Assembly (NCBI RefSeq): GCF_026571515.1 | Contig: NW_026864778.1 | Span: 1-64,000, forward strand | Origin: Ruditapes philippinarum | Lineage: Eukaryota | Length of the DNA: 64,000 nucleotides | Reading direction: 5' to 3' | Part shown: piece after piece, positions 1 to 64,000 of the stretch | Layout: each line of letters starts with the position of its first letter | Position numbering within the stretch: position 1 is the first letter of the stretch | The notes under the pieces: model-generated | Told to the model about the DNA's origin: nothing | What the model saw: only the letters and a program-made list of their open reading frames with translations | Database searches by the model: none | Translations under genes and position numbers: made by a program

Positions 1-903
1 TATTTTTTGCAATTTCTAAGCGGATATAGGGGTTTCATTCTTGTTCATTTCGAGAGCACTTCAAATTTAAATATAACTGATTATTATGTAGAACATATCT
101 TTGGTAATAAGTCCTCAAACACTAAAAAGGGAGATTTAGCGGAGGTATTTCATTTTATTAGAAATCAAATATCAAGAAATTTGTTAAAGTAATAGAAAAA
201 AATAATTATGGAATTATTTGGGTTAAGATAAGCACTGGTTTGTTTAACTTTGAAGACGATGATATTGGTCAAAAATACTTAAACTTAATGATACATCACT
301 TGTTAAGCAAGCGTATTTCCTTCTTAAGTCAGACACAGATGTTGGTCGAAATTATAACGGAAAAATTGGGCTTCTTTTATTAAAGACACCTTGTCAAGTC
401 TTGGCTTTTCATATATTTGGAACAATCAGTTTGATATAGATATACCATATAATACTATTAAACAAAGATTAATTGACACCTTTCTACAAAGTTGGTATGC
501 ATCTATCAATAATTCACCAAGATTACAAACATATTGTATATTTAAACATTCTTTTGAAATGGAAAGGTATTTAGATTATGTCCAAAAAAGTAAATACAGA
601 ACTGCTTTTACTAGATTTCGAACTGCCTCCCATAATTTATTTATAGAAACTGGTAGATATGAAAACATTCCTAGAGAACAGCGATTATGTAAATCATGCA
701 ATATGAAGCAAATAGAGAGTGAATACCACTTTTTCCTTGTGTGTCCCAACTACCGAGATCTTCGAACAAAATATTTTTAAAATACTACTGCCATTGGCCG
801 ACTATGAATAAATTAAATAGTCTCTTGTCGTCAGACTCAAAGAAAACTATACGTGCCTTAGCTAAATTTTTGTATTGGGCAAATCATAAACGTATTCTTT
901 AAC
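1..903 (+). mobile_element. Degenerate, internally deleted non-LTR retrotransposon (LINE, RTE-X/CR1-group-like)
   Basis: 1-262 reads with frameshifts as an APE-endonuclease-like segment (SGGI...YGIIWVKISTGLFNFEDD). It joins directly to a LINE C-terminal region: YWSKIL...NWASFIKDTL...FRTASHNLFIETGRY...RLCKSC...IESEYHFFLVCPNYRDLR (CCHC knuckle; ORF 391-780). The RT core is missing and there is a frameshift near 360. Confidence 0.8.
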
Positions 904-1389
904 TGATATTTTTTTCTAACTGATATTTTTTCTGTAAAACTATATTGTTGATAAGTACAAGTCTTCTTTGTTCCTATATTAACTTGTATTCTTCAGAAAA
1001 CTTGTGTATTTATCTCACTGTACATGTGTATCATTGTTAATTGGCTATAAGCAAAGTATTTTATTTTATGTTTAATTTAATTCGTATTCGTATTAGCATT
1101 CTGGCCGTAAATTGATAAAAAAAAAACAGATTTATTGATGCATAAATGATTTTCATAAAAGAAATACTTTGTTTGAAATGAACAAGCTTTCAATATGAAG
1201 TTCATCTTAATATGTGTAAATATCACAAATACTGGCTGGCAATTTACGTCCTTTGTTTGCTTTGCACTTAACGTCTGTTTGAATTTTTTATATGGCAGTT
1301 CTAAGTTATTGTTATTGTTGTTTATGGATCAAATATTTCGTTTCCCGGTAAAATAGGGAGAAAATAGAATCATTAAAGAACGTCCAAAA

Positions 1390-1640
1390 CGACAAAATTG
1401 AAAATGTTGCAGGCTCGGTTTGATTGAACCTGTTCGTTGACGTTACTCGAACTTAGGTACCGTCCACGCCCCCTAGCACCGGCTTATGCAGTATTAATCA
1501 TTTAAGCATGTAATGGTGAAACTTTGAATTAAGAAATATCCACAGGAGTGTTTATACGTCGGTAATCATGAAACCTTTAATTTGTCACGTTAGTGCAATT
1601 CCATGAAAAGTGGCGTATGGTTCCCAAGTAAAAAAATGTA
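1390..1640 (+). repeat. Dispersed repeat, with inverted copies at about 13815-14044 and partial copies at about 5235-5505
   Basis: AAAATTGAAAATGTTGCAGGCTCG...GGTACCGTCCAC...CCATGAAAAGTGGCGTATGGTTCCCAAGTAAAA matches the reverse complement of 13815-14044. Confidence 0.7.
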
Positions 1641-2719
1641 TTAAATGTAATGTATTTTATCTGTGTTAGATGTATATGGAAGGAATTGACGCATATTTCG
1701 CTAAGTCATATTTAATTTCCAATCTATATCTCTGTTTTTATGTTTGAAGTTTGAATAGAGCTGACACTCAGAAATATAAAAATAAAATTACACCATTCCA
1801 AAATGTCTAGAATCATAATTGACCATTTAAATGACACAAACCTACGGATTGATTTTTCTTGATATATTTTTGTTCAGTTGATAAACCTTGTATTAGTATG
1901 TAATATGACATTACAAAATGATCTCAAATTAGTTTGGTCCGATAAATATCATCACGATAGCAAACAAAAGTTTTGTATTCATGCTCTAAAATAGCTGAAA
2001 TTGAATCCCTTTAACGTCTTTTTATTTCCGAGCTACAAGACAATACTTTCTTGAGATAAACAGTCCAGAAGAAATCTTGGAGATGCCATAAAATGAGATC
2101 TGTATTAATTGCTTATTGTAAACTTAACTCAATTCAGCGTAACGAAAACATTCCGCTCAACAGAAATAATGTTGTTATTCGAAATAATTAAATGGGAAAG
2201 TGGGTGTAGTATAGTTTTACATTTTTATCATATGTTATACTGTAGAAATGCTATAATTTCAAAATGATTCTATTTTAAGTTTATCTTTTTATTTGCATTT
2301 TTGTCAAATATTATTTATGATTACTCCATGTGCACGATTGACACAAGTAGAATACCATATTTGACTTGTACCCGGTCGTTTTTGTTTGGTGTCCTCCTTG
2401 GTTCCTTGCCGGTGGTCTTGTGTTGTTTGGAAGGGTGGGGTTGCGTTCATTCCTTGTTTTTCATATCTTATAATTTGGTGAACTATGTCCAGTATATCTT
2501 TGCTTCTAGCAATTCAATTTACACAATTCAAATAAATGTGCCAAAAACATGACATCTCATGTTGAAATGTGATGTGACCTTTAACCTTTGAATATAAACA
2601 ACGTATTACAAATCACTTTTTATAAAAGAGAAACGGAAATACTACTATGCGCGACATCTCTTGCGTAAACCAATAGATAAACCTATAGAATACTAAATGG
2701 CATTGTGAGTCATCATCAT

Positions 2720-5700
2720 TAAGTTTATAACTCGTTATGTCAAACAAGTCAATTGATTAATCATTATATGAAAGTTTATGTCCTTAAACAATCAATAATC
2801 AATTTTATATCTCGTTGAACATAAACTTCTAATACAGCATTGCATTTAGGACTGACATATATAAACCACTGTATTATGGAAATAATAACGAGAATTTATT
2901 TCCTGATACTGGAAGCATTTTGCTGTAAATGAAACTGTTTCCGACTTGTTTCCTAAAATGCTGCTAAAAATGTCTGTTTCATAATTAGCTTACGCTAAAA
3001 CAAGACACTGTGTTTATATGACTAAAACAATTGTCATCTGTAAATATTGTGAAACAAATGTTACATTACATCAGCTTAGAATCAGTGAATGTACATTAAA
3101 ACAAATTAAATATAGACTATTATTTCTTTGTTGTTGTTTTTTTTTAAAGACAAAAGATGTATATAAAATAGCAAAAGTTCACCAAACACGGCAAATATAA
3201 ATGTTGCTGCAGTGTCAGTTTGATCTATGGTTAAAAATAAACAAGTATCAAATGAAAATACAGAAGGTAACTTTCAGTACAGCATAAGTGTTAGAATGAC
3301 CTTTTCAAAAGAAGCTAGACGTTTTGGATAGCCTTAAAATTCTAAGATTTGTAAGCCTGTGAATTGATAAGTCTTGGTCGCCTCCTTAGCAGATGTATAA
3401 ACAATGAGGCACTTAATTCTTAATCTGAAATCATTACCAGAATTCGGTCGCTTTTGACTTTATCTTAAAGTAACAAAAAAGACTGGTGATTTAAACAGTT
3501 TATCAAAGAATTGCGTTGGAGTCACGGTGTAACACATTGTCTGGCTTTATTAAGGTTATTGTTAATTAAGTGTTTTTGAATGAAACATTAACGGTCTCAC
3601 GAATAAATGAAGCTTGGGAACGAACCTATCAGAATTTGATGATGTTTGTAAATAAAAGAAGATCGCACAGTCTCTTGTTTTCGATCAAAGGTTTAATACT
3701 GGTAAATGATAAATGATTTCCCTTTATTGCTTACATATCACAAATTCATTTATGCATCCTGTTTTAATATGAAATATTGCAACTATGTACATGTACAACT
3801 TATAAAAGGCAAATAGTCTGTATTCCACAATTTTATTAAGAACAATTATAATTCCTTTACGAACCCAACCTTTAACAATGAATTTTGAAATTACGGTTGG
3901 AAAAACAGTTGGATATGATCTGTTGTATATGGAATGATAATTTACAAATATGTAAACATCATGAGCATATGTTAGCAATAACTTGTTTGATTGATTGCTC
4001 CGCATACATTGTCCGTTGTTTGAACATACCCTATATAGAAATGCCATTCAGTAGTCTTTTTTTATATTAATTTTGAAATTTCAGTAAACCTAAATTTTCG
4101 ATTTGTATAAATCGATAAGATTATAGAAATATAATATGCGAAATGCGATATGATATTTTCAATAATTCATCGCGTTTTAAATTACCTGATTTATTGTTGC
4201 TGTCATGCAAACATGTTGATAAACAGATAAATGTCCCGACATACGAAAGCATTTGTATTTTTTTCTATACAACGTGATGTGATAAATTTAACATTGAATA
4301 AATATTATCGCGACAGTAATTATAATCAAAATGTACAAACTGGAATAATGTATTCTTAGCTTCTTTTCATAACTAAGATTGTTCAGTACAATAAACATAA
4401 CAAACATACATGATTTTATTCAAATATATATTCTCCGGAATTATGAATATTTGAGGTTTTCCCAGCTAATCTTGGGGTACAAACAAACTTTTACAGTTAC
4501 AGCTTCGAAATTAACTAATCTATTGTGACCGATAGTGCACCGTGAAGCTTTAACGGTAAAAGTTAATTTGTACCTGGGGATTAGCATGGGAATACCCACA
4601 TTTGCCAACCTTATAGATGAGAGCATTACATCGTAACCGTTACGTTAACAGGTGAAGCATTATGATGTGCAACACAATAATAATTATATGTCAAAAATAG
4701 TTTGTTATTTTTAAAGCAATATCTTAGGGTTTTCCATGTGAATTTAAGTCGAATAATCAAAAGGACATTGATTAGTCAATATTTTCTATAATTCCCATTC
4801 AATCGGATTAACTGTTTGCAACCCTGAATGGTTTTCTATTATTGTGATGTATTTCAGTCGGGGAGGATCACAGATTCTTATTTACTTATCCATACTCAGA
4901 CAAAAGATTCTTATTGTCATATAAGACACACACGTTTTAATGTGAGTTTTACAGCAAACAAGGGCTCTAAAAATCAGAGATGTCTCGTTCCAATCACACA
5001 ATAAGAATAATGTTTTCCAGCTATAAAAAATGATGTCAAAAGCACTCACCCTTTCCAGCTGCTAGATTATTCACAGTAAAAGAATATTATTATTATTATT
5101 ACTAATTTTTATTTGTTGTTGTTGTTTTGTTGTTTTATTTTTTTCAAATATCAAAAGATTTACCATAAATAATGTACAAAGATAGAAATAAATTATGTAT
5201 TTAGTTCTATTTAATTGTAATGTTAAATTTTGCTGAAGTCGGTGCTAGGGAACGTGGACGGTAACTTCCTATCCTTTAAAAATCGTTTAACTCGACAGTG
5301 TTTGTGGTACTATTACTTCTTCCTGTTTGTATTTTTATAGTTGGATTGTTCCAGTATTATTACTTACTTGAATACAGTACCATCACTTTTAGGGCATGCT
5401 GCCTGCTTAACCGGCGCTAGATGGTGATGGTGATGGTAACCTGCTCTTTCCAGTACTTTCCAGGCTCAATCAAACCGAGTCTACAAAATTTTCAATTTGA
5501 CCGTACTTTAAGGATTTCTTCTCTTTTTTTTCTTTCTTTCTTTTTTTCAAACAAATAATTGAGCACATGCACTCTCGTAGCTACATGATGATACTCTGCA
5601 TTGCGAAATCTTTGAATGATGTTAAATAAACATCAGATAGGTGAAACGTCACTTCAGATGTGTAACTTTGTTCTATTTCAAAGTCATGAAAATCGAAACG

Positions 5701-7530
5701 CAAATATTGAAGGCAAATTTTCTGTTATTGCTATCAACTTGGAAATGCGCATGAAACTAGAAAATAGAATCTTGAATGCCATGTGTCAGCCAGTTCAGTT
5801 ATGAAGCGATACTTTATAGCAATTTACGCTATTGCAAGAGAGGGGTATAGGGGCTTCAAACTTGTTATTTCAGGAACATTATAGATTATGAACATTGTTA
5901 AAAAACGGTTTATTGATGCATAAAAGATCCTCATAAAATACATCTTTGAAATGGACAAACCTTCAGTATTTTATTCTATTTTTTAGAGATAGCGAAGTTA
6001 GTCGATTAACAGATGTGTATATAGCATACTAGCTATTAATTTTTCTCTTGCATATGGATTTAATATTTTATCACTTATTCACTCACTCACTCACTGACTC
6101 ACAGGGTATAAAGCTATATTAAAAAGTTTTATAAAATGTATCAACAGTAAAATTATATTGGTTCCATAATCGTATGATCTATTCTCGGAAGAGTTGTAAC
6201 ATAGAATGTCTCTGTTACTTAACACTCATGAATATTGTATGTTAACAAAATAACATTTTCCGGGACAAAATATTGTTAGGGTTTTATCCATTAGCAATGA
6301 TTTCGTTCATGTGTCATTCGCTTTTATTGCAATTTACAACCATAATAATCAAACAACAATTTTACAGCAGATATATAGCTTTAAATGCTTTAAACCTGTT
6401 CAGCATTTTTACAAAAGCTAAAGTTACAGAACCGGACTTAATACTACGAATATTGTAAACTTCATATTTTGGTGAACTCTGTGATAAGTATAGATTGCTT
6501 ATAACTTCTATCAAACAACTCCACGATGTAAAACGTCATATGAAAATTAATGTCCTTAAAACGTCAGTAAAATCATTTTTATATCTCGTTTAATATTAAC
6601 TAACACAGCACTTGCACTTCTGTCTGACATAAATAATCCACTGTATTAGAAATGAAAACCAATCCTTATTTCCTGACACTGGAAGTATTTCACAGTAAAT
6701 GAAAACGCTTCCGTCTTGTTTCCTAATGTGCTGCTAGAATGTCATAATCAAACTTAACTCACCGCTATAATAGGAGCATGTGTTTATGAATGAACAATTG
6801 TCATCTGTCAATAGTGGCAAATAAATGTTGCATTACAGCAGTTTTCAATCAGTGGAAATTCACATTAAAACACTAAATATTAATTCTATTTTTTCTTATT
6901 GTGCTGTTGATTGTCGTCAAATGGGATATCATCAAAATGGTCAGAAAAGAAACACTGAAATTTACACAACGTGGCAAATATAAAGATGCTGCATGCCCGG
7001 TGATCTATATAAGACGAGGAACATTGATTATCAATCATAATCAGATGAAAGTTTAATACTAAGCATATATTTCATAGCTACATTAGTGGTGGAATGACCT
7101 TTTCAAAAGAAGACGTTTTTCATATCCGTAAAATTCTAAAATGCGTCAACTTGTGAATTGATACAGTCTTGGTCTGGTTTAATAATAATTATCCTCACCA
7201 GTTGTATAAACAATGAGGCGCTGAATTCTTAATCTGAAATCATTACCAGAAATCGGTCACTAATATTTTAGTATGTAGACAATGGTAAAACTTTATCTTT
7301 GTTCACCACAATTTTTACTTTTCTTTCTCAATGATTTCTGTAAAACATTCCAACACAGATGTTGGATAATACTTTACATGAAACTTTATACCTCAAACTA
7401 ACTCTTTGCTGTCATTTGAATCTTAAATCCGATGATGTATTCAGTAACCTATGTTCATAAATATGATTTGTTATAATTCTAAATTACAATACATCTTGCA
7501 ATGTGTGATGTTAGCGAATGTGTATTACCT
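2720..7530 (+). repeat. Tandem segmental duplication, unit 1
   Basis: Colinear with 8380-15350: 2897~8385, 3950~9370, 4530~10011, 4550~12896, 6140~14230, 7235~15060. Confidence 0.85.
2897..3450. promoter_or_regulatory. Candidate cis-regulatory module, copy 1 of 4 (others at 6667-7260, 8385-8995, 14687-15085)
   Basis: Blocks kept between the most diverged copies: TATTTCCTGAYACTGGAAG, TGTGTTTATR, AACAATTGTCATCTGT and TGTATAAACAATGAGGCRCTKAATTCTTAATCTGAAATCATTACCAGAA. These contain ETS-, Fox-, Sox-, E-box- and K50-homeodomain-like cores. The function is inferred. Confidence 0.4.
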
Positions 7531-10419
7531 AAATTACAGATTAACGTCGTGCAAACCCAATTGTAGCATTACCCAAATGTGACACTGGTAGCAATCTGTG
7601 TAGCATTAACTAAAATGTGACACTTGAAGTCATACAGTGGAACATATAGTAAATTGTGCAACTTGCGCCGATCTGTGAGACATAATATATGTATTGTACT
7701 TTGAGTAGACATTTCTCGAAGAATATAAAACAATACATTTTGTTGTATATTAAATATATGCATGTGTAATTTGAAAGTCAGCCGGCTGCTCAGACAATGA
7801 AATATTCAGAATATTTAATCAGATTTAGCTTTAATTTGAATTTCAAGGATTAATATTGAGAACTTTTTTAAATATAATAAAACGTTGGCTGTTTTTCTTC
7901 TTATATTATTTTAAAGCCATAGACATAGCTTTGAAAGTCAAACTTATGCCGAGACACAAAACAATTAGATATTTATAACAATTCAAATTCAAATTAAATA
8001 TTTTATTTGCAATATTCAGCATACAAAATGCCTTTTGCAAAGGTTGACAAACTACAATTTATACAAATCACAAATGCATCAAATGACATATAATTGTTAC
8101 ATAACATAATCGTAACATCATCGTAACAAAGCTGGAAACAGCAAGGAATAGGACATGCATTAAGCTACACATTAATTCCATTACTTGCTCTATAAGTGGA
8201 AGTTATGGAGCCAGTTTATCACAGAACCGACGTGAAAAGACAATTTAGAAAAAAAAAACGAAAAAAAAAACAGTATCATATATTAATGGTGATTAAACGG
8301 TATTAAAGTAGGAATTCGAAGCCACACACGCTGAAGAAGATCAAACTGGAAAACAATCAACCAACAAACTTGATAGCCAGAATATATTTCCTGATACTGG
8401 AAGCATTTCAAATGAATTGTTTCCGATTTGTTTCCTAAAATGCTGTTAAGAATGTCTGTTTCATAATGAGCTCATGCTAAAACAAGAAAATGTGTTTATA
8501 TGACTTAAACAATTGTTATCTGTCAATATTGTCATACAAATGTTACATTACATCAGCTTAGAAGAAACAGTGAATGTACATTGAATACATTAAATTTGGA
8601 TTATTATTTCTTTGTTCTTGTTTTTTAATTGAATGTTCTTTCAGATAAAAGATGCATATAAATTAGCAAAATGGTGTAAAAAGGAAACCCTGAAGTTCAT
8701 CCAACAAGGCAATTATAAAAGTTTCTGTAGTGTCAGTTTGGATTATATTTTAAAAAAAACACATTTATTATCAAACATGTATCAAATGAAAATACAAAGG
8801 TAATGTTCAGTTCAGCCTAAGTATTTGAACGAACTTTTCAAAAGTCATGTTTGATAGCCGTAAAACTCTAAGCTTCGTCAGTCTGTGAATTAATACAGTC
8901 TTGGTCGGGTTTTACAATATTCTTTTCTCAGTTGATGTATAAACAATGAGGCGCTGAATTCTTAATCTGAAATAATTACCATAAAACGGTCGCTAGTTTC
9001 TTCGTACATAGTCAGTAAACTTTATTTTTAAGTGACAAAAAAGGCTGGAAATTTAAACATATTGACTAGTTTTATTAGGTTTATTATTCTAAATGTACTA
9101 CGTTGCAGGGTTAACTCAAGACTCATTCAAGCCTTTATTGCTGACATGTCACAAATTCAAAAGTACATTCTTGAAGTCATTTTGTGGTTTTTAATGAAAT
9201 ATTACAATTACAAGAATGTACAAGTGCGCATTATAAAAGGCAAAGTGTTTGTATTGCACTGTTTTATTAAAAACAATTACAATTCCTTTACGGCATCAAG
9301 CTTTACCAAACAATTTGAATTTGATAAATTCTAAAAACTGTGATATAAAAATAGTATAATATACAAATATGTAAACATCGTGAGCATATGTTAGCAATAA
9401 CTTGTTTGATTGATTGTTCCGCACTTATTGTTTGTTTGAACATATCCTATAATTTTAGAAAGGTCAATCAATAGTCTATTTTTCATATTAATTTGGAAAT
9501 TTCAGTAAACCCAATTTTTTTATTTGTATAAAGCGATAAGATTATAGGAATAGTTTAAATACGATGTGAGATTTTCAACGAAAATCACCATAAACGATAT
9601 AGGTCTAGCACAACTATAAACTCATTCCGTTTAAATCACAGAATTATCGTTGCTCTCAAGCAAACATGTTTTGAAAAAATAAAGATTAACTTAACAAACA
9701 TAAATGTCCCGTCATACGAATGCATTTGTATTGTTTTCTATACAACGTAATGTGATAAATTTAACGTTGTATAAATATAATCACGACAGTAATTATAATT
9801 AAAATGCACAAACTGGAATAAGGCATTTTTAGTTCTTTTCATAACTAAGATTGTTCAATACAATAAACATAACATACATAATTTTATTCAAATAGATTTT
9901 CTGTGGAATTATGAATATTTGGGCTTTTCCCAGCTAATCTTGGTGTACAAACAAAACTTTTACAGTTACAGATTCGAAATTCAGCGCAACAGGTTGACTA
10001 ATCTATTCTGACCGATAGTGCACCGTGAAGCTATGTCGGACCGTATATGTCACGGAACGTGTGGGACATATTCGGCCCAATTTTTCACAACTGTCTGTAT
10101 GTGCCATATGCGTTTCTGCAATTTGGTAGTAAATGCCTGACCGTATATGTCAGACATTTTACACAGTAAACTAAAAATATCATCGTCGTTTTTACCTACC
10201 TTCATCAACGTTAATAATACATTATCATCAAAAACAACAACAACAACATCATCATTATCAACAACAACATCATTATTATCAATGATATATCATCATCCAC
10301 GCCGCCTTGCTTATCATTTTACCGAAAGATGACAACTGTGTCCATACATAGCGACTGGCTTTGTCGAAAATATGTACATTAATATTTATTGACTTGAAGA
10401 TAAAATATCGAAGGGAGGG

Positions 10420-11125
10420 GGATTTTAACTTTTTACTTGTCCATACGCCTTGCCTGTCTACGTGCGTCTGTCTGCCCCGGAATCTTGAGTGTTGCCCCAT
10501 AAATTTCGCGTGTAGCTTCAATAGTATTTGAACTAGGAGCATTGTCATGAAACTTACATGAGGTTTAGCTTGTCGATTACCGCAGTAATGCCTTCACTTA
10601 GTACAAATTTGAATTTATACATTTTCGCATGTAGCCAAAACAGTATTTGAGCTCAGGTATTGAAACTTTACCTGCGTATTACACAGGATATGAATTTGTG
10701 TCTTGTCAATTTCCAGCATTTACGCCAGAGTTATTGCCCTCTACTTAGTCGAAATCTACAATTTTCAACTTGTCATGCATGCTGTTGAAAAAAAAAACAA
10801 TTATAGCTAGGGTCATTAACTTTTCTATCAATGTTTGTAAGCATATAAACTGTTGTGCACGAGAGGTTTTCGTGTGGATTTGCACAGTAATGCCAGAGCT
10901 TTTGTCTTTTTCTAAGTTATAATTTGAAATTTTCACTTGTGTGGCTGACTATGTTAAAGGTATTTCAAGCAGAGTCAAGAAACCTAACAAGAATGTTGGT
11001 CAGCATATGTTGTTGTGCATCCGGGATTTCACTTATAGATTTGATTAGTGCTATCATATTTATAGCCTTTGAGTCAAGAATTTTGTATAAAAGATGGGTA
11101 GTAGGGGCATGTGTGTCCTATGGTT
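10420..11125 (-). mobile_element. Degenerate Helitron/Helentron-like non-autonomous repeat nested in the TIR element
   Basis: CGTCTGTCTG short repeats, internally repeated AGTATTTGAA/GCT...TGAAACTT units and a GGGGCATGTGTGTCCTATGG end, resembling bivalve pearl/HINE-type elements. Boundaries are approximate. Confidence 0.4.
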
Positions 11126-11570
11126 TTAAGATTTATTGCCACGTTGAAGATAATAAATTTTTTTATCTTACGCGCACAAACCCTGATTTTGATATGTACT
11201 TTACATATTACGCCGTGACTTGGATATAAGCAAATCAATTTTTTTTCTAATTATGGAAATTAAACGATTTTGAACATTTTCATAAATCATTATCTTCACT
11301 TGTAATTTTACAGTGGTGAACACGAGAGGAGAGGGTATGAATATCGTTCTGTTCACTCCACATTTATTACTTCTTATTCCTAAAACCATCAATCCATCAT
11401 GGTAATTTTTGAAATGATGATTGTACGCTTTGAAGTTTTTCGAACAAACTGTTTGACATATTTTAACATGCATTCTAACGTTTGCTTTTTGCATGTTTGC
11501 AGCATATGTGCCATTAAAGCTCGACCTCTCTTTCCATATGAATCACAGAGTATGGATGATACAGTGATAA

Positions 11571-11720
11571 GGGGTAGTGATGACATTATGGCTAAAATGT
11601 CTGCCTCTCAACCCCAGGCTTGTGGGTTCGATCCCAACTCGGGTCATGACTATGTTTCCTCATCTGACACCAGTACTGGTTAGTTCCAGGAATCGGACTT
11701 TATAGCGATTAATATTAATT
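11571..11720 (+). mobile_element. tRNA-derived SINE
   Basis: A-box-like TATGGCTAAAATGT, B-box GGGTTCGATCCC (11624-11635), followed by a GACACCAGTACTGGTT...CCAGGAATCGGACT body. Confidence 0.65.
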
Positions 11721-12551
11721 GGGAAAAAAACGTGTTTTGAAATCGAGCATATATAAATATGTTTAAACAAATAGCTCGTAGGACCAAGAAAGAAATATAC
11801 AAAACATATTTTAGTCCAAGACGAAAATATATTCTTGTTTACAGGGATATTGCAGTACGATACTCACGAAATATTTATTTATCATACACAAAAATAAATC
11901 GGTGAAATATTTGTTTATTGTATACTTTTAAAAAAAATCGATGAAACATTTGTTGATTATAGATCTACACTTTAAAACATATATCGGTGAAATATTTGTG
12001 AGGATGAGGTAAACAAGCTTAGTAAAAGACAAGAAATACGAATATTGGAACGACTGAAGTGACGCGAGTTTGAACGCCGATCTGGTTATTCTCGGAATTG
12101 AACCCACGCCCTATCGAAATTCTGTGTCCTCACTGAATATGAATATTCTTCAGAAAGGAAAGTCTGCATTAAGCATCTATTACCTTAATCAGGACGGGCT
12201 AGGACGTGGAAATTTGTTTACATCCACGTCCTTACCTAGACTTAGCCCGTCCTACTAAGTCCCTGTGCGTCCTTACAACGACTTCAGTGTTTACTTCGTC
12301 CGTGTAGTACTGAAAACAACGAGCTAAGCGAACATGAGTTCCTAAGTAATGGACATGCACAACTAAGTATATTGTTCTTACGAGACTTTCAGACAGTCAG
12401 AATATGTTTAACATGATAACAAAAAACATTTTTGTAGCGCATTTTGATTAGCCTGTTTTTTCGTATGCACGACTTAGAGAAAAAGGATCTAATGCTAGTG
12501 TTAATCACTATGACATGTAGTTTTAGCTGTAAATGCTACTGCGGCTTGTGA

Positions 12552-12552
12552 T

Positions 12553-12597
<45 letters not shown>
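12552..12597. repeat. (GCT)n(GAT)n microsatellite
   Basis: Seen directly. Confidence 0.95.
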
Positions 12598-12598
<1 letters not shown>

Positions 12599-13418
12599 AT
12601 GGTGACGATGAAGATGGCGGTTGTGTTAACGATTTCGTCATTAGGCTATGTTTTTAATAAGCGTTATTGTACATTCAAGAAAAATTAACATATGTGACAT
12701 ATTCGTTGGTATTTTCATTTTTTATGCGCAATTTGGTAAGTGACAAATACATTTTGGTGAGCATTAAATAACTTAATCAAACCGAATATGGCACATTTTA
12801 TGCTCCATATTCGGCTAAAGAGTGTGCCATATTCGACCTTATATGTCACACGTGTGCCATATTCGGTATGTGTCATATACGGTCCGACAAAGCTATAACG
12901 GTAAAAGTTTGTTTGTACCGGCGGATTAGGATAGAAAAACCCACATTTGCCGAGTTCAAGATAACATCTAATACACGAGAGCATTACACCGTTGTTAACA
13001 GGAAAAGTATGTTATTTTTAAAATAATATTTTACGGTTTTCCATGTAAATTTGAGACAAATGATCCATTGGACATTCCCTGGTCATTATTTTCTATAAAT
13101 CCCATTTAATCGGATTAACTTTTGCAAGCTGAATGGTTTTCTTTAATTGTGATGTATTTCAGTCCAAGAGACTCAGAAGGATTACAGATTCTTATGTACT
13201 CATCCATACATACTTAGACAAAAGATAGATATTCCCATATAAGACACACACGTTTTAATGTGAGTTTTACAGCGAACAAGTGCTCTAAAATTCAGAGACG
13301 TCTCGTTCACATCCCACAATATATAAGAATAATGTTTTCCATCTTTGAAATATGAAGTAAAACCATTCTGTCTTTCCTGTTTCAAGATTATTCACAGTAG
13401 AAGAGGACAGGTTTTTGG

Positions 13419-13419
13419 T

Positions 13420-13454
<35 letters not shown>

Positions 13455-13457
13455 TTT
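13419..13457. repeat. (TTTA)n microsatellite
   Basis: Seen directly. Confidence 0.95.
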
Positions 13458-14044
13458 GTGTTTTCAAATATCAAAACATGTACAACATATAAATAATATA
13501 CAAAGATAGACAATAAATTATGTAACTATTAAATTTTAAATGTTAGATTCTACTTAAGTCGTGCTAGGGTCAGCGTGGGCGGTAAGAAACTGTTGTTGTA
13601 TTTGTGGTACTTTTAGTCATTTTTGGTTGGCTTTTTTCCTAGTTGAGTGGTTATAATTGCTGTACTGTATAATCACCTTAAGGATATGGTGCCTGCTTTT
13701 TACATTTGTCTTTTGACAGCCTGTCCGTGATATGTTGACTTCAAAACCTCTAACCTCCTTTCAAAACCCCATTTTATTAAGTTTCGCCCATTGTTTTCTC
13801 GTTTAGGGTACAGGCATTCTTTTACTTGGGAACCATAAGCCGCTTTTCATGGAATGGCATTCACGTGTCACATTGAAGGTTCAATATTAAATGCCGTATG
13901 ACATATTCTGATGTTTCAAAATTCAAATTTTTATCATTTCACTTCTGCTTAAGGAGGTTCTATGGGTGTGGACGGTACCTTGCATTTTCAGTACTGTCCA
14001 TGAACAGACTTGATCAAAGCGAGTCTGCAACATTTTCAATTTTA

Positions 14045-14207
14045 NNNNNNNNNNNNNNNNNNNNNNNNNNNNNNNNNNNNNNNNNNNNNNNNNNNNNNNN
14101 NNNNNNNNNNNNNNNNNNNNNNNNNNNNNNNNNNNNNNNNNNNNNNNNNNNNNNNNNNNNNNNNNNNNNNNNNNNNNNNNNNNNNNNNNNNNNNNNNNNN
14201 NNNNNNN
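14045..14207. other. Assembly gap (N run)
   Basis: Ns. Confidence 1.
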
Positions 14208-15439
14208 GATACATGGTAATACTGTAATATATCAACAGTAAAATTATATTGGTTCGATAAACTTATGGTCTATTCTCTGTAAAATGTCTCTGTTATTTAA
14301 ACACTCGTGAATATTGTTTGTAAACAGAATGAAATTTTTCGGAACAAAATATCATTCTGCTATGTTGAGTCGGGTTTTATCCATACGATTTACCATTCGC
14401 TTTTATATAATATTCAAAGAACAATTTTGCAGCATATATATAGCTTTAAACACTTTAAATCTGTTCAGCAATTTTACAAAAGCTAAAACTTATGATATTA
14501 TTACAAAACCGGACTAAGAGTATTGTAAACTTCATTATTTTGGTGAACTCTACGATGTAAAACTTCACATGAAAGTAAATGTCCTTAAACATCAGTACAA
14601 TCATTTTATATTAACTACTGTAACACTGCACTTGCATTTCTGTCTGACATAAATAATCCACTGTATGAGAAATGAAAACCAGTCCTTATTTCCTGACACT
14701 GGAAGCATTTCACAGTACGTACATGAAAACGTTTCCGTCTTGTTTCCTAATGTGCTGCTAGAATGTCATAATCAAACTTAACTCACCGCTATAATAGGAG
14801 CATGTGTTTATGAATGAACAATTGTCATCTGTCAATAGTGGCAAATAAATGTTGCATTACAGCAGTTTTCAATCAGTGGAAATTCATATATTTATTTCAT
14901 AGCTACATTATTGTTGGGATGACCTTCTCAAAAAAGACGCTTTTGATAGCCGTAAAATTCTAAAATTCGTCAGCTTGTGAATTGATGCAGCCTTGGTCTG
15001 GTTTAATGATAATTATCCTCACCAGTTGTATAAACAATGAGGCGCTGAATTCTTAATCTGAAATCATTACCAGAAATCGGTCACTAATGTTTTAGTATGT
15101 AGACAATGGTAAAACTGTATCTTTGTTCGCCACATTTTTCTACTTTTTCTTTCTTTATGATTTCTGTAAAACATTGCAACACAGAAGTTTGATAATACTT
15201 TATATGAAACTTTATACCTCAAACTAACCCTTTGCTGTCATTCTCATGCCATTCCATTTTAGAGATGCATTGATTAGCCTATGTTCATGAACATGATCTT
15301 TTATAATTCTAAATTACAATGTATCTTGCAGTTTGAGATGTAAGCGAGTGTATCATACCGTTGACCAAAGTTAGAGGATATCCCAATGCATTTTCCTATA
15401 GAATATGACAGATGAAAGCTGCATGAGCAAAAATGTAAA

Positions 15440-16127
15440 ATCCTTTTTTGTCAGTCTAGAAACATTAACCTTGACCCAAGTGGCCACTTTAGTCAATAAA
15501 TAAATAGAAGATGTTTTAGCAAAAGTATAAATATATCTTTTTAGATCAGACACCGTTTCTTTTAGTGTCCCCTAACTCAACTCAAATTCCACAAGACAAG
15601 CATTTATATGTTTCATGAAAGGACATAATTCACAAAGCTAAGTTAGTAAGAGTTACGGTTCTTTGACATTACGGCTATAACTGTATTAAGTTTCAATTAA
15701 ATATAATAGATACTTTAAATGTTAAATTATATTTGGATATTTTAAAGTATTACAATGGGAGATAATTCAAATATCAAGCATAGTATAATTATGGTTTTGT
15801 ACATTGCTCTTCATTCTACTGATCTATATCACTGTATAAAGTTTTAATCAAATTTCTACAATATGTTATACAATAGTTATTCTCCGCACAAAGCATTATT
15901 AAGTATTATGGAAAAGAGATAATTAAAACATAAAGTAATGTACATTTATGGTTCTTCACTTCCTCTCACTACAATAACTGTGTTAAGAGGTTTTATGAAG
16001 TTAGTTTTAGTAAAATGACTTTATTTTTTTTCATTATCCGGACAAGACTATGGCGGACGAACGTACTCATGAAAGGACGCACGGACAAGACGGCGACTAT
16101 ATGCTCTCCCTTGGGGGAGCATAAAAA
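15440..16127 (+). mobile_element. Helitron/Helentron-like non-autonomous element (pearl/HINE type)
   Basis: Degenerate internal tandem units (GGGAGATAATTC...TTATGGTT), CGGAC short repeats and a 3' hairpin ATGCTCTCCC-TTG-GGGGAGCAT followed by AAAAA. The 5' boundary is approximate. Confidence 0.6.
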
Positions 16128-17173
16128 TACTCTCTACAATTTTAGCAAGTAAATTATGTTTCGTTTCAAATCCATCGAATCGAAATGAACTTATCCGATA
16201 AATATCGTTATCATTATGATGGTATCTTATTTTGGAACAACTCTGAGATGCAAAAGCCTAAAACTGGGGCACTAAAGATATACAAAAGATTATTGAGAAA
16301 TATACTCAGAAATAAATTGAAGATCGTCTGTGTGTGTTATTCTTAGCCCGAGTCATGTGAAATGCATATGAATTACTTTTCAAGTAAGGGTCACTTTGCA
16401 CATTTAGAAACAACGGAGTTAGAAAATAATCTATAATTTTGGACTTAACTTATGGGTCTTGAACTACTTCAAATTAAGTATTTATTTCGTAGATTTATTT
16501 CCAGACCCGTCATGTCAAAAACAGTGGAGACATTTGAATCCTCTTTTACACGTAGCGAACTCTTGTAATAATAAGTAAAGTGGGGTTAGAACTAACGGAT
16601 GAACATTTAAGTTTTTCTCTTCATCAAAAACAACGTAGTGTTTTAGTCGTAATAAAATGTCTAAAACTTTTTTAAGTAAATTCATGTTTTCTTCCACCTA
16701 GACAGACTCTTGTCTGATGTTTTGACAAGTACCACGCTTTTGACAATATAATCTTCTTAAAATCGCAATATTCATGAAATAAAAATTAGTAATCTGACAC
16801 AGATGCCATGATGTTATCTTTATGTTATAAAATGATATGTCAATTCACCTTATGTTTTGTATATATTGCAATAAAACTGTTGACAACTGACTTGTACAGA
16901 AAATCAGATAATAAATGTATTCCTTAGCAAATATTTGAGTAAGTAAGTAAGTAAGTAAATCTTATGATAGTGATGTACAATATATGAATACCGTATAACA
17001 AATAGCAAGTACAACACCCGGCCACGTTGGGCCTATAATTTACTTCAAGTATATATATATACTTGAAGTGAATTATTTTACATTTGCCCTGATGATCATA
17101 AGAGAAACCGGTTGGCAAATTATTAAATAAGTTAACTCATGGACTGTGTTTTTTGTTTTATTTATATGTGACT

Positions 17174-17232
17174 TTTTTCCGGCACTTGTTTTCATATATA
17201 TATACAAAAAATGAAAACAAGTGCCGGAAAAA
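17174..17232. repeat. Perfect 22-bp inverted repeat (hairpin)
   Basis: TTTTTCCGGCACTTGTTTTCAT, 15-nt spacer, ATGAAAACAAGTGCCGGAAAAA. Confidence 0.9.
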
Positions 17233-18261
17233 TACATGTAGCTTGAAGTGATATATAATTTATTAGCATGATTTATTGATAATTCAATAAGTAAAATGTG
17301 AAGCATATCAGAAATATTATAAATTCATATATTAAAGTATTGTTTATAAAAACAAATTCAAATTTAAACATAAGAAATTGACAATGTAAAAACGTCTAGA
17401 TATTAGTATGTTTATTTATTGATATTTTCAATTTGTAATAACTTCAATTTCTTTACCAATAACTGGCCCTCATTGCATACTTTCAACAAATAACTTTGCA
17501 TCATAAGCAGATTTTGTATCATAAAATCTGTTAGAAAATTTCAGATATATTGTCAAAATCATTGCCATTCTTTCTATAAAGATAATTTTGTTAATGAGGT
17601 GTCCATGTAAATTGTTATACTGTATCAGGAGTATATGAATTCCATCCACTACATCATTGACAGAACAGTCTATATTCATAGACATTTGCAATATAAATCA
17701 ACTTTGATAGGATTGATGCTAGATGAGTGGAATTATATCTCTGACGTCCGTCCATAGTTTGTTATAAATTTTCGTAAAAGAAGCATATGTCTTCTAGCTT
17801 ATTAAAATACACAAATTATATATAATACAATGACTTTTATTGCAAATAAAAAAATATTACAATGTTTATAGCAAAAATATATACATGTATATACATTTAT
17901 GAAAATGAGATCAGAAATTAGAAGCTGTAAAATAATGTGTTCACTGGAATTCAAATTAGAACAATGTTTGCTGCTTTTTGTGATATACAAAATGTAGAAG
18001 CTTCTTCCACCGATAGAAGTAAACGTTTGAGGTAATATAATTTATAAAGTTTCGCTGGCCTGTAAACGTGGCATCCTACTTTCCCAATATTCGGGGTTGT
18101 TTGTTTGTTATGGTTGTTGTTGTTGTTTTTGTGTACAATCCCAATGTGTAGAAGGCTAATAATATATTAAATCTGAGTAGTTTTCATCAGTATTGTTGTC
18201 AGTTCTCTTATAAGTAAGGTTCTTATCCTTCAACCAACTTGGTGATGAATTCGTGTACAGA

Positions 18262-18746
18262 AGATTGTCAACACTTTTATTGCTAAGAATGAAAATGGGA
18301 GGTCAATTGATTTTATTATCAACATAACACTTAAGATAATATCATGACACTTGAATAACAACTGACCATAACAATTAATTGTAATATTCTTAATTACTTT
18401 ATCAGATTTGATATGGATCTGTAATCCCTAGTTACAGATTTAGTGTACCCTTATAAGTGCATAGTAATCTCCCTTTAAATGTAACAAATACTTTTAGTAA
18501 ATAGCTGAAACATAAGTATTATCGTCCCTAAAAGATAATGAATGTATCCACTCTCATAAAATACCAGGTACTATATGGGCCCCTGTATTAAGCATTTAAC
18601 TGTGATGTATTATTGAATGGGTTTAACATTACATTTTCTGTCATTTACGTTCCTTTTAAACGATCTGTTTTGGGAAAAAATCTTGACAACGTGTCTTAAC
18701 AGTGTCATTGTTACTGAAACTTCAACTAGAAAAAACAACGCTTGTT

Positions 18747-18781
<35 letters not shown>

Positions 18782-20768
18782 ACTTAAAGAACCAAAATAA
18801 TTGTTAACTAACAAAAGTTCCATGAGTAAACGAAATAAAACGCGAATAGTTTTCTCAGTCATCTTGTTATTTTGTTGATACTATTTATTCTACACCTAAA
18901 TATATTGTAAACATAATTTACTGAATACATTTCAGGCAAATATAAATTCAAAATTCAACTTTTGTTTTTGTTTTATTCATTACAAACATTTGTGACTTCA
19001 TATCTTCTTTTTTCTAAAATAAAGTTATTATTATTATTGTTTGTATACATATTCACTGTCATTTTGTTTATGTTTCTCTGACGATGTCAAAAATAAAGTT
19101 TCTGTTCTGTTCTGTTCAGTTCTAATATCTGTGAGGTAGCCGTTTTCTACTACATTATGTTATGTGATTCTATGTATGTGTGTATGTATGCATTTATGTA
19201 TGTCGCAAGTTTGCTTATGTTTCCCGCTATTGTGGGACTTTTGCATATATTGAAAATAAAATCTTGAAATCTTGTAAATTTTTCCTATCAGTCAGCCAAG
19301 ACAGAAATAATGGAAGGATATAGCAAACACCTGAAAATCAGATAACATATGAAACAATAACGAATACTTATAAATAAATCTTAACAATTTTACACCACTT
19401 AAGACTGATTGCAATTTAGCACCCTTTACTTCCTTTAATGATGTATAGAAATTAATGGAACGGAACAATATGGAAAATTACAGTTGAATTACAAAGTTAT
19501 GATACGCAATAAAGGACGGTGTTAAATTTCTCACTTAAATTAAGAACCTGTTGACATCTCATAAAGTTTTTTGTTAAATAAACGTTATTGTCCTACAATT
19601 AAAAATCTAATCGGTTTAAATTGGAAGATCTTTTAAAAGAATTTCAATAATGATTGGTAGCAGAAGAAAAAAATATGTCTATCGTCATCACATATGTGTA
19701 CGTCTATCGTCATAACGCATATTCCCGTCTGTCGTCAACATACAAACATATTACAAAAAAAAAGAAAAAAGGAAAGAACAAATAAAAAAGATACGCCGAG
19801 CTTCCTTCTTGAGACAAATAGACCATCAAAACTGCGTATCAGGCGTACATAAAGTTATAATGTCACAATGGAACATTAACTTTCTATAATGTGTGAGCAC
19901 TTTATGACGTTTTGTTATTACAATATGACATGACAACAGGCCATTATACGTATCTTCATCCGCTTTTACGTTATAATATTTGTAGAAGCCATCGTAAATT
20001 CACTAAGTACTGGTAGTGCTAGTGGTACACTAGGCAGAATTCTGTTTCGAAACGGTTTATAACAATCATGTTTGCATTTGTGAACTACAGCCATTGACCA
20101 TACATATTATTATTATTATTATTATCATGTTTTACTAGTCTCTTATAATTCAATGATTGAATGGTCATGTACTATTTTGTGTTTTATTTTTGCTTATGAA
20201 TTTTACTTGTGTATATAGATGAATGAGACTTAAATACATAAAATTATTATAAAATTATATTACATATACTGTAGATATGGAGAAACAATAAATATTATAA
20301 TATAGATAACGCTAACCAACTTGCAAATTTATGGTAGAAGAGAATTCTTTGGTATTAGATTTCTCCCCATGTGTATGCTGGGACTTAAGTTTTATTTATG
20401 CAAATTTTCTGTGTGTTGCCTTGTATGATAATTAGAATTTACATTTATTTACACACTTCCTTTTTGTAAAAGTGTATTTCTGAAATGAAGACTGCACAAT
20501 ATCACATTAAGTCCATGATTGCTCTGGTCGAGGAGTACTTGTTATCACTGGACTATAAGCTCCATCTTTTGACTTGAGATTAAAATTTTACAGTCAGTTT
20601 GACGGATGTTCATACAGATTGTCAACACATTTATTGCTGAAAATGAAAAATGGGAGGTCAATTGACTTTATCATCAACATAACACTTTAGATAATATCAT
20701 GACACTTGAATAACAACTGACCATAACAATTAATTGTAATCTTTTAATTACTTTATCTGATTTTATAT
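18262..20768 (+). repeat. Inverted, permuted duplicate of the region upstream of Hmx
   Basis: 18262-19002 = rc(35138-35828). 19030-19664 = rc(34258-34765). 19675-20608 = rc(39581-40520). 20592-20768 = rc(about 35675-35851). Confidence 0.92.
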
Positions 20769-22114
20769 GAATATTCCTTCCAGCAGTATCGTATGATATT
20801 TCTAATATGTATTATATTTCCAATCTTATTTTTAATTTTTCAACAGTAAATGACCCTAATTCTAAAACAAAAATGTCACAAAGCGTAGCGAAATGATACA
20901 ATTTTTTCACCGTAATTAAGTTTTGAATGAAGAGTCTACTAGTTTACGTAAAAATATGGCCAACGTTTTGCTTTTTGTTCAATCTATACAAAAATTCTTT
21001 ATTACAATTTCGGATTGTAACTTTGCTAGTGTGTCTTTTGATTATTTTTTTTAATATTATTATTTTCCAACGAGTACAATTTTTGACAGTTCTTCGTAAA
21101 ATGATATTACTAGTTTTATTTTTAATTTTTTATAGTAAGTTAACCATTAAAAACCTCTAGTCACAGTTGCAGATAACTTGTATCGTTTTTTTTTAAAATT
21201 GACTGAATGTACATTTTATCAATATATTTATCCTTTTTTTGAATTGATCACGTTCTTCTGTTAAAAATTTCATGCCTGTATTTCTTGCATTGTAAATGGC
21301 TATGTATGTATGTAAACACATATTATGCTATTAAACTATATGTTCTGTTATGTTATGTTATACAATTCGAACTAAGATCAGTTTGCAGTTATGACGGGAC
21401 GATTATAGTTGTCTCCCTTTGATTACTACTTGAAAATCGGAAATTTTCATTTAGGTTAATAGTTATTGAGAGCTCATTTTATCCTAAAAAAATCAGCCGT
21501 CTTAAAAAAGGGATTTGAATTTTTGAAATTATTTTTTTGTCCAATAGGATTGCAGTATTTCAAATGAATCGTAACACATTTGCTTTGGTAAATCGACAAA
21601 CTGTAAATCGACTATTTATAAAAATAATTTAAAGTACGTATTTACAAAACTAAATTGGTCGCGTGGTTGTGCAGCGCCAGACTCTAAGCTATACTTAGCC
21701 TGTATCACTATCACTTAGCTAAAATAAACATTAATTAGTTGATTTATTTTTTAAGATTGATTAAATTTAAAAGAAATATACAATAATATTCGACTATTTC
21801 TGGTTTATTATAAATTCATCTCTCTACTTTCTTTACTGAATTACATCACATTCTATTTTCATATTTATTTTCACATTCAAAACGTAATTATCATAACAGT
21901 TTACAGAAACACAACTGATGCAGACATTTTAATTTAATTGTTCTATAATTAATTTTAATAACAATTTTATACTACTTTAGATAAATTGTAGTTAAGGTTT
22001 TAAGAGGTGGAAATCTGCAAATATGTCATCTATACAGTACATATTTAACATACCAATCATGAATGCATATAATTATTATGACGAGAAAATACAGTTTAAG
22101 TCAATAAAATCTTC

Positions 22115-22391
22115 NNNNNNNNNNNNNNNNNNNNNNNNNNNNNNNNNNNNNNNNNNNNNNNNNNNNNNNNNNNNNNNNNNNNNNNNNNNNNNNNNNNNNN
22201 NNNNNNNNNNNNNNNNNNNNNNNNNNNNNNNNNNNNNNNNNNNNNNNNNNNNNNNNNNNNNNNNNNNNNNNNNNNNNNNNNNNNNNNNNNNNNNNNNNNN
22301 NNNNNNNNNNNNNNNNNNNNNNNNNNNNNNNNNNNNNNNNNNNNNNNNNNNNNNNNNNNNNNNNNNNNNNNNNNNNNNNNNNNNNNNNNNN
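22115..22391. other. Assembly gap (N run)
   Basis: Ns. Confidence 1.
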
Positions 22392-22587
22392 GGTTTCGTG
22401 TTATTTCCGTTTCCCTGCAGAGAGCTAGAATTCCAGGAATCAATTTGTGCGCTCAATGATATCTGATTTGTAATTGTCATATCGATATTGGTATATAAAT
22501 AATGTAAGCTGATGATCTCAGACATGAATTGTTCCTGATGTTAGTAAGATATTCAATGTCACGACAGTAAGATATGTAAATGACTTG

Positions 22588-22790
22588 ATATGAGCCGTGC
22601 CACGACAAAACCAACGTAATGCGTTTGCGACCAGCATGGATCCAGACCAGCCTGCGCATCCGCGCAGTCTGATCGAGATCCATACTTTTCGCTTACAAAC
22701 CCTATATAACAAGTAGAGAAACTGATAGCGAACAGCATGGATCCTGATCAGACTGCGCGGATGTTGGTTTTGTCATGGCGCGGCTCATAT
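22588..22790. mobile_element. MITE
   Basis: TIR ATATGAGCCGTGCCACGACAAAACCAAC / GTTGGTTTTGTCATGGCGCGGCTCATAT, with internal CAGCATGGATCC and CCGCGCAGTCTGATC repeats. Confidence 0.85.
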
Positions 22791-23557
22791 ACCTTTCTGT
22801 CTATATCTAAATACGTTTACAGCTTGTCGACTCATGCATGTGTCTACGCATCTTCTGTCCGTCAAACTTGGGATAAGGACCTCGGACACTCAGCGAAAGA
22901 ATGCGTATTACGGTCTAACCTACGCTAAAAAAAACCCTAAAAATTGTGGAAATTGCATGGAGGTAAATTATCACCACTTTGTTTCAAAATTAATCCTTCA
23001 AGTCATTCAAGGGCATGTCTGGCAACATGTCCGGGGTCCGTATTTGAGGTGCATTTTTTTAATGTGTGCTCTAACGGGCGGATAGAACTCATTAAGCCTG
23101 GAATTCAGTCAGTCTGAGCATTCTTTAATTCTTTCTGATTGTCAGACATAACAATAATAATTTTACAGAAATTGACTTTATTACGTTGGATGTAAAATAA
23201 AAAACATTAGTTACAAATTATACAAATGATATACACTATGTATTGGTTACATCATAAGTATCGTAATTGATAGATTCTTACTCTGACCTTTTATTTGAAT
23301 ATCAATACATTTAACCTGTGCTCTTTTGTGTGGTGAAATTTTTATTGTATCCACTAATCTGATTATTAGAATTAGACAGGCCAGGGATCTATGCATAGAG
23401 CTACTTTCAATAGGTATTTACTCCGAGATTATTAAGAAAAATCGTCGAGGTGTTCCGACTGTATGGTATGACTCACAATTGATTTAATGTCATATCCTCT
23501 CCACCCCTGAAAATATGCAGTTACTGGATTTTTATCAATGGCGTAGCGTCTTAATGT

Positions 23558-23589
<32 letters not shown>

Positions 23590-25559
23590 ATGATGATGAT
23601 GTTGCTTTTGGTTGCCTTGTTGCTAGTATTTCATGTCATTAAAAAACATTATATGACTGACATACCTTTTATTTAAACTATGTACGTTGAAACAAAAATA
23701 ACATTTTCGCGCGGTAAGATTTTCTTATTCTTATCCATATGACCGAAAGCACAGTCTTTATAAAGCAACGTGAGAAACATGTTCTGTTCTGTTCTGTTTA
23801 TCCAATGACTGATTATTGCATTCCATAAATTTCAAAGTTTTAACAGAACACCGAGCTCTTCTCGTCTCTTCCGGCCTTTAAGTTCTGCATAAGTTTTAAT
23901 TTATGGACATGGTGGTAAAAAACATTTGATCTAACGTAAATTGATATTTTTGATAAATTGCACAAATATGAAAAATAACCATTGGATATCAATACAGAAT
24001 ACCAAACAAAGGTTAATCTATTGATAATTTGTCTATTTAATCCTTTCAAATCGATCACACTTCGCACTTTTTGCAGGTTTAACCAGAACTTTATCTATGT
24101 GCAGACAATTTAATCTTTGATTGTACATCCACCGCCAACTCGTAAATCATCGGCACATTTTATGATAAGCGTCGACGTGATCAGGAGCGACGAAAACTTG
24201 GTTAGCTTCCAATAGGTACGGAAATAGGCGAAGTGGGCCATAATGATACGAGCAATTGATGAATTGTTAAACTTTATACTTATTTTGACATGACGTGACA
24301 ATATTGTTATTAGTATAATGCATCATTTAAATCATTATAACAGTGGTAATGAATCTGTAATACTCATGTGCGCAGTAAATTCGACCATCAAGTCAAACAT
24401 GCTCACTTAGTCGCAGGACTTCAACTCACTTTTTTTTAAAAAGTTTACAACGATTATTTTAACCATGCGCTCAAATCTTCGCCACGGTTTGAACGGTTAA
24501 ACATTCTTTGGTGCATTACTTGGTAAGACATCAAAACTTCCTCATTTTAAATGTCATGCTTTAAATTAATTATATATGTCCTTAAACTATGAGTGTGATT
24601 TGTAAATATTAGTGAAGTTATGAAGGTGGCCCACATAACGTTCTGAAGTGGATTAACATAAACCGACAAAAATAGCATAAGTCAAGAATATCATTTAAAT
24701 TAATTGAAGGGTAAAGACTGTTTGAGCATCAACCCTGTGACCGGAAGTACGTTTCGGTGTCCCTTTAAAATAATATGCAAATGCAAAGCAATAAACCATA
24801 TCCGTTCTTATTATATGAAAGAATCTCGTGAGCCTTGCTTATATTTTCATCAGCTTTAAAAATAAAACATGGCACAAACTGTTTTCCGTACCATACTTAA
24901 TGATATATTATAAAATTTTCACAAAAAAAGAAAAAGGTTCAATCCTGTCTCTTTACCATGATAATATACAAGTATCCTGATAAGAAATATTTGTTTAAAT
25001 GACACACAGTAAGCCCAAGCAAATTTGCCAAACAATCAACGAGATAATTAAGTAACCTTCAATGACAAGTGTAAACCATTTTTCAAACATAGACTATCGG
25101 TAAATACACGTCTCTTTATCTGCAAAAAATATCTTAACAAGTTATACCGAGATGGTATATAGAAAATTGCCATTATTGCGCTTTAAAAGACGATTTTATC
25201 AGTGTCATTTACATAAAGACAATACTATATTGCTTCCAAAACTTTGATTTTTTTCTTAATAAAAATGTGATAAAATGTATTATTGTAATGGATTTAGGTT
25301 ATAAGATATATTCACTACGTAAAAGGTATTCCATTCTTTTTTATATACAAATTTATTATTTCTATCTTGTATTTAATTATTTTACGTTTAAACAAAGCTG
25401 TTGTTTTAAAGAACGAATCTAATCTATATGTTCACCGTTTATCACCTTAACACACACTTTACATGTGTATATCAAATAACTTTACAAGAACCGAAATAAA
25501 AAGTTATATCTTCTCAATAAAGGATCTTTTTTTCTTATTTTATCACTTTTTCGAATAAA

Positions 25560-26047
25560 ATGTTGGGTTTAAGGTTATATCGACACATTTAATTCATTGA
25601 CAAGGAGAAGGACCTCCAGTGTTCCCTCAAGCAATATTCCGGACCCGAGCGCGAGCTGAATAGCTTTACACTATAAAAATTCAGCGTCCCTGACGTGATT
25701 TGAACCTACTGTGGTGATTGAAATACAATGTATACGAAAGTGGTGATTGTGGTGTTGGTAGTTTAACCTCTGGATCACTGAAGAAAGCCACATTGAATTT
25801 ACCGACCACATTTCAGCCACCGCATCGTTCCTGGGCAGGCTATTGAGCAGTTTAACAATACTAGTTTTCTTCACTTAAGCAAGAAACAGATAACTTCTTT
25901 ACATGCTAGAGCAGTGGTACAGTGCGAATAACTGTAGAAAAGATTTCTTGATTAATCACAACGAAAGTGACTTGCACCGTCCGGGAATCGAACCCAGGTT
26001 ACCCGATTAACAGACCAACTCTGTACCTATTGAGTTAACCAGACGGT
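25560..26047 (-). mobile_element. tRNA-derived SINE
   Basis: The minus-strand head CCGTCTGGTTAACTCAATAGGT...GGGTTCGATTCCCGGACGG has A and B boxes and is followed by a more GC-rich body. The 3' boundary is approximate. Confidence 0.6.
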
Positions 26048-27695
26048 TTAAACTACGAAAGAGTTTCTAAGCGAACTACAAGTATATCTCATCAAGAAAT
26101 CTAGCTCAGCGATAGACCACAGACCTCCGAGTGACGTATTTTCCGTCAACGTTATATGGAATCTTACGTTTTACTAAATCTTAAATTTATTTGTTATGCC
26201 TCTATTTTATCATTTCTCAAGTTGATACTATCTTTCTACTCTTTAACCCTGTGTCACAAAAAACACACAGAGCATTTAATAATATGTAAAGTAATTGTGC
26301 TGTAATTGAAAAGATATGTGAGTGCACTAAACGGTGTTATGAGATCAATTTTAGAATCAATTTAGAGTTAGTTACACGGACTGGTCAGATATCTTATTCG
26401 TCTACGAAAGTTATAAGACCTGTATATGTCTGAAGTTACAACATTTTCAAGTTCTAAATATAAAGTTAGAAATAAGTTATCCTGCTGTTCATGTTTTAAA
26501 CTGGAGGTTCAATTATATAACGAAATGAACATAATTTGAAGTGAGAGCACAAATCAAAAATTTATAACCAAGTTCAATAAGATCTGTTTTACAAATCAAA
26601 GTTACATTTTTATTATCCCCGGTGAATCTATACAATGGCTGCATTATCGGAAAATATCTACTTAAAGGAGAAGTTTGAGCCGAAACAAAAATATATCTTA
26701 ATTTGAAATCAGTTAACTGTATACGGTAATTTTTTCAAGGGCGCTCCAAACCTTTCAGCTTTTATGTTTTATTAATAAAGAAAACTATCAATATGGTGAA
26801 TATGTACAAATTACTCAAGAGGGGAGGTTTATTATAGCCAGTTAGTATAGCTTTTAGACATGTAACACATTTTTATTTCTGTTTTGTAAAGTATAAGAAA
26901 TATTTAAAGGGGTTAATCTTTGTTAGTAGGTCAATATATCTCTTCAATTTAGGGTAAGTGTTTACTTTTCGCATATTTTTGTGAATTGTTTATGTTTACC
27001 ATATATGGTGTTGGTATGTTAGCTCTCTCGTGACAATTTTAATGAAGTATTATAGAATCTTATTTTATAAACAAATAAATGTAATTAATGGGAATATTTT
27101 GAGTGTCTTTTGTCGAATTTTTGTTTTTATTTGTTTGATCGTAATGATGGCCATATATTCCGAAAAATATGTCTTTTGTTGAAAATAAGACATTAAAATG
27201 TTTACATTTGCTTTGGTACTTTGTTCTATTCTATGATAAATTCATTTAAGGCTGTTTCCCATTTTTTGAAGGTCTTTGGGACAGTTTGGGTCCATCAGTA
27301 TGCTAAATTTTGTTGAATTTATTGAATATTATATTTGTAAAAATAAGTATAGTATATGAGTATGTATTTAAATACAAACCGGTGCGAGATCAGTTTGTCG
27401 ATAAACTCCCGATTAATGATTGAAAAACATTATTATGTCACAAATCACTCGCTAAGTTAAATTAAAACTTTCTTCTGTTAATAGGATTAGAGAACACATT
27501 AAACATTCGGGTCAAAATCAACGATACAATTAATGTTTTTGACATTCCGGAATAATTGTAGTGCGTTCCATATCGTAAACTCGGGTCAAATATAAAAGAC
27601 TCGTTGAATTCATCATTCCCGTTTTTGATTGTTATTTTTTTTTTCTAGGTCATGGAATCAAAACAGCGGATAAACATCATCAAAGATTTTAAGAC

Positions 27696-28967
27696 ATGCT
27701 AAAGGTGACTCAAGTCAAAAGAGAAACTATAAGTCCGAGCAACCAGGAAAACCTGTTTGTTCATCGTTTCCATAGTAATACTGATATGGCTTTACCAAAT
27801 AATGCCCGGATGTCTGCATCAAATATATTTTGGAAGTCACCATATACGGGTGACGGTTTAAGTGGAACCAGTAAATCTGTCTGTATGAAGCCCGTGCTTT
27901 CTATTACGTCACCAAAAGAAAAGATGACAACTTCCGTTGATGATACGTCAAGGTTAACCGTTAAAAGTATATTAAAACATAAGAAAAAATTTGACAACAA
28001 TTTTGATAACATTAAGTCTGAGAACAAAGCTGATCATGAACCGCAACCGAATTTGATTACGACTGGCACGGGTAAAGGAAAACCGCACGGATCTCCTGTG
28101 AGGGCAAAAACGTGTAGAAAACGTGTGCAGTTTAATGAAATATCAAATCAGAACAGTGCAGAATTGAAACGTGGGTCTTTAAATTTGTATTCTCCCACAG
28201 CGCATGCACCGGGAAGAAGATTATTTTTAGACAGGCAAACATCTACGCGAATTTTAGGCACACCAAATCGTTTAGGGAATCGCTGGTCAGTTAACAGTCA
28301 AAACAATAGAAACGACGTTGCTTCACTTAATAACGGTGAAGCCCATATAAAGTATCAAATTAATGCATTTATTAGAAAGCTTAGATTAGCTGAGAATGAA
28401 AAACATACAAAAATGGAGTCTGAGACAAAGTCTAACGTGTTAGATCAAAACGCGCAAAATAAAACTGCTGCAAAACTTAGAAAATCTAGATCATTTTCTG
28501 GAACTACGTCACGACCAGACTGGACAGAATACGACATGGATAAAATAAATTTGAGTGCTAACCAATCAAATGATGAGGCAGACTCGTGCCATATTAATGA
28601 AGCAGAAACGGTTCCTTCAGTTGTCTACGATGCGAAAAGCAGAAGTTTTTCTTCGGGATCTGTGTCAATAGAAAGCTTTAGCTCCGACAATGAGGATCAG
28701 ATAGTTGAACGAACACCAGGGGGCGCGAAAGTATTTCGACCAAAGCCTAATGCTTCTTTGTATACGAAATACAGACATATAACTACCAACGAACATGTAA
28801 ATAAGTATGGATGTACACCAAGACCGAAAAGTGAAAATGACACGAAACGAAAAGAGCCAGTAAACTTTTGTGATAAACGTAAAACCAGTCAAATTTTATG
28901 CTGGTTAGAGGAAGTAAGATTTGCACAGAAAAATCAAGTACCATCAGTTTCACCGACAGAAGTTTAA
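27696..28967 (+). CDS. Uncharacterised 423-aa, probably disordered protein with SILK and RVxF (PP1-docking-like) motifs
   Basis: 1272-nt uninterrupted ORF in AT-rich DNA. A strong splice acceptor lies just upstream (T-tract + CTAG, 27636-27648) and a candidate upstream donor G|GTAAGT at about 26954. KSILK at aa 90-94 and RKRVQF at aa 141-146. Confidence 0.75.
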   Translation: MLKVTQVKRETISPSNQENLFVHRFHSNTDMALPNNARMSASNIFWKSPYTGDGLSGTSKSVCMKPVLSITSPKEKMTTSVDDTSRLTVKSILKHKKKFDNNFDNIKSENKADHEPQPNLITTGTGKGKPHGSPVRAKTCRKRVQFNEISNQNSAELKRGSLNLYSPTAHAPGRRLFLDRQTSTRILGTPNRLGNRWSVNSQNNRNDVASLNNGEAHIKYQINAFIRKLRLAENEKHTKMESETKSNVLDQNAQNKTAAKLRKSRSFSGTTSRPDWTEYDMDKINLSANQSNDEADSCHINEAETVPSVVYDAKSRSFSSGSVSIESFSSDNEDQIVERTPGGAKVFRPKPNASLYTKYRHITTNEHVNKYGCTPRPKSENDTKRKEPVNFCDKRKTSQILCWLEEVRFAQKNQVPSVSPTEV

Positions 28968-29897
28968 TGAAAGAGATAATTATAGCGTCGTTTTGAATTT
29001 TTCAAGAGTATTCATTTTGTTTTCTTTTTCTTTAAATATTCATTCAAATATAAGAAGCGAAAATTAAATTGGGCACAGATGTAAGCAAAGAATAAATGCT
29101 ATAATGTTTTGAAACCGGATAATAATATCGTTTTCATGTCATTTTCATAAATTTAACAACTTTCTACAAGGCAGTAGATTAGTACTGTAATTTTGTTCTT
29201 AAATTTAACTTTAAAGTGTTACTCGTTCTACACTTTATATTAAGAGCTTACTTCCATTACTACATGTACCATGTAGTATAGATATTTCATATATAATTAA
29301 TGCAAAATATTACTCATGCTCTAGTATCTTAAATTGTTTCCTCTTTTATAAATAATTGTTTTTTTTTGTTGTTGTTTTTTATCTTTTAAGGAATATCCTT
29401 AAGTACGGAAAAATAAAACAAGTATAGATGATGTTGTTTTGTTTTCTTATATAGATAAGAGTATGCACTACATATGTATATGTACGTTCTACTATAGATG
29501 TAGAAACGAAACAGTTACCAGGAAACGGATATAACGCAGTAGCGTCTATGGTTTGACGTCATACATCTTCTGAGATTTTAAGAACTTGGAAATATTCCAC
29601 TTATGATGAACGGCCGTCACAAAAATCTTAAGGATAACATGTTACAATTATCAGAACATAAAGGAAAGAAAACTTTTATGCATTTACATAATTTTAATGT
29701 ATATCACATATGAAACATAAATAACAATGATTTTAAATGGTAACAAACAATAACAACAATAACAGACATATTAATCACCAAAAAAAACAACGCCATACTA
29801 CATGTCAGACACTGAAATGAATGCCAAGGAACACATTTTGTAGTAAATTATGCAGCTTTCTCAGTACATATAATTAGTAAAAGTTCACAATGATGTT

Positions 29898-30619
29898 TTA
29901 TTTTGGTGGTAAAAATGAAGGTCGAAGTCTCGAATCTTGTGCGTAAGGATGAGAGTAATATGCCGGGGCAGTAAAACCTCCGCGCAATAATTCGTCTCTA
30001 GCATTGACCACGTGACTAAATGAACTAAAAGATGGCGGTTGTGCATATGGCGTCTGCTGTAAATATCCTGCTGCAAATGCTGGTGGTAGTGGAATTTCGT
30101 CCATTTCTCCGTTGATTTGTCGCTTCCATTTATTTCTCCTATTCTGAAACCAAATTTTTATTTGTGTTTCGGACAAATTTAAACTGGCAGCAAGTCCTGA
30201 CCTTTCTGCACTTGAGAGATAGCGTTTCATATCGAATGCTGATTCTAGTTGGTAAACCTGACTCCTCGAAAACACGGTCCTTGTCTTCTTTTTCTTCGCC
30301 TTGAAAGGACTTGGTGACTGCTGATAGCTTTCTCCTAAAGAGTCTAAACTTTTATCACTTGATTGATTCAGCAGATGAGCAGTTGGTCTTATTGATGAGT
30401 TCGTGTTTACTTCAGACGGGCTCAGTCGGTCTTCTTGTGAAAGAATTACATTGCTTGCCCTTGGAAAATTGAAATAAGGATATGCATTATGAGTAATTTC
30501 AGGGCTGAATGATTCCTCGCGAGTGTGCAGGTGTCTGTAAGGTGCATGAAACACTGTTGGCGTTGGGGATGGGTACTCATTTTCAGGTGTACTGCAAGCT
30601 CTAGGTTGTACGTTCGATT
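29898..30619 (-). CDS. Hmx: Hmx/NK5 homeobox gene, exon 2 (homeodomain at about 30114-30293)
   Basis: [59 protein letters not shown] is diagnostic of the HMX/NK5 family. Acceptor TTTCTTTTCCAG ends at 30620 and the frame is open from 30619 to the stop. Confidence 0.95.
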
Positions 30620-31301
30620 CTGGAAAAGAAATTAATTAAAAATATTAATCATATTAATATTCCAATTAGACACTAAAAAAATTAATTAACGTTCAATTGA
30701 TAAACATTTCTTTCGTAAAAGATATTGTGTGACTTGTAAGAAACGGGCATTTTAATATTGTGGAAAACTTATAACTTTTTTTCAAATAAAGCAAAAATAT
30801 AAAAACAAGTGTAATGCGTTTTCCTTTTTAAGCACCAGAGATCTACATTAGAACTGCTAAACGACTTCTAAAGTTTTATTGCAAATGAGAAGAAAATAAT
30901 TTATTGTTTCTTAAATGAAAATTATGTAGAATCAAAAGAAATGTAAAACATAATGTATATATAATCGGTAGACTGACTTATATATTTTCAATTATTTTAA
31001 CTGATAAAAAAAGAGAATGTTTTATTAATGCGCAACACGTTGCGGGTAAATTTGTGTTCGATACTCAATTATACAGCAGTTAATGCCAAATAAAAATATG
31101 TTTATAATTTGCTATTTATATGCACACGTAAAATCTTTAAGAATATCGAATGTTAAAGCTGTTAAAGTTTCAAAATATTTATAAGAAGTGAATAATGAAT
31201 TTTAACATAAAAATGAAGTATTGTAAATTGACATGATCAAAACTCATAAAAAACTTGAATTATTTTTTAAAAATTTTTTTATTTTAAAATTTAAACTTTT
31301 C

Positions 31302-31551
31302 CAAAAAAGTTGGAGTTAGTGTTTCCATCAATATCCGGTGCATAATGATGAACTGTTGACAGGTGCATTCTGGGAACTCTTGGCACTTCATCGCGTACTG
31401 TATCACGTGATTTTTTGCCGTCTGTATCTCCGAGAATTCTGTTGATGGAGAAGCTGAGGGGTTTCTTCTCCTGTAAAGATGGCCCCTTATCGTTCGCTTG
31501 TGATTTCATGTCCATCACTTTTTCACTCGAAGATTTTACTTCCTCAATCAT
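31302..31551 (-). CDS. Hmx: Hmx/NK5 homeobox gene, exon 1 (eh1/TN Groucho-binding motif)
   Basis: MIEEVK...KKPLSFSINRILG; FSIxxIL is the eh1 motif of NK-class proteins. The 3' boundary is uncertain because the donor is non-canonical (see findings). Confidence 0.8.
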
Positions 31552-31859
31552 ATTTGCATAAATCCAATGAACAATATCATAAATCAAAATGTTCAAAACT
31601 GTTCAGAATTTTTTTATCTCCAATTCGCTATTTATCCAGTGAATGGAATAATTTATTTTATAACTTTATGAAAAAACAGTAAAGTCTAAATAAATATATG
31701 CATCAACTTTCTTTTTAAAACGTATATTTTTCTTATGAACTTTGTAGTGAATGCATTGATAGCTGTTCGAGTAATGATGAAAAATACATTTTAGCCAGAA
31801 TATAAATACTCTAAAATGTGTTATAATTAACGATGGACGATTTTCTTATCTTGATTTTA

Positions 31860-32170
31860 ATCTGACCATTCAATTCAATGTTTAAAAAATAAACTCTCTC
31901 TGATTGGTCAATCAATTATTTAGGGTAGTGTTCGTCCAGAGGCGCCAAGTGCCAAAATTGGTAAAAATCAACAAGTTATAATTGCCCTAAAGATTAAGTG
32001 GCCATCAATTGAAAATTAAATGCGTGAATTGTCATAATTGTGTACAATAACACAGGAGAGAAACTATCCCCTTGCTTGACTCCACCCCCTGGGTACTAAG
32101 GGGAAAAGGAAAAGAGATAAAATCAAATTTATTTGTTGATAATAGTACATTACCTTAATTTGACACAGTG
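31860..32170 (-). promoter_or_regulatory. Probable Hmx proximal promoter region
   Basis: Directly upstream of exon 1. CCAAT box (TGATTGG at about 31901), CAAGTG (about 31946), TTAAGTG (about 31994) and several TAAT/ATTA cores. Confidence 0.4.
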
Positions 32171-34164
32171 TTATGAATCTTCTGAAAAGATTACTTTGTA
32201 AAAAAGCCACAGGGTTAACTACTGATTGTATTGTAGAAAATCACATTGGATAAGCTATTCTACTCTAGTTCGCAATATTAATTCTGATATAGACAGTTTA
32301 ATAGTAAATGATAAGATTTAGCTCTCCTTGTGCCGCTTAAGATTAACCTGATAGGCATCAAACAGTCCGACAATGTCTTCCGTTACTAGTTATTTAGTAA
32401 ACCAAGACCATTTATTAGACCGTATTAGCAATAATAGACAAGTACACCTTTTCAAAAAGTTAAACTGCCCCTACCTAAACGGTTATATTGTGTTGACGGT
32501 CTGCCGCCGAAAGGACGGCCGCTCGAAAACCGCTCGCCATTTAGTAGGATGTTTAACTGGTGAATCCTCTTAAAAATATGCTATGTGCTGGGTTTTCTTA
32601 TTCTTTCTGGCGCTCTCTTGGCCGATAAAACATAGCCATGTCTAGGACCACCAATTAAAAATATCGTTTGAAGTTTTTATAAAATCCAATTTAAGGATTA
32701 AGAAGTGAGCTGCAATTGAAACGTCGTCAGTTCCTCTCAGACAATTAACTCTGAAAGACTCAGTACATAATGAAATTACTATTAGACAATGGAGAACTGA
32801 CTTTGAAAAGAAGGTTTAAATTTAATCAAGCCTTTGTAAGGTCACTGTTATAATGAACATAGATAATCCTAACTTATCGTTAGTGTATATCAAAATTTAT
32901 ACGTCTGATTCCGCATAATAAAGATTTAAACCCGCCAACATGGCTTATTTAGGTGTCCAGACCGAGCGAGCCTGGTGCCTGTTTCGCAAACCTCCATTAG
33001 TTCATGTACGGTTTGTTTTTTTGATCAAGTTTGCACACAAATATTACAAAAGACTAAAGTTAATCAAAGAAATAGTACCGATATTGAAACGAAAATATGA
33101 AAATTATAAGGAACAACTTGTAAAGGGTAGGCTTTATAAAGCTCATTTATGGAGAAATATGTACAAAATCAAATGTGTATGCATTGTTTGTCTACTTTTT
33201 ATGGTGAATATTTTTATAACGGCAATGTTTGTATTTGAGAAAAATTCGACATCTGTATATTTTTCAATTATTCGGAGCAAAGGACCGTACTTTTATAAAA
33301 CAGCGTGTCTAATAAAATCTTGATTGCAAACAGTATTGTATTTTTGTTTTTCTTGTTGTTGTCATTGTTGTTGTTTCTGTTTTTTCTTACGATAAAATGG
33401 ATCTCTAACTGACAAGTAACAATTCATAAGTCACATATTTTCTCTACAAAGATCTACATTCAAGTTATTTCAATATTTGGAAAGTAATGAAAACATTTAG
33501 AAACGTGACACTATAATTGTTGTGTAAATATTGACAAATAATTATCGCCAGTAATCTTAAATACCAGTTATTAACAAATTTACCCCCACTTCATTAGAAA
33601 TACTAAAAAAAAATCTCAAAATATAATTATATATATAATATTACAGAATTTAGACACTTTTTTAAAAAACTAAGTTTTAAGCGTAAAATATCGCTATATG
33701 AATTTTAAGCATTAGATATTCTTTAAATGTTGTTGTTTTTTTTGTGCCCTGTATCTATCTCAATGAAAAAAGTGTCTATCATTATCTTGAAAAATATTTC
33801 CTCCAGGAATGTGGTGTTACATGTATATATTGTGTAACAAACAACAAGAAAATTTGAATATTATTTTAATGTAACATTTAAAGTAGAAAATCACATCAAC
33901 TTTAATGAACACAATCTTTTTTCTTTCTTTCTTTTTTGGTGGGGGCAAACGGGGACAGGGGAGGCTTGGTTGGTTCACGATAGAGGAAATGTGGATCAAA
34001 TGCAGAATCTGAAACTTAAAACTATATTCAGTGTAGATTTGATATTCCAGAGTTTATCCAGCATAAACATACAAAACGTTCATTTTTATACATATGATAT
34101 AATGTGCATTATGTGCATGTAAAATGTAATAAAATTCTAAAACTCGCAGTTTCGTTACTGCTTT

Positions 34165-34208
<44 letters not shown>

Positions 34209-34257
34209 ACCAGAAATCAAGGATATAAGACACCAATATAACATTTTACATATTTTT

Positions 34258-35851
34258 TCTGCTACCAATCATTATTGAAATTCTTTTAAAAGAACTTCCA
34301 ATTTTAACCGATTAAATTTTTAATTGTAGGACAATAACGTTTATTTAACAAAAAACTTTATAAGATGTCAACAGGTTCTTAATTTAAGTGAGAACTTTAA
34401 CACCGTCCTTTCTTGCTATCATAACTTTGTAATTCAACTGTAATTTTCCATATTGTTCCGTTCGATTAATTTCTATACATCATTAAAGGAAGTAAAGGGT
34501 GCCAAATTGCAATCAGTCTTAAGTGGTGTAAAATTGTTTAGATTTATTTATAAGTGTTCGTCATTGTTTCATATGTTATCTGATTTTCAGGTGTTTGCTA
34601 TATCCTTCCATTATTTCAATCTTGGCTAACAGATAGGAAAAAAAATAATCTACTTCATTGATATTAGAACTGAACAGAACAGATACTTTATTTTTGGCAT
34701 TTACAAGTATACATCGTCATACAAATATAGACAAAATGACAGTGAATATATAAGTAAATCATAATAACATATATGTGTATATAATAAACGTTGATTGATA
34801 TTTAATGAACGTATTCAAATGTAACAATTCTTACGTTATTCCATAATTCTATGATAATTAGCTTTAAAATAATACATAATATATAATTATATTTGCAGTC
34901 AAACTTGATTATAAAAGACAATTTTGAAGCAATACAAAGAAAAATCTTTAATATATTGAAGGAACATTTATAAAATTGTAACTTGTTCTGTCAGACCATT
35001 TTAATACAAAGGGGGTCGTTACTGACAAGTTCTAATGTGTAGAAAGTCCAATCTAACATTTCCCTTTACCGTACATATTTAATACACTATTAAAACGAGA
35101 TTTGTGATTTGATTAAGAACAGAAATGTATCTTTCATTATGAAGTCTCAAATGTTTATAATGAATGAAAAAATAAAAGAAGAAAGTTGAATTTATATTTA
35201 TTCAGTATTTTATGTGTACAATGTATGAAGGTGTAACATGTACAGTATCAACAAAAGAAAAACATGATGGCACTTTTCTTAGTAAAGAATTACTTTGGTT
35301 CTTTAAGTGCTGCAAAATCAAAATTACAAAAATCAATAACAGAAAAACAAGTGTTGTTTTTCTGGTTGAAGTTTCAGAAACAATGACAAAGTTAAGGCAT
35401 GTCCCAAAAAAAAAAACAGACCGTTTAAATGGAACGCAACGGACAGAAAATGTAATGTTAAACCCATTCAATAATACATCACAGTTAAATGCTTAATACA
35501 GGGGCACATATAGTACCTGGTATTTTATGAGAATGGAATTACATTCATTATATTTTAGGGATGATAATATTTTTGTTTAAGCTTTTTACTAAAAGGATTT
35601 GTTACATTTAAAGGGGGAGATTACTATGCATTTATAAGGGTACACTAAATCTGTAACTAGGGATTACAGATCCATATCAAATCTGATAAAGTAATTAAGA
35701 ATATTACAATTAATTGTTATGGTCAGTTGTTATTCAAGTGTCATGATATTATCTAAAGTGTTATGTTGTTGATAAAGTCAATTGACCTCCCATTTTTCTT
35801 TCTTAGCAATAAAAGTGTTGACAATCTGTAAGAACATCCGTCAAACTGACT
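34258..35851 (-). repeat. Hmx-upstream blocks I and II, duplicated in inverted form at 18262-19664 and partly at 20592-20768
   Basis: Long near-identical reverse-complement matches, e.g. CACCACTTAAGACTGATTGCAATTT and GATAATATCATGACACTTGAATAACAACTGACC. Confidence 0.9.
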
Positions 35852-38800
35852 ACAGAAAGTATCTGCTACCATGGGAAAAAAGTAAGCCACTATGAGAACC
35901 TTCCTAGCTTTGGACCAAAGTTTGGTTGTCGCCTGTCTTGTAAAAAAAATAAATCATTGTGATAATATTACACTTTCTCTTTCAATTCCAGTTTGCTTCA
36001 GTTTGCCCCTTTTACAATGAAAACAGGAGAAAATATATTCCAAAATTTTATAATTTTAATCCAAGTACATGTATGTTTAAATTTAAAGTACTGAGAATCC
36101 AAAGAGTATGTAAATTATAATGTAATACATCTAATGTTATGATGATGAACTGTTCGCTAAAATCTTAAAATCAACTTCTGTTCTCTTCTGAAATAACATT
36201 AAACCTCTTCCAGAAGCTTGTACCGAGAAAACTGCAAAATTAATTCTTCAGAAATAGGAATATTCATTTAAGCACTTTCAGAACGAATTCTTATCAATAC
36301 AACTAAATCTGCGGCCCATATTTTCCACTTTCATTTATTTACATCTCGAATCTAAACTAAACTTATAGCTTCTTTTGGTGATCTGATTTTACTATTTCAC
36401 CATTGCGAAATATTTGAAGTGAGTTGATCTTTGAAGGTTTTGGTTTATCTTTATTTTATTTATTCATATTTCTACTCCGCATAAGATTAAAGCTGATTAA
36501 AGTACTGGCTAATAATGCTTATTAGAGGTACCGAAAGTAGTTACGATGACCACTATATCTGCAGCACGTTGGTTATAGACAAATACATGTACAAATATTT
36601 AATATATATAAACTTTCTGCTTCAGCAACAAGTACCGATTATCTACGATTTTGTAAAAGCGATAGTTTTTAGAAAGTTTTGGCTATATTTGTAATGTAAA
36701 TTCTATATATGGAATATATATGATATTAAATCCCTTTTTTTTAAGTTTATAATAATGTATTATCATACATGTGTCGTACGTTTTGTCAAGATACAGCCTG
36801 CTATCACTACATGTTAGAGAGGGATTTTATTCAAGAAGCATAACTATATAGAAAGTTTAAGAACTTTAGCATTTTTAGATTATCAGGTTTTTACAGATAA
36901 CGGTTCCAGCTATTCGATTCTCTATTGACCATACGTACGTGTAACGTATTTTGCCGGTTTTGACATTCTTTAAAACAAAACTTACTACAACAGTCGTATA
37001 CATGTATATAAATGTTTCATATGATGTTGAAAATCATTTTATCGAGATTGAAAAACCTACACTCTAGCCCACTATCGCTAATTGATGGTGTCATTCTATT
37101 TCACCACTGACGGAAATGTACAATTTATAAAACAAAATGTTAATAAACACAACAAACAGAAAATTCGACATATAGTGTCATATAATCGGGACTAAAACCT
37201 TAAATGCAATGTGTATTTTAATTCTAGTGTACGTGTTTAAATACGGAATAACAGAAAAGACGCGGAAACATTACCCCTTACAAAATCAAATTTTATAAAT
37301 TTCTTTTTATTTATGAACAACGGCGCTTCTTTCTGTTGTCAAAGCATTATTAAAGTTCTTAATTTATTTTATAGTCTTATTCAATTATCTATTCATTTGA
37401 CTTGAATGTCACTAGAATTTGCTGTTAACTTTACATGTACACGCAAAGTATGAAAATAAATAAATATTGCCATACAGAATTATTATATTGATCTTATATC
37501 AGCCTCTTGTCTGTTAGACGCTCGTTTAACTTAGTTGTGTCGTTTACCATTCCTTGAGGTCATTTGTCAACAACTTTATTTCTATGTATGAAAAATGGGA
37601 GGGGAGTTTGTCTTATCATTTTATAGCACGAGGATAAAATCATGACACGATGGTCAGATTATTTGAACATTAACTAATTTTTATTTCATAAATATTGAGA
37701 TTTTTGTTGATTAAATCAGTAGGGCCGTGATACTTGTCATGAAACGAGTCAATATGTCTGGGTTGCAGAAAATATCCTGAGATAATCTATTAACCTTCTT
37801 CTTAAAATAATCATTTAATCGAAAGCATATATGATAGAATACGTATCTATCTAAAATAAAAAGTATTGAGATAATTTACTATGATAAACACTCGTTTATC
37901 ATAAAGCACACATTTAAAGCTGCACTTTCAAGGTTAGAAAGATTACATTTTCAACCTTATACTAAGTGAAAATTTGCCATTTGCACATGGCGAATTTATT
38001 CTATGTCTATGATTTATCATGTGTATACTAAAAGTCTATATAAAATATATGAAACAAGAAATGGGGATGGATATAACACGTGACCAACATTGTAAAAAAA
38101 ACTAATGTCCAAGTCATTTCATTTGTTCAATACTTCATAAAATAATGCTGAGAATTTCTTGGCCACTGGGACGCAAAAAGCACTTTGTTTAAATATCTTT
38201 ATTGTTTACAATATCTTTACTGTAAACGCATACAGTAAGTGAGATATTTCACAAGAGTTATGGTATCTTTAAGTGTTATAATTCCCACCTTTGGTTATGG
38301 TTTAATTTACAATATTGTCTGGACTGATTAACAATTTCCACTTCTTTAAAGGAAATTCAATTAACTTTAACTACAATAAATATTAAGTGATTGGAAATTG
38401 TTATATATTATTTTTGCAATTATCACTTTTTATTTTATCTGATCAAATCAATTGTTTCTCTTTCCGTCAAGTTTTTTTTTCAGGGGTATGAGAATTTCAA
38501 ATATATAATGTCCTGCTCTGTTGGTACGTCTCTTAAAACGATTTTGTACTATTTGATAAAAGAAATATATAAAAGATATTACAGGTGTTTTCTTTAAAAA
38601 ATAACAACATTTAAATCGCGTTGTGTATTGGTTTAGAAATATAACATTTTCATTAGTGTCTTAAATACATATACATTGTACTCATAACCTTTTAACTGTA
38701 TTCTAATTAACATATGTTTACGCACAGAATGTCTAGAGTTGGTGGGGTATACAACGAAACTTGTCTTTGTCTATAGTTCATATGTTTTACTTTTTGTTAC

Positions 38801-39580
38801 AAAAGAGTCTGTTAATATACGGAATGTATTATCAAGTTATGTTTGTAGGATATAAATATTCATGCCGCAGATGCGTTAGATATGTTAAACACTCTTTGAA
38901 ACTGTTTATGATAGAAGAGATTACAATACAGTGAATACTTGATTTTTATTTAAACATTATAACCTCCTTCAAAGCCAAGACGACAATATGGAAATTGTAA
39001 CAATTGCCAGAGGTTGGGGTTACAAAATATAAAATTTGTCGATTTTTTTCATTTTTGTATAGATCTAAATCATAACATTGAAGAGATAAAATTAAGTTAC
39101 ATTTTCATCACAATGAGCGGGACTTATAAATGATTATCGGTTGTCATTTTTTTTTACTTAATTGTGATTTATGAACATATAATAAATGGAAAGGATAAAA
39201 AACACTGAATGTATATGACAAAGCATCTGTTTAATACGGGTAATCTATTATGTAACAAGTTTACTTTATTTCCCGTTTAATACGGGTAATCGCTATGTAA
39301 CACGTTTACTTTATTGCCCGTAGAATACGGGTAATCGCATTAACAAGTTTACTTCATTGCCCGTAGAATACGGGTAATCGCTATGTAACAAGTATATTTC
39401 ACTGCCCGTTTAATACGGGTAATCACTATGTAACACGTTTACTTTATTGCCGGTAGAATACGGGTAATCGTTATGTTACAAGTTTACTTTATTGCCCGTT
39501 TAATACGGGTTACAAGTTTTCTATTTATGTGATGACTGGCATCATAGATACAGGCAGGAAATATTCTTTTGTATACAAAT
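35852..39580. other. 3.7-kb segment bounded by 17-bp direct repeats and absent from the paralogous copy
   Basis: CATCCGTCAAACTGACT at 35835-35851 and 39581-39597. The paralog has one copy with both flanks joined (rc of about 20583-20625). Confidence 0.8.
39229..39519. repeat. Minisatellite, about 45-bp unit, 6-7 copies, palindromic core
   Basis: AATACGGG recurs at 39233, 39279, 39324, 39367, 39412, 39457 and 39502. The core is TTGCCCGT-N5-ACGGGTAA. Confidence 0.92.
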
Positions 39581-40520
39581 CATCCGTCAAACTGACTGTA
39601 AAATTTTAATCTTAAGTCAAAAGATGGAGTTTATCGTCCAGTGATAACATGTACTCCTCGACCAGAGCAATCATGGACTTAATATGATATTGTGCATTCT
39701 TCATTTCAGAATACACAAAGTACGAGTGTAAATAAATGTAAATTCTAATTATCATACAAGGCAACACACAGAAAATTTGCATAAATAACCTAAATCAATA
39801 TATCATTTTTATAAATAAACACACATGAGCACAAAGTATGAACCAATAAAGGCTTCGCATAAACTTGGTTTAATTAAAGTCCCAGCATACACATGAGGAA
39901 AAATCTAATACCATGTCCAAATCCATAAGCATAACTTTGCAAGTTGGTTAGCGTCATTTATTGTTTCGCAATATCTATATGTAATATAATTCTATGATAA
40001 TTTTATGTATTTAAGTCTCATTCATATATATACACAAGTAAAATTCATAAGCAAAAATGAAACACAAAATAGTACATGACCATTCAATTAGTGAATTATA
40101 AGAGACTATTAAAACATAATAATGGTAATAATATGTATGGTCAATGGCCGTAGTTCACAAATGCAAACATAATTGTTATAAATCGTTTCGAAACAGAATT
40201 CTGCCTGGTATACCACTAGCACTACCAGTAATTATCAATCATTGATCACGATGGCTACTACAATTATTATATCGTAAAAGCGGATGAAGATACGTATAAT
40301 GACCCGTTGTCATGTCATATTGTAATAACAAAACGTCATAAAGAGCTCACATTATAGAAATGTGACATTATAACTTTATGTACGTCTGATACGCAGTTCT
40401 GATGGTCTATTTGTCTCAAGAAGGAAGCTCGGCATATCTTTTATATTTGTTCTTTCCTGTTTGTTTGTATGTTGACGAAAGACGGAAATATGCGTTATGA
40501 CGATAGACGTTCATATATGT
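39581..40520 (-). repeat. Hmx-upstream block III, duplicated in inverted form at 19675-20608
   Basis: E.g. GCCGAGCTTCCTTCTTGAGACAAATAGACCATC and CAGAATTCTGTTTCGAAACG are shared in reverse complement. Confidence 0.9.
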
Positions 40521-40705
40521 AATGACGTGCGGTAGACGTACATATATGCGATGACGATAGACGTTCATATATGTGATGATGACAGACATGGATATATGTG
40601 AAGAAGATGGAAATAGACACGTGTGATGACGATAGACGTACGTATTTGTGATGATGAAAGAAGATGACGATAGAAGAATATATATATGTGTGTGATGACG
40701 AAAGA
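40495..40705. repeat. Degenerate simple tandem repeat (GATGACGATAGACGTWCATATATGT-like)
   Basis: Seen directly; a shorter inverted counterpart lies at about 19675-19740. Confidence 0.75.
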
Positions 40706-41012
40706 AGTATTAAAATAAATTCGTTACATCGTTGACAGAACATTTCACTATCTTGTTTCGGAATAGAAAAATTTGATTACAATGTATTTGTAGGGGACTG
40801 GTAAAGTATCACACATAATTATGCTACTTACCCGTCGGTATATGACTGAAAAATATATTCTTTCGAAATAAAAAAAGGAAATGAAAATCAAATAAAGAGA
40901 ATTTCGATGAGAAATATAATACAGATTATATGTAAAACTTTCAAACGAAGAAAAATGTAGCATAGCTAATACTGAAACAATTATTAGTTCTATTTTTCGG
41001 GTTTATATTTAA

Positions 41013-41519
41013 AGGCACATTATGCCTCAGAAATATGTTCGTGAAGTTGGCAGCCTAGGAGCCTAGCAGCCTAGCAGCCTGAAGTTGGCAGTCTAGCAGC
41101 GTGGCAGCCTAGCATTCTATTAAGAAAACTAAGAATAGTTCAAACATGAAAACAGTCGGAAATACATAAGTAGCACTCCGTTAGATCACTCCACGCCTAT
41201 TTTCAATATCGTGTTCTTTATTTTTTAAAATGTTGAACTTTATCTTAACATATTTTTTTCATTCTGACGCTTCGAAATTTGTGAAGTTAGCAGCCTAGCA
41301 GGATAGTACAAACATGAAAACCGTCGGAAATGAATCGGTAGCACATACTTAGACAATTCCACGTCTTATTTCAGTATCGCGATCTAATTTTTTTTAAATA
41401 TTGAACTTTGTCTTTGTTTTTTTTTTGACGCTTCGAAATTTGTGAAGTAAGCAGCCTAGCAGATACCAAAACGTTTTTGAGGAATACAAATTATAGCATT
41501 TCTGAGGCTTAATGGGCCT
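41013..41519. mobile_element. Kolobok-like MITE
   Basis: TTAA|AGGCACATTATGCCTCAGAAAT ... ATTTCTGAGGCTTAATGGGCCT|TTAG. It has internal tandem units starting GTGAAGTTRGCAGCCTAG. Confidence 0.7.
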
Positions 41520-44128
41520 TTAGATTTGATCACATTTTTACTGCACATCCTGATCTAGCCTGTGTCACATTCTGTCGATTTTTGTATGTACTTCTGTTCG
41601 GCAAATTAAATTGATACTAGCTATAAAAAACACGAAATAGCGCGTATATTATATATTAACAAAAACAGTCAACGCCTAAATCCAAGGCTTCTGTCGATGT
41701 GCATTTTTTAAATATTCAAATTTTATTGTAGCGCTTGGAGGCCAGTTAATTGAAATTCAGAGCTTAAATATGTGTTTTACGGGATTTAATCACACAGATA
41801 ATGTGTGTTCAATGTTATGTGTCAGGTATGCCCTGTTGTATAAAAAAATGACAATCGACAAACAATTTATAAAGTAAATGAAGATAAATAATGTCATATT
41901 GTGACAAAATTAAATACATGTAATTCATATTTCCCAAACACCAATGTATGCCACTAAAATAGATAAGACGAATACCATGATTTTATCACGTGTTCAAACA
42001 TGGAAGAAGGCATAAGCTCTAGAGTGAAATTGCATATCATACATTTTTTTCCGCAGCAGTTACCTGAGATAAGAGATTAGCTAAAGTTTCTATTTTGACA
42101 TCTCATGCAACATATTTAAAGAGTATTTGTAAAAATAAAAGGCTGAGCAATGTTTGATATTATACATTAATCAAGTAGATAATGTATACTGATACAGTTT
42201 TAATTCATTTGTGAAACAATTTTTTGAAACTATTACTAATCCTTTTTAGTCCCTTTTATTTCTTACGAGGATAAATGGCCGAGTCCCGAGTGGTGTTTGA
42301 ATCAACGGTCCAAGACAATTCAATCATGCAAGAGTCTACCGCATCCCTTACATTGTGAATTCACACACCATTTATACATACATATTTATAGTGTTTTGAA
42401 TTTGAGAAAAACCAATAAATTTGATCTAGATCTATATTTTTCCAATATTTATTCATAATATATTTTTAGAATTATATGAAGATATGACAGCTCGAGGTCT
42501 ACATTCAACAGTTTCCCCCGAGACGTTTGAAAAATGGGAGGCGACGTGTCAGATTGTTTTATCACAACTGGATAAAATCATGACATTTTTTTAAAAATGT
42601 ATGAGCTTTTACTAATTTTTATATTGTCATATCTGACGATTAGATCAATAACAATGTTACTTGTCATAGGATAGAGACAACCGCCTGTGTCAAGAGAAGA
42701 AGTCGTACGCTGTATGTATATACATGTATATATATTCTAGTTTGTACCAAATTTGAAACCATCCATTCTAAAGTTATCACAAAATCATATGGATGTTAAT
42801 ATAAATGTTTTACGACAAAAAATGTTAATGTAATTATTTATTGAAATGAAATTTAACACCCCCATTATATCTGCCTATTTAATTTAATGTTCTGTGGCAT
42901 GCTAGCATCTCTAAGTTTAACAATCACTCCCAGCTATCTTTCAAGAAAGGAGTCACCAGTTCTTCCTAAATGTTCAGAATAAGTTAGTACTTAGACTTAT
43001 AACATAACATCCTGTCGTGTTTGAATTAATACAGAAAATATCCCACTTATTTTCAAGAAATTTAGATCCTGCTATTGTCCTAAAAACGAAGAGTAATTCT
43101 CCCGATAAAATTATAATGGTGATCGAAAGTTAACCTGCAGACGGTATCGACCCTTTTTCCTCCTAAATAGACAGAGAGTCTTATTTTTTGGTTTTGTTAC
43201 GTAGTCATACCACATTTAGTGTGAAAAGGTCTAATAGTACTAAATTGCTATTGTAGGCAGCGTAATCTATTTAGTGGTATGAACCCTTGACGTAAGTAAT
43301 TGCTACGATGTAATAATGAAAATGTAACACAAAATGTCTGCGCCCGTAAACAAGCGTTAAAGCGAAAGTCTATACAGATTTCATGCCCCTTGTCTATACA
43401 AATTTATCTGCCGTAAACCGTCTGACAGAACGATTTTCAGCAAAACATCGGGAAACATCGGGAAAATGCGTCCGTCAGCCGATGTTTTCAACTAGACGAG
43501 TATGAAAGGGAATACAGTGTTAGATATCATCGAGGATATGTGACCAAAGGGTTTCAGAAGTCTTGGTATGGTTATTTTACAAGATTAAAGCTAACATCTT
43601 TATCAGTTTATATCTTTGAGCCGAATGCGCATAGACAGTCTTTTGTGATAAAATAACATTGTTGAATCTCTTACTTGTCATAATCATGACAATCAACGTT
43701 CATCATAATTCGCAGATGGGGTTCAGATAGTATGAGTTACTTCCCTTACGGCCTTAGTTTCACTTTCTTATATGCAATTTGCAGTTAAAACCATAGGCAC
43801 TTGGTTTCGGGATAAAAACTTTAAAAAAGCCTTTTGAACGGTATGTAGAACTCAAATTTGATTGAATGTAACAATTTTTTAACGTAGATGTCTCTATTCT
43901 AAATTCGCCATTTTTCCGATATTATACTAAAAAAAAGCGGCTTAGGGCAACATGATACCCTCTCTAATGATTTTTGCGAATGAGTGAAACAAAAGTGTTA
44001 GTCGCATTGAATGATTGATTTGACATAAACATTTGTTTAATCTTGTTATTCATTTAATATCAAAATATAGAAAAGATGAAAATGGAAAAAAATGGATTTG
44101 TGTTATATTGTTTTAATGTTATGAATTA

Positions 44129-46021
44129 CGGACAGGGCGGACCGTGAGACAGGGCAGACCGTATGTTTGGATGGGGTGGACCATATTTTGGGACAGGGCG
44201 GACCCTGACTCAAGACGAGGCGGTTCGGAATTAAATGTTATAAAAATATCTAAATAGTGTCAATTCATTTTCTTTTTTTTCTTTTAATATCATTATAAAC
44301 ATATACTGTTTATACAGTCTACTCCATTTAACAATGAGAACAGTTTTAACAAGGACAAGGTACCGCTTACAACGTACATTCTACTGTGTCCCGGCCTTTT
44401 TCCATCTATTTTCCTTTCATTTTTTATCGTTTATAATGAGATCGTTTCGGTTTTAGTGAGATATCGGTTACAACGTACAAAATTTCACTGTCCCATGCAT
44501 ATTTTTCAGAATTTTAACGAGGTCACTTCATTTGCACTTCATTTGCACTTCGTCTGCATCAGTTTGTCACCTTGAGAAAAACCATGATGACCAATAATAA
44601 AGGTCAATTAAGGAAGAAATTATTGATGTGGGACGAGATAATGGGTCAAGCAATTAGAAATCAAATGTGTCAGCCTTGTTTTGTCTGCGCTCCGGGCTAA
44701 ATTGTCACAAGAAAGGAAGCGGTTAATGTCTTGCGGTGTTATTCGCTGTTCGTGAGAAATGCAACGTTTTGGAAACAAATTTTAAAATGTACATATTAAT
44801 GAAAAAACACACGCGGTTAGACGTAGGTTGTGTTTTCATGTTTTGTTGAAATTCGATGATAGCTAGATATATTTATATACATGCATATTTAAATAAAACA
44901 AAAACTTCTGATTGCAAAGAGTTACCTCCCATTATATACTTTTCAAAAAGGATGCACACAAAAGTAGAAATTAATGATGCTGGACAGTGTCGGATTTCCC
45001 CAATTTGTTCTGTCCCGGTTATAACGAGACTCGGTTATAACAAGGAATCATCCGAAGTCCCAACGATCTCGTTATATCTGGAGTGCACTGTACATACATT
45101 AATGCAGTTTATTAATTCATAATAAATTTGTTTAATGAAATTATTAATAACGCATCGAGTTGGGCATTATGCAGGTGATTATTGACCAATTACAGAGATA
45201 TTACAAGTCATTGTTTTTTAAATATGACAGACAGCAGATATAAATAATAAGAGGGTAAAACTTCATTTAACAACACATAAAGAAAAGGGCTGTTATTCAC
45301 ATCTGACATACAACACAATAGCATAAAATGATGATGAGTGACATTACAAAATTGCGCACCTATCCAGAATTTATTTATTTTTTTGGTGGAAAGTGTCTTG
45401 ATGGAATATTTTATCTTTTTTGACTGCTTTCTCCTGGTTGACTTCCTTCAATTTTGATTCCTTTGACAAGTGTAAGTTTACATCATAAACTTTAAGATGC
45501 TGTCTGTTTAGCGAATTGATATACATTGTATATAAACTATTCTTGGTTGTCCTATAGTTAGTAAGGAATTAACTAATATAAATAATCATTTTTCCTTTAT
45601 ACAACTTAAATGTTATGAATGGATTATATAAAAAAATATTACAATTAAAGTAATTTTGTCAAGTTTATTAACTTCAGTGCAGAAGGAAAATATGTTTTAC
45701 TTATAAGATTTTTTCAATCCATTCCCACTATCTTACGCTACCTATTTTATACTTATAATTGCAAGGGTACTGTAAATGTTAATACTCTAAGTATACATTG
45801 TATACATGTACTAGTATAAAATTATATTAATTTATTTTTTTAAATTTTTTTTTGTTTTTGATAATATTGATATCAAAAGATAAAAAAATAAATCAATGAA
45901 ATAGCAGTATTAAATTTGAAATTAATCACGGTCGGCCTCATCTCGAGTCATGGTCCGCCATTTCCAAACATATGGTCCATCCTGGTATGGTTTGCCCTGT
46001 CTCACGGTCCCCCCTGCCCCT
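44129..46021. mobile_element. Degenerate non-autonomous TIR element with about 100-bp GC-rich inverted ends
   Basis: GGACAGGGCGGACCGTGAGACAGGGCAGACC...GACTCAAGACGAGG matches the reverse complement of CCTCATCTCGAGTC...GGTTTGCCCTGTCTCACGGTCCCCCTGCCCC. Confidence 0.7.
44315..45090. mobile_element. pogo/Tigger (Tc1-mariner)-type MITE nested in the previous element
   Basis: TA|CAGTCTACTCC ... GGAGTGCACTG|TA, with repeated TTAYAACG subterminal motifs. Confidence 0.7.
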
Positions 46022-49000
46022 ACGACCATTGTTATATCTTGTTCAATACTGTCTGGTGCCATATAAGATGTTTGCATGGGACATTACAGATTGTTACCTT
46101 CTGATGCCACATAAGGCAATATAGTTAATAAATCATATGAGCTATAATAGATTACATTTCACACATACATTGTATTTTTGTTACTTTTTGTGAATAATTG
46201 TATTTATCTGTATCAATCATATGTAGGCCTACAGAATGCAAATTTAGATTATCTGTAAATAAATTTGTACTGCTTTCAGAGAGATGTATGCAGATCAAAC
46301 CCATCAAGTAAGCCAACACCATGTCTACAAGGTCATACCTCTAGAACCTCTCACACCTCTACAGCTGAGGACAAATCTAAAAGTTTGTATTCATATTAAA
46401 TGTATTCGAACTTAAGATTATTTGAATAACTGGAGGACTTTTATCCTTTGCAAGTCTTTGTTTGCAGCAGTGCTAGACTTGGTTAGGGTTGTGTATGCAA
46501 TTTTAAAGTCCATATTTTAAGTGACATAATCATTTTTAGCTTGATTTAAAACCCAGGGAATAGTGTCTCTGTTTTATTCATATATGAAATAAAAAGTTGC
46601 TTATTTTAATGTAAATATTTATTATTTACTTACTATTGAAGTGTTATAGCATTTATCTCCCATGTGTTGCAGGTGGACAGAGGAATAGTATGAATGCTTC
46701 AGTGAAATTAAGGAGCTCAGGTTCTAACAAGGTACATGTATACACATGTTTATATATGTAATGGATTCTTCAGATTTGATACTAAATTAATATTATACAT
46801 ATTGTCATGTCTATCAATGAATATAACTTGATAGGATTCCATAATTGTTTTTAAATAACAATACAGTCAGAAATATTTTTAAAAAATCATTGGAAACATG
46901 AAGAAGTCCACATTTTCATGACTTTAATATAATATTCAATTTGAACAATGGAATTCTTCACAAGTCTCTACTGTTGGGATGGCTAAATGCTTTTTTGTGC
47001 AGAAGACCTCCTGGCCTTTAATATTTACTTTGGTGCCATGTATTGCATTATTATATGTGACATTAACTTATATTAAAATCCTGTAGTGCAAGTTAACATT
47101 TACTAGTATACCTGGTAAACTTCGTAGGAGGGCAAGTATTTACTGCTGTCGTGATATGACTGAATTATTGTTGGAAGCAGCATCAAACCCTTTACCCATA
47201 ATAAATTGTTTAAACAATATTTTTCTCTTCCATTCAAGCGTAGTAGAGCAGTGCAACACAGAGGTACTCCAATGTGCAATTTTACAAGTTTTTCCAGACA
47301 GTGATTACAGCGAGGCTTGCAATTGAAGACTTCTGTACACAATTTCTTAACAAATCCAAAAACAAAGCCGTGTAACATACAACTAAGTATGTATTTTTCA
47401 TTAACTTCATACATATAGCACAAAGTCTGCACGTTTCTGAATACTTATTTTAAAGGTTGAATTATATCTTACCGACCAACTTCAGAATGTCAGAACTTAG
47501 AAACATTATTAGATGTGTAGTCAATTTAGTCAGTCATCCTGCCACCTCAGTGATGTCCCTATTCAGTGACAATAAATTTTGAGACATATTTTACTTAAAA
47601 GACCAAACTAAATAGCATTTCACAAATTAATTATTTCAACAGAACCTTCCCTAAAAAAAATGCTTTCCTAAAATGTCTCAAGGGAATTGTCAGACTTTTC
47701 TACTTATTTGGGGTCATTTCAAGGGCAGATAACTTATACATACTCAAATGAATTCTTGTTTTTACTTCTGGATTATGTTTTTCTTTTATTGTTGAGTACA
47801 ATACATAATAATATGCAATTCTTTACATCGTTTCCATTAACTTTTTTTCAATGAAAATAAAGGTACTTTAAATCCTTAAAAAACAGGCCATTTTTTTAAA
47901 GAAAAAATGCACAGGTTAAAAGAAGAAGTGGGAATAAAAACTACCCCCTCTAAATTTGTTCTTGCAATTTTGCATATCAACTAAAATGAAGGTAAGCTTG
48001 ATGAAAATAAGAAAAAAAAATGTATTTATTCCCTTCATTGTAAATTATCTGCACTTGAATTTAACAAAAAAGTCCAATTCAAAGGCAGATGACTCAAAAA
48101 CGAGAATGGTGACCCAAATTTTTTTTTCGCTAAAAATGTTTCTGTTATCATATTCTAACAACATCTTACATGCCAAGTTTAAAGAAATTCTATTGAACAG
48201 TTTTAATTTTGCCAATATGTCTATATGAAAACTTCCAAAAACGTCCTTAAGTGATAAAAACTGACAAGTAAATAAATACCACATTTTGCCATTCCCATGA
48301 GTGGTCTTTACTTACAGGTTTAACTGTACATAAAATCTAAAAATATCAAAGCACTACATGCTTTGGAAGAAAGCCTTAACCAAAATTGAACACTTAGTGC
48401 CCGAATTTAAGTTTAAAATTTGTGTATTTATTTAGGTGATCACAATTTTGGTAGAAACAATGTTATAAATGTTGCTTTCAATGCAGAGTAAAGTTAACTT
48501 TTGTCATTTTTTACAGGTGATTCAAAGAAAACCAATCTACAAACAAGAAAGGGTCGATTGAATGGAGTGACATTTTTACCCTGAAGCGTCCTATTAAGAT
48601 AAAGAGAATCTAGTCGTTTGTGCCACAGCACAAAATTATCAGACACATAAGTAACATTCAAGTAGTTATGCATTTACATGGAGGATATGACATAATTGTA
48701 TTTTCATATTGAATTTATCATATAAGTTGCGAGTTGATCGAACCACACACTTAATTGCCAACATGGTTGGAAGGGTCTTATTGTCCAAGCTGCAAAGAGT
48801 GTATGCCCTTATAAACTAGCTGGCACAGTTGTGTATCAGTTGATATCAGTCTATGTTGGTTGCAATTAAATCCAATACTTTCATAGAATTATATGTTTTT
48901 ATTTAATGTTTATAGCATCAATAAATTGATAATCTGAAAACATAGTGCAAGTCAGGTTTTCAAGTAAAATCCTAATTAACTTTTAGAACATTTTGCATAA

Positions 49001-49447
49001 AGTAAGGTGATATCTCTAAGTTGTCAAAGAAAAGCTTTTGCAGCTCTTTATAATTAAACATGGCATGGCACTTGTATCTATGGCTTTGTTCACCATCCAA
49101 GTTATACATGTACTCAAATTTTGTGACGTTTTTTAATATATTTTCCCCCATATTCCTAGTACAGTAATTTGTTACATTTCTCTTTCCTCTATCATTCTTA
49201 GTTTTTGTATTTAATATTTTCCAAGTGGTAAATAAAAACAATAAAATTTCACAATTATTTATGATATTTTATTTACTTGTGTATTTCATGCAATGAGGCT
49301 AAAAATGTAAAAAAAGTAATTTTTGAAGAAATTTTTTTTTAAAGTTAGACCAGTGTTGCTTCAGCGATCAATATGTTAACTTGTCATGTAGCATGTACAC
49401 AAACATACTGGGAGAAGAAACAGATGTTTGGCTTAATGAAAGTACAA

Positions 49448-49795
49448 CCCAGCCAACATTCTATATCGGCCCGACATCAAACCTATATGGTTTTCTATAA
49501 CGGCCCGACATCGGATTAAATCTCGGCTGCAAATAGGAATGATGTCGGCCCGACATCGGTAGTACAATATCGGGCCGATGTCTTAACAATATCGGCCCGA
49601 TATTTCTTGCCTACATCGGGCCAACATCAAATCAACATCGGCCCAATATTTGTTGCCTACATCGGGCCAACATCAAATCAACATCGGCCCAATATTTCTT
49701 GCCTACATCGGGCCAACATCAACCTGATATTTCTTACCTACATCGGGCCAACATCAAAACAATAGCGGTGCGATGTCAGCCAACAGAAGATATCA
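49448..49795. repeat. TIR plus subterminal repeat array of the EnSpm/CACTA element
   Basis: More than 10 copies of ATCGGSCCRAYAT in both orientations, including a higher-order repeat TTGCCTACATCGGGCCAACATCAA. Confidence 0.88.
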
Positions 49796-50456
49796 GCCCT
49801 ACATTGACCACGTATGATCCTTAGGCTAGCCTGTTGATTCTGACAAGCAACAGGCATTTGGCATAGCCTGCAATTTAAACATTTCTTGTTGTTAACTTCC
49901 TTAAAGGAGAAACAAAATCACAACAAATGAACTAAATTCAATAATCAATTTTAATAATTCTAAACAATGACAAAATTTGATCACATTATTATCATTAAAA
50001 TCACATTGGTTGAAAGACAACTTTGATATAAGAAAAATGCATGTTTTATTGAGATATCAACAGTTTTAATTTGAAAATTAAGGGCATGGAAATGACAAAA
50101 TTTGATTTTTAAGTGTTTAAAGCAATGTATTTTAAGTACTTTGAATGCAATGAATCTTTGTTTATATTCTGATTACAACAGATACAGAATACCTAAAATG
50201 AAAGAAGTTTGTATACCTATTTGTTGGCATCAATCAAAAGAAACATGCCCCAAAACAAAGGTTAAAGACACTAGAGATGCTTTAAAGATCTTATCAATTA
50301 ATCTTTTTTTTCCTTTGAAAATTGGAGAGAAATAGCAATTTATACATATATTACCTTAAGACTAGAGTAACAATATATATACATGTTTACAAATAATGAA
50401 AAGAACTGTTTATTTGAAAAAAATTATGAAATCATAAAATAATTAACAAGGAACAC

Positions 50457-51221
50457 AAACAAGAGCTGTCGGTAGGACAGCAACGCTCGACTATTCTAGT
50501 GCTTGATAGTAAAAAATAATGCTTGATAGAGTTACCTACTCCTGTTTACAGGTTGGTGTCATGATGGTGAACAAGTATGCAAAGTTTCAAAGCCATATGT
50601 CAATGGACTTTGAAAATATTTGAGTTATTACAAAAAACTTTAACGTAAATTCTAAGTCGAAAAAGGGGCATAATTCTGTCAAAATGCTTGATACAGTTAC
50701 CTCCTCCTGTCTACAGGTTGGTGTCATGATGGTGAACAAGTGTGCAAAGTTTCAAAGCCATATGTCAATGGACTTTGAAAATATTTGAACTATTACAAAA
50801 ACTTTAACATAAATTCTAAGTCGAAAAAGGGGCATAATTCTGTCAAAATGCTTGATACAGTTACCTCCTCCTGTCTACAGGTGGGGGTCATGATGGTGAA
50901 CAAGTGTCCAAAGTTTCAAAGCCATATGTCAATGGACTTTGAAAATATTAGAGGTATTACAAAAACTTTAACATAAATTTTAAGTTGAAAAAGGGGCATA
51001 ATTCTGTCAAAATGCTTGACAGAGTTACCTCCTCCTGTCTACAGGTTGGGGTCATGATGGTGAACAAGTGTGCAAAGTTTCAAAGCCATATGTCAATGGA
51101 CTTTGAAAATATTTGAACTATTACAAAAACTTTAACATAAGTGGCTACGCCGACGCGGACGCTGACGCTCGGGTGACTACAATAGCTCTACTTATTCTTA
51201 TCGAATAGTCGAGCTAAAAAA
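50457..51221 (+). mobile_element. Helitron/Helentron-like non-autonomous element with a 164-bp internal tandem array
   Basis: 5' AACAAGAGCTGTC and sub-TIR GCTCGACTATTC / GAATAGTCGAGC followed by TAAAAA. TAATTCTGTCAAAATGC at 50671, 50835 and 50999 (period 164, about 3.8 copies). GCCGAC/GCGGAC microrepeats near the 3' end. Confidence 0.85.
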
Positions 51222-52869
51222 CAGTAAAATATAACTGACTTATTTAAACGAATTGGACAACAAACATGACTAAAATAAAACAAAATTGTTAATGAATATA
51301 AACAACCTCAACAAACTGCTAACATTAAAAAAAGATATGTCATGCAAATATATAATTCAATTATGCAGATTTTACAAATATTTATATCCGTAAGATAAAA
51401 ATACATCAATATGAACTTGTGATTAGACTATTTATGTAAGAGTGTAATTTCCAAGCAAGATGGTAAAATACTGAATTTAAAAACTTGAAAAATAAATATC
51501 TTCAAACCTTACAATTAATTTATGGTTGTTATTTAATTTGTATCTGGAGAAACATTGAATGTAAAAATCAATGACTTTCAAATTGAATAATAATGAGTTT
51601 AATTGGCACAAAGAATAACATATAATAAATTTGGCACAAGACTGATGTAAAACATATTAAATCATCAACAAAATAAAATATATAGAGAGTGTCAAACAAG
51701 TTAATCATTGTAAAATTTAATACTGGTTGGCATTTTAAGCTATAAAAAACATGGTAATAATTATTACATTATGAAAACAAATGCATAAATATTTGACTCA
51801 AATGAAAAACAAGCTGGAACAAAAAAAGCTATATAGTTACTTGCTGCAAAATAACTATTTGTGTGTGTGTCCAAGTACAAAAATAAAGTTTAAATACCGA
51901 ACCTCTTGTCTCTTATTACATAAACCGCGGCACAGGAGTGTAATAAAGCCATTTAATAAAACCGATATTACACTAGTGTAATAACAATTTTATGGGACAC
52001 ATTTGCACTATCTATAAACATGGCCTTAAAGCAACTGTAAACTAGAGCAGTCATCGATAGAGACAATATCATTGATATTTTTCTGTCTAACAATAATCAA
52101 TACAAAATTGAAAAAAATTGATTGTTTAAAGGTCTATAAAAAATGAAAATTCACTAAAAAGATACACAAAAGCAGATGGCCGTGTCTAACACTAAGCTGT
52201 TGCTCCATAATGGACACATTTCATAGCAGTTATGACAAAATATAACCGGAAAAAAATCATGCAAAGGTACACAACCTATCTATTTTACTTAAATCATTTA
52301 AACAGGTATGAAATAGAAGTATTATATACAAGAAAATAAGAGTATTTTTAGATATATTGGTGTAATGCCAATATTTAGTCAGCCGATATCAATGTATCGT
52401 CAATATGCTTTGCACTGAATCTATGACAGCACTACAATAAACTTTTCTTTTTTTGAATATGTGATAAATAGAGTATAATATTTGTCTAGATTTAATACTT
52501 CATTTATTTAAATTGTTGAATAAAACAATATTATGTGATTTTATTCAACTTGTTCAATAAATTTAGTATTAAACCTATTCATTCAATATCCTCTATATAT
52601 CAAGGGAAAATACTTAAAAATAAAAAAATTACTTCAACTTCTGTCAGTGCAAGGGACCCACTAAATTTCATGATACTGACATTTTTAAATCAATGATTTT
52701 TCCCCATGCTTTATCAAAGCTTTCACATTGGTGATTTACAGAAAAAAAGAGAGAAAATAAATGGTGCATAACTAGTAAAACAGTATTTAAATGCTAATGA
52801 AAGTTCTCATGTTTTATCAGTCCATGTAAGTATAATTATGTATCTTTTTTGGAGGACAGTTTTGAAATC

Positions 52870-55800
52870 TCAGTTTTCTAAATTTTCACTTGAGGTATTT
52901 GTGGCTGCCTTTCTATTTTTACGACCTCCCTCACGGTCTTTGGCTGTCCTCAACCATTCTCTGGTTATAAATTCGACCTCTGCTGTGGTTGTTCCTGGTG
53001 TGGTCTTCTGCACTGCCTCTGTAAATTACATAAAAAACGCAATGTTCATTTGACTTTTTTACAGTGATATTCTCTGTACGTCTTGTTTAAATTTTTGCAA
53101 GTTAAGGAAATTATTTGAATAAGTTCACCTGCTCTTCATTGTTATGACAACTGAAATGTACATACCTTCAAAACGTTTGAGTAACAAATAATGGGCTTTA
53201 TACTTTAATAGATTTTGAATTTCTGAATAAATAACAAACATAAAAGTTTGTCTGCTTTTTTTTCATTTTAATTGATAGATTACTCAGAAAGCCAATCTAA
53301 AACAAGATTAATCAGAAAACCAATCCAAAACAGTACATTTATGCAAAAAAAATGCAAAAAAACTTTATGACTTACTACAAATCACTTCCGCTATTTTCAA
53401 CGATCCAAATTTAAGCTTTCCTTTCTTTCCGTACCAGTTGTAACTCTCTGCCAAACGGCTTTTGATTACATGGCTCAGAATTCGCCTGACCATATCTGGT
53501 GTGTTTTTCCCGCCAATCAAAGACAGGTAGTTGACCTGAAATGTTAAGTGTCATTAAGGCTTAACACTAAAACAGTATTTAAACATAACAAAATTTCAAT
53601 TTTTGAAAAGAACTGTAATGAAAAGAACTATGAATATGAAGAAATAATTTTTTAAAAAACAAATCTCATTATCTGTTTTCATAGTACATGTATTTAATGG
53701 TTTTTACTGTATCCTTCAGCTTTTACAGCTAAAATTACATGTTTTAAAATTTACAAAAAAAGAACAAAATTCGATAAATTTATCATTGTATAATGAATTG
53801 GCCAAAAACAAGCATTTGCTTTCAGAGGCACTTATTAAAGGGCATTGAGACAGTACATGTATATATACTGATAGAGAAAAAATACGCTTGTAGAGACAGG
53901 TTTTCTTACCATGTTGTTAAGAACAGCCTGTTGTCTCAACTCTTTTTCTAACCCTTCAACATTCTCCAAAGATTGGAGGGGACGGGTAATACCTTCAAGC
54001 AGACTGAAGGTACTGGAGCTGCTCGCTTTTGACGCTCCTAGCTCCTGAACCATATCTAGAAGAGTTTCAAGCATTCTGCGTTGCTGGTTTTGTTCGATTC
54101 TGATTTTTTCGATACTAGTGAACACTTCTCTTGAGAAGCGAACATGATCTCTATCTAAAATTTGGCAAGAAAAAAAATGTTATTACACAAAATCAGGAAA
54201 AAAATCACAGTAATGTCATGGTTCTCAAGGCTAAATGTTCATCCTTAAGAAAGATGACAAGTCCTAGCTTGATATAAACAACATTAAACTTTTACGCAAT
54301 TAATCTTATATTAGCACCCATTGTTTTTTAAGAAATTACCCTGACCTTTTTTTTTGGAGCAAATTATGAAGAGAAGTCAACCTCAATTACATAAATGCAA
54401 AGCTAATTATCAACAAAATACAAAAAAAGGTATGTATAACTAAAAAGGCCAAAACATACTTGCATCTGGAGCTGCTGTTTCTTGCGTCTTTGAGCCAACT
54501 TTCACATTTGGAGTGGTTGCCAATGGGATACGTGGCGGTGGTTTAGGAAGAGATGGCGATTTTGTTGAAGGCAGTGGTGATGAGATGGAAGACAGTGGTG
54601 ATGAGATGGAAGACGGTGGTGAGATGGAAGACGGTGGTGATGATTTAGAAACTGTCAAAAGCATTGATTGAACTTCTTCCTGAGACCCTTCCTCTGTTAT
54701 CTTACTGCGTGAAACAGCAGTAAAATCATGCCTGTCCTCATCTTCATCAGATGAAGAAAATACTGTTTTTCTAAAATAGTTAAAAACATAACCCCTGTAT
54801 TAATTTAACATAATAATGCTCTAATCAAGGGAAAATATTCAATATTTAATTATTTACATGTTATGTGGGATATATGACTGATTTAACAGTATCAATCACT
54901 ATAATTTTACTGCGTTACTAACGCGTAGACGTTACTAATGCAGTAAGAGTAAAGACGTATTTATGTATATTTGGATCATTTTTTTTTTAATTTACATAAA
55001 CTGTAATTGCCGTTTGCAATTATTTCTTCTTTGTTCAATTCATAGTATTTACTTTAAAATACATTTTTAAAATTTTCATGAAAATAAGCATGATTCTGAT
55101 GGCATGCTGCTTTAAAGACTTTAGTAGGGATGTTGTTGACAGTACCTTTAATCAATGTACTGTATTCCATATGCATTTATTTTAGTATAATTAATTCTAC
55201 AAGTGGCCAGATATCAGCTACATGACCCTAGTCATTGAGCATTTGAAAGCTATTTGATTTTTTTACATGATATAAAAAAAATTATAATAATTGTGAGTGT
55301 CATCACTGATGGTGACTGAAAGATACTAGAGAATGTTTTTTAACATTTCACAATTAACTTCTAGCCAAGAAAAAACAGCTACCTGATTTTTCTCTTTGAT
55401 CGGCGGTATGAATCTGCCTCATCTTCACTAGCCTCTAAGGCAGTTGCTAGGTCAGATTCATCTTCTGCTTCACGCAGCTTCTTTCGTACCTTATCATATG
55501 ATTCTACAACAGCAATAATTTAAATATATTAATTTTAAGTAGTTTAAGCCAATTTTGACCACAATGTGATATTAACAATGTAATTCAATCAATATTTATA
55601 AGCATGACAAAGAAAGTGTAATTTTACATTTTTTAAGACAAGCCTGATTCAATTGAAATTTTCTTTTAAAATTACATGTATTCAGTATTTGCAATAATCC
55701 TTACTTACACAAAAGGATATATTTACATATAAATACAAACATACAAATCTGGTTGAAAGTAAATCAAAATAATCAAATTAACACAATTTACCATGTTCGT

Positions 55801-55981
55801 ACAATTCACGGATTGGGAAGGATTGCCAATCATCCTGCGGCTCCATCTTCTTCATTGCAGCTTTAGTAATTTTAGAAGATACCTTCCAGCTTGGCCATAA
55901 AGCACATTTTGTTCCATCACGCCATTTGTCCGGAATTACAGCTAAACATTTTTCATCAGTGAATTCAACTAGCACGTACAT
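52870..55981 (-). CDS. DUF4806-type transposon accessory protein, 6 coding exons, 391 aa
   Basis: Exons 55981-55792, 55503-55383, 54770-54460, 54154-53910, 53535-53376 and 53018-52870. All introns are GT-AG, phases are compatible, total 1176 nt with no internal stop. N-terminus MYVLVEF...AVIPDKW...CALWP...YDKVRKKLREAEDESDL; C-terminus YLSLIGG...VRRILSHV...YNWYGKKGK...EWLRTAKDREGG. Confidence 0.85.
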
Positions 55982-57344
55982 TCTAAATGTAGTAACACAA
56001 ACATTCCAACAAACTTTCAAAAGAAAGTGATGAAAATGTACCAATATTTTACAATATAAGTCTTTATTGCTTAGACAAATGGATTCACATTTGCAGATTT
56101 TTTTTATACATATACAGGGCTGTGATTTTCTTAAACTATAAAATGTCAGCACATATCTACCTATTTCATGACACGGTTTTGTTTGCTAATATCTAAACTT
56201 TTACAACAATTTTTAATGATTGTACATGTACATACTTTCCCTTTCCAGAAAGAGACCTAACGAAACATATAAATTAGGTCAAACATAACTACATTCTGAA
56301 TTGCTAAAATTTCTCTTAAGGTTTTTTCCACAGCGTTTTTCCCCCGTAAATAACTGATACCTGCAAACGGCACCCTTCCCAATAGAAAATAAACAGCAAA
56401 TATCCTGAATCATGACTGGTAAACTCCCTAAACAAAACTGAAATTTACCACAAAAATTGGCAAAATTCAAGGTAAAAAAAACCCCCAAAAAAACAGTAAT
56501 GGATGCCTCCATATTTATTAGTGATTTACAATAAAAACCAAGTATAACCACATGAGTAATATTCGTACCCAATTCATTTCGTACTTTCAACATCATTTAT
56601 ATAAAATTTTATCAATTTTTTTTTCAACCTTAAGAAATCATACATGGTTTAAGAGTGTATATTTTACTTAGATTAATGAATATTTTGCATCTTTTGTAAA
56701 ATTCCAAATTTCAGTAAAACCCATGTCAAGTACTGGCACTATTCCAAATGCAGGGAAACTAAACCACTGTTCCATATAGGTTGTTTGTTATACTCCTACG
56801 GATGAGAAAGGGGCCGAATATCTCAAATAAAAAATACTGTAAAACCATGTTGTAAAATGCACAGGAGATTCAATAGAAATTTTTTTATATCTTTTACTTT
56901 AGGATATTTTTGCATAAGGAAAAAACCTTTAATCAGTTGTAAAATATAAGGAAAAAACATCAATTTAACTTGTTTAGCTTCTTAGGAAACACATAAAAGG
57001 CCTCCAAAATGCCTTTATTTCTCATAATCATTTTAATTTTGGTGTATTTATAGTATCCAAAAAGTTACTCTTTGGCCAATTACTGGAACCATCTTTTTCA
57101 TCTGTTGCTTTTTGGAAATAATTTAACTTACAGTGACTAAGTATTTTGTATCGAAGTCAAAATAATACTTTGTGACAAATAACTTCACATTTATCGCTAC
57201 TTTTCAGGTAATAATTAAGCATTTACAAAAATGTAATATCTCTGTAAAACCACTGTTTAACCATTATAAAAATGAATGTTTTCCTTTTTTAAAGAAGTAA
57301 AAATTTATTTAATTCTAAGGCTTAATTAATGTGTAAAAATTACT

Positions 57345-59102
57345 TTATAATGTGTGCAGAAGGGGAATGGTCAAAAACTTTTCCTGGAAAGGTAAGAGAA
57401 CACACTTGAAAACCTCACAAGCTTTGGTAACTTTCATTTCTCCAGTTAGACCAGAAACTACAAAAATTCTAAGGTCAGATGAAAGTAAAGGAATATCAAA
57501 GAAGTTAGAGACATCTCCAAATTCCTCATATATTAGTGACTTTTCTTTGTCAGTACTTTCACAAACTATGTTTCTTATAAGACCAACTTTATCTCCAACT
57601 AAAATGCAATTGTCACCAGTTTTTACAGAAAAGTACACTTCTTTTAACTGCAGTTCTTTGTATTGTTTTTGAAGCCTAACCTGCGGACTGATTGGTCCAT
57701 TAATGTGATTTTTTTTAACAACACCAGATGTTTCAACTTTTTGTCTTTTATTTGGTTGCCAATTACTATTTTCAGACAGTCTTCGTATTACTTGTTGAAG
57801 TGGAAAATTTGGTTTTCTTACAAGTCGTTTCAACTTCCCTAGGAAACTCTCAAATATGAACGCTGAAAAATTATCCAGAACACCATGTTTTTCTACATCA
57901 CCTGCCAAGTGGACTAAATTATGAACATTATAGACAACTGTGTCTTGACCATATATCCTTGCAAAGTCATGCACAAACAAGCGTAGAAGGTCGTTTGCAT
58001 AATTACAATACACACTACAATAAAATGGGCTGGAGAGACAATATATAGCAACAAACAACAACATAAAGTGCTTATAGGTTGAGCGTGAAATAGTGCTGAA
58101 CAGGACGCAAGGACCGGTATAGAGTAAAAACTGTCTGAGTTCTGTTGCTTTCCATCTATCAATCTCATTCAAAGGTCTCCCTTTCCTCAGGAACTCTCGT
58201 GGAAGGTACTTCTGTAAACCTATCAGTTTCTCTGAAATTAAGGCTACAGACCTGGCGGCAATCCTACAATTAGATTCCAGGGGGCCTCTCATCCATAACA
58301 GAAGCAAACGTTTAACAACGCCTAAACATACTAAGTGCATATAATCCAATGGGAATTGTGAGACCATACCAATGGAAAGATTCATTAATGGTGAGCGACC
58401 TAGATGGTGTCCTTCAGAAGACAATTCATTGAACTGAAAATCAGTTCTCAAAGGGGAATCAATTAAAGGAAATGTCATTTTGCCTTTCCAACAACCTTTT
58501 TGCATACACTTATCACATCCATGGTAACCACTGTGACCCTTAATCTGCTTAACATATGCCTTAGCAGGGGCATCACATATAATGGCTGATAAATTCACTT
58601 TCAAATACTGATTTGTTTCTTCTACATGCAAAAGATTCTGTTCAAGATACTGCATTTCTTCAACAAAGTCATGCAAGAATGCATTTACATCCCCTGGCTT
58701 TGAATTGCCTACATAAAGTCCAATTACAAATGGCTCAGATGAAAATGGCTCAACAAGTCTACCTAAAATTGGCCAAAATTGAGTGTTGGAACTCTTGAAT
58801 AAAGGCAAACCATCTATATTAATCTGAATAGACAAACTGTCAGCTGCACAAAAAGAATATGTTGGCTCTTTCAACAAAATTTTTTTTAAGCCTGCAGAGA
58901 TGCCAAAGTGGTGGTAAGATCCGCCATTCATTTCACTGATTTCATACACTTTTTTCGTCCTCAACAAAGTTCGTGGATCTTTGGGGAGAAAGTCATGGTA
59001 GGTACTTAAAATATGTAAAAGTTCATACACTGCAGTGTGTGGAATGCTGAACTTTGTTACCCAACCTGCCAACTTGTCCTTCAGATCAATTTCAATATCA
59101 TC
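57345..59102 (-). CDS. EnSpm/CACTA-type DDE transposase, catalytic portion (interrupted upstream)
   Basis: LPKDPRTLL, INIDGLPLFKSS...FWPIL, ICDAPAKA...KGHSGYHGCDKC, DYMHLVCLGVVKRLL, RWKATELRQFLLY, YNVHNLVHL, FSAFIFESFLG; no stops over 585 aa. Confidence 0.93.
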   Translation of the reverse strand, partial: DDIEIDLKDKLAGWVTKFSIPHTAVYELLHILSTYHDFLPKDPRTLLRTKKVYEISEMNGGSYHHFGISAGLKKILLKEPTYSFCAADSLSIQINIDGLPLFKSSNTQFWPILGRLVEPFSSEPFVIGLYVGNSKPGDVNAFLHDFVEEMQYLEQNLLHVEETNQYLKVNLSAIICDAPAKAYVKQIKGHSGYHGCDKCMQKGCWKGKMTFPLIDSPLRTDFQFNELSSEGHHLGRSPLMNLSIGMVSQFPLDYMHLVCLGVVKRLLLLWMRGPLESNCRIAARSVALISEKLIGLQKYLPREFLRKGRPLNEIDRWKATELRQFLLYTGPCVLFSTISRSTYKHFMLLFVAIYCLSSPFYCSVYCNYANDLLRLFVHDFARIYGQDTVVYNVHNLVHLAGDVEKHGVLDNFSAFIFESFLGKLKRLVRKPNFPLQQVIRRLSENSNWQPNKRQKVETSGVVKKNHINGPISPQVRLQKQYKELQLKEVYFSVKTGDNCILVGDKVGLIRNIVCESTDKEKSLIYEEFGDVSNFFDIPLLSSDLRIFVVSGLTGEMKVTKACEVFKCVLLPFQEKFLTIPLLHTL

Positions 59103-59104
59103 TA

Positions 59105-62100
59105 TTGCCTGCTGCACAGTAAATGGGCCAATTGTGTTAGCATCTAAGTCAAAAAATAAAGTTAAACATACAAGACAATATTTGCTCTTTTTAAGTACCT
59201 TAGGGTGTCTATAACAATATTTTTGGAAAGAAAGGATAACGTTTTGGATACCTTTTTCAAAATATTACATCTTTTGCAGACTGTGCGGGTAGGGGACGGA
59301 TGTTACAAAGATATACTTAAAGTCTGAATATCTTACAGTTTATAATAAAAGTTGTATTATTTCTCTTTATTTTATTAAAATATTATGTGTTCTGATAAAT
59401 GTTACAAAAAAATCCAGAAAATTCATCTTAGATATAAAAATATTTGCTTTCAAATTTTCAGTATTTTTCACACAAAATTAAATTTTCAAACATTTTAGAA
59501 ACAGAGAGAAAAAAACAAGGATAGGTACACCAAATCATACTTAAATCAAATATGCAATCACATTTCTTATAAAACAGTAGAAATTATAGGACTTGCTTAT
59601 GTATATTTCTTGTCAGATAATCCAAAAATGAATTGTATCTGGGGGACGGATGTTACATTTTTGGGGGGACGGATGTTACATTCGATGTTTTAAGCTCATA
59701 GTTCATACTTTTTTTGTTTTTATTTTAAAGTAATGAAATTTATAAGAGTATATGCTTTGTACAGTACAATAAATGTAAAATAACTGAACAAATTATGAGA
59801 AAATTGTAGAAATATACCTGACAATTATGAAGTTTCTTACTATTTGTGTTTCACAATGAAAAGTTGCATTGACTTAGTTTTCTTACACTTATTATCTTAC
59901 ATTTGAATGAACATTGAAATGTTTGGAATAAAATAAAAACATTGCTAATTAAATAAAAGAATCTTTGTTTCCAGATAATGCATTAACGTTAAAGAGAGAA
60001 TGTCATACCAACGGTACCTTTCTATACATGAAATTATTTACAAAATACTTTAGTTAAATATTAATAAGATTTATATTTTTAAAAGATATGATACAGTGTG
60101 AAGTAAATAAGAAGTTTTCAGATTGAAACATATGCAAGCTTGAATTTCTCATTACTAAATACATAAATTATACACAATTAAAAATTTTCATTAAAAATTA
60201 TAAGATTTTAAATTGTTGCAATTAAGTTCTATCGATTTGATGAAATTTTAAGTAAATTAATGTGGAATGTTAGCAGCATTATCCAAAGATTTCATTATGA
60301 TTCAGTATCATAATCTCATTATTTCTAACTTTTAATAATTGTCTTTGTAAATATTTCAGTGTACATGAACTGCTTAACTTAATGAACTAATTTGTCATTC
60401 AATAAAATTTATAGGTGCAAAATAATTTGCCAAGGGTTTATTTACAGAATAATTTTCACAATTATCCCAACTTTTTCATTACAGGAATCCTTACCATATC
60501 CTTTACTTACAAGTTTCTTTCACTTTATTAACAATAATTAAATGGGTCAAATTGTAAGAAAATGTGCTTGAGTTTTTATGGGGAAAAAAATCTAAAAATT
60601 TTAATCAGGGTGTTGAATTATATTTCTTTGTTTAATTTTCATTGACTACATATTTAGCCTATAAATTTTTGAAGTTCAATAAATCCTTTGACTTAATTGA
60701 TCTTCAACTTAAATACTTAATGACAGACATTCTTGAATAAGATATGGTAGTCCCTCCCACTGTTTTTAAGCATAATATATATCACCCTTAATATGCACTC
60801 CTACTGTTTTGTAATATATCATACTTCCCAATATACAATATACACAGCTCCCAATATACAGCTCGTTAACTTCCAATAAAGTGCCAGCCCCTTCTGTGTG
60901 TATAGAGTTAGGATCCATATCCCACTGTTTTATGAGGGGCTGGGATACATGGTTTGTTAACTATTTAAGGCTAAAGAATTTATGTTTAAACAATTGACCA
61001 ATTTTAATCACAAAGATACTTTCAACATCTCTATCGTTTGCACCTTTTTCTATATATCCTGTTATGGATTTTGTGTTTGTTTCCTCTAGTTTTTTTTTTA
61101 ATTGTATTTTATTTGTTGTGTGAAACATTCCTACAGTTGCAAAGCTTACTAACTTCTCTATCATGCATCATAAGAACAAGATAAATTTTGTATTACTGTA
61201 AAAAGAATTTTTAGTTCAATTCTGTAACATCCGTCCCCTTCTGTACTCTTAGTTTGTAAACATAGCATGACAAAAAATTATATTTGTTATAAATTTATAT
61301 AATCTTAAATATTATCTTAATAAACTCATTGGTCCACTTGAGGTTAAAAAATAACATATAAATTTTATTTCCAAGTAAATATTTTTGATTTCAGAGCAAA
61401 AAATACTGATTTTTTTTCAAAATTAAGGAATATAGTGTTCACAAATTTTTTTTTTTTATAAATACATCATTTCAGTGCTTTATTTCTGTTATTTCTTCAT
61501 TTTTCAATGTAACTTTGGTGTTTAAGTGTAAAATTCCCTTTTCAGTTACAGTTTATATGAGATTTAATAAGAACCTTAAATAGGGGGACGGATGTTACGG
61601 GGACAGATGTTACAGACAACTTTTACATTATTGTATTTTTTTTCTCATAAACATAGAAATTGGCAATTTTTGTAACATTTCCATTGTAAGGCTATCATTA
61701 AGCACCAGAAACATTGTTTTTTATGAGTTTTGTTTTAAAATTAGATATTTTATGAGAGGGGGACGGATGTTACAGTTTTTTCATCACAAAATTTTTTTTA
61801 CCACTATAATGCCTACTATGGTAAAATTGTTTGAAAATTTGAATTGAAAGCACTTAACATATGTTTTTAATTCATATTTCATTAGATTGAGACAATAAAG
61901 TACTATTTTATTTGTAACTGCTTAAAGGTATACTTGTTTACTTAACAACTGAATTTTGAAAAAACTGATGCATTACAAAAGTCTGATTTTACTAAAATCA
62001 TCTTAACGATAAAAACCAGGATGATGTATACCAAGTATTATATATCACTGGAAAGGTTATTAAATTTTCTATGTGCATGTAAAAAAATTTAAGTGATAAA

Positions 62101-62370
62101 TTAAAACAGATAATAGTGGTGTTAATTCTAAAAACACCAAAAAAACAGATGCTAACACATTACATGTAAAAATGGACATTTTTAGGGTATAAAAACGTCT
62201 GTATCTTTATTTTGGGTAATGCTATCCCAAAAAAATTTTGGGCACATTTGCTTTATAGTAAGTCCTTTGTAAAAACACAAAAAAATAATAGAAAATGCAA
62301 TATATTTTTTGAAAAAGCCTGCATTACATGTATTTTTGAAAAATTGGCCCATTTACTGTGCAGCAGGCAA
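59105..62370. mobile_element. 3266-bp TIR element with TA target duplication, inserted in the transposase ORF
   Basis: Perfect 29-bp TIR TTGCCTGCTGCACAGTAAATGGGCCAATT (59105-59133; rc at 62342-62370). TA at 59103-59104 and 62371-62372. Seven internal GGGGACRGATGTTAC motifs. Confidence 0.92.
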
Positions 62371-62634
62371 TATGCTTTCTTCTGATGAGGAAGTATCAGA
62401 TATATCATCAAAACTCAATGTTGAATCATCTAAGTTCTGATCAAAATTAATTTGCAAAATTTCATTGTGCTGTCTATCACATGCAGCTTCTCCCACTATG
62501 TCATCAGAAGTTACGTTCGATTGATTACCCTCACTACAATTATTCTGGTCATTTTCACTTGTGTCATTGTAAACAAAATCCATGTGCTCCCTAACATTGG
62601 ATCTAATTTCTCGGTAAGACCTCCAATAGGACAT
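62371..62634 (-). CDS. N-terminal 88 aa of the EnSpm/CACTA transposase
   Basis: MSYWRSYREIRSNVREH...SSSEESI joins in frame to DDIEIDLKDKLAGW when 59105-62370 and one TA are removed. Confidence 0.88.
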
Positions 62635-64000
62635 ACTTGCTTACAATTAGTACAAGGATTATTTGGTTTGCCAAGCTATAGACTACGTATGTGTAGGCAA
62701 TCCAAATCTAGGGTAATCCGAATCACTTCATTTAATTTCTTTTTAATCCAACAAAAACAAAATGATGTTCCAAATGTTTCAATGAATTCAAAGAATCAAT
62801 GCATATAAGTATACAAAATTTAGCACCTGTGTGTAGGGAAATATATGTTTCGTGTGATCCAGAAGTACTTGAATGACAAGTTTTTCAGATAACCTTTGTT
62901 TTAAATGAAGGCTTTAAAATTTTGATCTGCAGTGTATATTTTACATTTCTTTTCTCATGTTGTAGGGTAATCAATTAATAAATTTTCGCGTTGTTTTTCT
63001 ATTTTTACTGCAACAGTAGATCTATAACAGATGGTAATAATGTGATGTTTAAGAAGAAAGAAATGACACCAGTTCCTTTCAGATTATGTCATTTAAATAA
63101 AATATAGCTTTCGATATAAAGGTGATTCTAATTGCCTACACTAACTGTATACCCAGCACTATCACCTTTAAAACAGAAAATGAAAAATAAAAAAATGAAT
63201 GATTATTTTAACCAACTTCCCTGCTCATATTCATATCAATTAAAGAAAAAAATCCAGTAGAAGGGAAAGCATGTACATGCACATTAATAAATTGTGAAAG
63301 TGAAAATTAACAGCAAGTATGCAAAACACAAACATATTTTTTTTTACAAAATAAGATTATAAAAGCGAATATTTAGTACATTCTAACTTTGATGTGCAAA
63401 TGATAAATTATCACTGCCCTGTTAATGCATGTCGCGAAAATATGTAACAAATATTTTCAACCTTGATTTTACATTAAAATCAGACAAACAAATAAATGGT
63501 TTATTTTTCCAATCACTTAAAGTGTTAAAATCAAATAATTAACAATGTTTACACATTTGATAAATCATCATTACTTTAAAATATATATAATTTCATCACC
63601 TTCCTTTGATTAGCTTTTTGGCGCTTGTTCTGTTGAAAGTAGAAATGCAGTGAATATTTGCCAGATTTGCATTTAAATTATAATTGAAGAGTGTTTTTTA
63701 TGTGCTTAGAAAATAAATATTGAATTCAATTACAAACAACATATCATTTTAAAACTCAGCTAAAATTATTTTATAAATTCATATCAAAATGTACAATTAT
63801 TTGCTGCATGGTAATCAAGGGAGGGAATAAACCTAACAGAATTCCCTCCCTTGTCTACTACAAAAAACCGGACAGTAAGACAGTACGTAAATATAATAAG
63901 TAAAGAACAACGGTGTTTCATTGGAATTAATTTATTTCATAATATTTCAACGATTTAACAAAATATGGATATGTGACAGAAAACGCAATATCGTACCGAT

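What the first reader, a model, noticed from the sequence alone, without database searches (positions are those of the whole stretch)
18262..20768. Inverted, circularly permuted and terminally redundant copy of the Hmx upstream region
Seen: reading toward Hmx, the upstream blocks run III (40520-39581), I (35851-35138), II (34765-34258). The inverted copy on the other side of the gene reads I, II, III, then the first ~150 bp of I again (18262-18415 repeated at 20617-20768), with a novel II-to-III junction at about 19665-19675. Inference: permutation plus terminal redundancy is what a circular intermediate (eccDNA or rolling-circle copy) would leave after reinsertion. The copy lies upstream of, and in the same orientation relative to, the plus-strand orphan gene (27696) as the original does to Hmx. 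It could give that gene Hmx-like regulation or act as a 3' shadow enhancer for Hmx.
Basis: partly seen in the sequence, partly recalled or inferred. Interest (0 to 1): 0.8.

Follow-up and report, generated by a model that had tools for sequence, protein, structure and literature searches.

The report
Rearranged duplicate of Hmx upstream DNA
A 2.5-kb stretch of non-coding DNA from upstream of a clam's Hmx homeobox gene has been copied once, flipped and with its pieces re-ordered, to the other side of the gene; the structure is real and is not a transposon, but the sequence cannot show that a DNA circle made it and nothing yet shows that it does anything.

Summary
Window 18262-20772 is an inverted, locus-specific copy of three blocks that lie 2.7-9 kb upstream of Hmx. 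Its order is I-II|III-I', and the first ~160-180 bp of block I occur at both ends.

- **Not a transposon.** Blocks I, II and III occur nowhere else in the 1.4-Gb assembly. Only the embedded SINE-like repeats are multi-copy.
- **Present in other animals.** Contigs from four public runs of four studies lie along the copy. Contigs from three of those runs bridge, or nearly bridge, its junctions. One embedded SINE is absent in one run.
- **One new junction.** The donor carries a single-copy 3.73-kb segment flanked by a perfect 17-bp direct repeat. The copy has the uninterrupted site. So III-I was contiguous, and only II|III is novel; it sits in a 25-bp minisatellite with at most 4 bp of microhomology.

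The circle reading is allowed but not needed. Permutation with an overlap is also what a transient tandem duplicate, a backward template switch, or two overlapping fragments captured at one break would leave. The published screen for circle-mediated duplications treats flanking overlap as its false-positive pattern.

The "orphan" gene is not an orphan. It is a bivalve gene with relatives in five named heterodont genera, and those relatives lie on the same chromosome-scale records as Hmx. No enhancer evidence was found or could be obtained. Two assembly gaps bracket the contig that holds the copy, so its placement and orientation are unverified. Interest is modest.

The parts
18256..19002 (+). 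Copy, block I. Homology starts at TACAG (18256), which corresponds to donor 35830.
   Evidence: the 5' part is 94.9% identical
19003..19030 (+). 28 bp in the copy that stand where the donor has about 340 bp of unique DNA (35137-34768).
   Evidence: alignment; one search shows the donor-only DNA is single-copy, so this reads as a deletion or skip in the copy
19031..19139 (+). Copy, I-II linker, 73% identical to donor 34767-34650.
19141..19278 (+). SINE-like high-copy repeat inserted in the copy only. It is polymorphic.
   Evidence: every one of the 37 scored matches on other contigs (342 first-look candidates, 40 scored) is to this repeat, at 91-97%; an X4 contig joins 19140 to 19279
19279..19677 (+). 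Copy, block II.
   Evidence: 96.2% identical to donor 34642-34249
19670..19683 (+). The novel head-to-tail II|III junction (19677/19678). Microhomology is at most 4 bp.
   Evidence: sequences; X1 contig 19629-19824 bridges it with 0 differences
19678..20608 (+). Copy, block III. It begins with about 2 units of the donor's 25-bp minisatellite and contains a SINE-like repeat (20104-20251) shared with the donor.
20592..20608 (+). Single 17-mer AGTCAGTTTGACGGATG. This is the uninterrupted III-I site.
20609..20772 (+). Copy, block I'. This is the terminal redundancy, a second copy of the start of block I.
   Evidence: X4 contig 20711-21155 bridges I' into the right flank
34248..35834 (-). Donor blocks I and II, 2.7-4.3 kb upstream of the Hmx ATG.
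35835..35851 (-). Donor 17-bp direct repeat, the copy proximal to Hmx.
35852..39580 (.). 3.73-kb donor-only segment. It is single-copy in the genome, has no ORF of 70 aa or more, and holds a 45-bp x 6.3 tandem array at 39229-39510.
39581..39597 (-). Donor 17-bp direct repeat, the copy distal to Hmx.
39581..40527 (-). Donor block III.
40473..40661 (.). 25-bp minisatellite (7.4 units). It runs past the edge of homology, and the copy's II|III breakpoint falls inside it.
29898..31551 (-). Hmx gene. Exon 1 runs from the ATG near 31551 to about 31300. Exon 2 (30554-29898) carries the homeodomain.
   Evidence: PF00046, 2e-22; 63% and 82% identity to the Mercenaria Hmx-family protein, each exon compared separately
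27696..28967 (+). Single-exon 423-aa gene, tail to tail with Hmx.
14045..14207 (.). Assembly gap to the left of the contig that holds the copy.
22115..22391 (.). Assembly gap between the copy and the two genes.

Best explanation
This is a genuine one-off segmental duplication, not a mobile element. About 2.2 kb of non-coding DNA from 2.7-9 kb upstream of Hmx was copied at the DNA level. It was inserted in inverted orientation about 9 kb beyond the 3' end of Hmx, which is 6.9 kb upstream of the neighbouring conserved gene.

The insert consists of two overlapping donor stretches joined head to tail:
- I-II (donor 35830 to 34248).
- III-17mer-I' (donor 40527 to 39581, then 35851 to 35670).

I take the most likely origin to be one complex, replication- or repair-coupled event of the MMBIR/FoSTeS or multi-fragment templated-insertion type. 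The copying ran through I-II, jumped about 6 kb back to the minisatellite at the start of III, ran on through the III-I boundary for about 180 bp, and then left the donor. A free circle is not required.

The upstream locus is probably the donor. After the event the copy gained a still-polymorphic SINE. It also lost, or never copied, about 340 bp and 83 bp. The 3.73-kb donor-only segment either arrived later in the donor or was skipped at its 17-bp repeats.

The pair now forms a 91-96% identical inverted repeat around a 13.5-kb interval that holds Hmx and its neighbour. No function is shown, and neutral persistence is the default.

Shown: the structure, the copy number, the junction sequences, and presence in several animals. 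Inferred: the mechanism, the polarity and the neutrality.
For: **Structure and significance.**

**Copy number.** Searches of the whole 1.4-Gb assembly with the SINE-free parts scored every candidate and found only this contig. One search scored 3 of 3, one search scored 4 of 4, and one search scored 40 of 45.

**Junctions.**
- The copy has the uninterrupted 17-mer site, so only II|III is novel.
- II|III lies in a minisatellite with at most 4 bp of microhomology and no long homology.

**One event.** In the three-way comparison of I, I' and donor I, I and I' share 2 states against the donor. The private changes number about 5, 9 and 2. That fits one event.

**Polarity.**
- The donor minisatellite extends about 130 bp beyond the homology edge.
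- The donor-only 340 bp is unique DNA, so a deletion in the copy is simpler than an insertion of unique DNA.

**Independent reads.**
- The X1 contig 19629-19824 bridges II|III.
- The X4 contig 20711-21155 bridges I' and the right flank.
- The X4 contig 17886-18288 reaches 27-33 nt into block I.
- An X4 contig lacks the SINE.
- All four runs cover 29-30 of 30 bins.

**Literature.** Permuted duplicates with microhomology are described, and MMBIR/FoSTeS is discussed for them (PMC7450558).
Against: The sequence alone cannot separate template switching from a circle or a transient tandem duplicate. All three give the same product.

Other weaknesses:
- The pre-insertion target site is unknown, so microhomology at the two outer junctions cannot be scored.
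- The II|III junction is bridged only by run X1, which may be the animal that was assembled.
- No bridging contig from another sample was listed.
- Placement and orientation of the 7.9-kb contig rest on scaffolding across two N gaps.
- The left end of the copy lies 21 bp from the edge of the 3.73-kb donor-only segment. That is roughly a 2% coincidence, and this explanation does not account for it.
- Neutrality is assumed, not tested.
Confidence: 0.55

Rival explanations
1. Circular intermediate. The donor segment III-I-II was excised or copied as a circle closed at II|III. The circle was then copied for about 1.07 turns, by rolling-circle or break-induced synthesis on the circle, and the product was inserted downstream of Hmx.
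For: - The order is permuted, with a single novel head-to-tail junction and at most 4 bp of microhomology.
- The recipient site is not in tandem with the donor.
- The copy starts within 21 bp of the III-I boundary and runs past it again. That looks like initiation and read-through at one site.
- There are precedents in cattle and humans (PMC7450558; PMC7188851; the Durkin 2012 reference is listed).
Against: - A cut-and-reinsert circle gives no terminal redundancy, so an extra rolling-circle step must be added.
- Chicote et al. argue that their own cases are single reintegrations and not rolling circles.
- Takahashi & Innan exclude patterns with flanking duplicates or overlap as possible false positives.
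- There is no direct evidence of a circle.
Confidence: 0.25
2. Transient tandem duplicate. The donor, or a first simple copy, became (III-I-II)x2. Then either a piece spanning the junction (I-II-III-I') was copied, or the array was trimmed by deletions. The tandem state was later lost.
For: - I-II|III-I' is exactly a sub-segment of such an array.
- It matches the false-positive scheme in Fig. 4A of PMC7188851.
- Tandem duplicates collapse easily.
- In three runs block II appears as a single contig at about 3 times the depth of the flanking contigs. That could hint at copy-number variation, although the tool warns against reading depth this way.
Against: - It needs three or four events.
- No remnant of a second unit is found next to either locus.
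- I'-to-flank and flank-to-I junctions are seen directly in run X4.
Confidence: 0.15
3. Assembly or scaffolding artefact: a haplotig, a collapsed repeat, or a misplaced or mis-oriented contig between two gaps.
For: - The copy sits in a 7.9-kb contig bounded by N runs at 14045-14207 and 22115-22391.
- The assembly is gapped and has 15,874 contigs.
- The genome is highly polymorphic (table 3).
Against: - The flanks of the copy match nothing near Hmx or elsewhere, so it is not a haplotig.
- I, I' and donor I are three distinct sequences.
- Junction-bridging contigs exist in public runs, two of them from a sample other than X1.
- Only the placement and orientation of the contig remain open.
Confidence: 0.05
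4. Mobile element or RNA-mediated copy. The candidates are a small LTR/TRIM-like element with I and I' as terminal repeats, a Helitron-like rolling-circle element, a retrocopy of a circular RNA, or a chimeric retrocopy made when reverse transcriptase switched between two overlapping transcripts.
For: - The copy has terminal direct repeats of about 160 bp.
- The order is permuted, as in circRNA-derived pseudogenes.
- SINE families are active in this genome, which implies active reverse transcriptase.
Against: - There are no further copies in 1.4 Gb.
- There are no ORFs, tRNA genes or Rfam matches.
- The repeats do not have TG...CA ends, and the copy has no target-site duplication and no poly-A at either end.
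- The donor bases at the II and III edges are not a canonical donor/acceptor pair. Every candidate start of III is preceded by AC or AT, not AG.
Confidence: 0.03

Closest known systems
Permuted segmental duplications attributed to circular DNA intermediates: the cattle colour-sidedness KIT translocations (Durkin et al. 2012), human cSDPs (Chicote et al. 2020, PMC7450558) and human eccDNA-mediated duplications (Takahashi & Innan 2020, PMC7188851)
   Same: - The donor and the copy hold the same blocks in swapped order and the same relative orientation.
- There is one novel head-to-tail junction.
- There is only microhomology and short indels at the breakpoints.
- The copy is not in tandem with the donor.
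- The copy is present in several individuals.
   Different: - It is 100 to 100,000 times smaller (2.5 kb against tens of kb to about 500 kb).
- It lies on the same contig, only 13.5 kb from the donor, and is inverted.
- The two swapped blocks overlap by about 160-180 bp in donor coordinates. The published screens treat that as an exclusion pattern, and a simple reinserted circle does not produce it.
- No outgroup is available to fix donor and recipient.
Complex replicative rearrangements (FoSTeS/MMBIR) and multi-fragment templated insertions at double-strand breaks
   Same: - Several joins lie within a few kb of each other.
- Microhomology is at most 4 bp.
- One breakpoint is in a minisatellite and another next to a short palindrome (CTGTAA...TTACAG at donor 35669-35651).
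- The orientation is inverted.
- Small filler or deletion scars lie inside the copy (19003-19030, 20387-20391).
   Different: - These events are usually seen as new human copy-number variants or in tumours and yeast, not as an old polymorphism or fixed variant next to a developmental gene in a clam.
- A replicative origin cannot be shown from the sequence.
Terminal-repeat retrotransposons in miniature (TRIM) and other small non-autonomous LTR elements
   Same: A unit of about 2.5 kb with direct terminal repeats of about 160 bp and no coding capacity.
   Different: - It is single-locus.
- It has no target-site duplication.
- It has no TG...CA termini.
- The 'internal' part and the 'LTR' are simply contiguous donor DNA in another phase.

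Membership tests
Circular-intermediate (eccDNA-mediated) insertional duplication | The same blocks appear in swapped order (A-B becomes B-A) with unchanged relative orientation. | tested here: met
   The donor reads III-I-II and the copy reads I-II-III, all blocks inverted together.
Circular-intermediate (eccDNA-mediated) insertional duplication | The swapped blocks abut exactly in donor coordinates, with no gap, no overlap and no second flanking copy (the dot-plot criterion of Takahashi & Innan). | tested here: not met
   Blocks I and I' both map to donor 35830-35670, an overlap of about 160-180 bp.
Circular-intermediate (eccDNA-mediated) insertional duplication | The fusion junction shows only microhomology or short indels, with no long homology. 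| tested here: met
   The II|III junction at 19677/19678 has at most 4 bp (ATGT) and lies inside a 25-bp minisatellite.
Circular-intermediate (eccDNA-mediated) insertional duplication | The breakpoints are present in independent individuals, so the structure is not an assembly error. | tested here: inconclusive
   The right end is bridged in X4 (62 nt inside the copy). The left end is nearly bridged in X4 (27-33 nt inside the copy). II|III is bridged only in X1, which may be the assembled animal. III-I' is reached by 20 nt in X7. All.
Circular-intermediate (eccDNA-mediated) insertional duplication | An outgroup shows the donor as ancestral and the recipient site as empty. | not testable with these tools
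The polarity rests only on the minisatellite and on the donor-only unique DNA.
Circular-intermediate (eccDNA-mediated) insertional duplication | The circle itself is detected. | not testable with these tools
   This needs circle-enriched sequencing or outward-facing PCR.
Transposable element (LTR/TRIM, Helitron, other) | Multiple dispersed copies in the genome. | tested here: not met
   Matches occur only on contig C13265. Searches scored every candidate, and one search scored 40 of 45.
Transposable element (LTR/TRIM, Helitron, other) | A target-site duplication and characteristic termini. | tested here: not met
   No direct repeat flanks 18256 and 20772, the termini are not TG...CA, and no terminal inverted repeats were seen.
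Transposable element (LTR/TRIM, Helitron, other) | Coding capacity or an RNA-gene-derived head. | tested here: not met
   No ORF of 70 aa or more beyond two overlapping ORFs of about 90 aa in block I, which have no support. No Rfam match and no tRNA gene.
MMBIR/FoSTeS-type complex rearrangement | Two or more template switches between nearby sites, with microhomology at the joins. | tested here: inconclusive
   One internal join has at most 4 bp of microhomology. The outer joins cannot be scored without the empty site. The apparent extended similarity at the left end is not significant (p = 0.39).
circRNA-derived or chimeric retrocopy | The junction corresponds to canonical splice sites in the donor, and the insert carries retroposition marks (poly-A, target-site duplication). 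| tested here: not met
   The donor bases before every candidate start of III are AC or AT, not AG. There is no poly-A and no target-site duplication.
Shadow or duplicated enhancer of Hmx | Regulatory activity, or at least cross-species conservation or open chromatin. | not testable with these tools
   No outgroup DNA, ATAC data or RNA data were laid on the region. CAAGTG and TAAT-type motifs are not enriched. The copy has taken a SINE and several deletions.

The most novel reading that the evidence does not exclude
A small circle carrying Hmx upstream regulatory DNA was formed, copied for slightly more than one turn, and reinserted. The 17-mer at the III-I boundary would be a preferred nick or break site, used both to start that copying and as the entry point of the 3.73-kb donor-only segment. 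The reinserted block now supplies Hmx-type regulatory input to the conserved neighbouring gene, which may be a PP1-binding protein, or acts as a distal Hmx enhancer. That would be a natural example of enhancer duplication through eccDNA in a mollusc.
Probability: 0.08. Interest if true: 0.65.

Novelty: new member of a known kind. Interest (0 to 1): 0.3.

Why it matters
If the mechanism could be pinned down, this would be a compact case of a permuted, redundant insertional duplication outside mammals and yeast, resolved to the base pair. It would be useful for judging how often circles, rather than template switching, build small duplications.

It also sets a 91-96% identical inverted repeat around a developmental homeobox gene and its conserved neighbour. 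That arrangement could support inversion or gene conversion, and it offers a natural duplicate of upstream DNA for reporter tests.

As it stands it is a well-documented structural variant with no demonstrated function.

Tried and rejected
- **Dispersed transposon.** Rejected by exhaustive genome searches.
- **Haplotig or alternative allele of the Hmx upstream region.** Rejected. The flanks 14208-18255 and 20773-22114 match nothing near Hmx, and their unique parts match no other contig.
- **'Empty allele' joints 18130->21224 and 18132->21035.** Rejected. Position 18095-18132 is a GTT-rich simple repeat. The 31 intervening letters resemble the start of the SINE at about 21190. So these contigs come from other SINE copies.
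- **The 3.73-kb donor-only segment as an ordinary high-copy element.** Not supported. It is single-copy apart from a 110-bp repeat.
- **The donor-only 340 bp as a transposon insertion.** Rejected. It is unique DNA.
- **Homology extending left of 18256 into the 17-mer.** Not significant.
- **An older, larger inverted duplication, suggested by 16684-16891 matching 37559-37775 at 69%.** Probably an old low-copy repeat, since a third partial copy lies at 42547-42622.
- **Back-splice origin.** No canonical splice sites.
- **Homeodomain-type motif enrichment.** None.
- **Metagenome scan with a 24-mer across II|III.** It hit only an unrelated contig of 47% GC.
- **Contig depth.** Not used as copy number, following the tool's own warning.
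- **Hmx exons.** They were searched and compared separately.
Full report
**1. The observation**

On the plus strand, 18262-20772 matches three blocks that lie upstream of a minus-strand homeobox gene, all in inverted orientation:

| Part of the copy | Copy coordinates | Donor coordinates | Identity |
|---|---|---|---|
| Block I | 18262-19002 | 35827-35138 | 94.9% in the 5' part |
| I-II linker | 19031-19139 | 34767-34650 | 73% |
| Block II | 19279-19678 | 34642-34248 | 95% |
| Block III | 19683-20608 | 40527-39581 | 91-95% |
| Block I' | 20592-20772 | 35851-35670 | 94% |

Inside the copy, 18262-18418 recurs at 20616-20772 at 92.4% identity. E-values run from 1e-16 to 0.

Per-block substitution identity is 91-96%, and pooled K2P is 0.064. 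The range runs from 0.039 for block II to 0.093 for the first part of block III.

The gene is an Hmx-family gene:
- Exon 2 (29898-30554, minus strand) carries a homeodomain (PF00046, 2e-22).
- Exon 2 is 82% identical to a Mercenaria mercenaria Hmx-family protein.
- Exon 1 (ATG near 31551) is 63% identical to the same protein.

The best named relatives place the window in a venerid clam. I did not verify that beyond the Mercenaria similarity.

**2.

*The III-I boundary.* Reading towards Hmx, the donor is III, a 17-mer, 3.73 kb, the same 17-mer, then I and II. The 17-mer AGTCAGTTTGACGGATG stands at 39581-39597 and again at 35835-35851. The copy has it once, at 20592-20608, with III and I' running straight through it. 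So the III-I' join in the copy is the uninterrupted state of the donor. The only junction without a counterpart in the donor is II|III at 19677/19678.

*The II|III junction.* It falls inside a 25-bp minisatellite. The donor has 7.4 units of it (40473-40661), running about 130 bp past the edge of homology. The copy keeps about two units. Microhomology there is at most 4 bp.

*The 3.73-kb donor-only segment.* It is single-copy in the assembly apart from a 110-bp repeat. It has no ORF of 70 aa or more.

*Other differences between the copy and the donor:*
- The copy carries a 138-bp SINE-like insertion at 19141-19278. Every scored match on another contig in the whole-copy search was to this repeat, at 91-97%.
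- The donor has about 340 bp that the copy lacks, replaced in the copy by 28 bp at 19003-19030. This DNA is unique in the genome.
- The donor has a further 83 bp that the copy lacks.
- A second SINE-like repeat (20104-20251, matching 39976-40133) is in both, so it predates the event.

*The ends of the copy.* Homology starts at TACAG (18256, matching 35830), which is 4 bp past the 17-mer. Similarity further left is not significant (p = 0.39). The right end (20772, matching 35670) abuts a short palindrome in the donor, CTGTAATCCCTAGTTACAG. No target-site duplication, poly-A tract or TG...CA ends are present.

**3. Is it a repeat family?**

No. The window's genome has 1.408 Gb in 15,874 contigs, and the window is C13265:1-64000. 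Searches with the SINE-free parts returned only this contig:
- 3 of 3 candidates scored.
- 4 of 4 candidates scored.
- 40 of 45 candidates scored; all matches elsewhere were to a simple-repeat tail.

There are also no Rfam matches and no tRNA genes.

**4. Is it an artefact?**

The copy lies in a 7.9-kb contig between N runs at 14045-14207 and 22115-22391. Its position and orientation relative to Hmx therefore depend on scaffolding, which I could not check.

The internal structure is better supported.
- The flanks match nothing near Hmx.
- Apart from short multi-copy repeats, the flanks match no other contig. So the contig is not a haplotig.
- I, I' and donor I are three distinct sequences.

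Twenty of the 24 listed public runs, from 8 studies, hold part of the stretch. I laid Logan contigs from four runs of four studies:

| Junction or feature | Contig | Result |
|---|---|---|
| II\|III | X1, 19629-19824 | Bridges it with no differences |
| I' to right flank | X4, 20711-21155 | Bridges it (62 and 383 nt either side) |
| Left flank to I | X4, 17886-18288 | Reaches 27-33 nt into block I; carries a 3-bp deletion at 18259 that makes it read like the donor |
| III into I' | X7, 20420-20628 | Runs 20 nt into I' |
| SINE at 19141-19278 | X4 | Joins 19140 to 19279, so the SINE is polymorphic |

X1 may be the assembled animal, so II|III lacks a listed bridge from another sample.

Joints at 18130-18132 that seemed to skip the whole copy come from a GTT-rich simple repeat next to other SINE copies. 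They are not an empty allele.

**5. Mechanism**

The product is two overlapping donor stretches joined head to tail and inserted, inverted, about 13.5 kb from the donor. Four routes give exactly this sequence:
1. One replicative or repair event with a backward template switch, or capture of two overlapping fragments at one break.
2. A circle closed at II|III and copied for about 1.07 turns.
3. A transient tandem duplicate from which a piece spanning the junction was copied.
4. A first simple copy that was tandemly duplicated and then trimmed.

The literature is clear that permutation alone suggests a circle (PMC7450558). It is equally clear that a block flanked by two copies of the other, or any overlap between the swapped blocks, is the pattern produced by tandem duplication with deletion or by two insertions. 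The published human screen excludes such cases (PMC7188851). A plain reinserted circle gives no redundancy.

I therefore rank a single template-switching or fragment-capture event first (0.55), a rolling circle second (0.25) and a tandem intermediate third (0.15).

Evidence that I and I' derive from one event: they share two states against donor I. The private changes number about 5, 9 and 2 in 157 bp, which does not differ significantly from a three-way split.

The upstream locus is the probable donor, for two reasons:
- The donor minisatellite extends beyond the copied part.
- The donor-only 340-bp and 83-bp stretches are unique DNA.

RNA-mediated routes are unlikely. The donor bases at the junction are not splice sites, and retroposition marks are absent.

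**6. Unexplained points**

- The copy begins 21 bp from the edge of the 3.73-kb donor-only segment. The chance that a random breakpoint falls that close to a given site in a unit of about 2.2 kb is near 2%. A break-prone site at the 17-mer would explain both events, but that is speculation.
- The origin of the 3.73-kb segment is open. It could be an insertion with a 17-bp target duplication, integration of a circle at the 17-mer, or older DNA skipped between the two 17-mers.
- In X4, X7 and X10 block II appears as one contig at about 2.6-3.4 times the depth of the neighbouring contigs. It carries a haplotype found at neither locus of the assembly. This could mean identical block II at both loci (gene conversion) or a third copy. 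The tool warns that contig depth is not copy number.
- Divergence is uneven among the blocks.

**7. The functional claims**

Each of the two tail-to-tail genes has the unit upstream in the same relative orientation. The copy ends 6.9 kb before the ATG of the neighbouring gene, and the donor ends 2.7 kb before the ATG of Hmx.

The 423-aa ORF at 27696-28967 is not an orphan:
- It is single-copy here.
- It has full-length relatives in Mercenaria (70%), Mactra (51%), Mya (47%) and Dreissena (43%).
- In Mercenaria, Mactra, Mya and Dreissena those relatives lie on the same chromosome-scale records as the Hmx hits.
- In Dreissena the locus tag is two numbers from two Hmx paralogues.

Nothing supports or excludes enhancer activity. 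CAAGTG and TAAT-type motifs are at background density. The copy has tolerated a SINE and several deletions.

**8. Verdict**

This is a real, well-defined, single-locus permuted duplication of Hmx upstream DNA. It is a new member of the known class of complex or permuted insertional duplications. The circular-intermediate reading is possible but not favoured by its own section's criteria. The regulatory reading is untested. The 'orphan' label is wrong. Interest is modest, at 0.3.

Noticed in passing
It is predicted to be disordered. An alignment of 9 relatives shows an invariant S-I-L-K (residues 91-94) and K-R-V-x-F (residues 142-146). From my own knowledge, that is the SILK plus RVxF docking-motif pair of protein phosphatase 1 partners. 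Other invariant motifs are ITTGTG..HG, GRRLxLD..S.RILG and NFCD..KT.QI..WL. The gene lies tail to tail with Hmx here, and its relatives lie on the same chromosome-scale records as Hmx in four other bivalves.
   Followed up: partly
window 35852-39580: A 3.73-kb single-copy, ORF-free segment is flanked by a perfect 17-bp direct repeat. It is absent from the duplicated copy. It contains a 45-bp x 6.3 tandem array at 39229-39510. Its origin is unresolved.
   Followed up: partly
window 19141-19278; 20104-20251; 21124-21362; 17800-17918: Four short high-copy SINE- or MITE-like repeats, 82-97% identical to their genomic copies. The one at 19141-19278 is absent in run X4, so the family has been active recently.
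   Followed up: partly
window 2725-5264, 6135-7529, 8373-10032, 13003-15359: A set of older repeated segments, 70-87% identical, in the first 15 kb of the window. They were not examined.
   Followed up: no
window 16684-16891, 37559-37775, 42547-42622: A low-copy element of about 210 bp, 69-71% identical between copies. Only the first two were found in the whole-genome search. The pair lies in the same order relative to block I in both loci, which is probably coincidence.
   Followed up: partly
window 19279-19568, as seen in runs X4, X7, X10: Block II appears as a single contig at roughly three times the depth of the neighbouring contigs. It carries a haplotype (19359G, 19361G, 19362A) found at neither locus of the assembly. 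This may reflect gene conversion between the inverted copies or an unassembled third copy. The depth caveat applies.
   Followed up: no
window 22477-22683 (-) and 22737-22928 (+): Two short ORFs on opposite strands share a ...DQTARM... motif directly after the N gap. This looks like an inverted pair of some repeat.
   Followed up: no
window 50518-51140: A tandem array of units of about 164 bp, 93-95% identical.
   Followed up: no

What the first reader, a model, noticed from the sequence alone, without database searches (positions are those of the whole stretch)
57345..62634. Transposase ORF split by a TA-flanked TIR element; precise removal restores a 673-aa protein
Seen: what looks like an intron between ORFs 62353-62634 and 57345-59117 is a 3266-bp insertion with perfect 29-bp TIRs and a TA duplication. 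Removing it gives ...GAA GAA AGC ATA GAT GAT ATT GAA... (EESIDDIE), so 88 + 585 = 673 aa with no stop and intact DDE motifs. The LPAAQ and MQQA ends in the ORF track are TIR sequence. Inference: a recently active autonomous element was knocked out by a recent second insertion and could be restored by precise excision. TTGCC termini with a TA TSD match no superfamily consensus I can name with confidence.
Basis: seen in the sequence. Interest (0 to 1): 0.7.

Follow-up and report, generated by a model that had tools for sequence, protein, structure and literature searches.

The report
Sola2 transposon inside an EnSpm-type transposase
A gene-less jumping element, likely of the known Sola2 kind, has landed inside the enzyme gene of another jumping element in a probable clam genome; this is ordinary nesting, although a one-letter mismatch at some landing sites may hint at how Sola2 elements move.

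Summary
The insertion is real: removing 3268 bp restores a stop-free 673-aa ORF, and the uninterrupted EESIDDIE junction exists in a 98-99% identical sister copy and in 8 of 8 sequencing runs laid. The element is 59106-62369 (3264 bp, 28-bp TIR, TGCC..GGCA) with a 4-bp duplication, not TA: 36 of 48 two-ended copies have a perfect 4-bp TSD (consensus ANNT). Decayed coding copies with the same TIR carry a transposase with Sola2 motifs, and a 4-bp AT-rich TSD is the published Sola trait. The host is an 11.6-kb CCCAG-ended EnSpm-type (CMCT) element whose transposase model matches RAG1/Transib. So this is a non-autonomous Sola2 copy nested in an EnSpm-type element, not a new superfamily. No intact mobiliser was found. 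One oddity remains: in 4 of 4 imperfect TSDs with a readable empty site, including this one (CTAT/ATAT), the base touching the TIR is changed to the family consensus. That could be donor-flank carry-over, gene conversion or a polishing error.

The parts
59106..62369 (.). Non-autonomous TIR element, likely Sola2 (TGCC family), 3264 bp, no coding remnant
   Evidence: longest stop-free stretch 87 aa; no tblastn hit from two intact Sola2-type proteins at E<0.01
59106..59133 (+). Left TIR, 28 bp, starts TGCC
62342..62369 (-). Right TIR, 28 bp, identical to the left
59102..59105 (+). Left copy of the 4-bp target duplication, CTAT; equals the empty site
62370..62373 (+). Right copy of the duplication, ATAT; the base touching the TIR differs from the empty site
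59292..61774 (.). Seven copies of a 16-bp internal motif (59292, 59642, 59665, 61584, 61599, 61759 on +; 61223 on -); same layout in the coding copy L113; inferred transposase-binding sites
   Evidence: 353 exact matches in the genome against 1 control
62371..62634 (-). Host transposase codons 1-88; the N-terminal SYW helix aligns with relatives, the rest is a variable acidic linker
57345..59102 (-). Host transposase codons 89-673 and stop; DDE, C(2)C and H(3)H motifs; predicted RAG1/Transib-like fold
49448..64000 (-). Host EnSpm-type element; starts CCCAGCCA at 49448 and ends TGGCTGGG at contig base 64292, beyond the window; AA on both sides; 11,577 bp without the insert
49569..49757 (+). Subterminal repeats of the host element; inverted copies near its other end
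53835..56185 (-). Three ORF pieces inside the host element (55778-56185, 54440-54799, 53835-54179); inferred exons of an accessory gene, not verified
   Evidence: weak DUF4806 match E=0.024, below cut-off

Best explanation
A gene-less 3264-bp DNA transposon, likely a Sola2 element moved in trans by a Sola2 transposase, sits in the coding sequence of an EnSpm-type transposase and splits its 673-codon frame. Shown: the element belongs to a family of roughly 100 copies with 28-bp TGCC..GGCA TIRs and a 4-bp AT-rich duplication (consensus ANNT); longer, decayed copies with the same TIR and motif layout carry a transposase with the Sola2 DDD motifs; the target here was CTAT at codons 88-89, in a variable linker. 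Inferred: the Sola2 transposase binds the TIRs and the internal 16-bp motifs, cuts the element out and joins its 3' ends to target strands 4 bp apart, and gap filling makes the duplication. Inferred: the insertion is young and rare, and this host copy can no longer make full-length transposase but may still be moved in trans, as both its ends are intact. Ordinary excision would leave both 4-bp copies and a frameshift; only loss of one copy restores the frame.
For: TSD: 36 of 48 two-ended copies (from 97 stretches examined) have identical 4-mers, 11 have one mismatch, 1 has two; at 21 of 28 outer positions that depart from A..T both sides carry the same non-consensus base, which fixed TTGCC ends cannot give. 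With these ends, 35 of 47 matched at 4 bp against at most 1 of 47 at 3 or 5-8 bp. Empty sites hold a single 4-mer. Coding relatives: L113 has the same left TIR, the motif array and a degenerate right TIR, 72-78% DNA identity to the insert in shared stretches, and DFSENY / WTDGCASQYK / ETSHGKGPCDG motifs, matching the Sola2 alignment in PMC3627910 Additional file 10 (compared by eye). It is 53% identical to the intact 744-aa P0042. Sola elements have 4-bp TSDs and variable ends (PMC10741241); AWWT in Dictyostelium Sola2. Youth: host CDS differs from the sister at 8 substitutions and two 1-bp indels in 2022 nt; all 8 runs laid show the joint 59102/62371. Host: model pLDDT 93.5, best Foldseek hits RAG1 (E 8.9e-9) and HzTransib (E 2.3e-7).
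Against: No intact TGCC-type transposase was found in this assembly (150 of 227 and 60 of 405 candidates scored), and L113 is too diverged to be the direct parent, so the mobiliser is inferred. The Sola2 call rests on motifs compared by eye, not on a profile or a tree with named Repbase sequences. This copy's own TSD is imperfect. The nearest of 30 other full-length copies is 2.4% away, more than the 0.4% between the host copies, so the source copy was not sampled. Run contigs cannot be tied to this locus and drop rare variants, so rarity of the insertion is not proven.
Confidence: 0.88

Rival explanations
1. The insert is a TA-duplicating element with TTGCC ends of an unnamed superfamily.
For: The window copy alone reads that way, and most ends have a T before TGCC (89 exact 29-mers).
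Against: The inner dinucleotide is TA in only 13 of 36 perfect copies; 40 ends have A, G or C before TGCC, and the outer bases match across the element at 21 of 28 informative positions.
Confidence: 0.02
2. The insert is a CMC-type (Chapaev or EnSpm) element with a 2-bp TSD whose old CAC terminus gained about 10 bp.
For: CACAG or CACGG lies at TIR positions 10-14; many related transposases in the genome sit in CAC..GTG elements with 3-4-bp TSDs, the published Chapaev hallmarks (PMC4079192).
Against: The coding relatives lack C(2)C and H(3-4)H between the second and third acidic residues and match Sola2. The TIR of the nearest intact relative (L162, CGG ends) has CAC at the same internal place, so it is an internal motif. 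The TSD is 4 bp.
Confidence: 0.03
3. The insert is spliced out as an intron, so the host gene still works.
For: On the coding strand the far TSD ends in AG and cryptic GT sites lie upstream; in-frame joins of about 610-640 aa that keep the catalytic core exist on paper.
Against: No GT at the exact boundary; the GT inside the TIR gives no in-frame join to the acceptors at the far junction; no pyrimidine tract before the AG. The exact 3268-bp skip is in DNA runs, so it is the empty allele.
Confidence: 0.03
4. The family is moved by a different, still intact transposase, such as the 982-codon Sola2-type ORF of L162, and not by a TGCC-type enzyme.
For: L162 is intact, has a 97% identical sister, and belongs to the nearest intact clade; no intact TGCC-type ORF was found.
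Against: Its TIR differs at most positions, and it lacks the 16-bp motif.
Confidence: 0.07

Closest known systems
Sola2 DNA transposons (Sola superfamily; PMC3627910 passages and Additional files 10 part 1 and 11; PMC10741241 and PMC10294476 passages)
   Same: DDD transposase motifs in coding relatives, 4-bp AT-rich TSD with A first and T last, short TIRs, 2-9 kb size; Sola2 is already reported from bivalves (14 curated consensus sequences in PMC10294476).
   Different: This copy is non-autonomous; TGCC ends are not among the ends shown in the file I read; some imperfect TSDs lean to the consensus base. Whether the family is already in Repbase or Dfam could not be checked.
EnSpm/CACTA-type elements of the CMCT clade (PMC12730594 passages), for the host
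   Same: DDE with C(2)C and H(3-4)H, RAG1/Transib-like model, 2-bp flanking duplication, subterminal repeats, over 10 kb.
   Different: Ends are CCC..GGG, not CA..TG; single-exon 673-aa transposase. That animal EnSpm families can end in CCC is recalled, not from a call.
piggyBac at non-TTAA sites (PMC7351741 and PMC8717057 passages; Li et al. 2013 seen only as cited there)
   Same: 4-bp TSD, DDD enzyme, asymmetric TSDs in which one side takes the canonical letters.
   Different: piggyBac carries all four donor bases; here only the base touching the TIR is affected, and in a minority of non-consensus targets. A functional analogy only.
Tc1/mariner non-autonomous elements
   Same: About 30-bp TIRs; the model of a related transposase has a similar RNase H core (Mos1 Z 9.1, rmsd 3.3, 163 aligned).
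   Different: No invariant TA duplication.

Membership tests
Sola2 (insert family) | DDD transposase with Sola2 motifs | tested here: met
   In coding relatives L113, L162 and P0042, compared by eye with the published alignment; D233, D320, D358 invariant or nearly so in 69 aligned proteins. Absent from the window copy itself.
Sola2 (insert family) | 4-bp target site duplication | tested here: met
   36 of 48 perfect; empty sites
Sola2 (insert family) | AT-rich AWWT-like target | tested here: met
   Among 35 perfect copies A first in 29 and T last in 27
Sola2 (insert family) | Terminal inverted repeats | tested here: met
   28 bp, identical
Sola2 (insert family) | Grouping with named Repbase Sola2 proteins by tree or profile | not testable with these tools
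   No Repbase or Dfam; Pfam gave no significant match
Sola2 (insert family) | Terminal consensus given in the founding paper | not testable with these tools
   Bao et al. 2009 not held; a review calls Sola ends very variable
Tc1/mariner (insert) | Invariant TA duplication | tested here: not met
   4-bp variable TSD; inner TA in 13 of 36
Chapaev (insert) | CAC..GTG termini | tested here: not met
   TGCC..GGCA
Chapaev (insert) | [quoted passage not shown] | tested here: not met
   Not present in the L113 core
CMCT clade, EnSpm-type (host) | DDE with C(2)C and H(3-4)H | tested here: met
   D185, D265, C284/C287, H482/H486, E506
CMCT clade, EnSpm-type (host) | RAG1/Transib-like fold | tested here: met
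   Foldseek E 8.9e-9, TM about 0.5
CMCT clade, EnSpm-type (host) | TSD of 2-5 bp | tested here: inconclusive
   AA on both sides in this one copy; the sister's right end is lost, so no second case
Canonical CACTA (host) | CACTA/G termini and 3-bp TSD | tested here: not met
   CCCAGCCA..TGGCTGGG with AA; filed as EnSpm-type, not canonical CACTA
CMCT clade, EnSpm-type (host) | Placement in EnSpm rather than Mirage or another CMCT lineage by phylogeny | not tested
   No named references on hand; weak DUF4218 matches in relatives (E about 1e-5, below cut-off)

The most novel reading that the evidence does not exclude
Sola2 transposases cut so that the excised element keeps one donor-flank base as an overhang, and this base is sometimes fixed at the new site. 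This would explain why, in all 4 imperfect TSDs with a readable empty site, the base touching the TIR has the family consensus and not the target's letter. It would be a piggyBac-like but one-base carry-over and a first handle on the chemistry of a superfamily for which my PDB sequence search found no relative.
Probability: 0.35. Interest if true: 0.5.

Novelty: new member of a known kind. Interest (0 to 1): 0.27.

Why it matters
The nesting itself is ordinary and adds a Sola2 family and an EnSpm-type element to a bivalve repeat library. It is a useful warning: an ANNT target makes a single Sola copy look like a TA-duplicating element with odd ends. If the consensus-biased imperfect TSDs are real and not a polishing error, they make the cutting geometry of Sola2 testable. 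The young insertion also implies that a Sola2 transposase was active recently in this species.

Tried and rejected
Variable 2-bp TSD (my first reading): rejected once copies with non-T/A outer bases were compared. A 10-bp extension of an old CAC end: rejected. Chapaev identity of the mobiliser: rejected on motifs. C14527 transposase near a TIR end: an EnSpm-type ORF about 7 kb from the TIR, not linked. The Sola1-type ORF in L127 and the LTR-retrotransposon ORFs in L116/117: nested insertions, not the partner. Pfam: no match for the host halves or significant match for L113 pieces. PDB sequence search: nothing for either transposase. Foldseek for the Sola2-type model: no hit at E<=0.001; the wide search gave integrase, IstA, TnsB and Mos1 cores at Z 8.8-10.9 and no RAG1 among the 50 rows shown, which does not exclude it. 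A six-frame Pfam scan of the insert did not run, so coding remnants were tested only by ORF length and tblastn. Empty-site look-ups for L105 and L106 were uninformative; a look-up among fetched loci found none for 11 copies. Genome-wide counts of far-base against adjacent-base departures (44 against 40) do not discriminate. Ten more stretches gave two further old two-ended copies (ACAA/ACAA, CATT/CAAT) that are not in the 48. One search counted 47 copies; the recount added L127. Four look-ups of earlier findings gave nothing on this family. Seven paper searches did not turn up a description of this family; most subscription papers and Repbase Reports are outside the library.
Full report
Observation. 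The inverted repeat, the TA on both sides and the arithmetic are as described: removing 3268 bp leaves 673 codons and one terminal stop with EESIDDIE at the junction. The first 88 codons start with an SYW helix found at the N-termini of relatives, and the break lies in the variable acidic linker behind it. Only two close copies of the host gene were found in the genome. The second, on C11019, is 98.8% and 97.8% identical on either side, has different outer flanks, and has the empty site. Its CDS differs by 8 substitutions and two 1-bp indels in 2022 nt.

Empty alleles elsewhere. Of 24 runs listed I laid 8. All 8 have a contig that skips exactly 59103-62370, and the long host-gene contigs listed have 0 gaps and 0-4 differences per piece. 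Five of these runs are marked as possible sources of the DNA, three are only guessed to be RNA, contigs drop rare variants, and none can be tied to this locus. They show that the intact gene is common, and suggest without proving that the insertion is rare.

The host element. It runs from 49448 (CCCAGCCA) to contig base 64292 (TGGCTGGG) with AA on both sides and subterminal repeats. Its transposase has D185, D265, E506, C(2)C and H(3)H, the motifs that PMC12730594 (passages) gives for the CMCT clade. The model (pLDDT 93.5) matches RAG1 and HzTransib. It has thousands of relatives (4014 of 7966 candidates scored). It is an ordinary EnSpm-type element, not a canonical CACTA.

The insert family. 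The 29-mer has 89 exact matches, a 20-mer with up to 2 mismatches has 191, so about 100 copies. The 31 full-length copies aligned lie a median 2.5% from their majority. At first the TSD looked like a variable 2-mer. But 40 ends have a base other than T before TGCC. With ends set at TGCC..GGCA, 36 of 48 two-ended copies have identical 4-mers, 11 differ at one base and 1 at two; 21 of 28 non-consensus outer positions match on both sides. These copies were picked by TIR matches, not at random. About 9-12 mismatched TSDs are expected from decay alone, so the overall mismatch rate is unremarkable.

The mobiliser. Searching for the internal 16-bp motif led to L113, which has the same left TIR, the same motif layout, a degenerate right TIR about 8 kb away, and a decayed transposase between them. 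L164 to L167 are further decayed coding copies. The motifs match the Sola2 alignment in PMC3627910 Additional file 10 (part 1 of 2 read), and that paper gives AWWT 4-bp TSDs for Sola2. PMC10741241 gives 4-bp TSDs and variable ends for Sola, and PMC10294476 reports Sola2 in bivalves; both read as passages. In a tree of 24 cores L113 pairs with the intact P0042 (100/99), and these join the clade of L162 with weak support (83/80). A model of the L162 core (pLDDT 90.2) has an integrase/Mos1-like RNase H domain. A protein 99% identical to the L162 core is labelled Mya arenaria, so the genome is probably that clam. No intact TGCC-type ORF was found.

How it works. Shown: boundaries, TSD length, family, coding relatives, empty site. 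Inferred from general DDE/D chemistry (my knowledge): a Sola2 transposase supplied in trans cut the element out elsewhere and joined it to CTAT with a 4-bp stagger. The host frame now stops 8 codons past the junction. Ordinary excision would leave both 4-mers and shift the frame; loss of one 4-mer restores it. No excision product was seen. Splicing rescue is possible on paper only.

The oddity. The window's TSD is CTAT/ATAT while the empty site is CTAT. For three other mismatched copies paralogous empty sites were found: L187 (TTAA in 5 of 5), L193 (TAAG in the 4 empty paralogues; its right flank departs from them after a few bases, and a second contig repeats the filled form) and L195 (TTTG in 5 of 5). 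In all four the base touching the TIR is the changed one, and it has the family consensus. By my rough estimate, neutral decay would give this pattern about nine times more often by changing the far base of a consensus target, so four of four is unlikely by decay. Two copies with the opposite pattern (L105, L106) could not be resolved, and 21 non-consensus positions are copied perfectly. Candidates: donor carry-over as described for piggyBac at non-TTAA sites (PMC8717057, PMC7351741, passages), about 0.35; polishing error from reads of other copies, about 0.3; gene conversion between ends, about 0.25; decay, about 0.1.

Limits. Bao et al. 2009 and Yuan and Wessler 2011 were not held; Repbase and Dfam were not available, and the library in the supplement of PMC10294476 was not read and may already hold this family. 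PMC4079192, PMC3014272, PMC4455052, PMC3845634 and PMC3485254 were read as passages.

Verdict. A real, recent nested insertion: a likely Sola2 non-autonomous element in an EnSpm-type transposase. New member of a known kind; interest 0.27.

Noticed in passing
L162, L169-L181 (intact Sola2-type elements): Ends are CAC, CGC or CGG. Apparent TSDs are 4 bp in some (L170, L173, L175, L177, L178) and 3 bp in others (L162, L169, L179, L181), one copy each; L169 and L170 are one family with 3 and 4 bp. CAC ends with 3-4-bp TSDs would be filed as Chapaev without the protein.
   Followed up: partly
run X7 (organism B) on window 57345-62800: A differently labelled organism has the host transposase gene with 3 differences over about 2.2 kb but only the ends of the insert: close relative, label error or horizontal transfer.
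   Followed up: no
L127:540-5550: An insertion of about 5 kb in a TGCC copy holds a 794-codon Sola1-type ORF and a 252-codon F-box-like ORF (names from recalled motifs).
   Followed up: partly
L116:1500 to L117:4790: An LTR retrotransposon (gag, protease, RT, integrase ORFs) is nested in a TGCC copy.
   Followed up: no
L006, L016, L018, L019, L027: The same left end with the same flank occurs on five contigs, so one insertion was amplified inside another repeat; other shared flanks appear.
   Followed up: no
G000:C11019 (L078): The sister host copy has its own 5.6-kb insertion without a long ORF at the place matching window 55199, and lacks the right end. Its two 1-bp indels are not seen in the run contigs and may be assembly errors.
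   Followed up: partly
window 18292-20743 and 34253-40647: Two inverted, 91-97% identical copies of a repeat, broken into blocks.
   Followed up: no
window 50468-51140 and 39204-39560: A 164-bp tandem repeat inside the host element and a 45-bp tandem repeat outside it.
   Followed up: no
L107:4940-6965: A 675-codon C2H2 zinc-finger ORF lies about 1.2 kb from a truncated TGCC copy.
   Followed up: no
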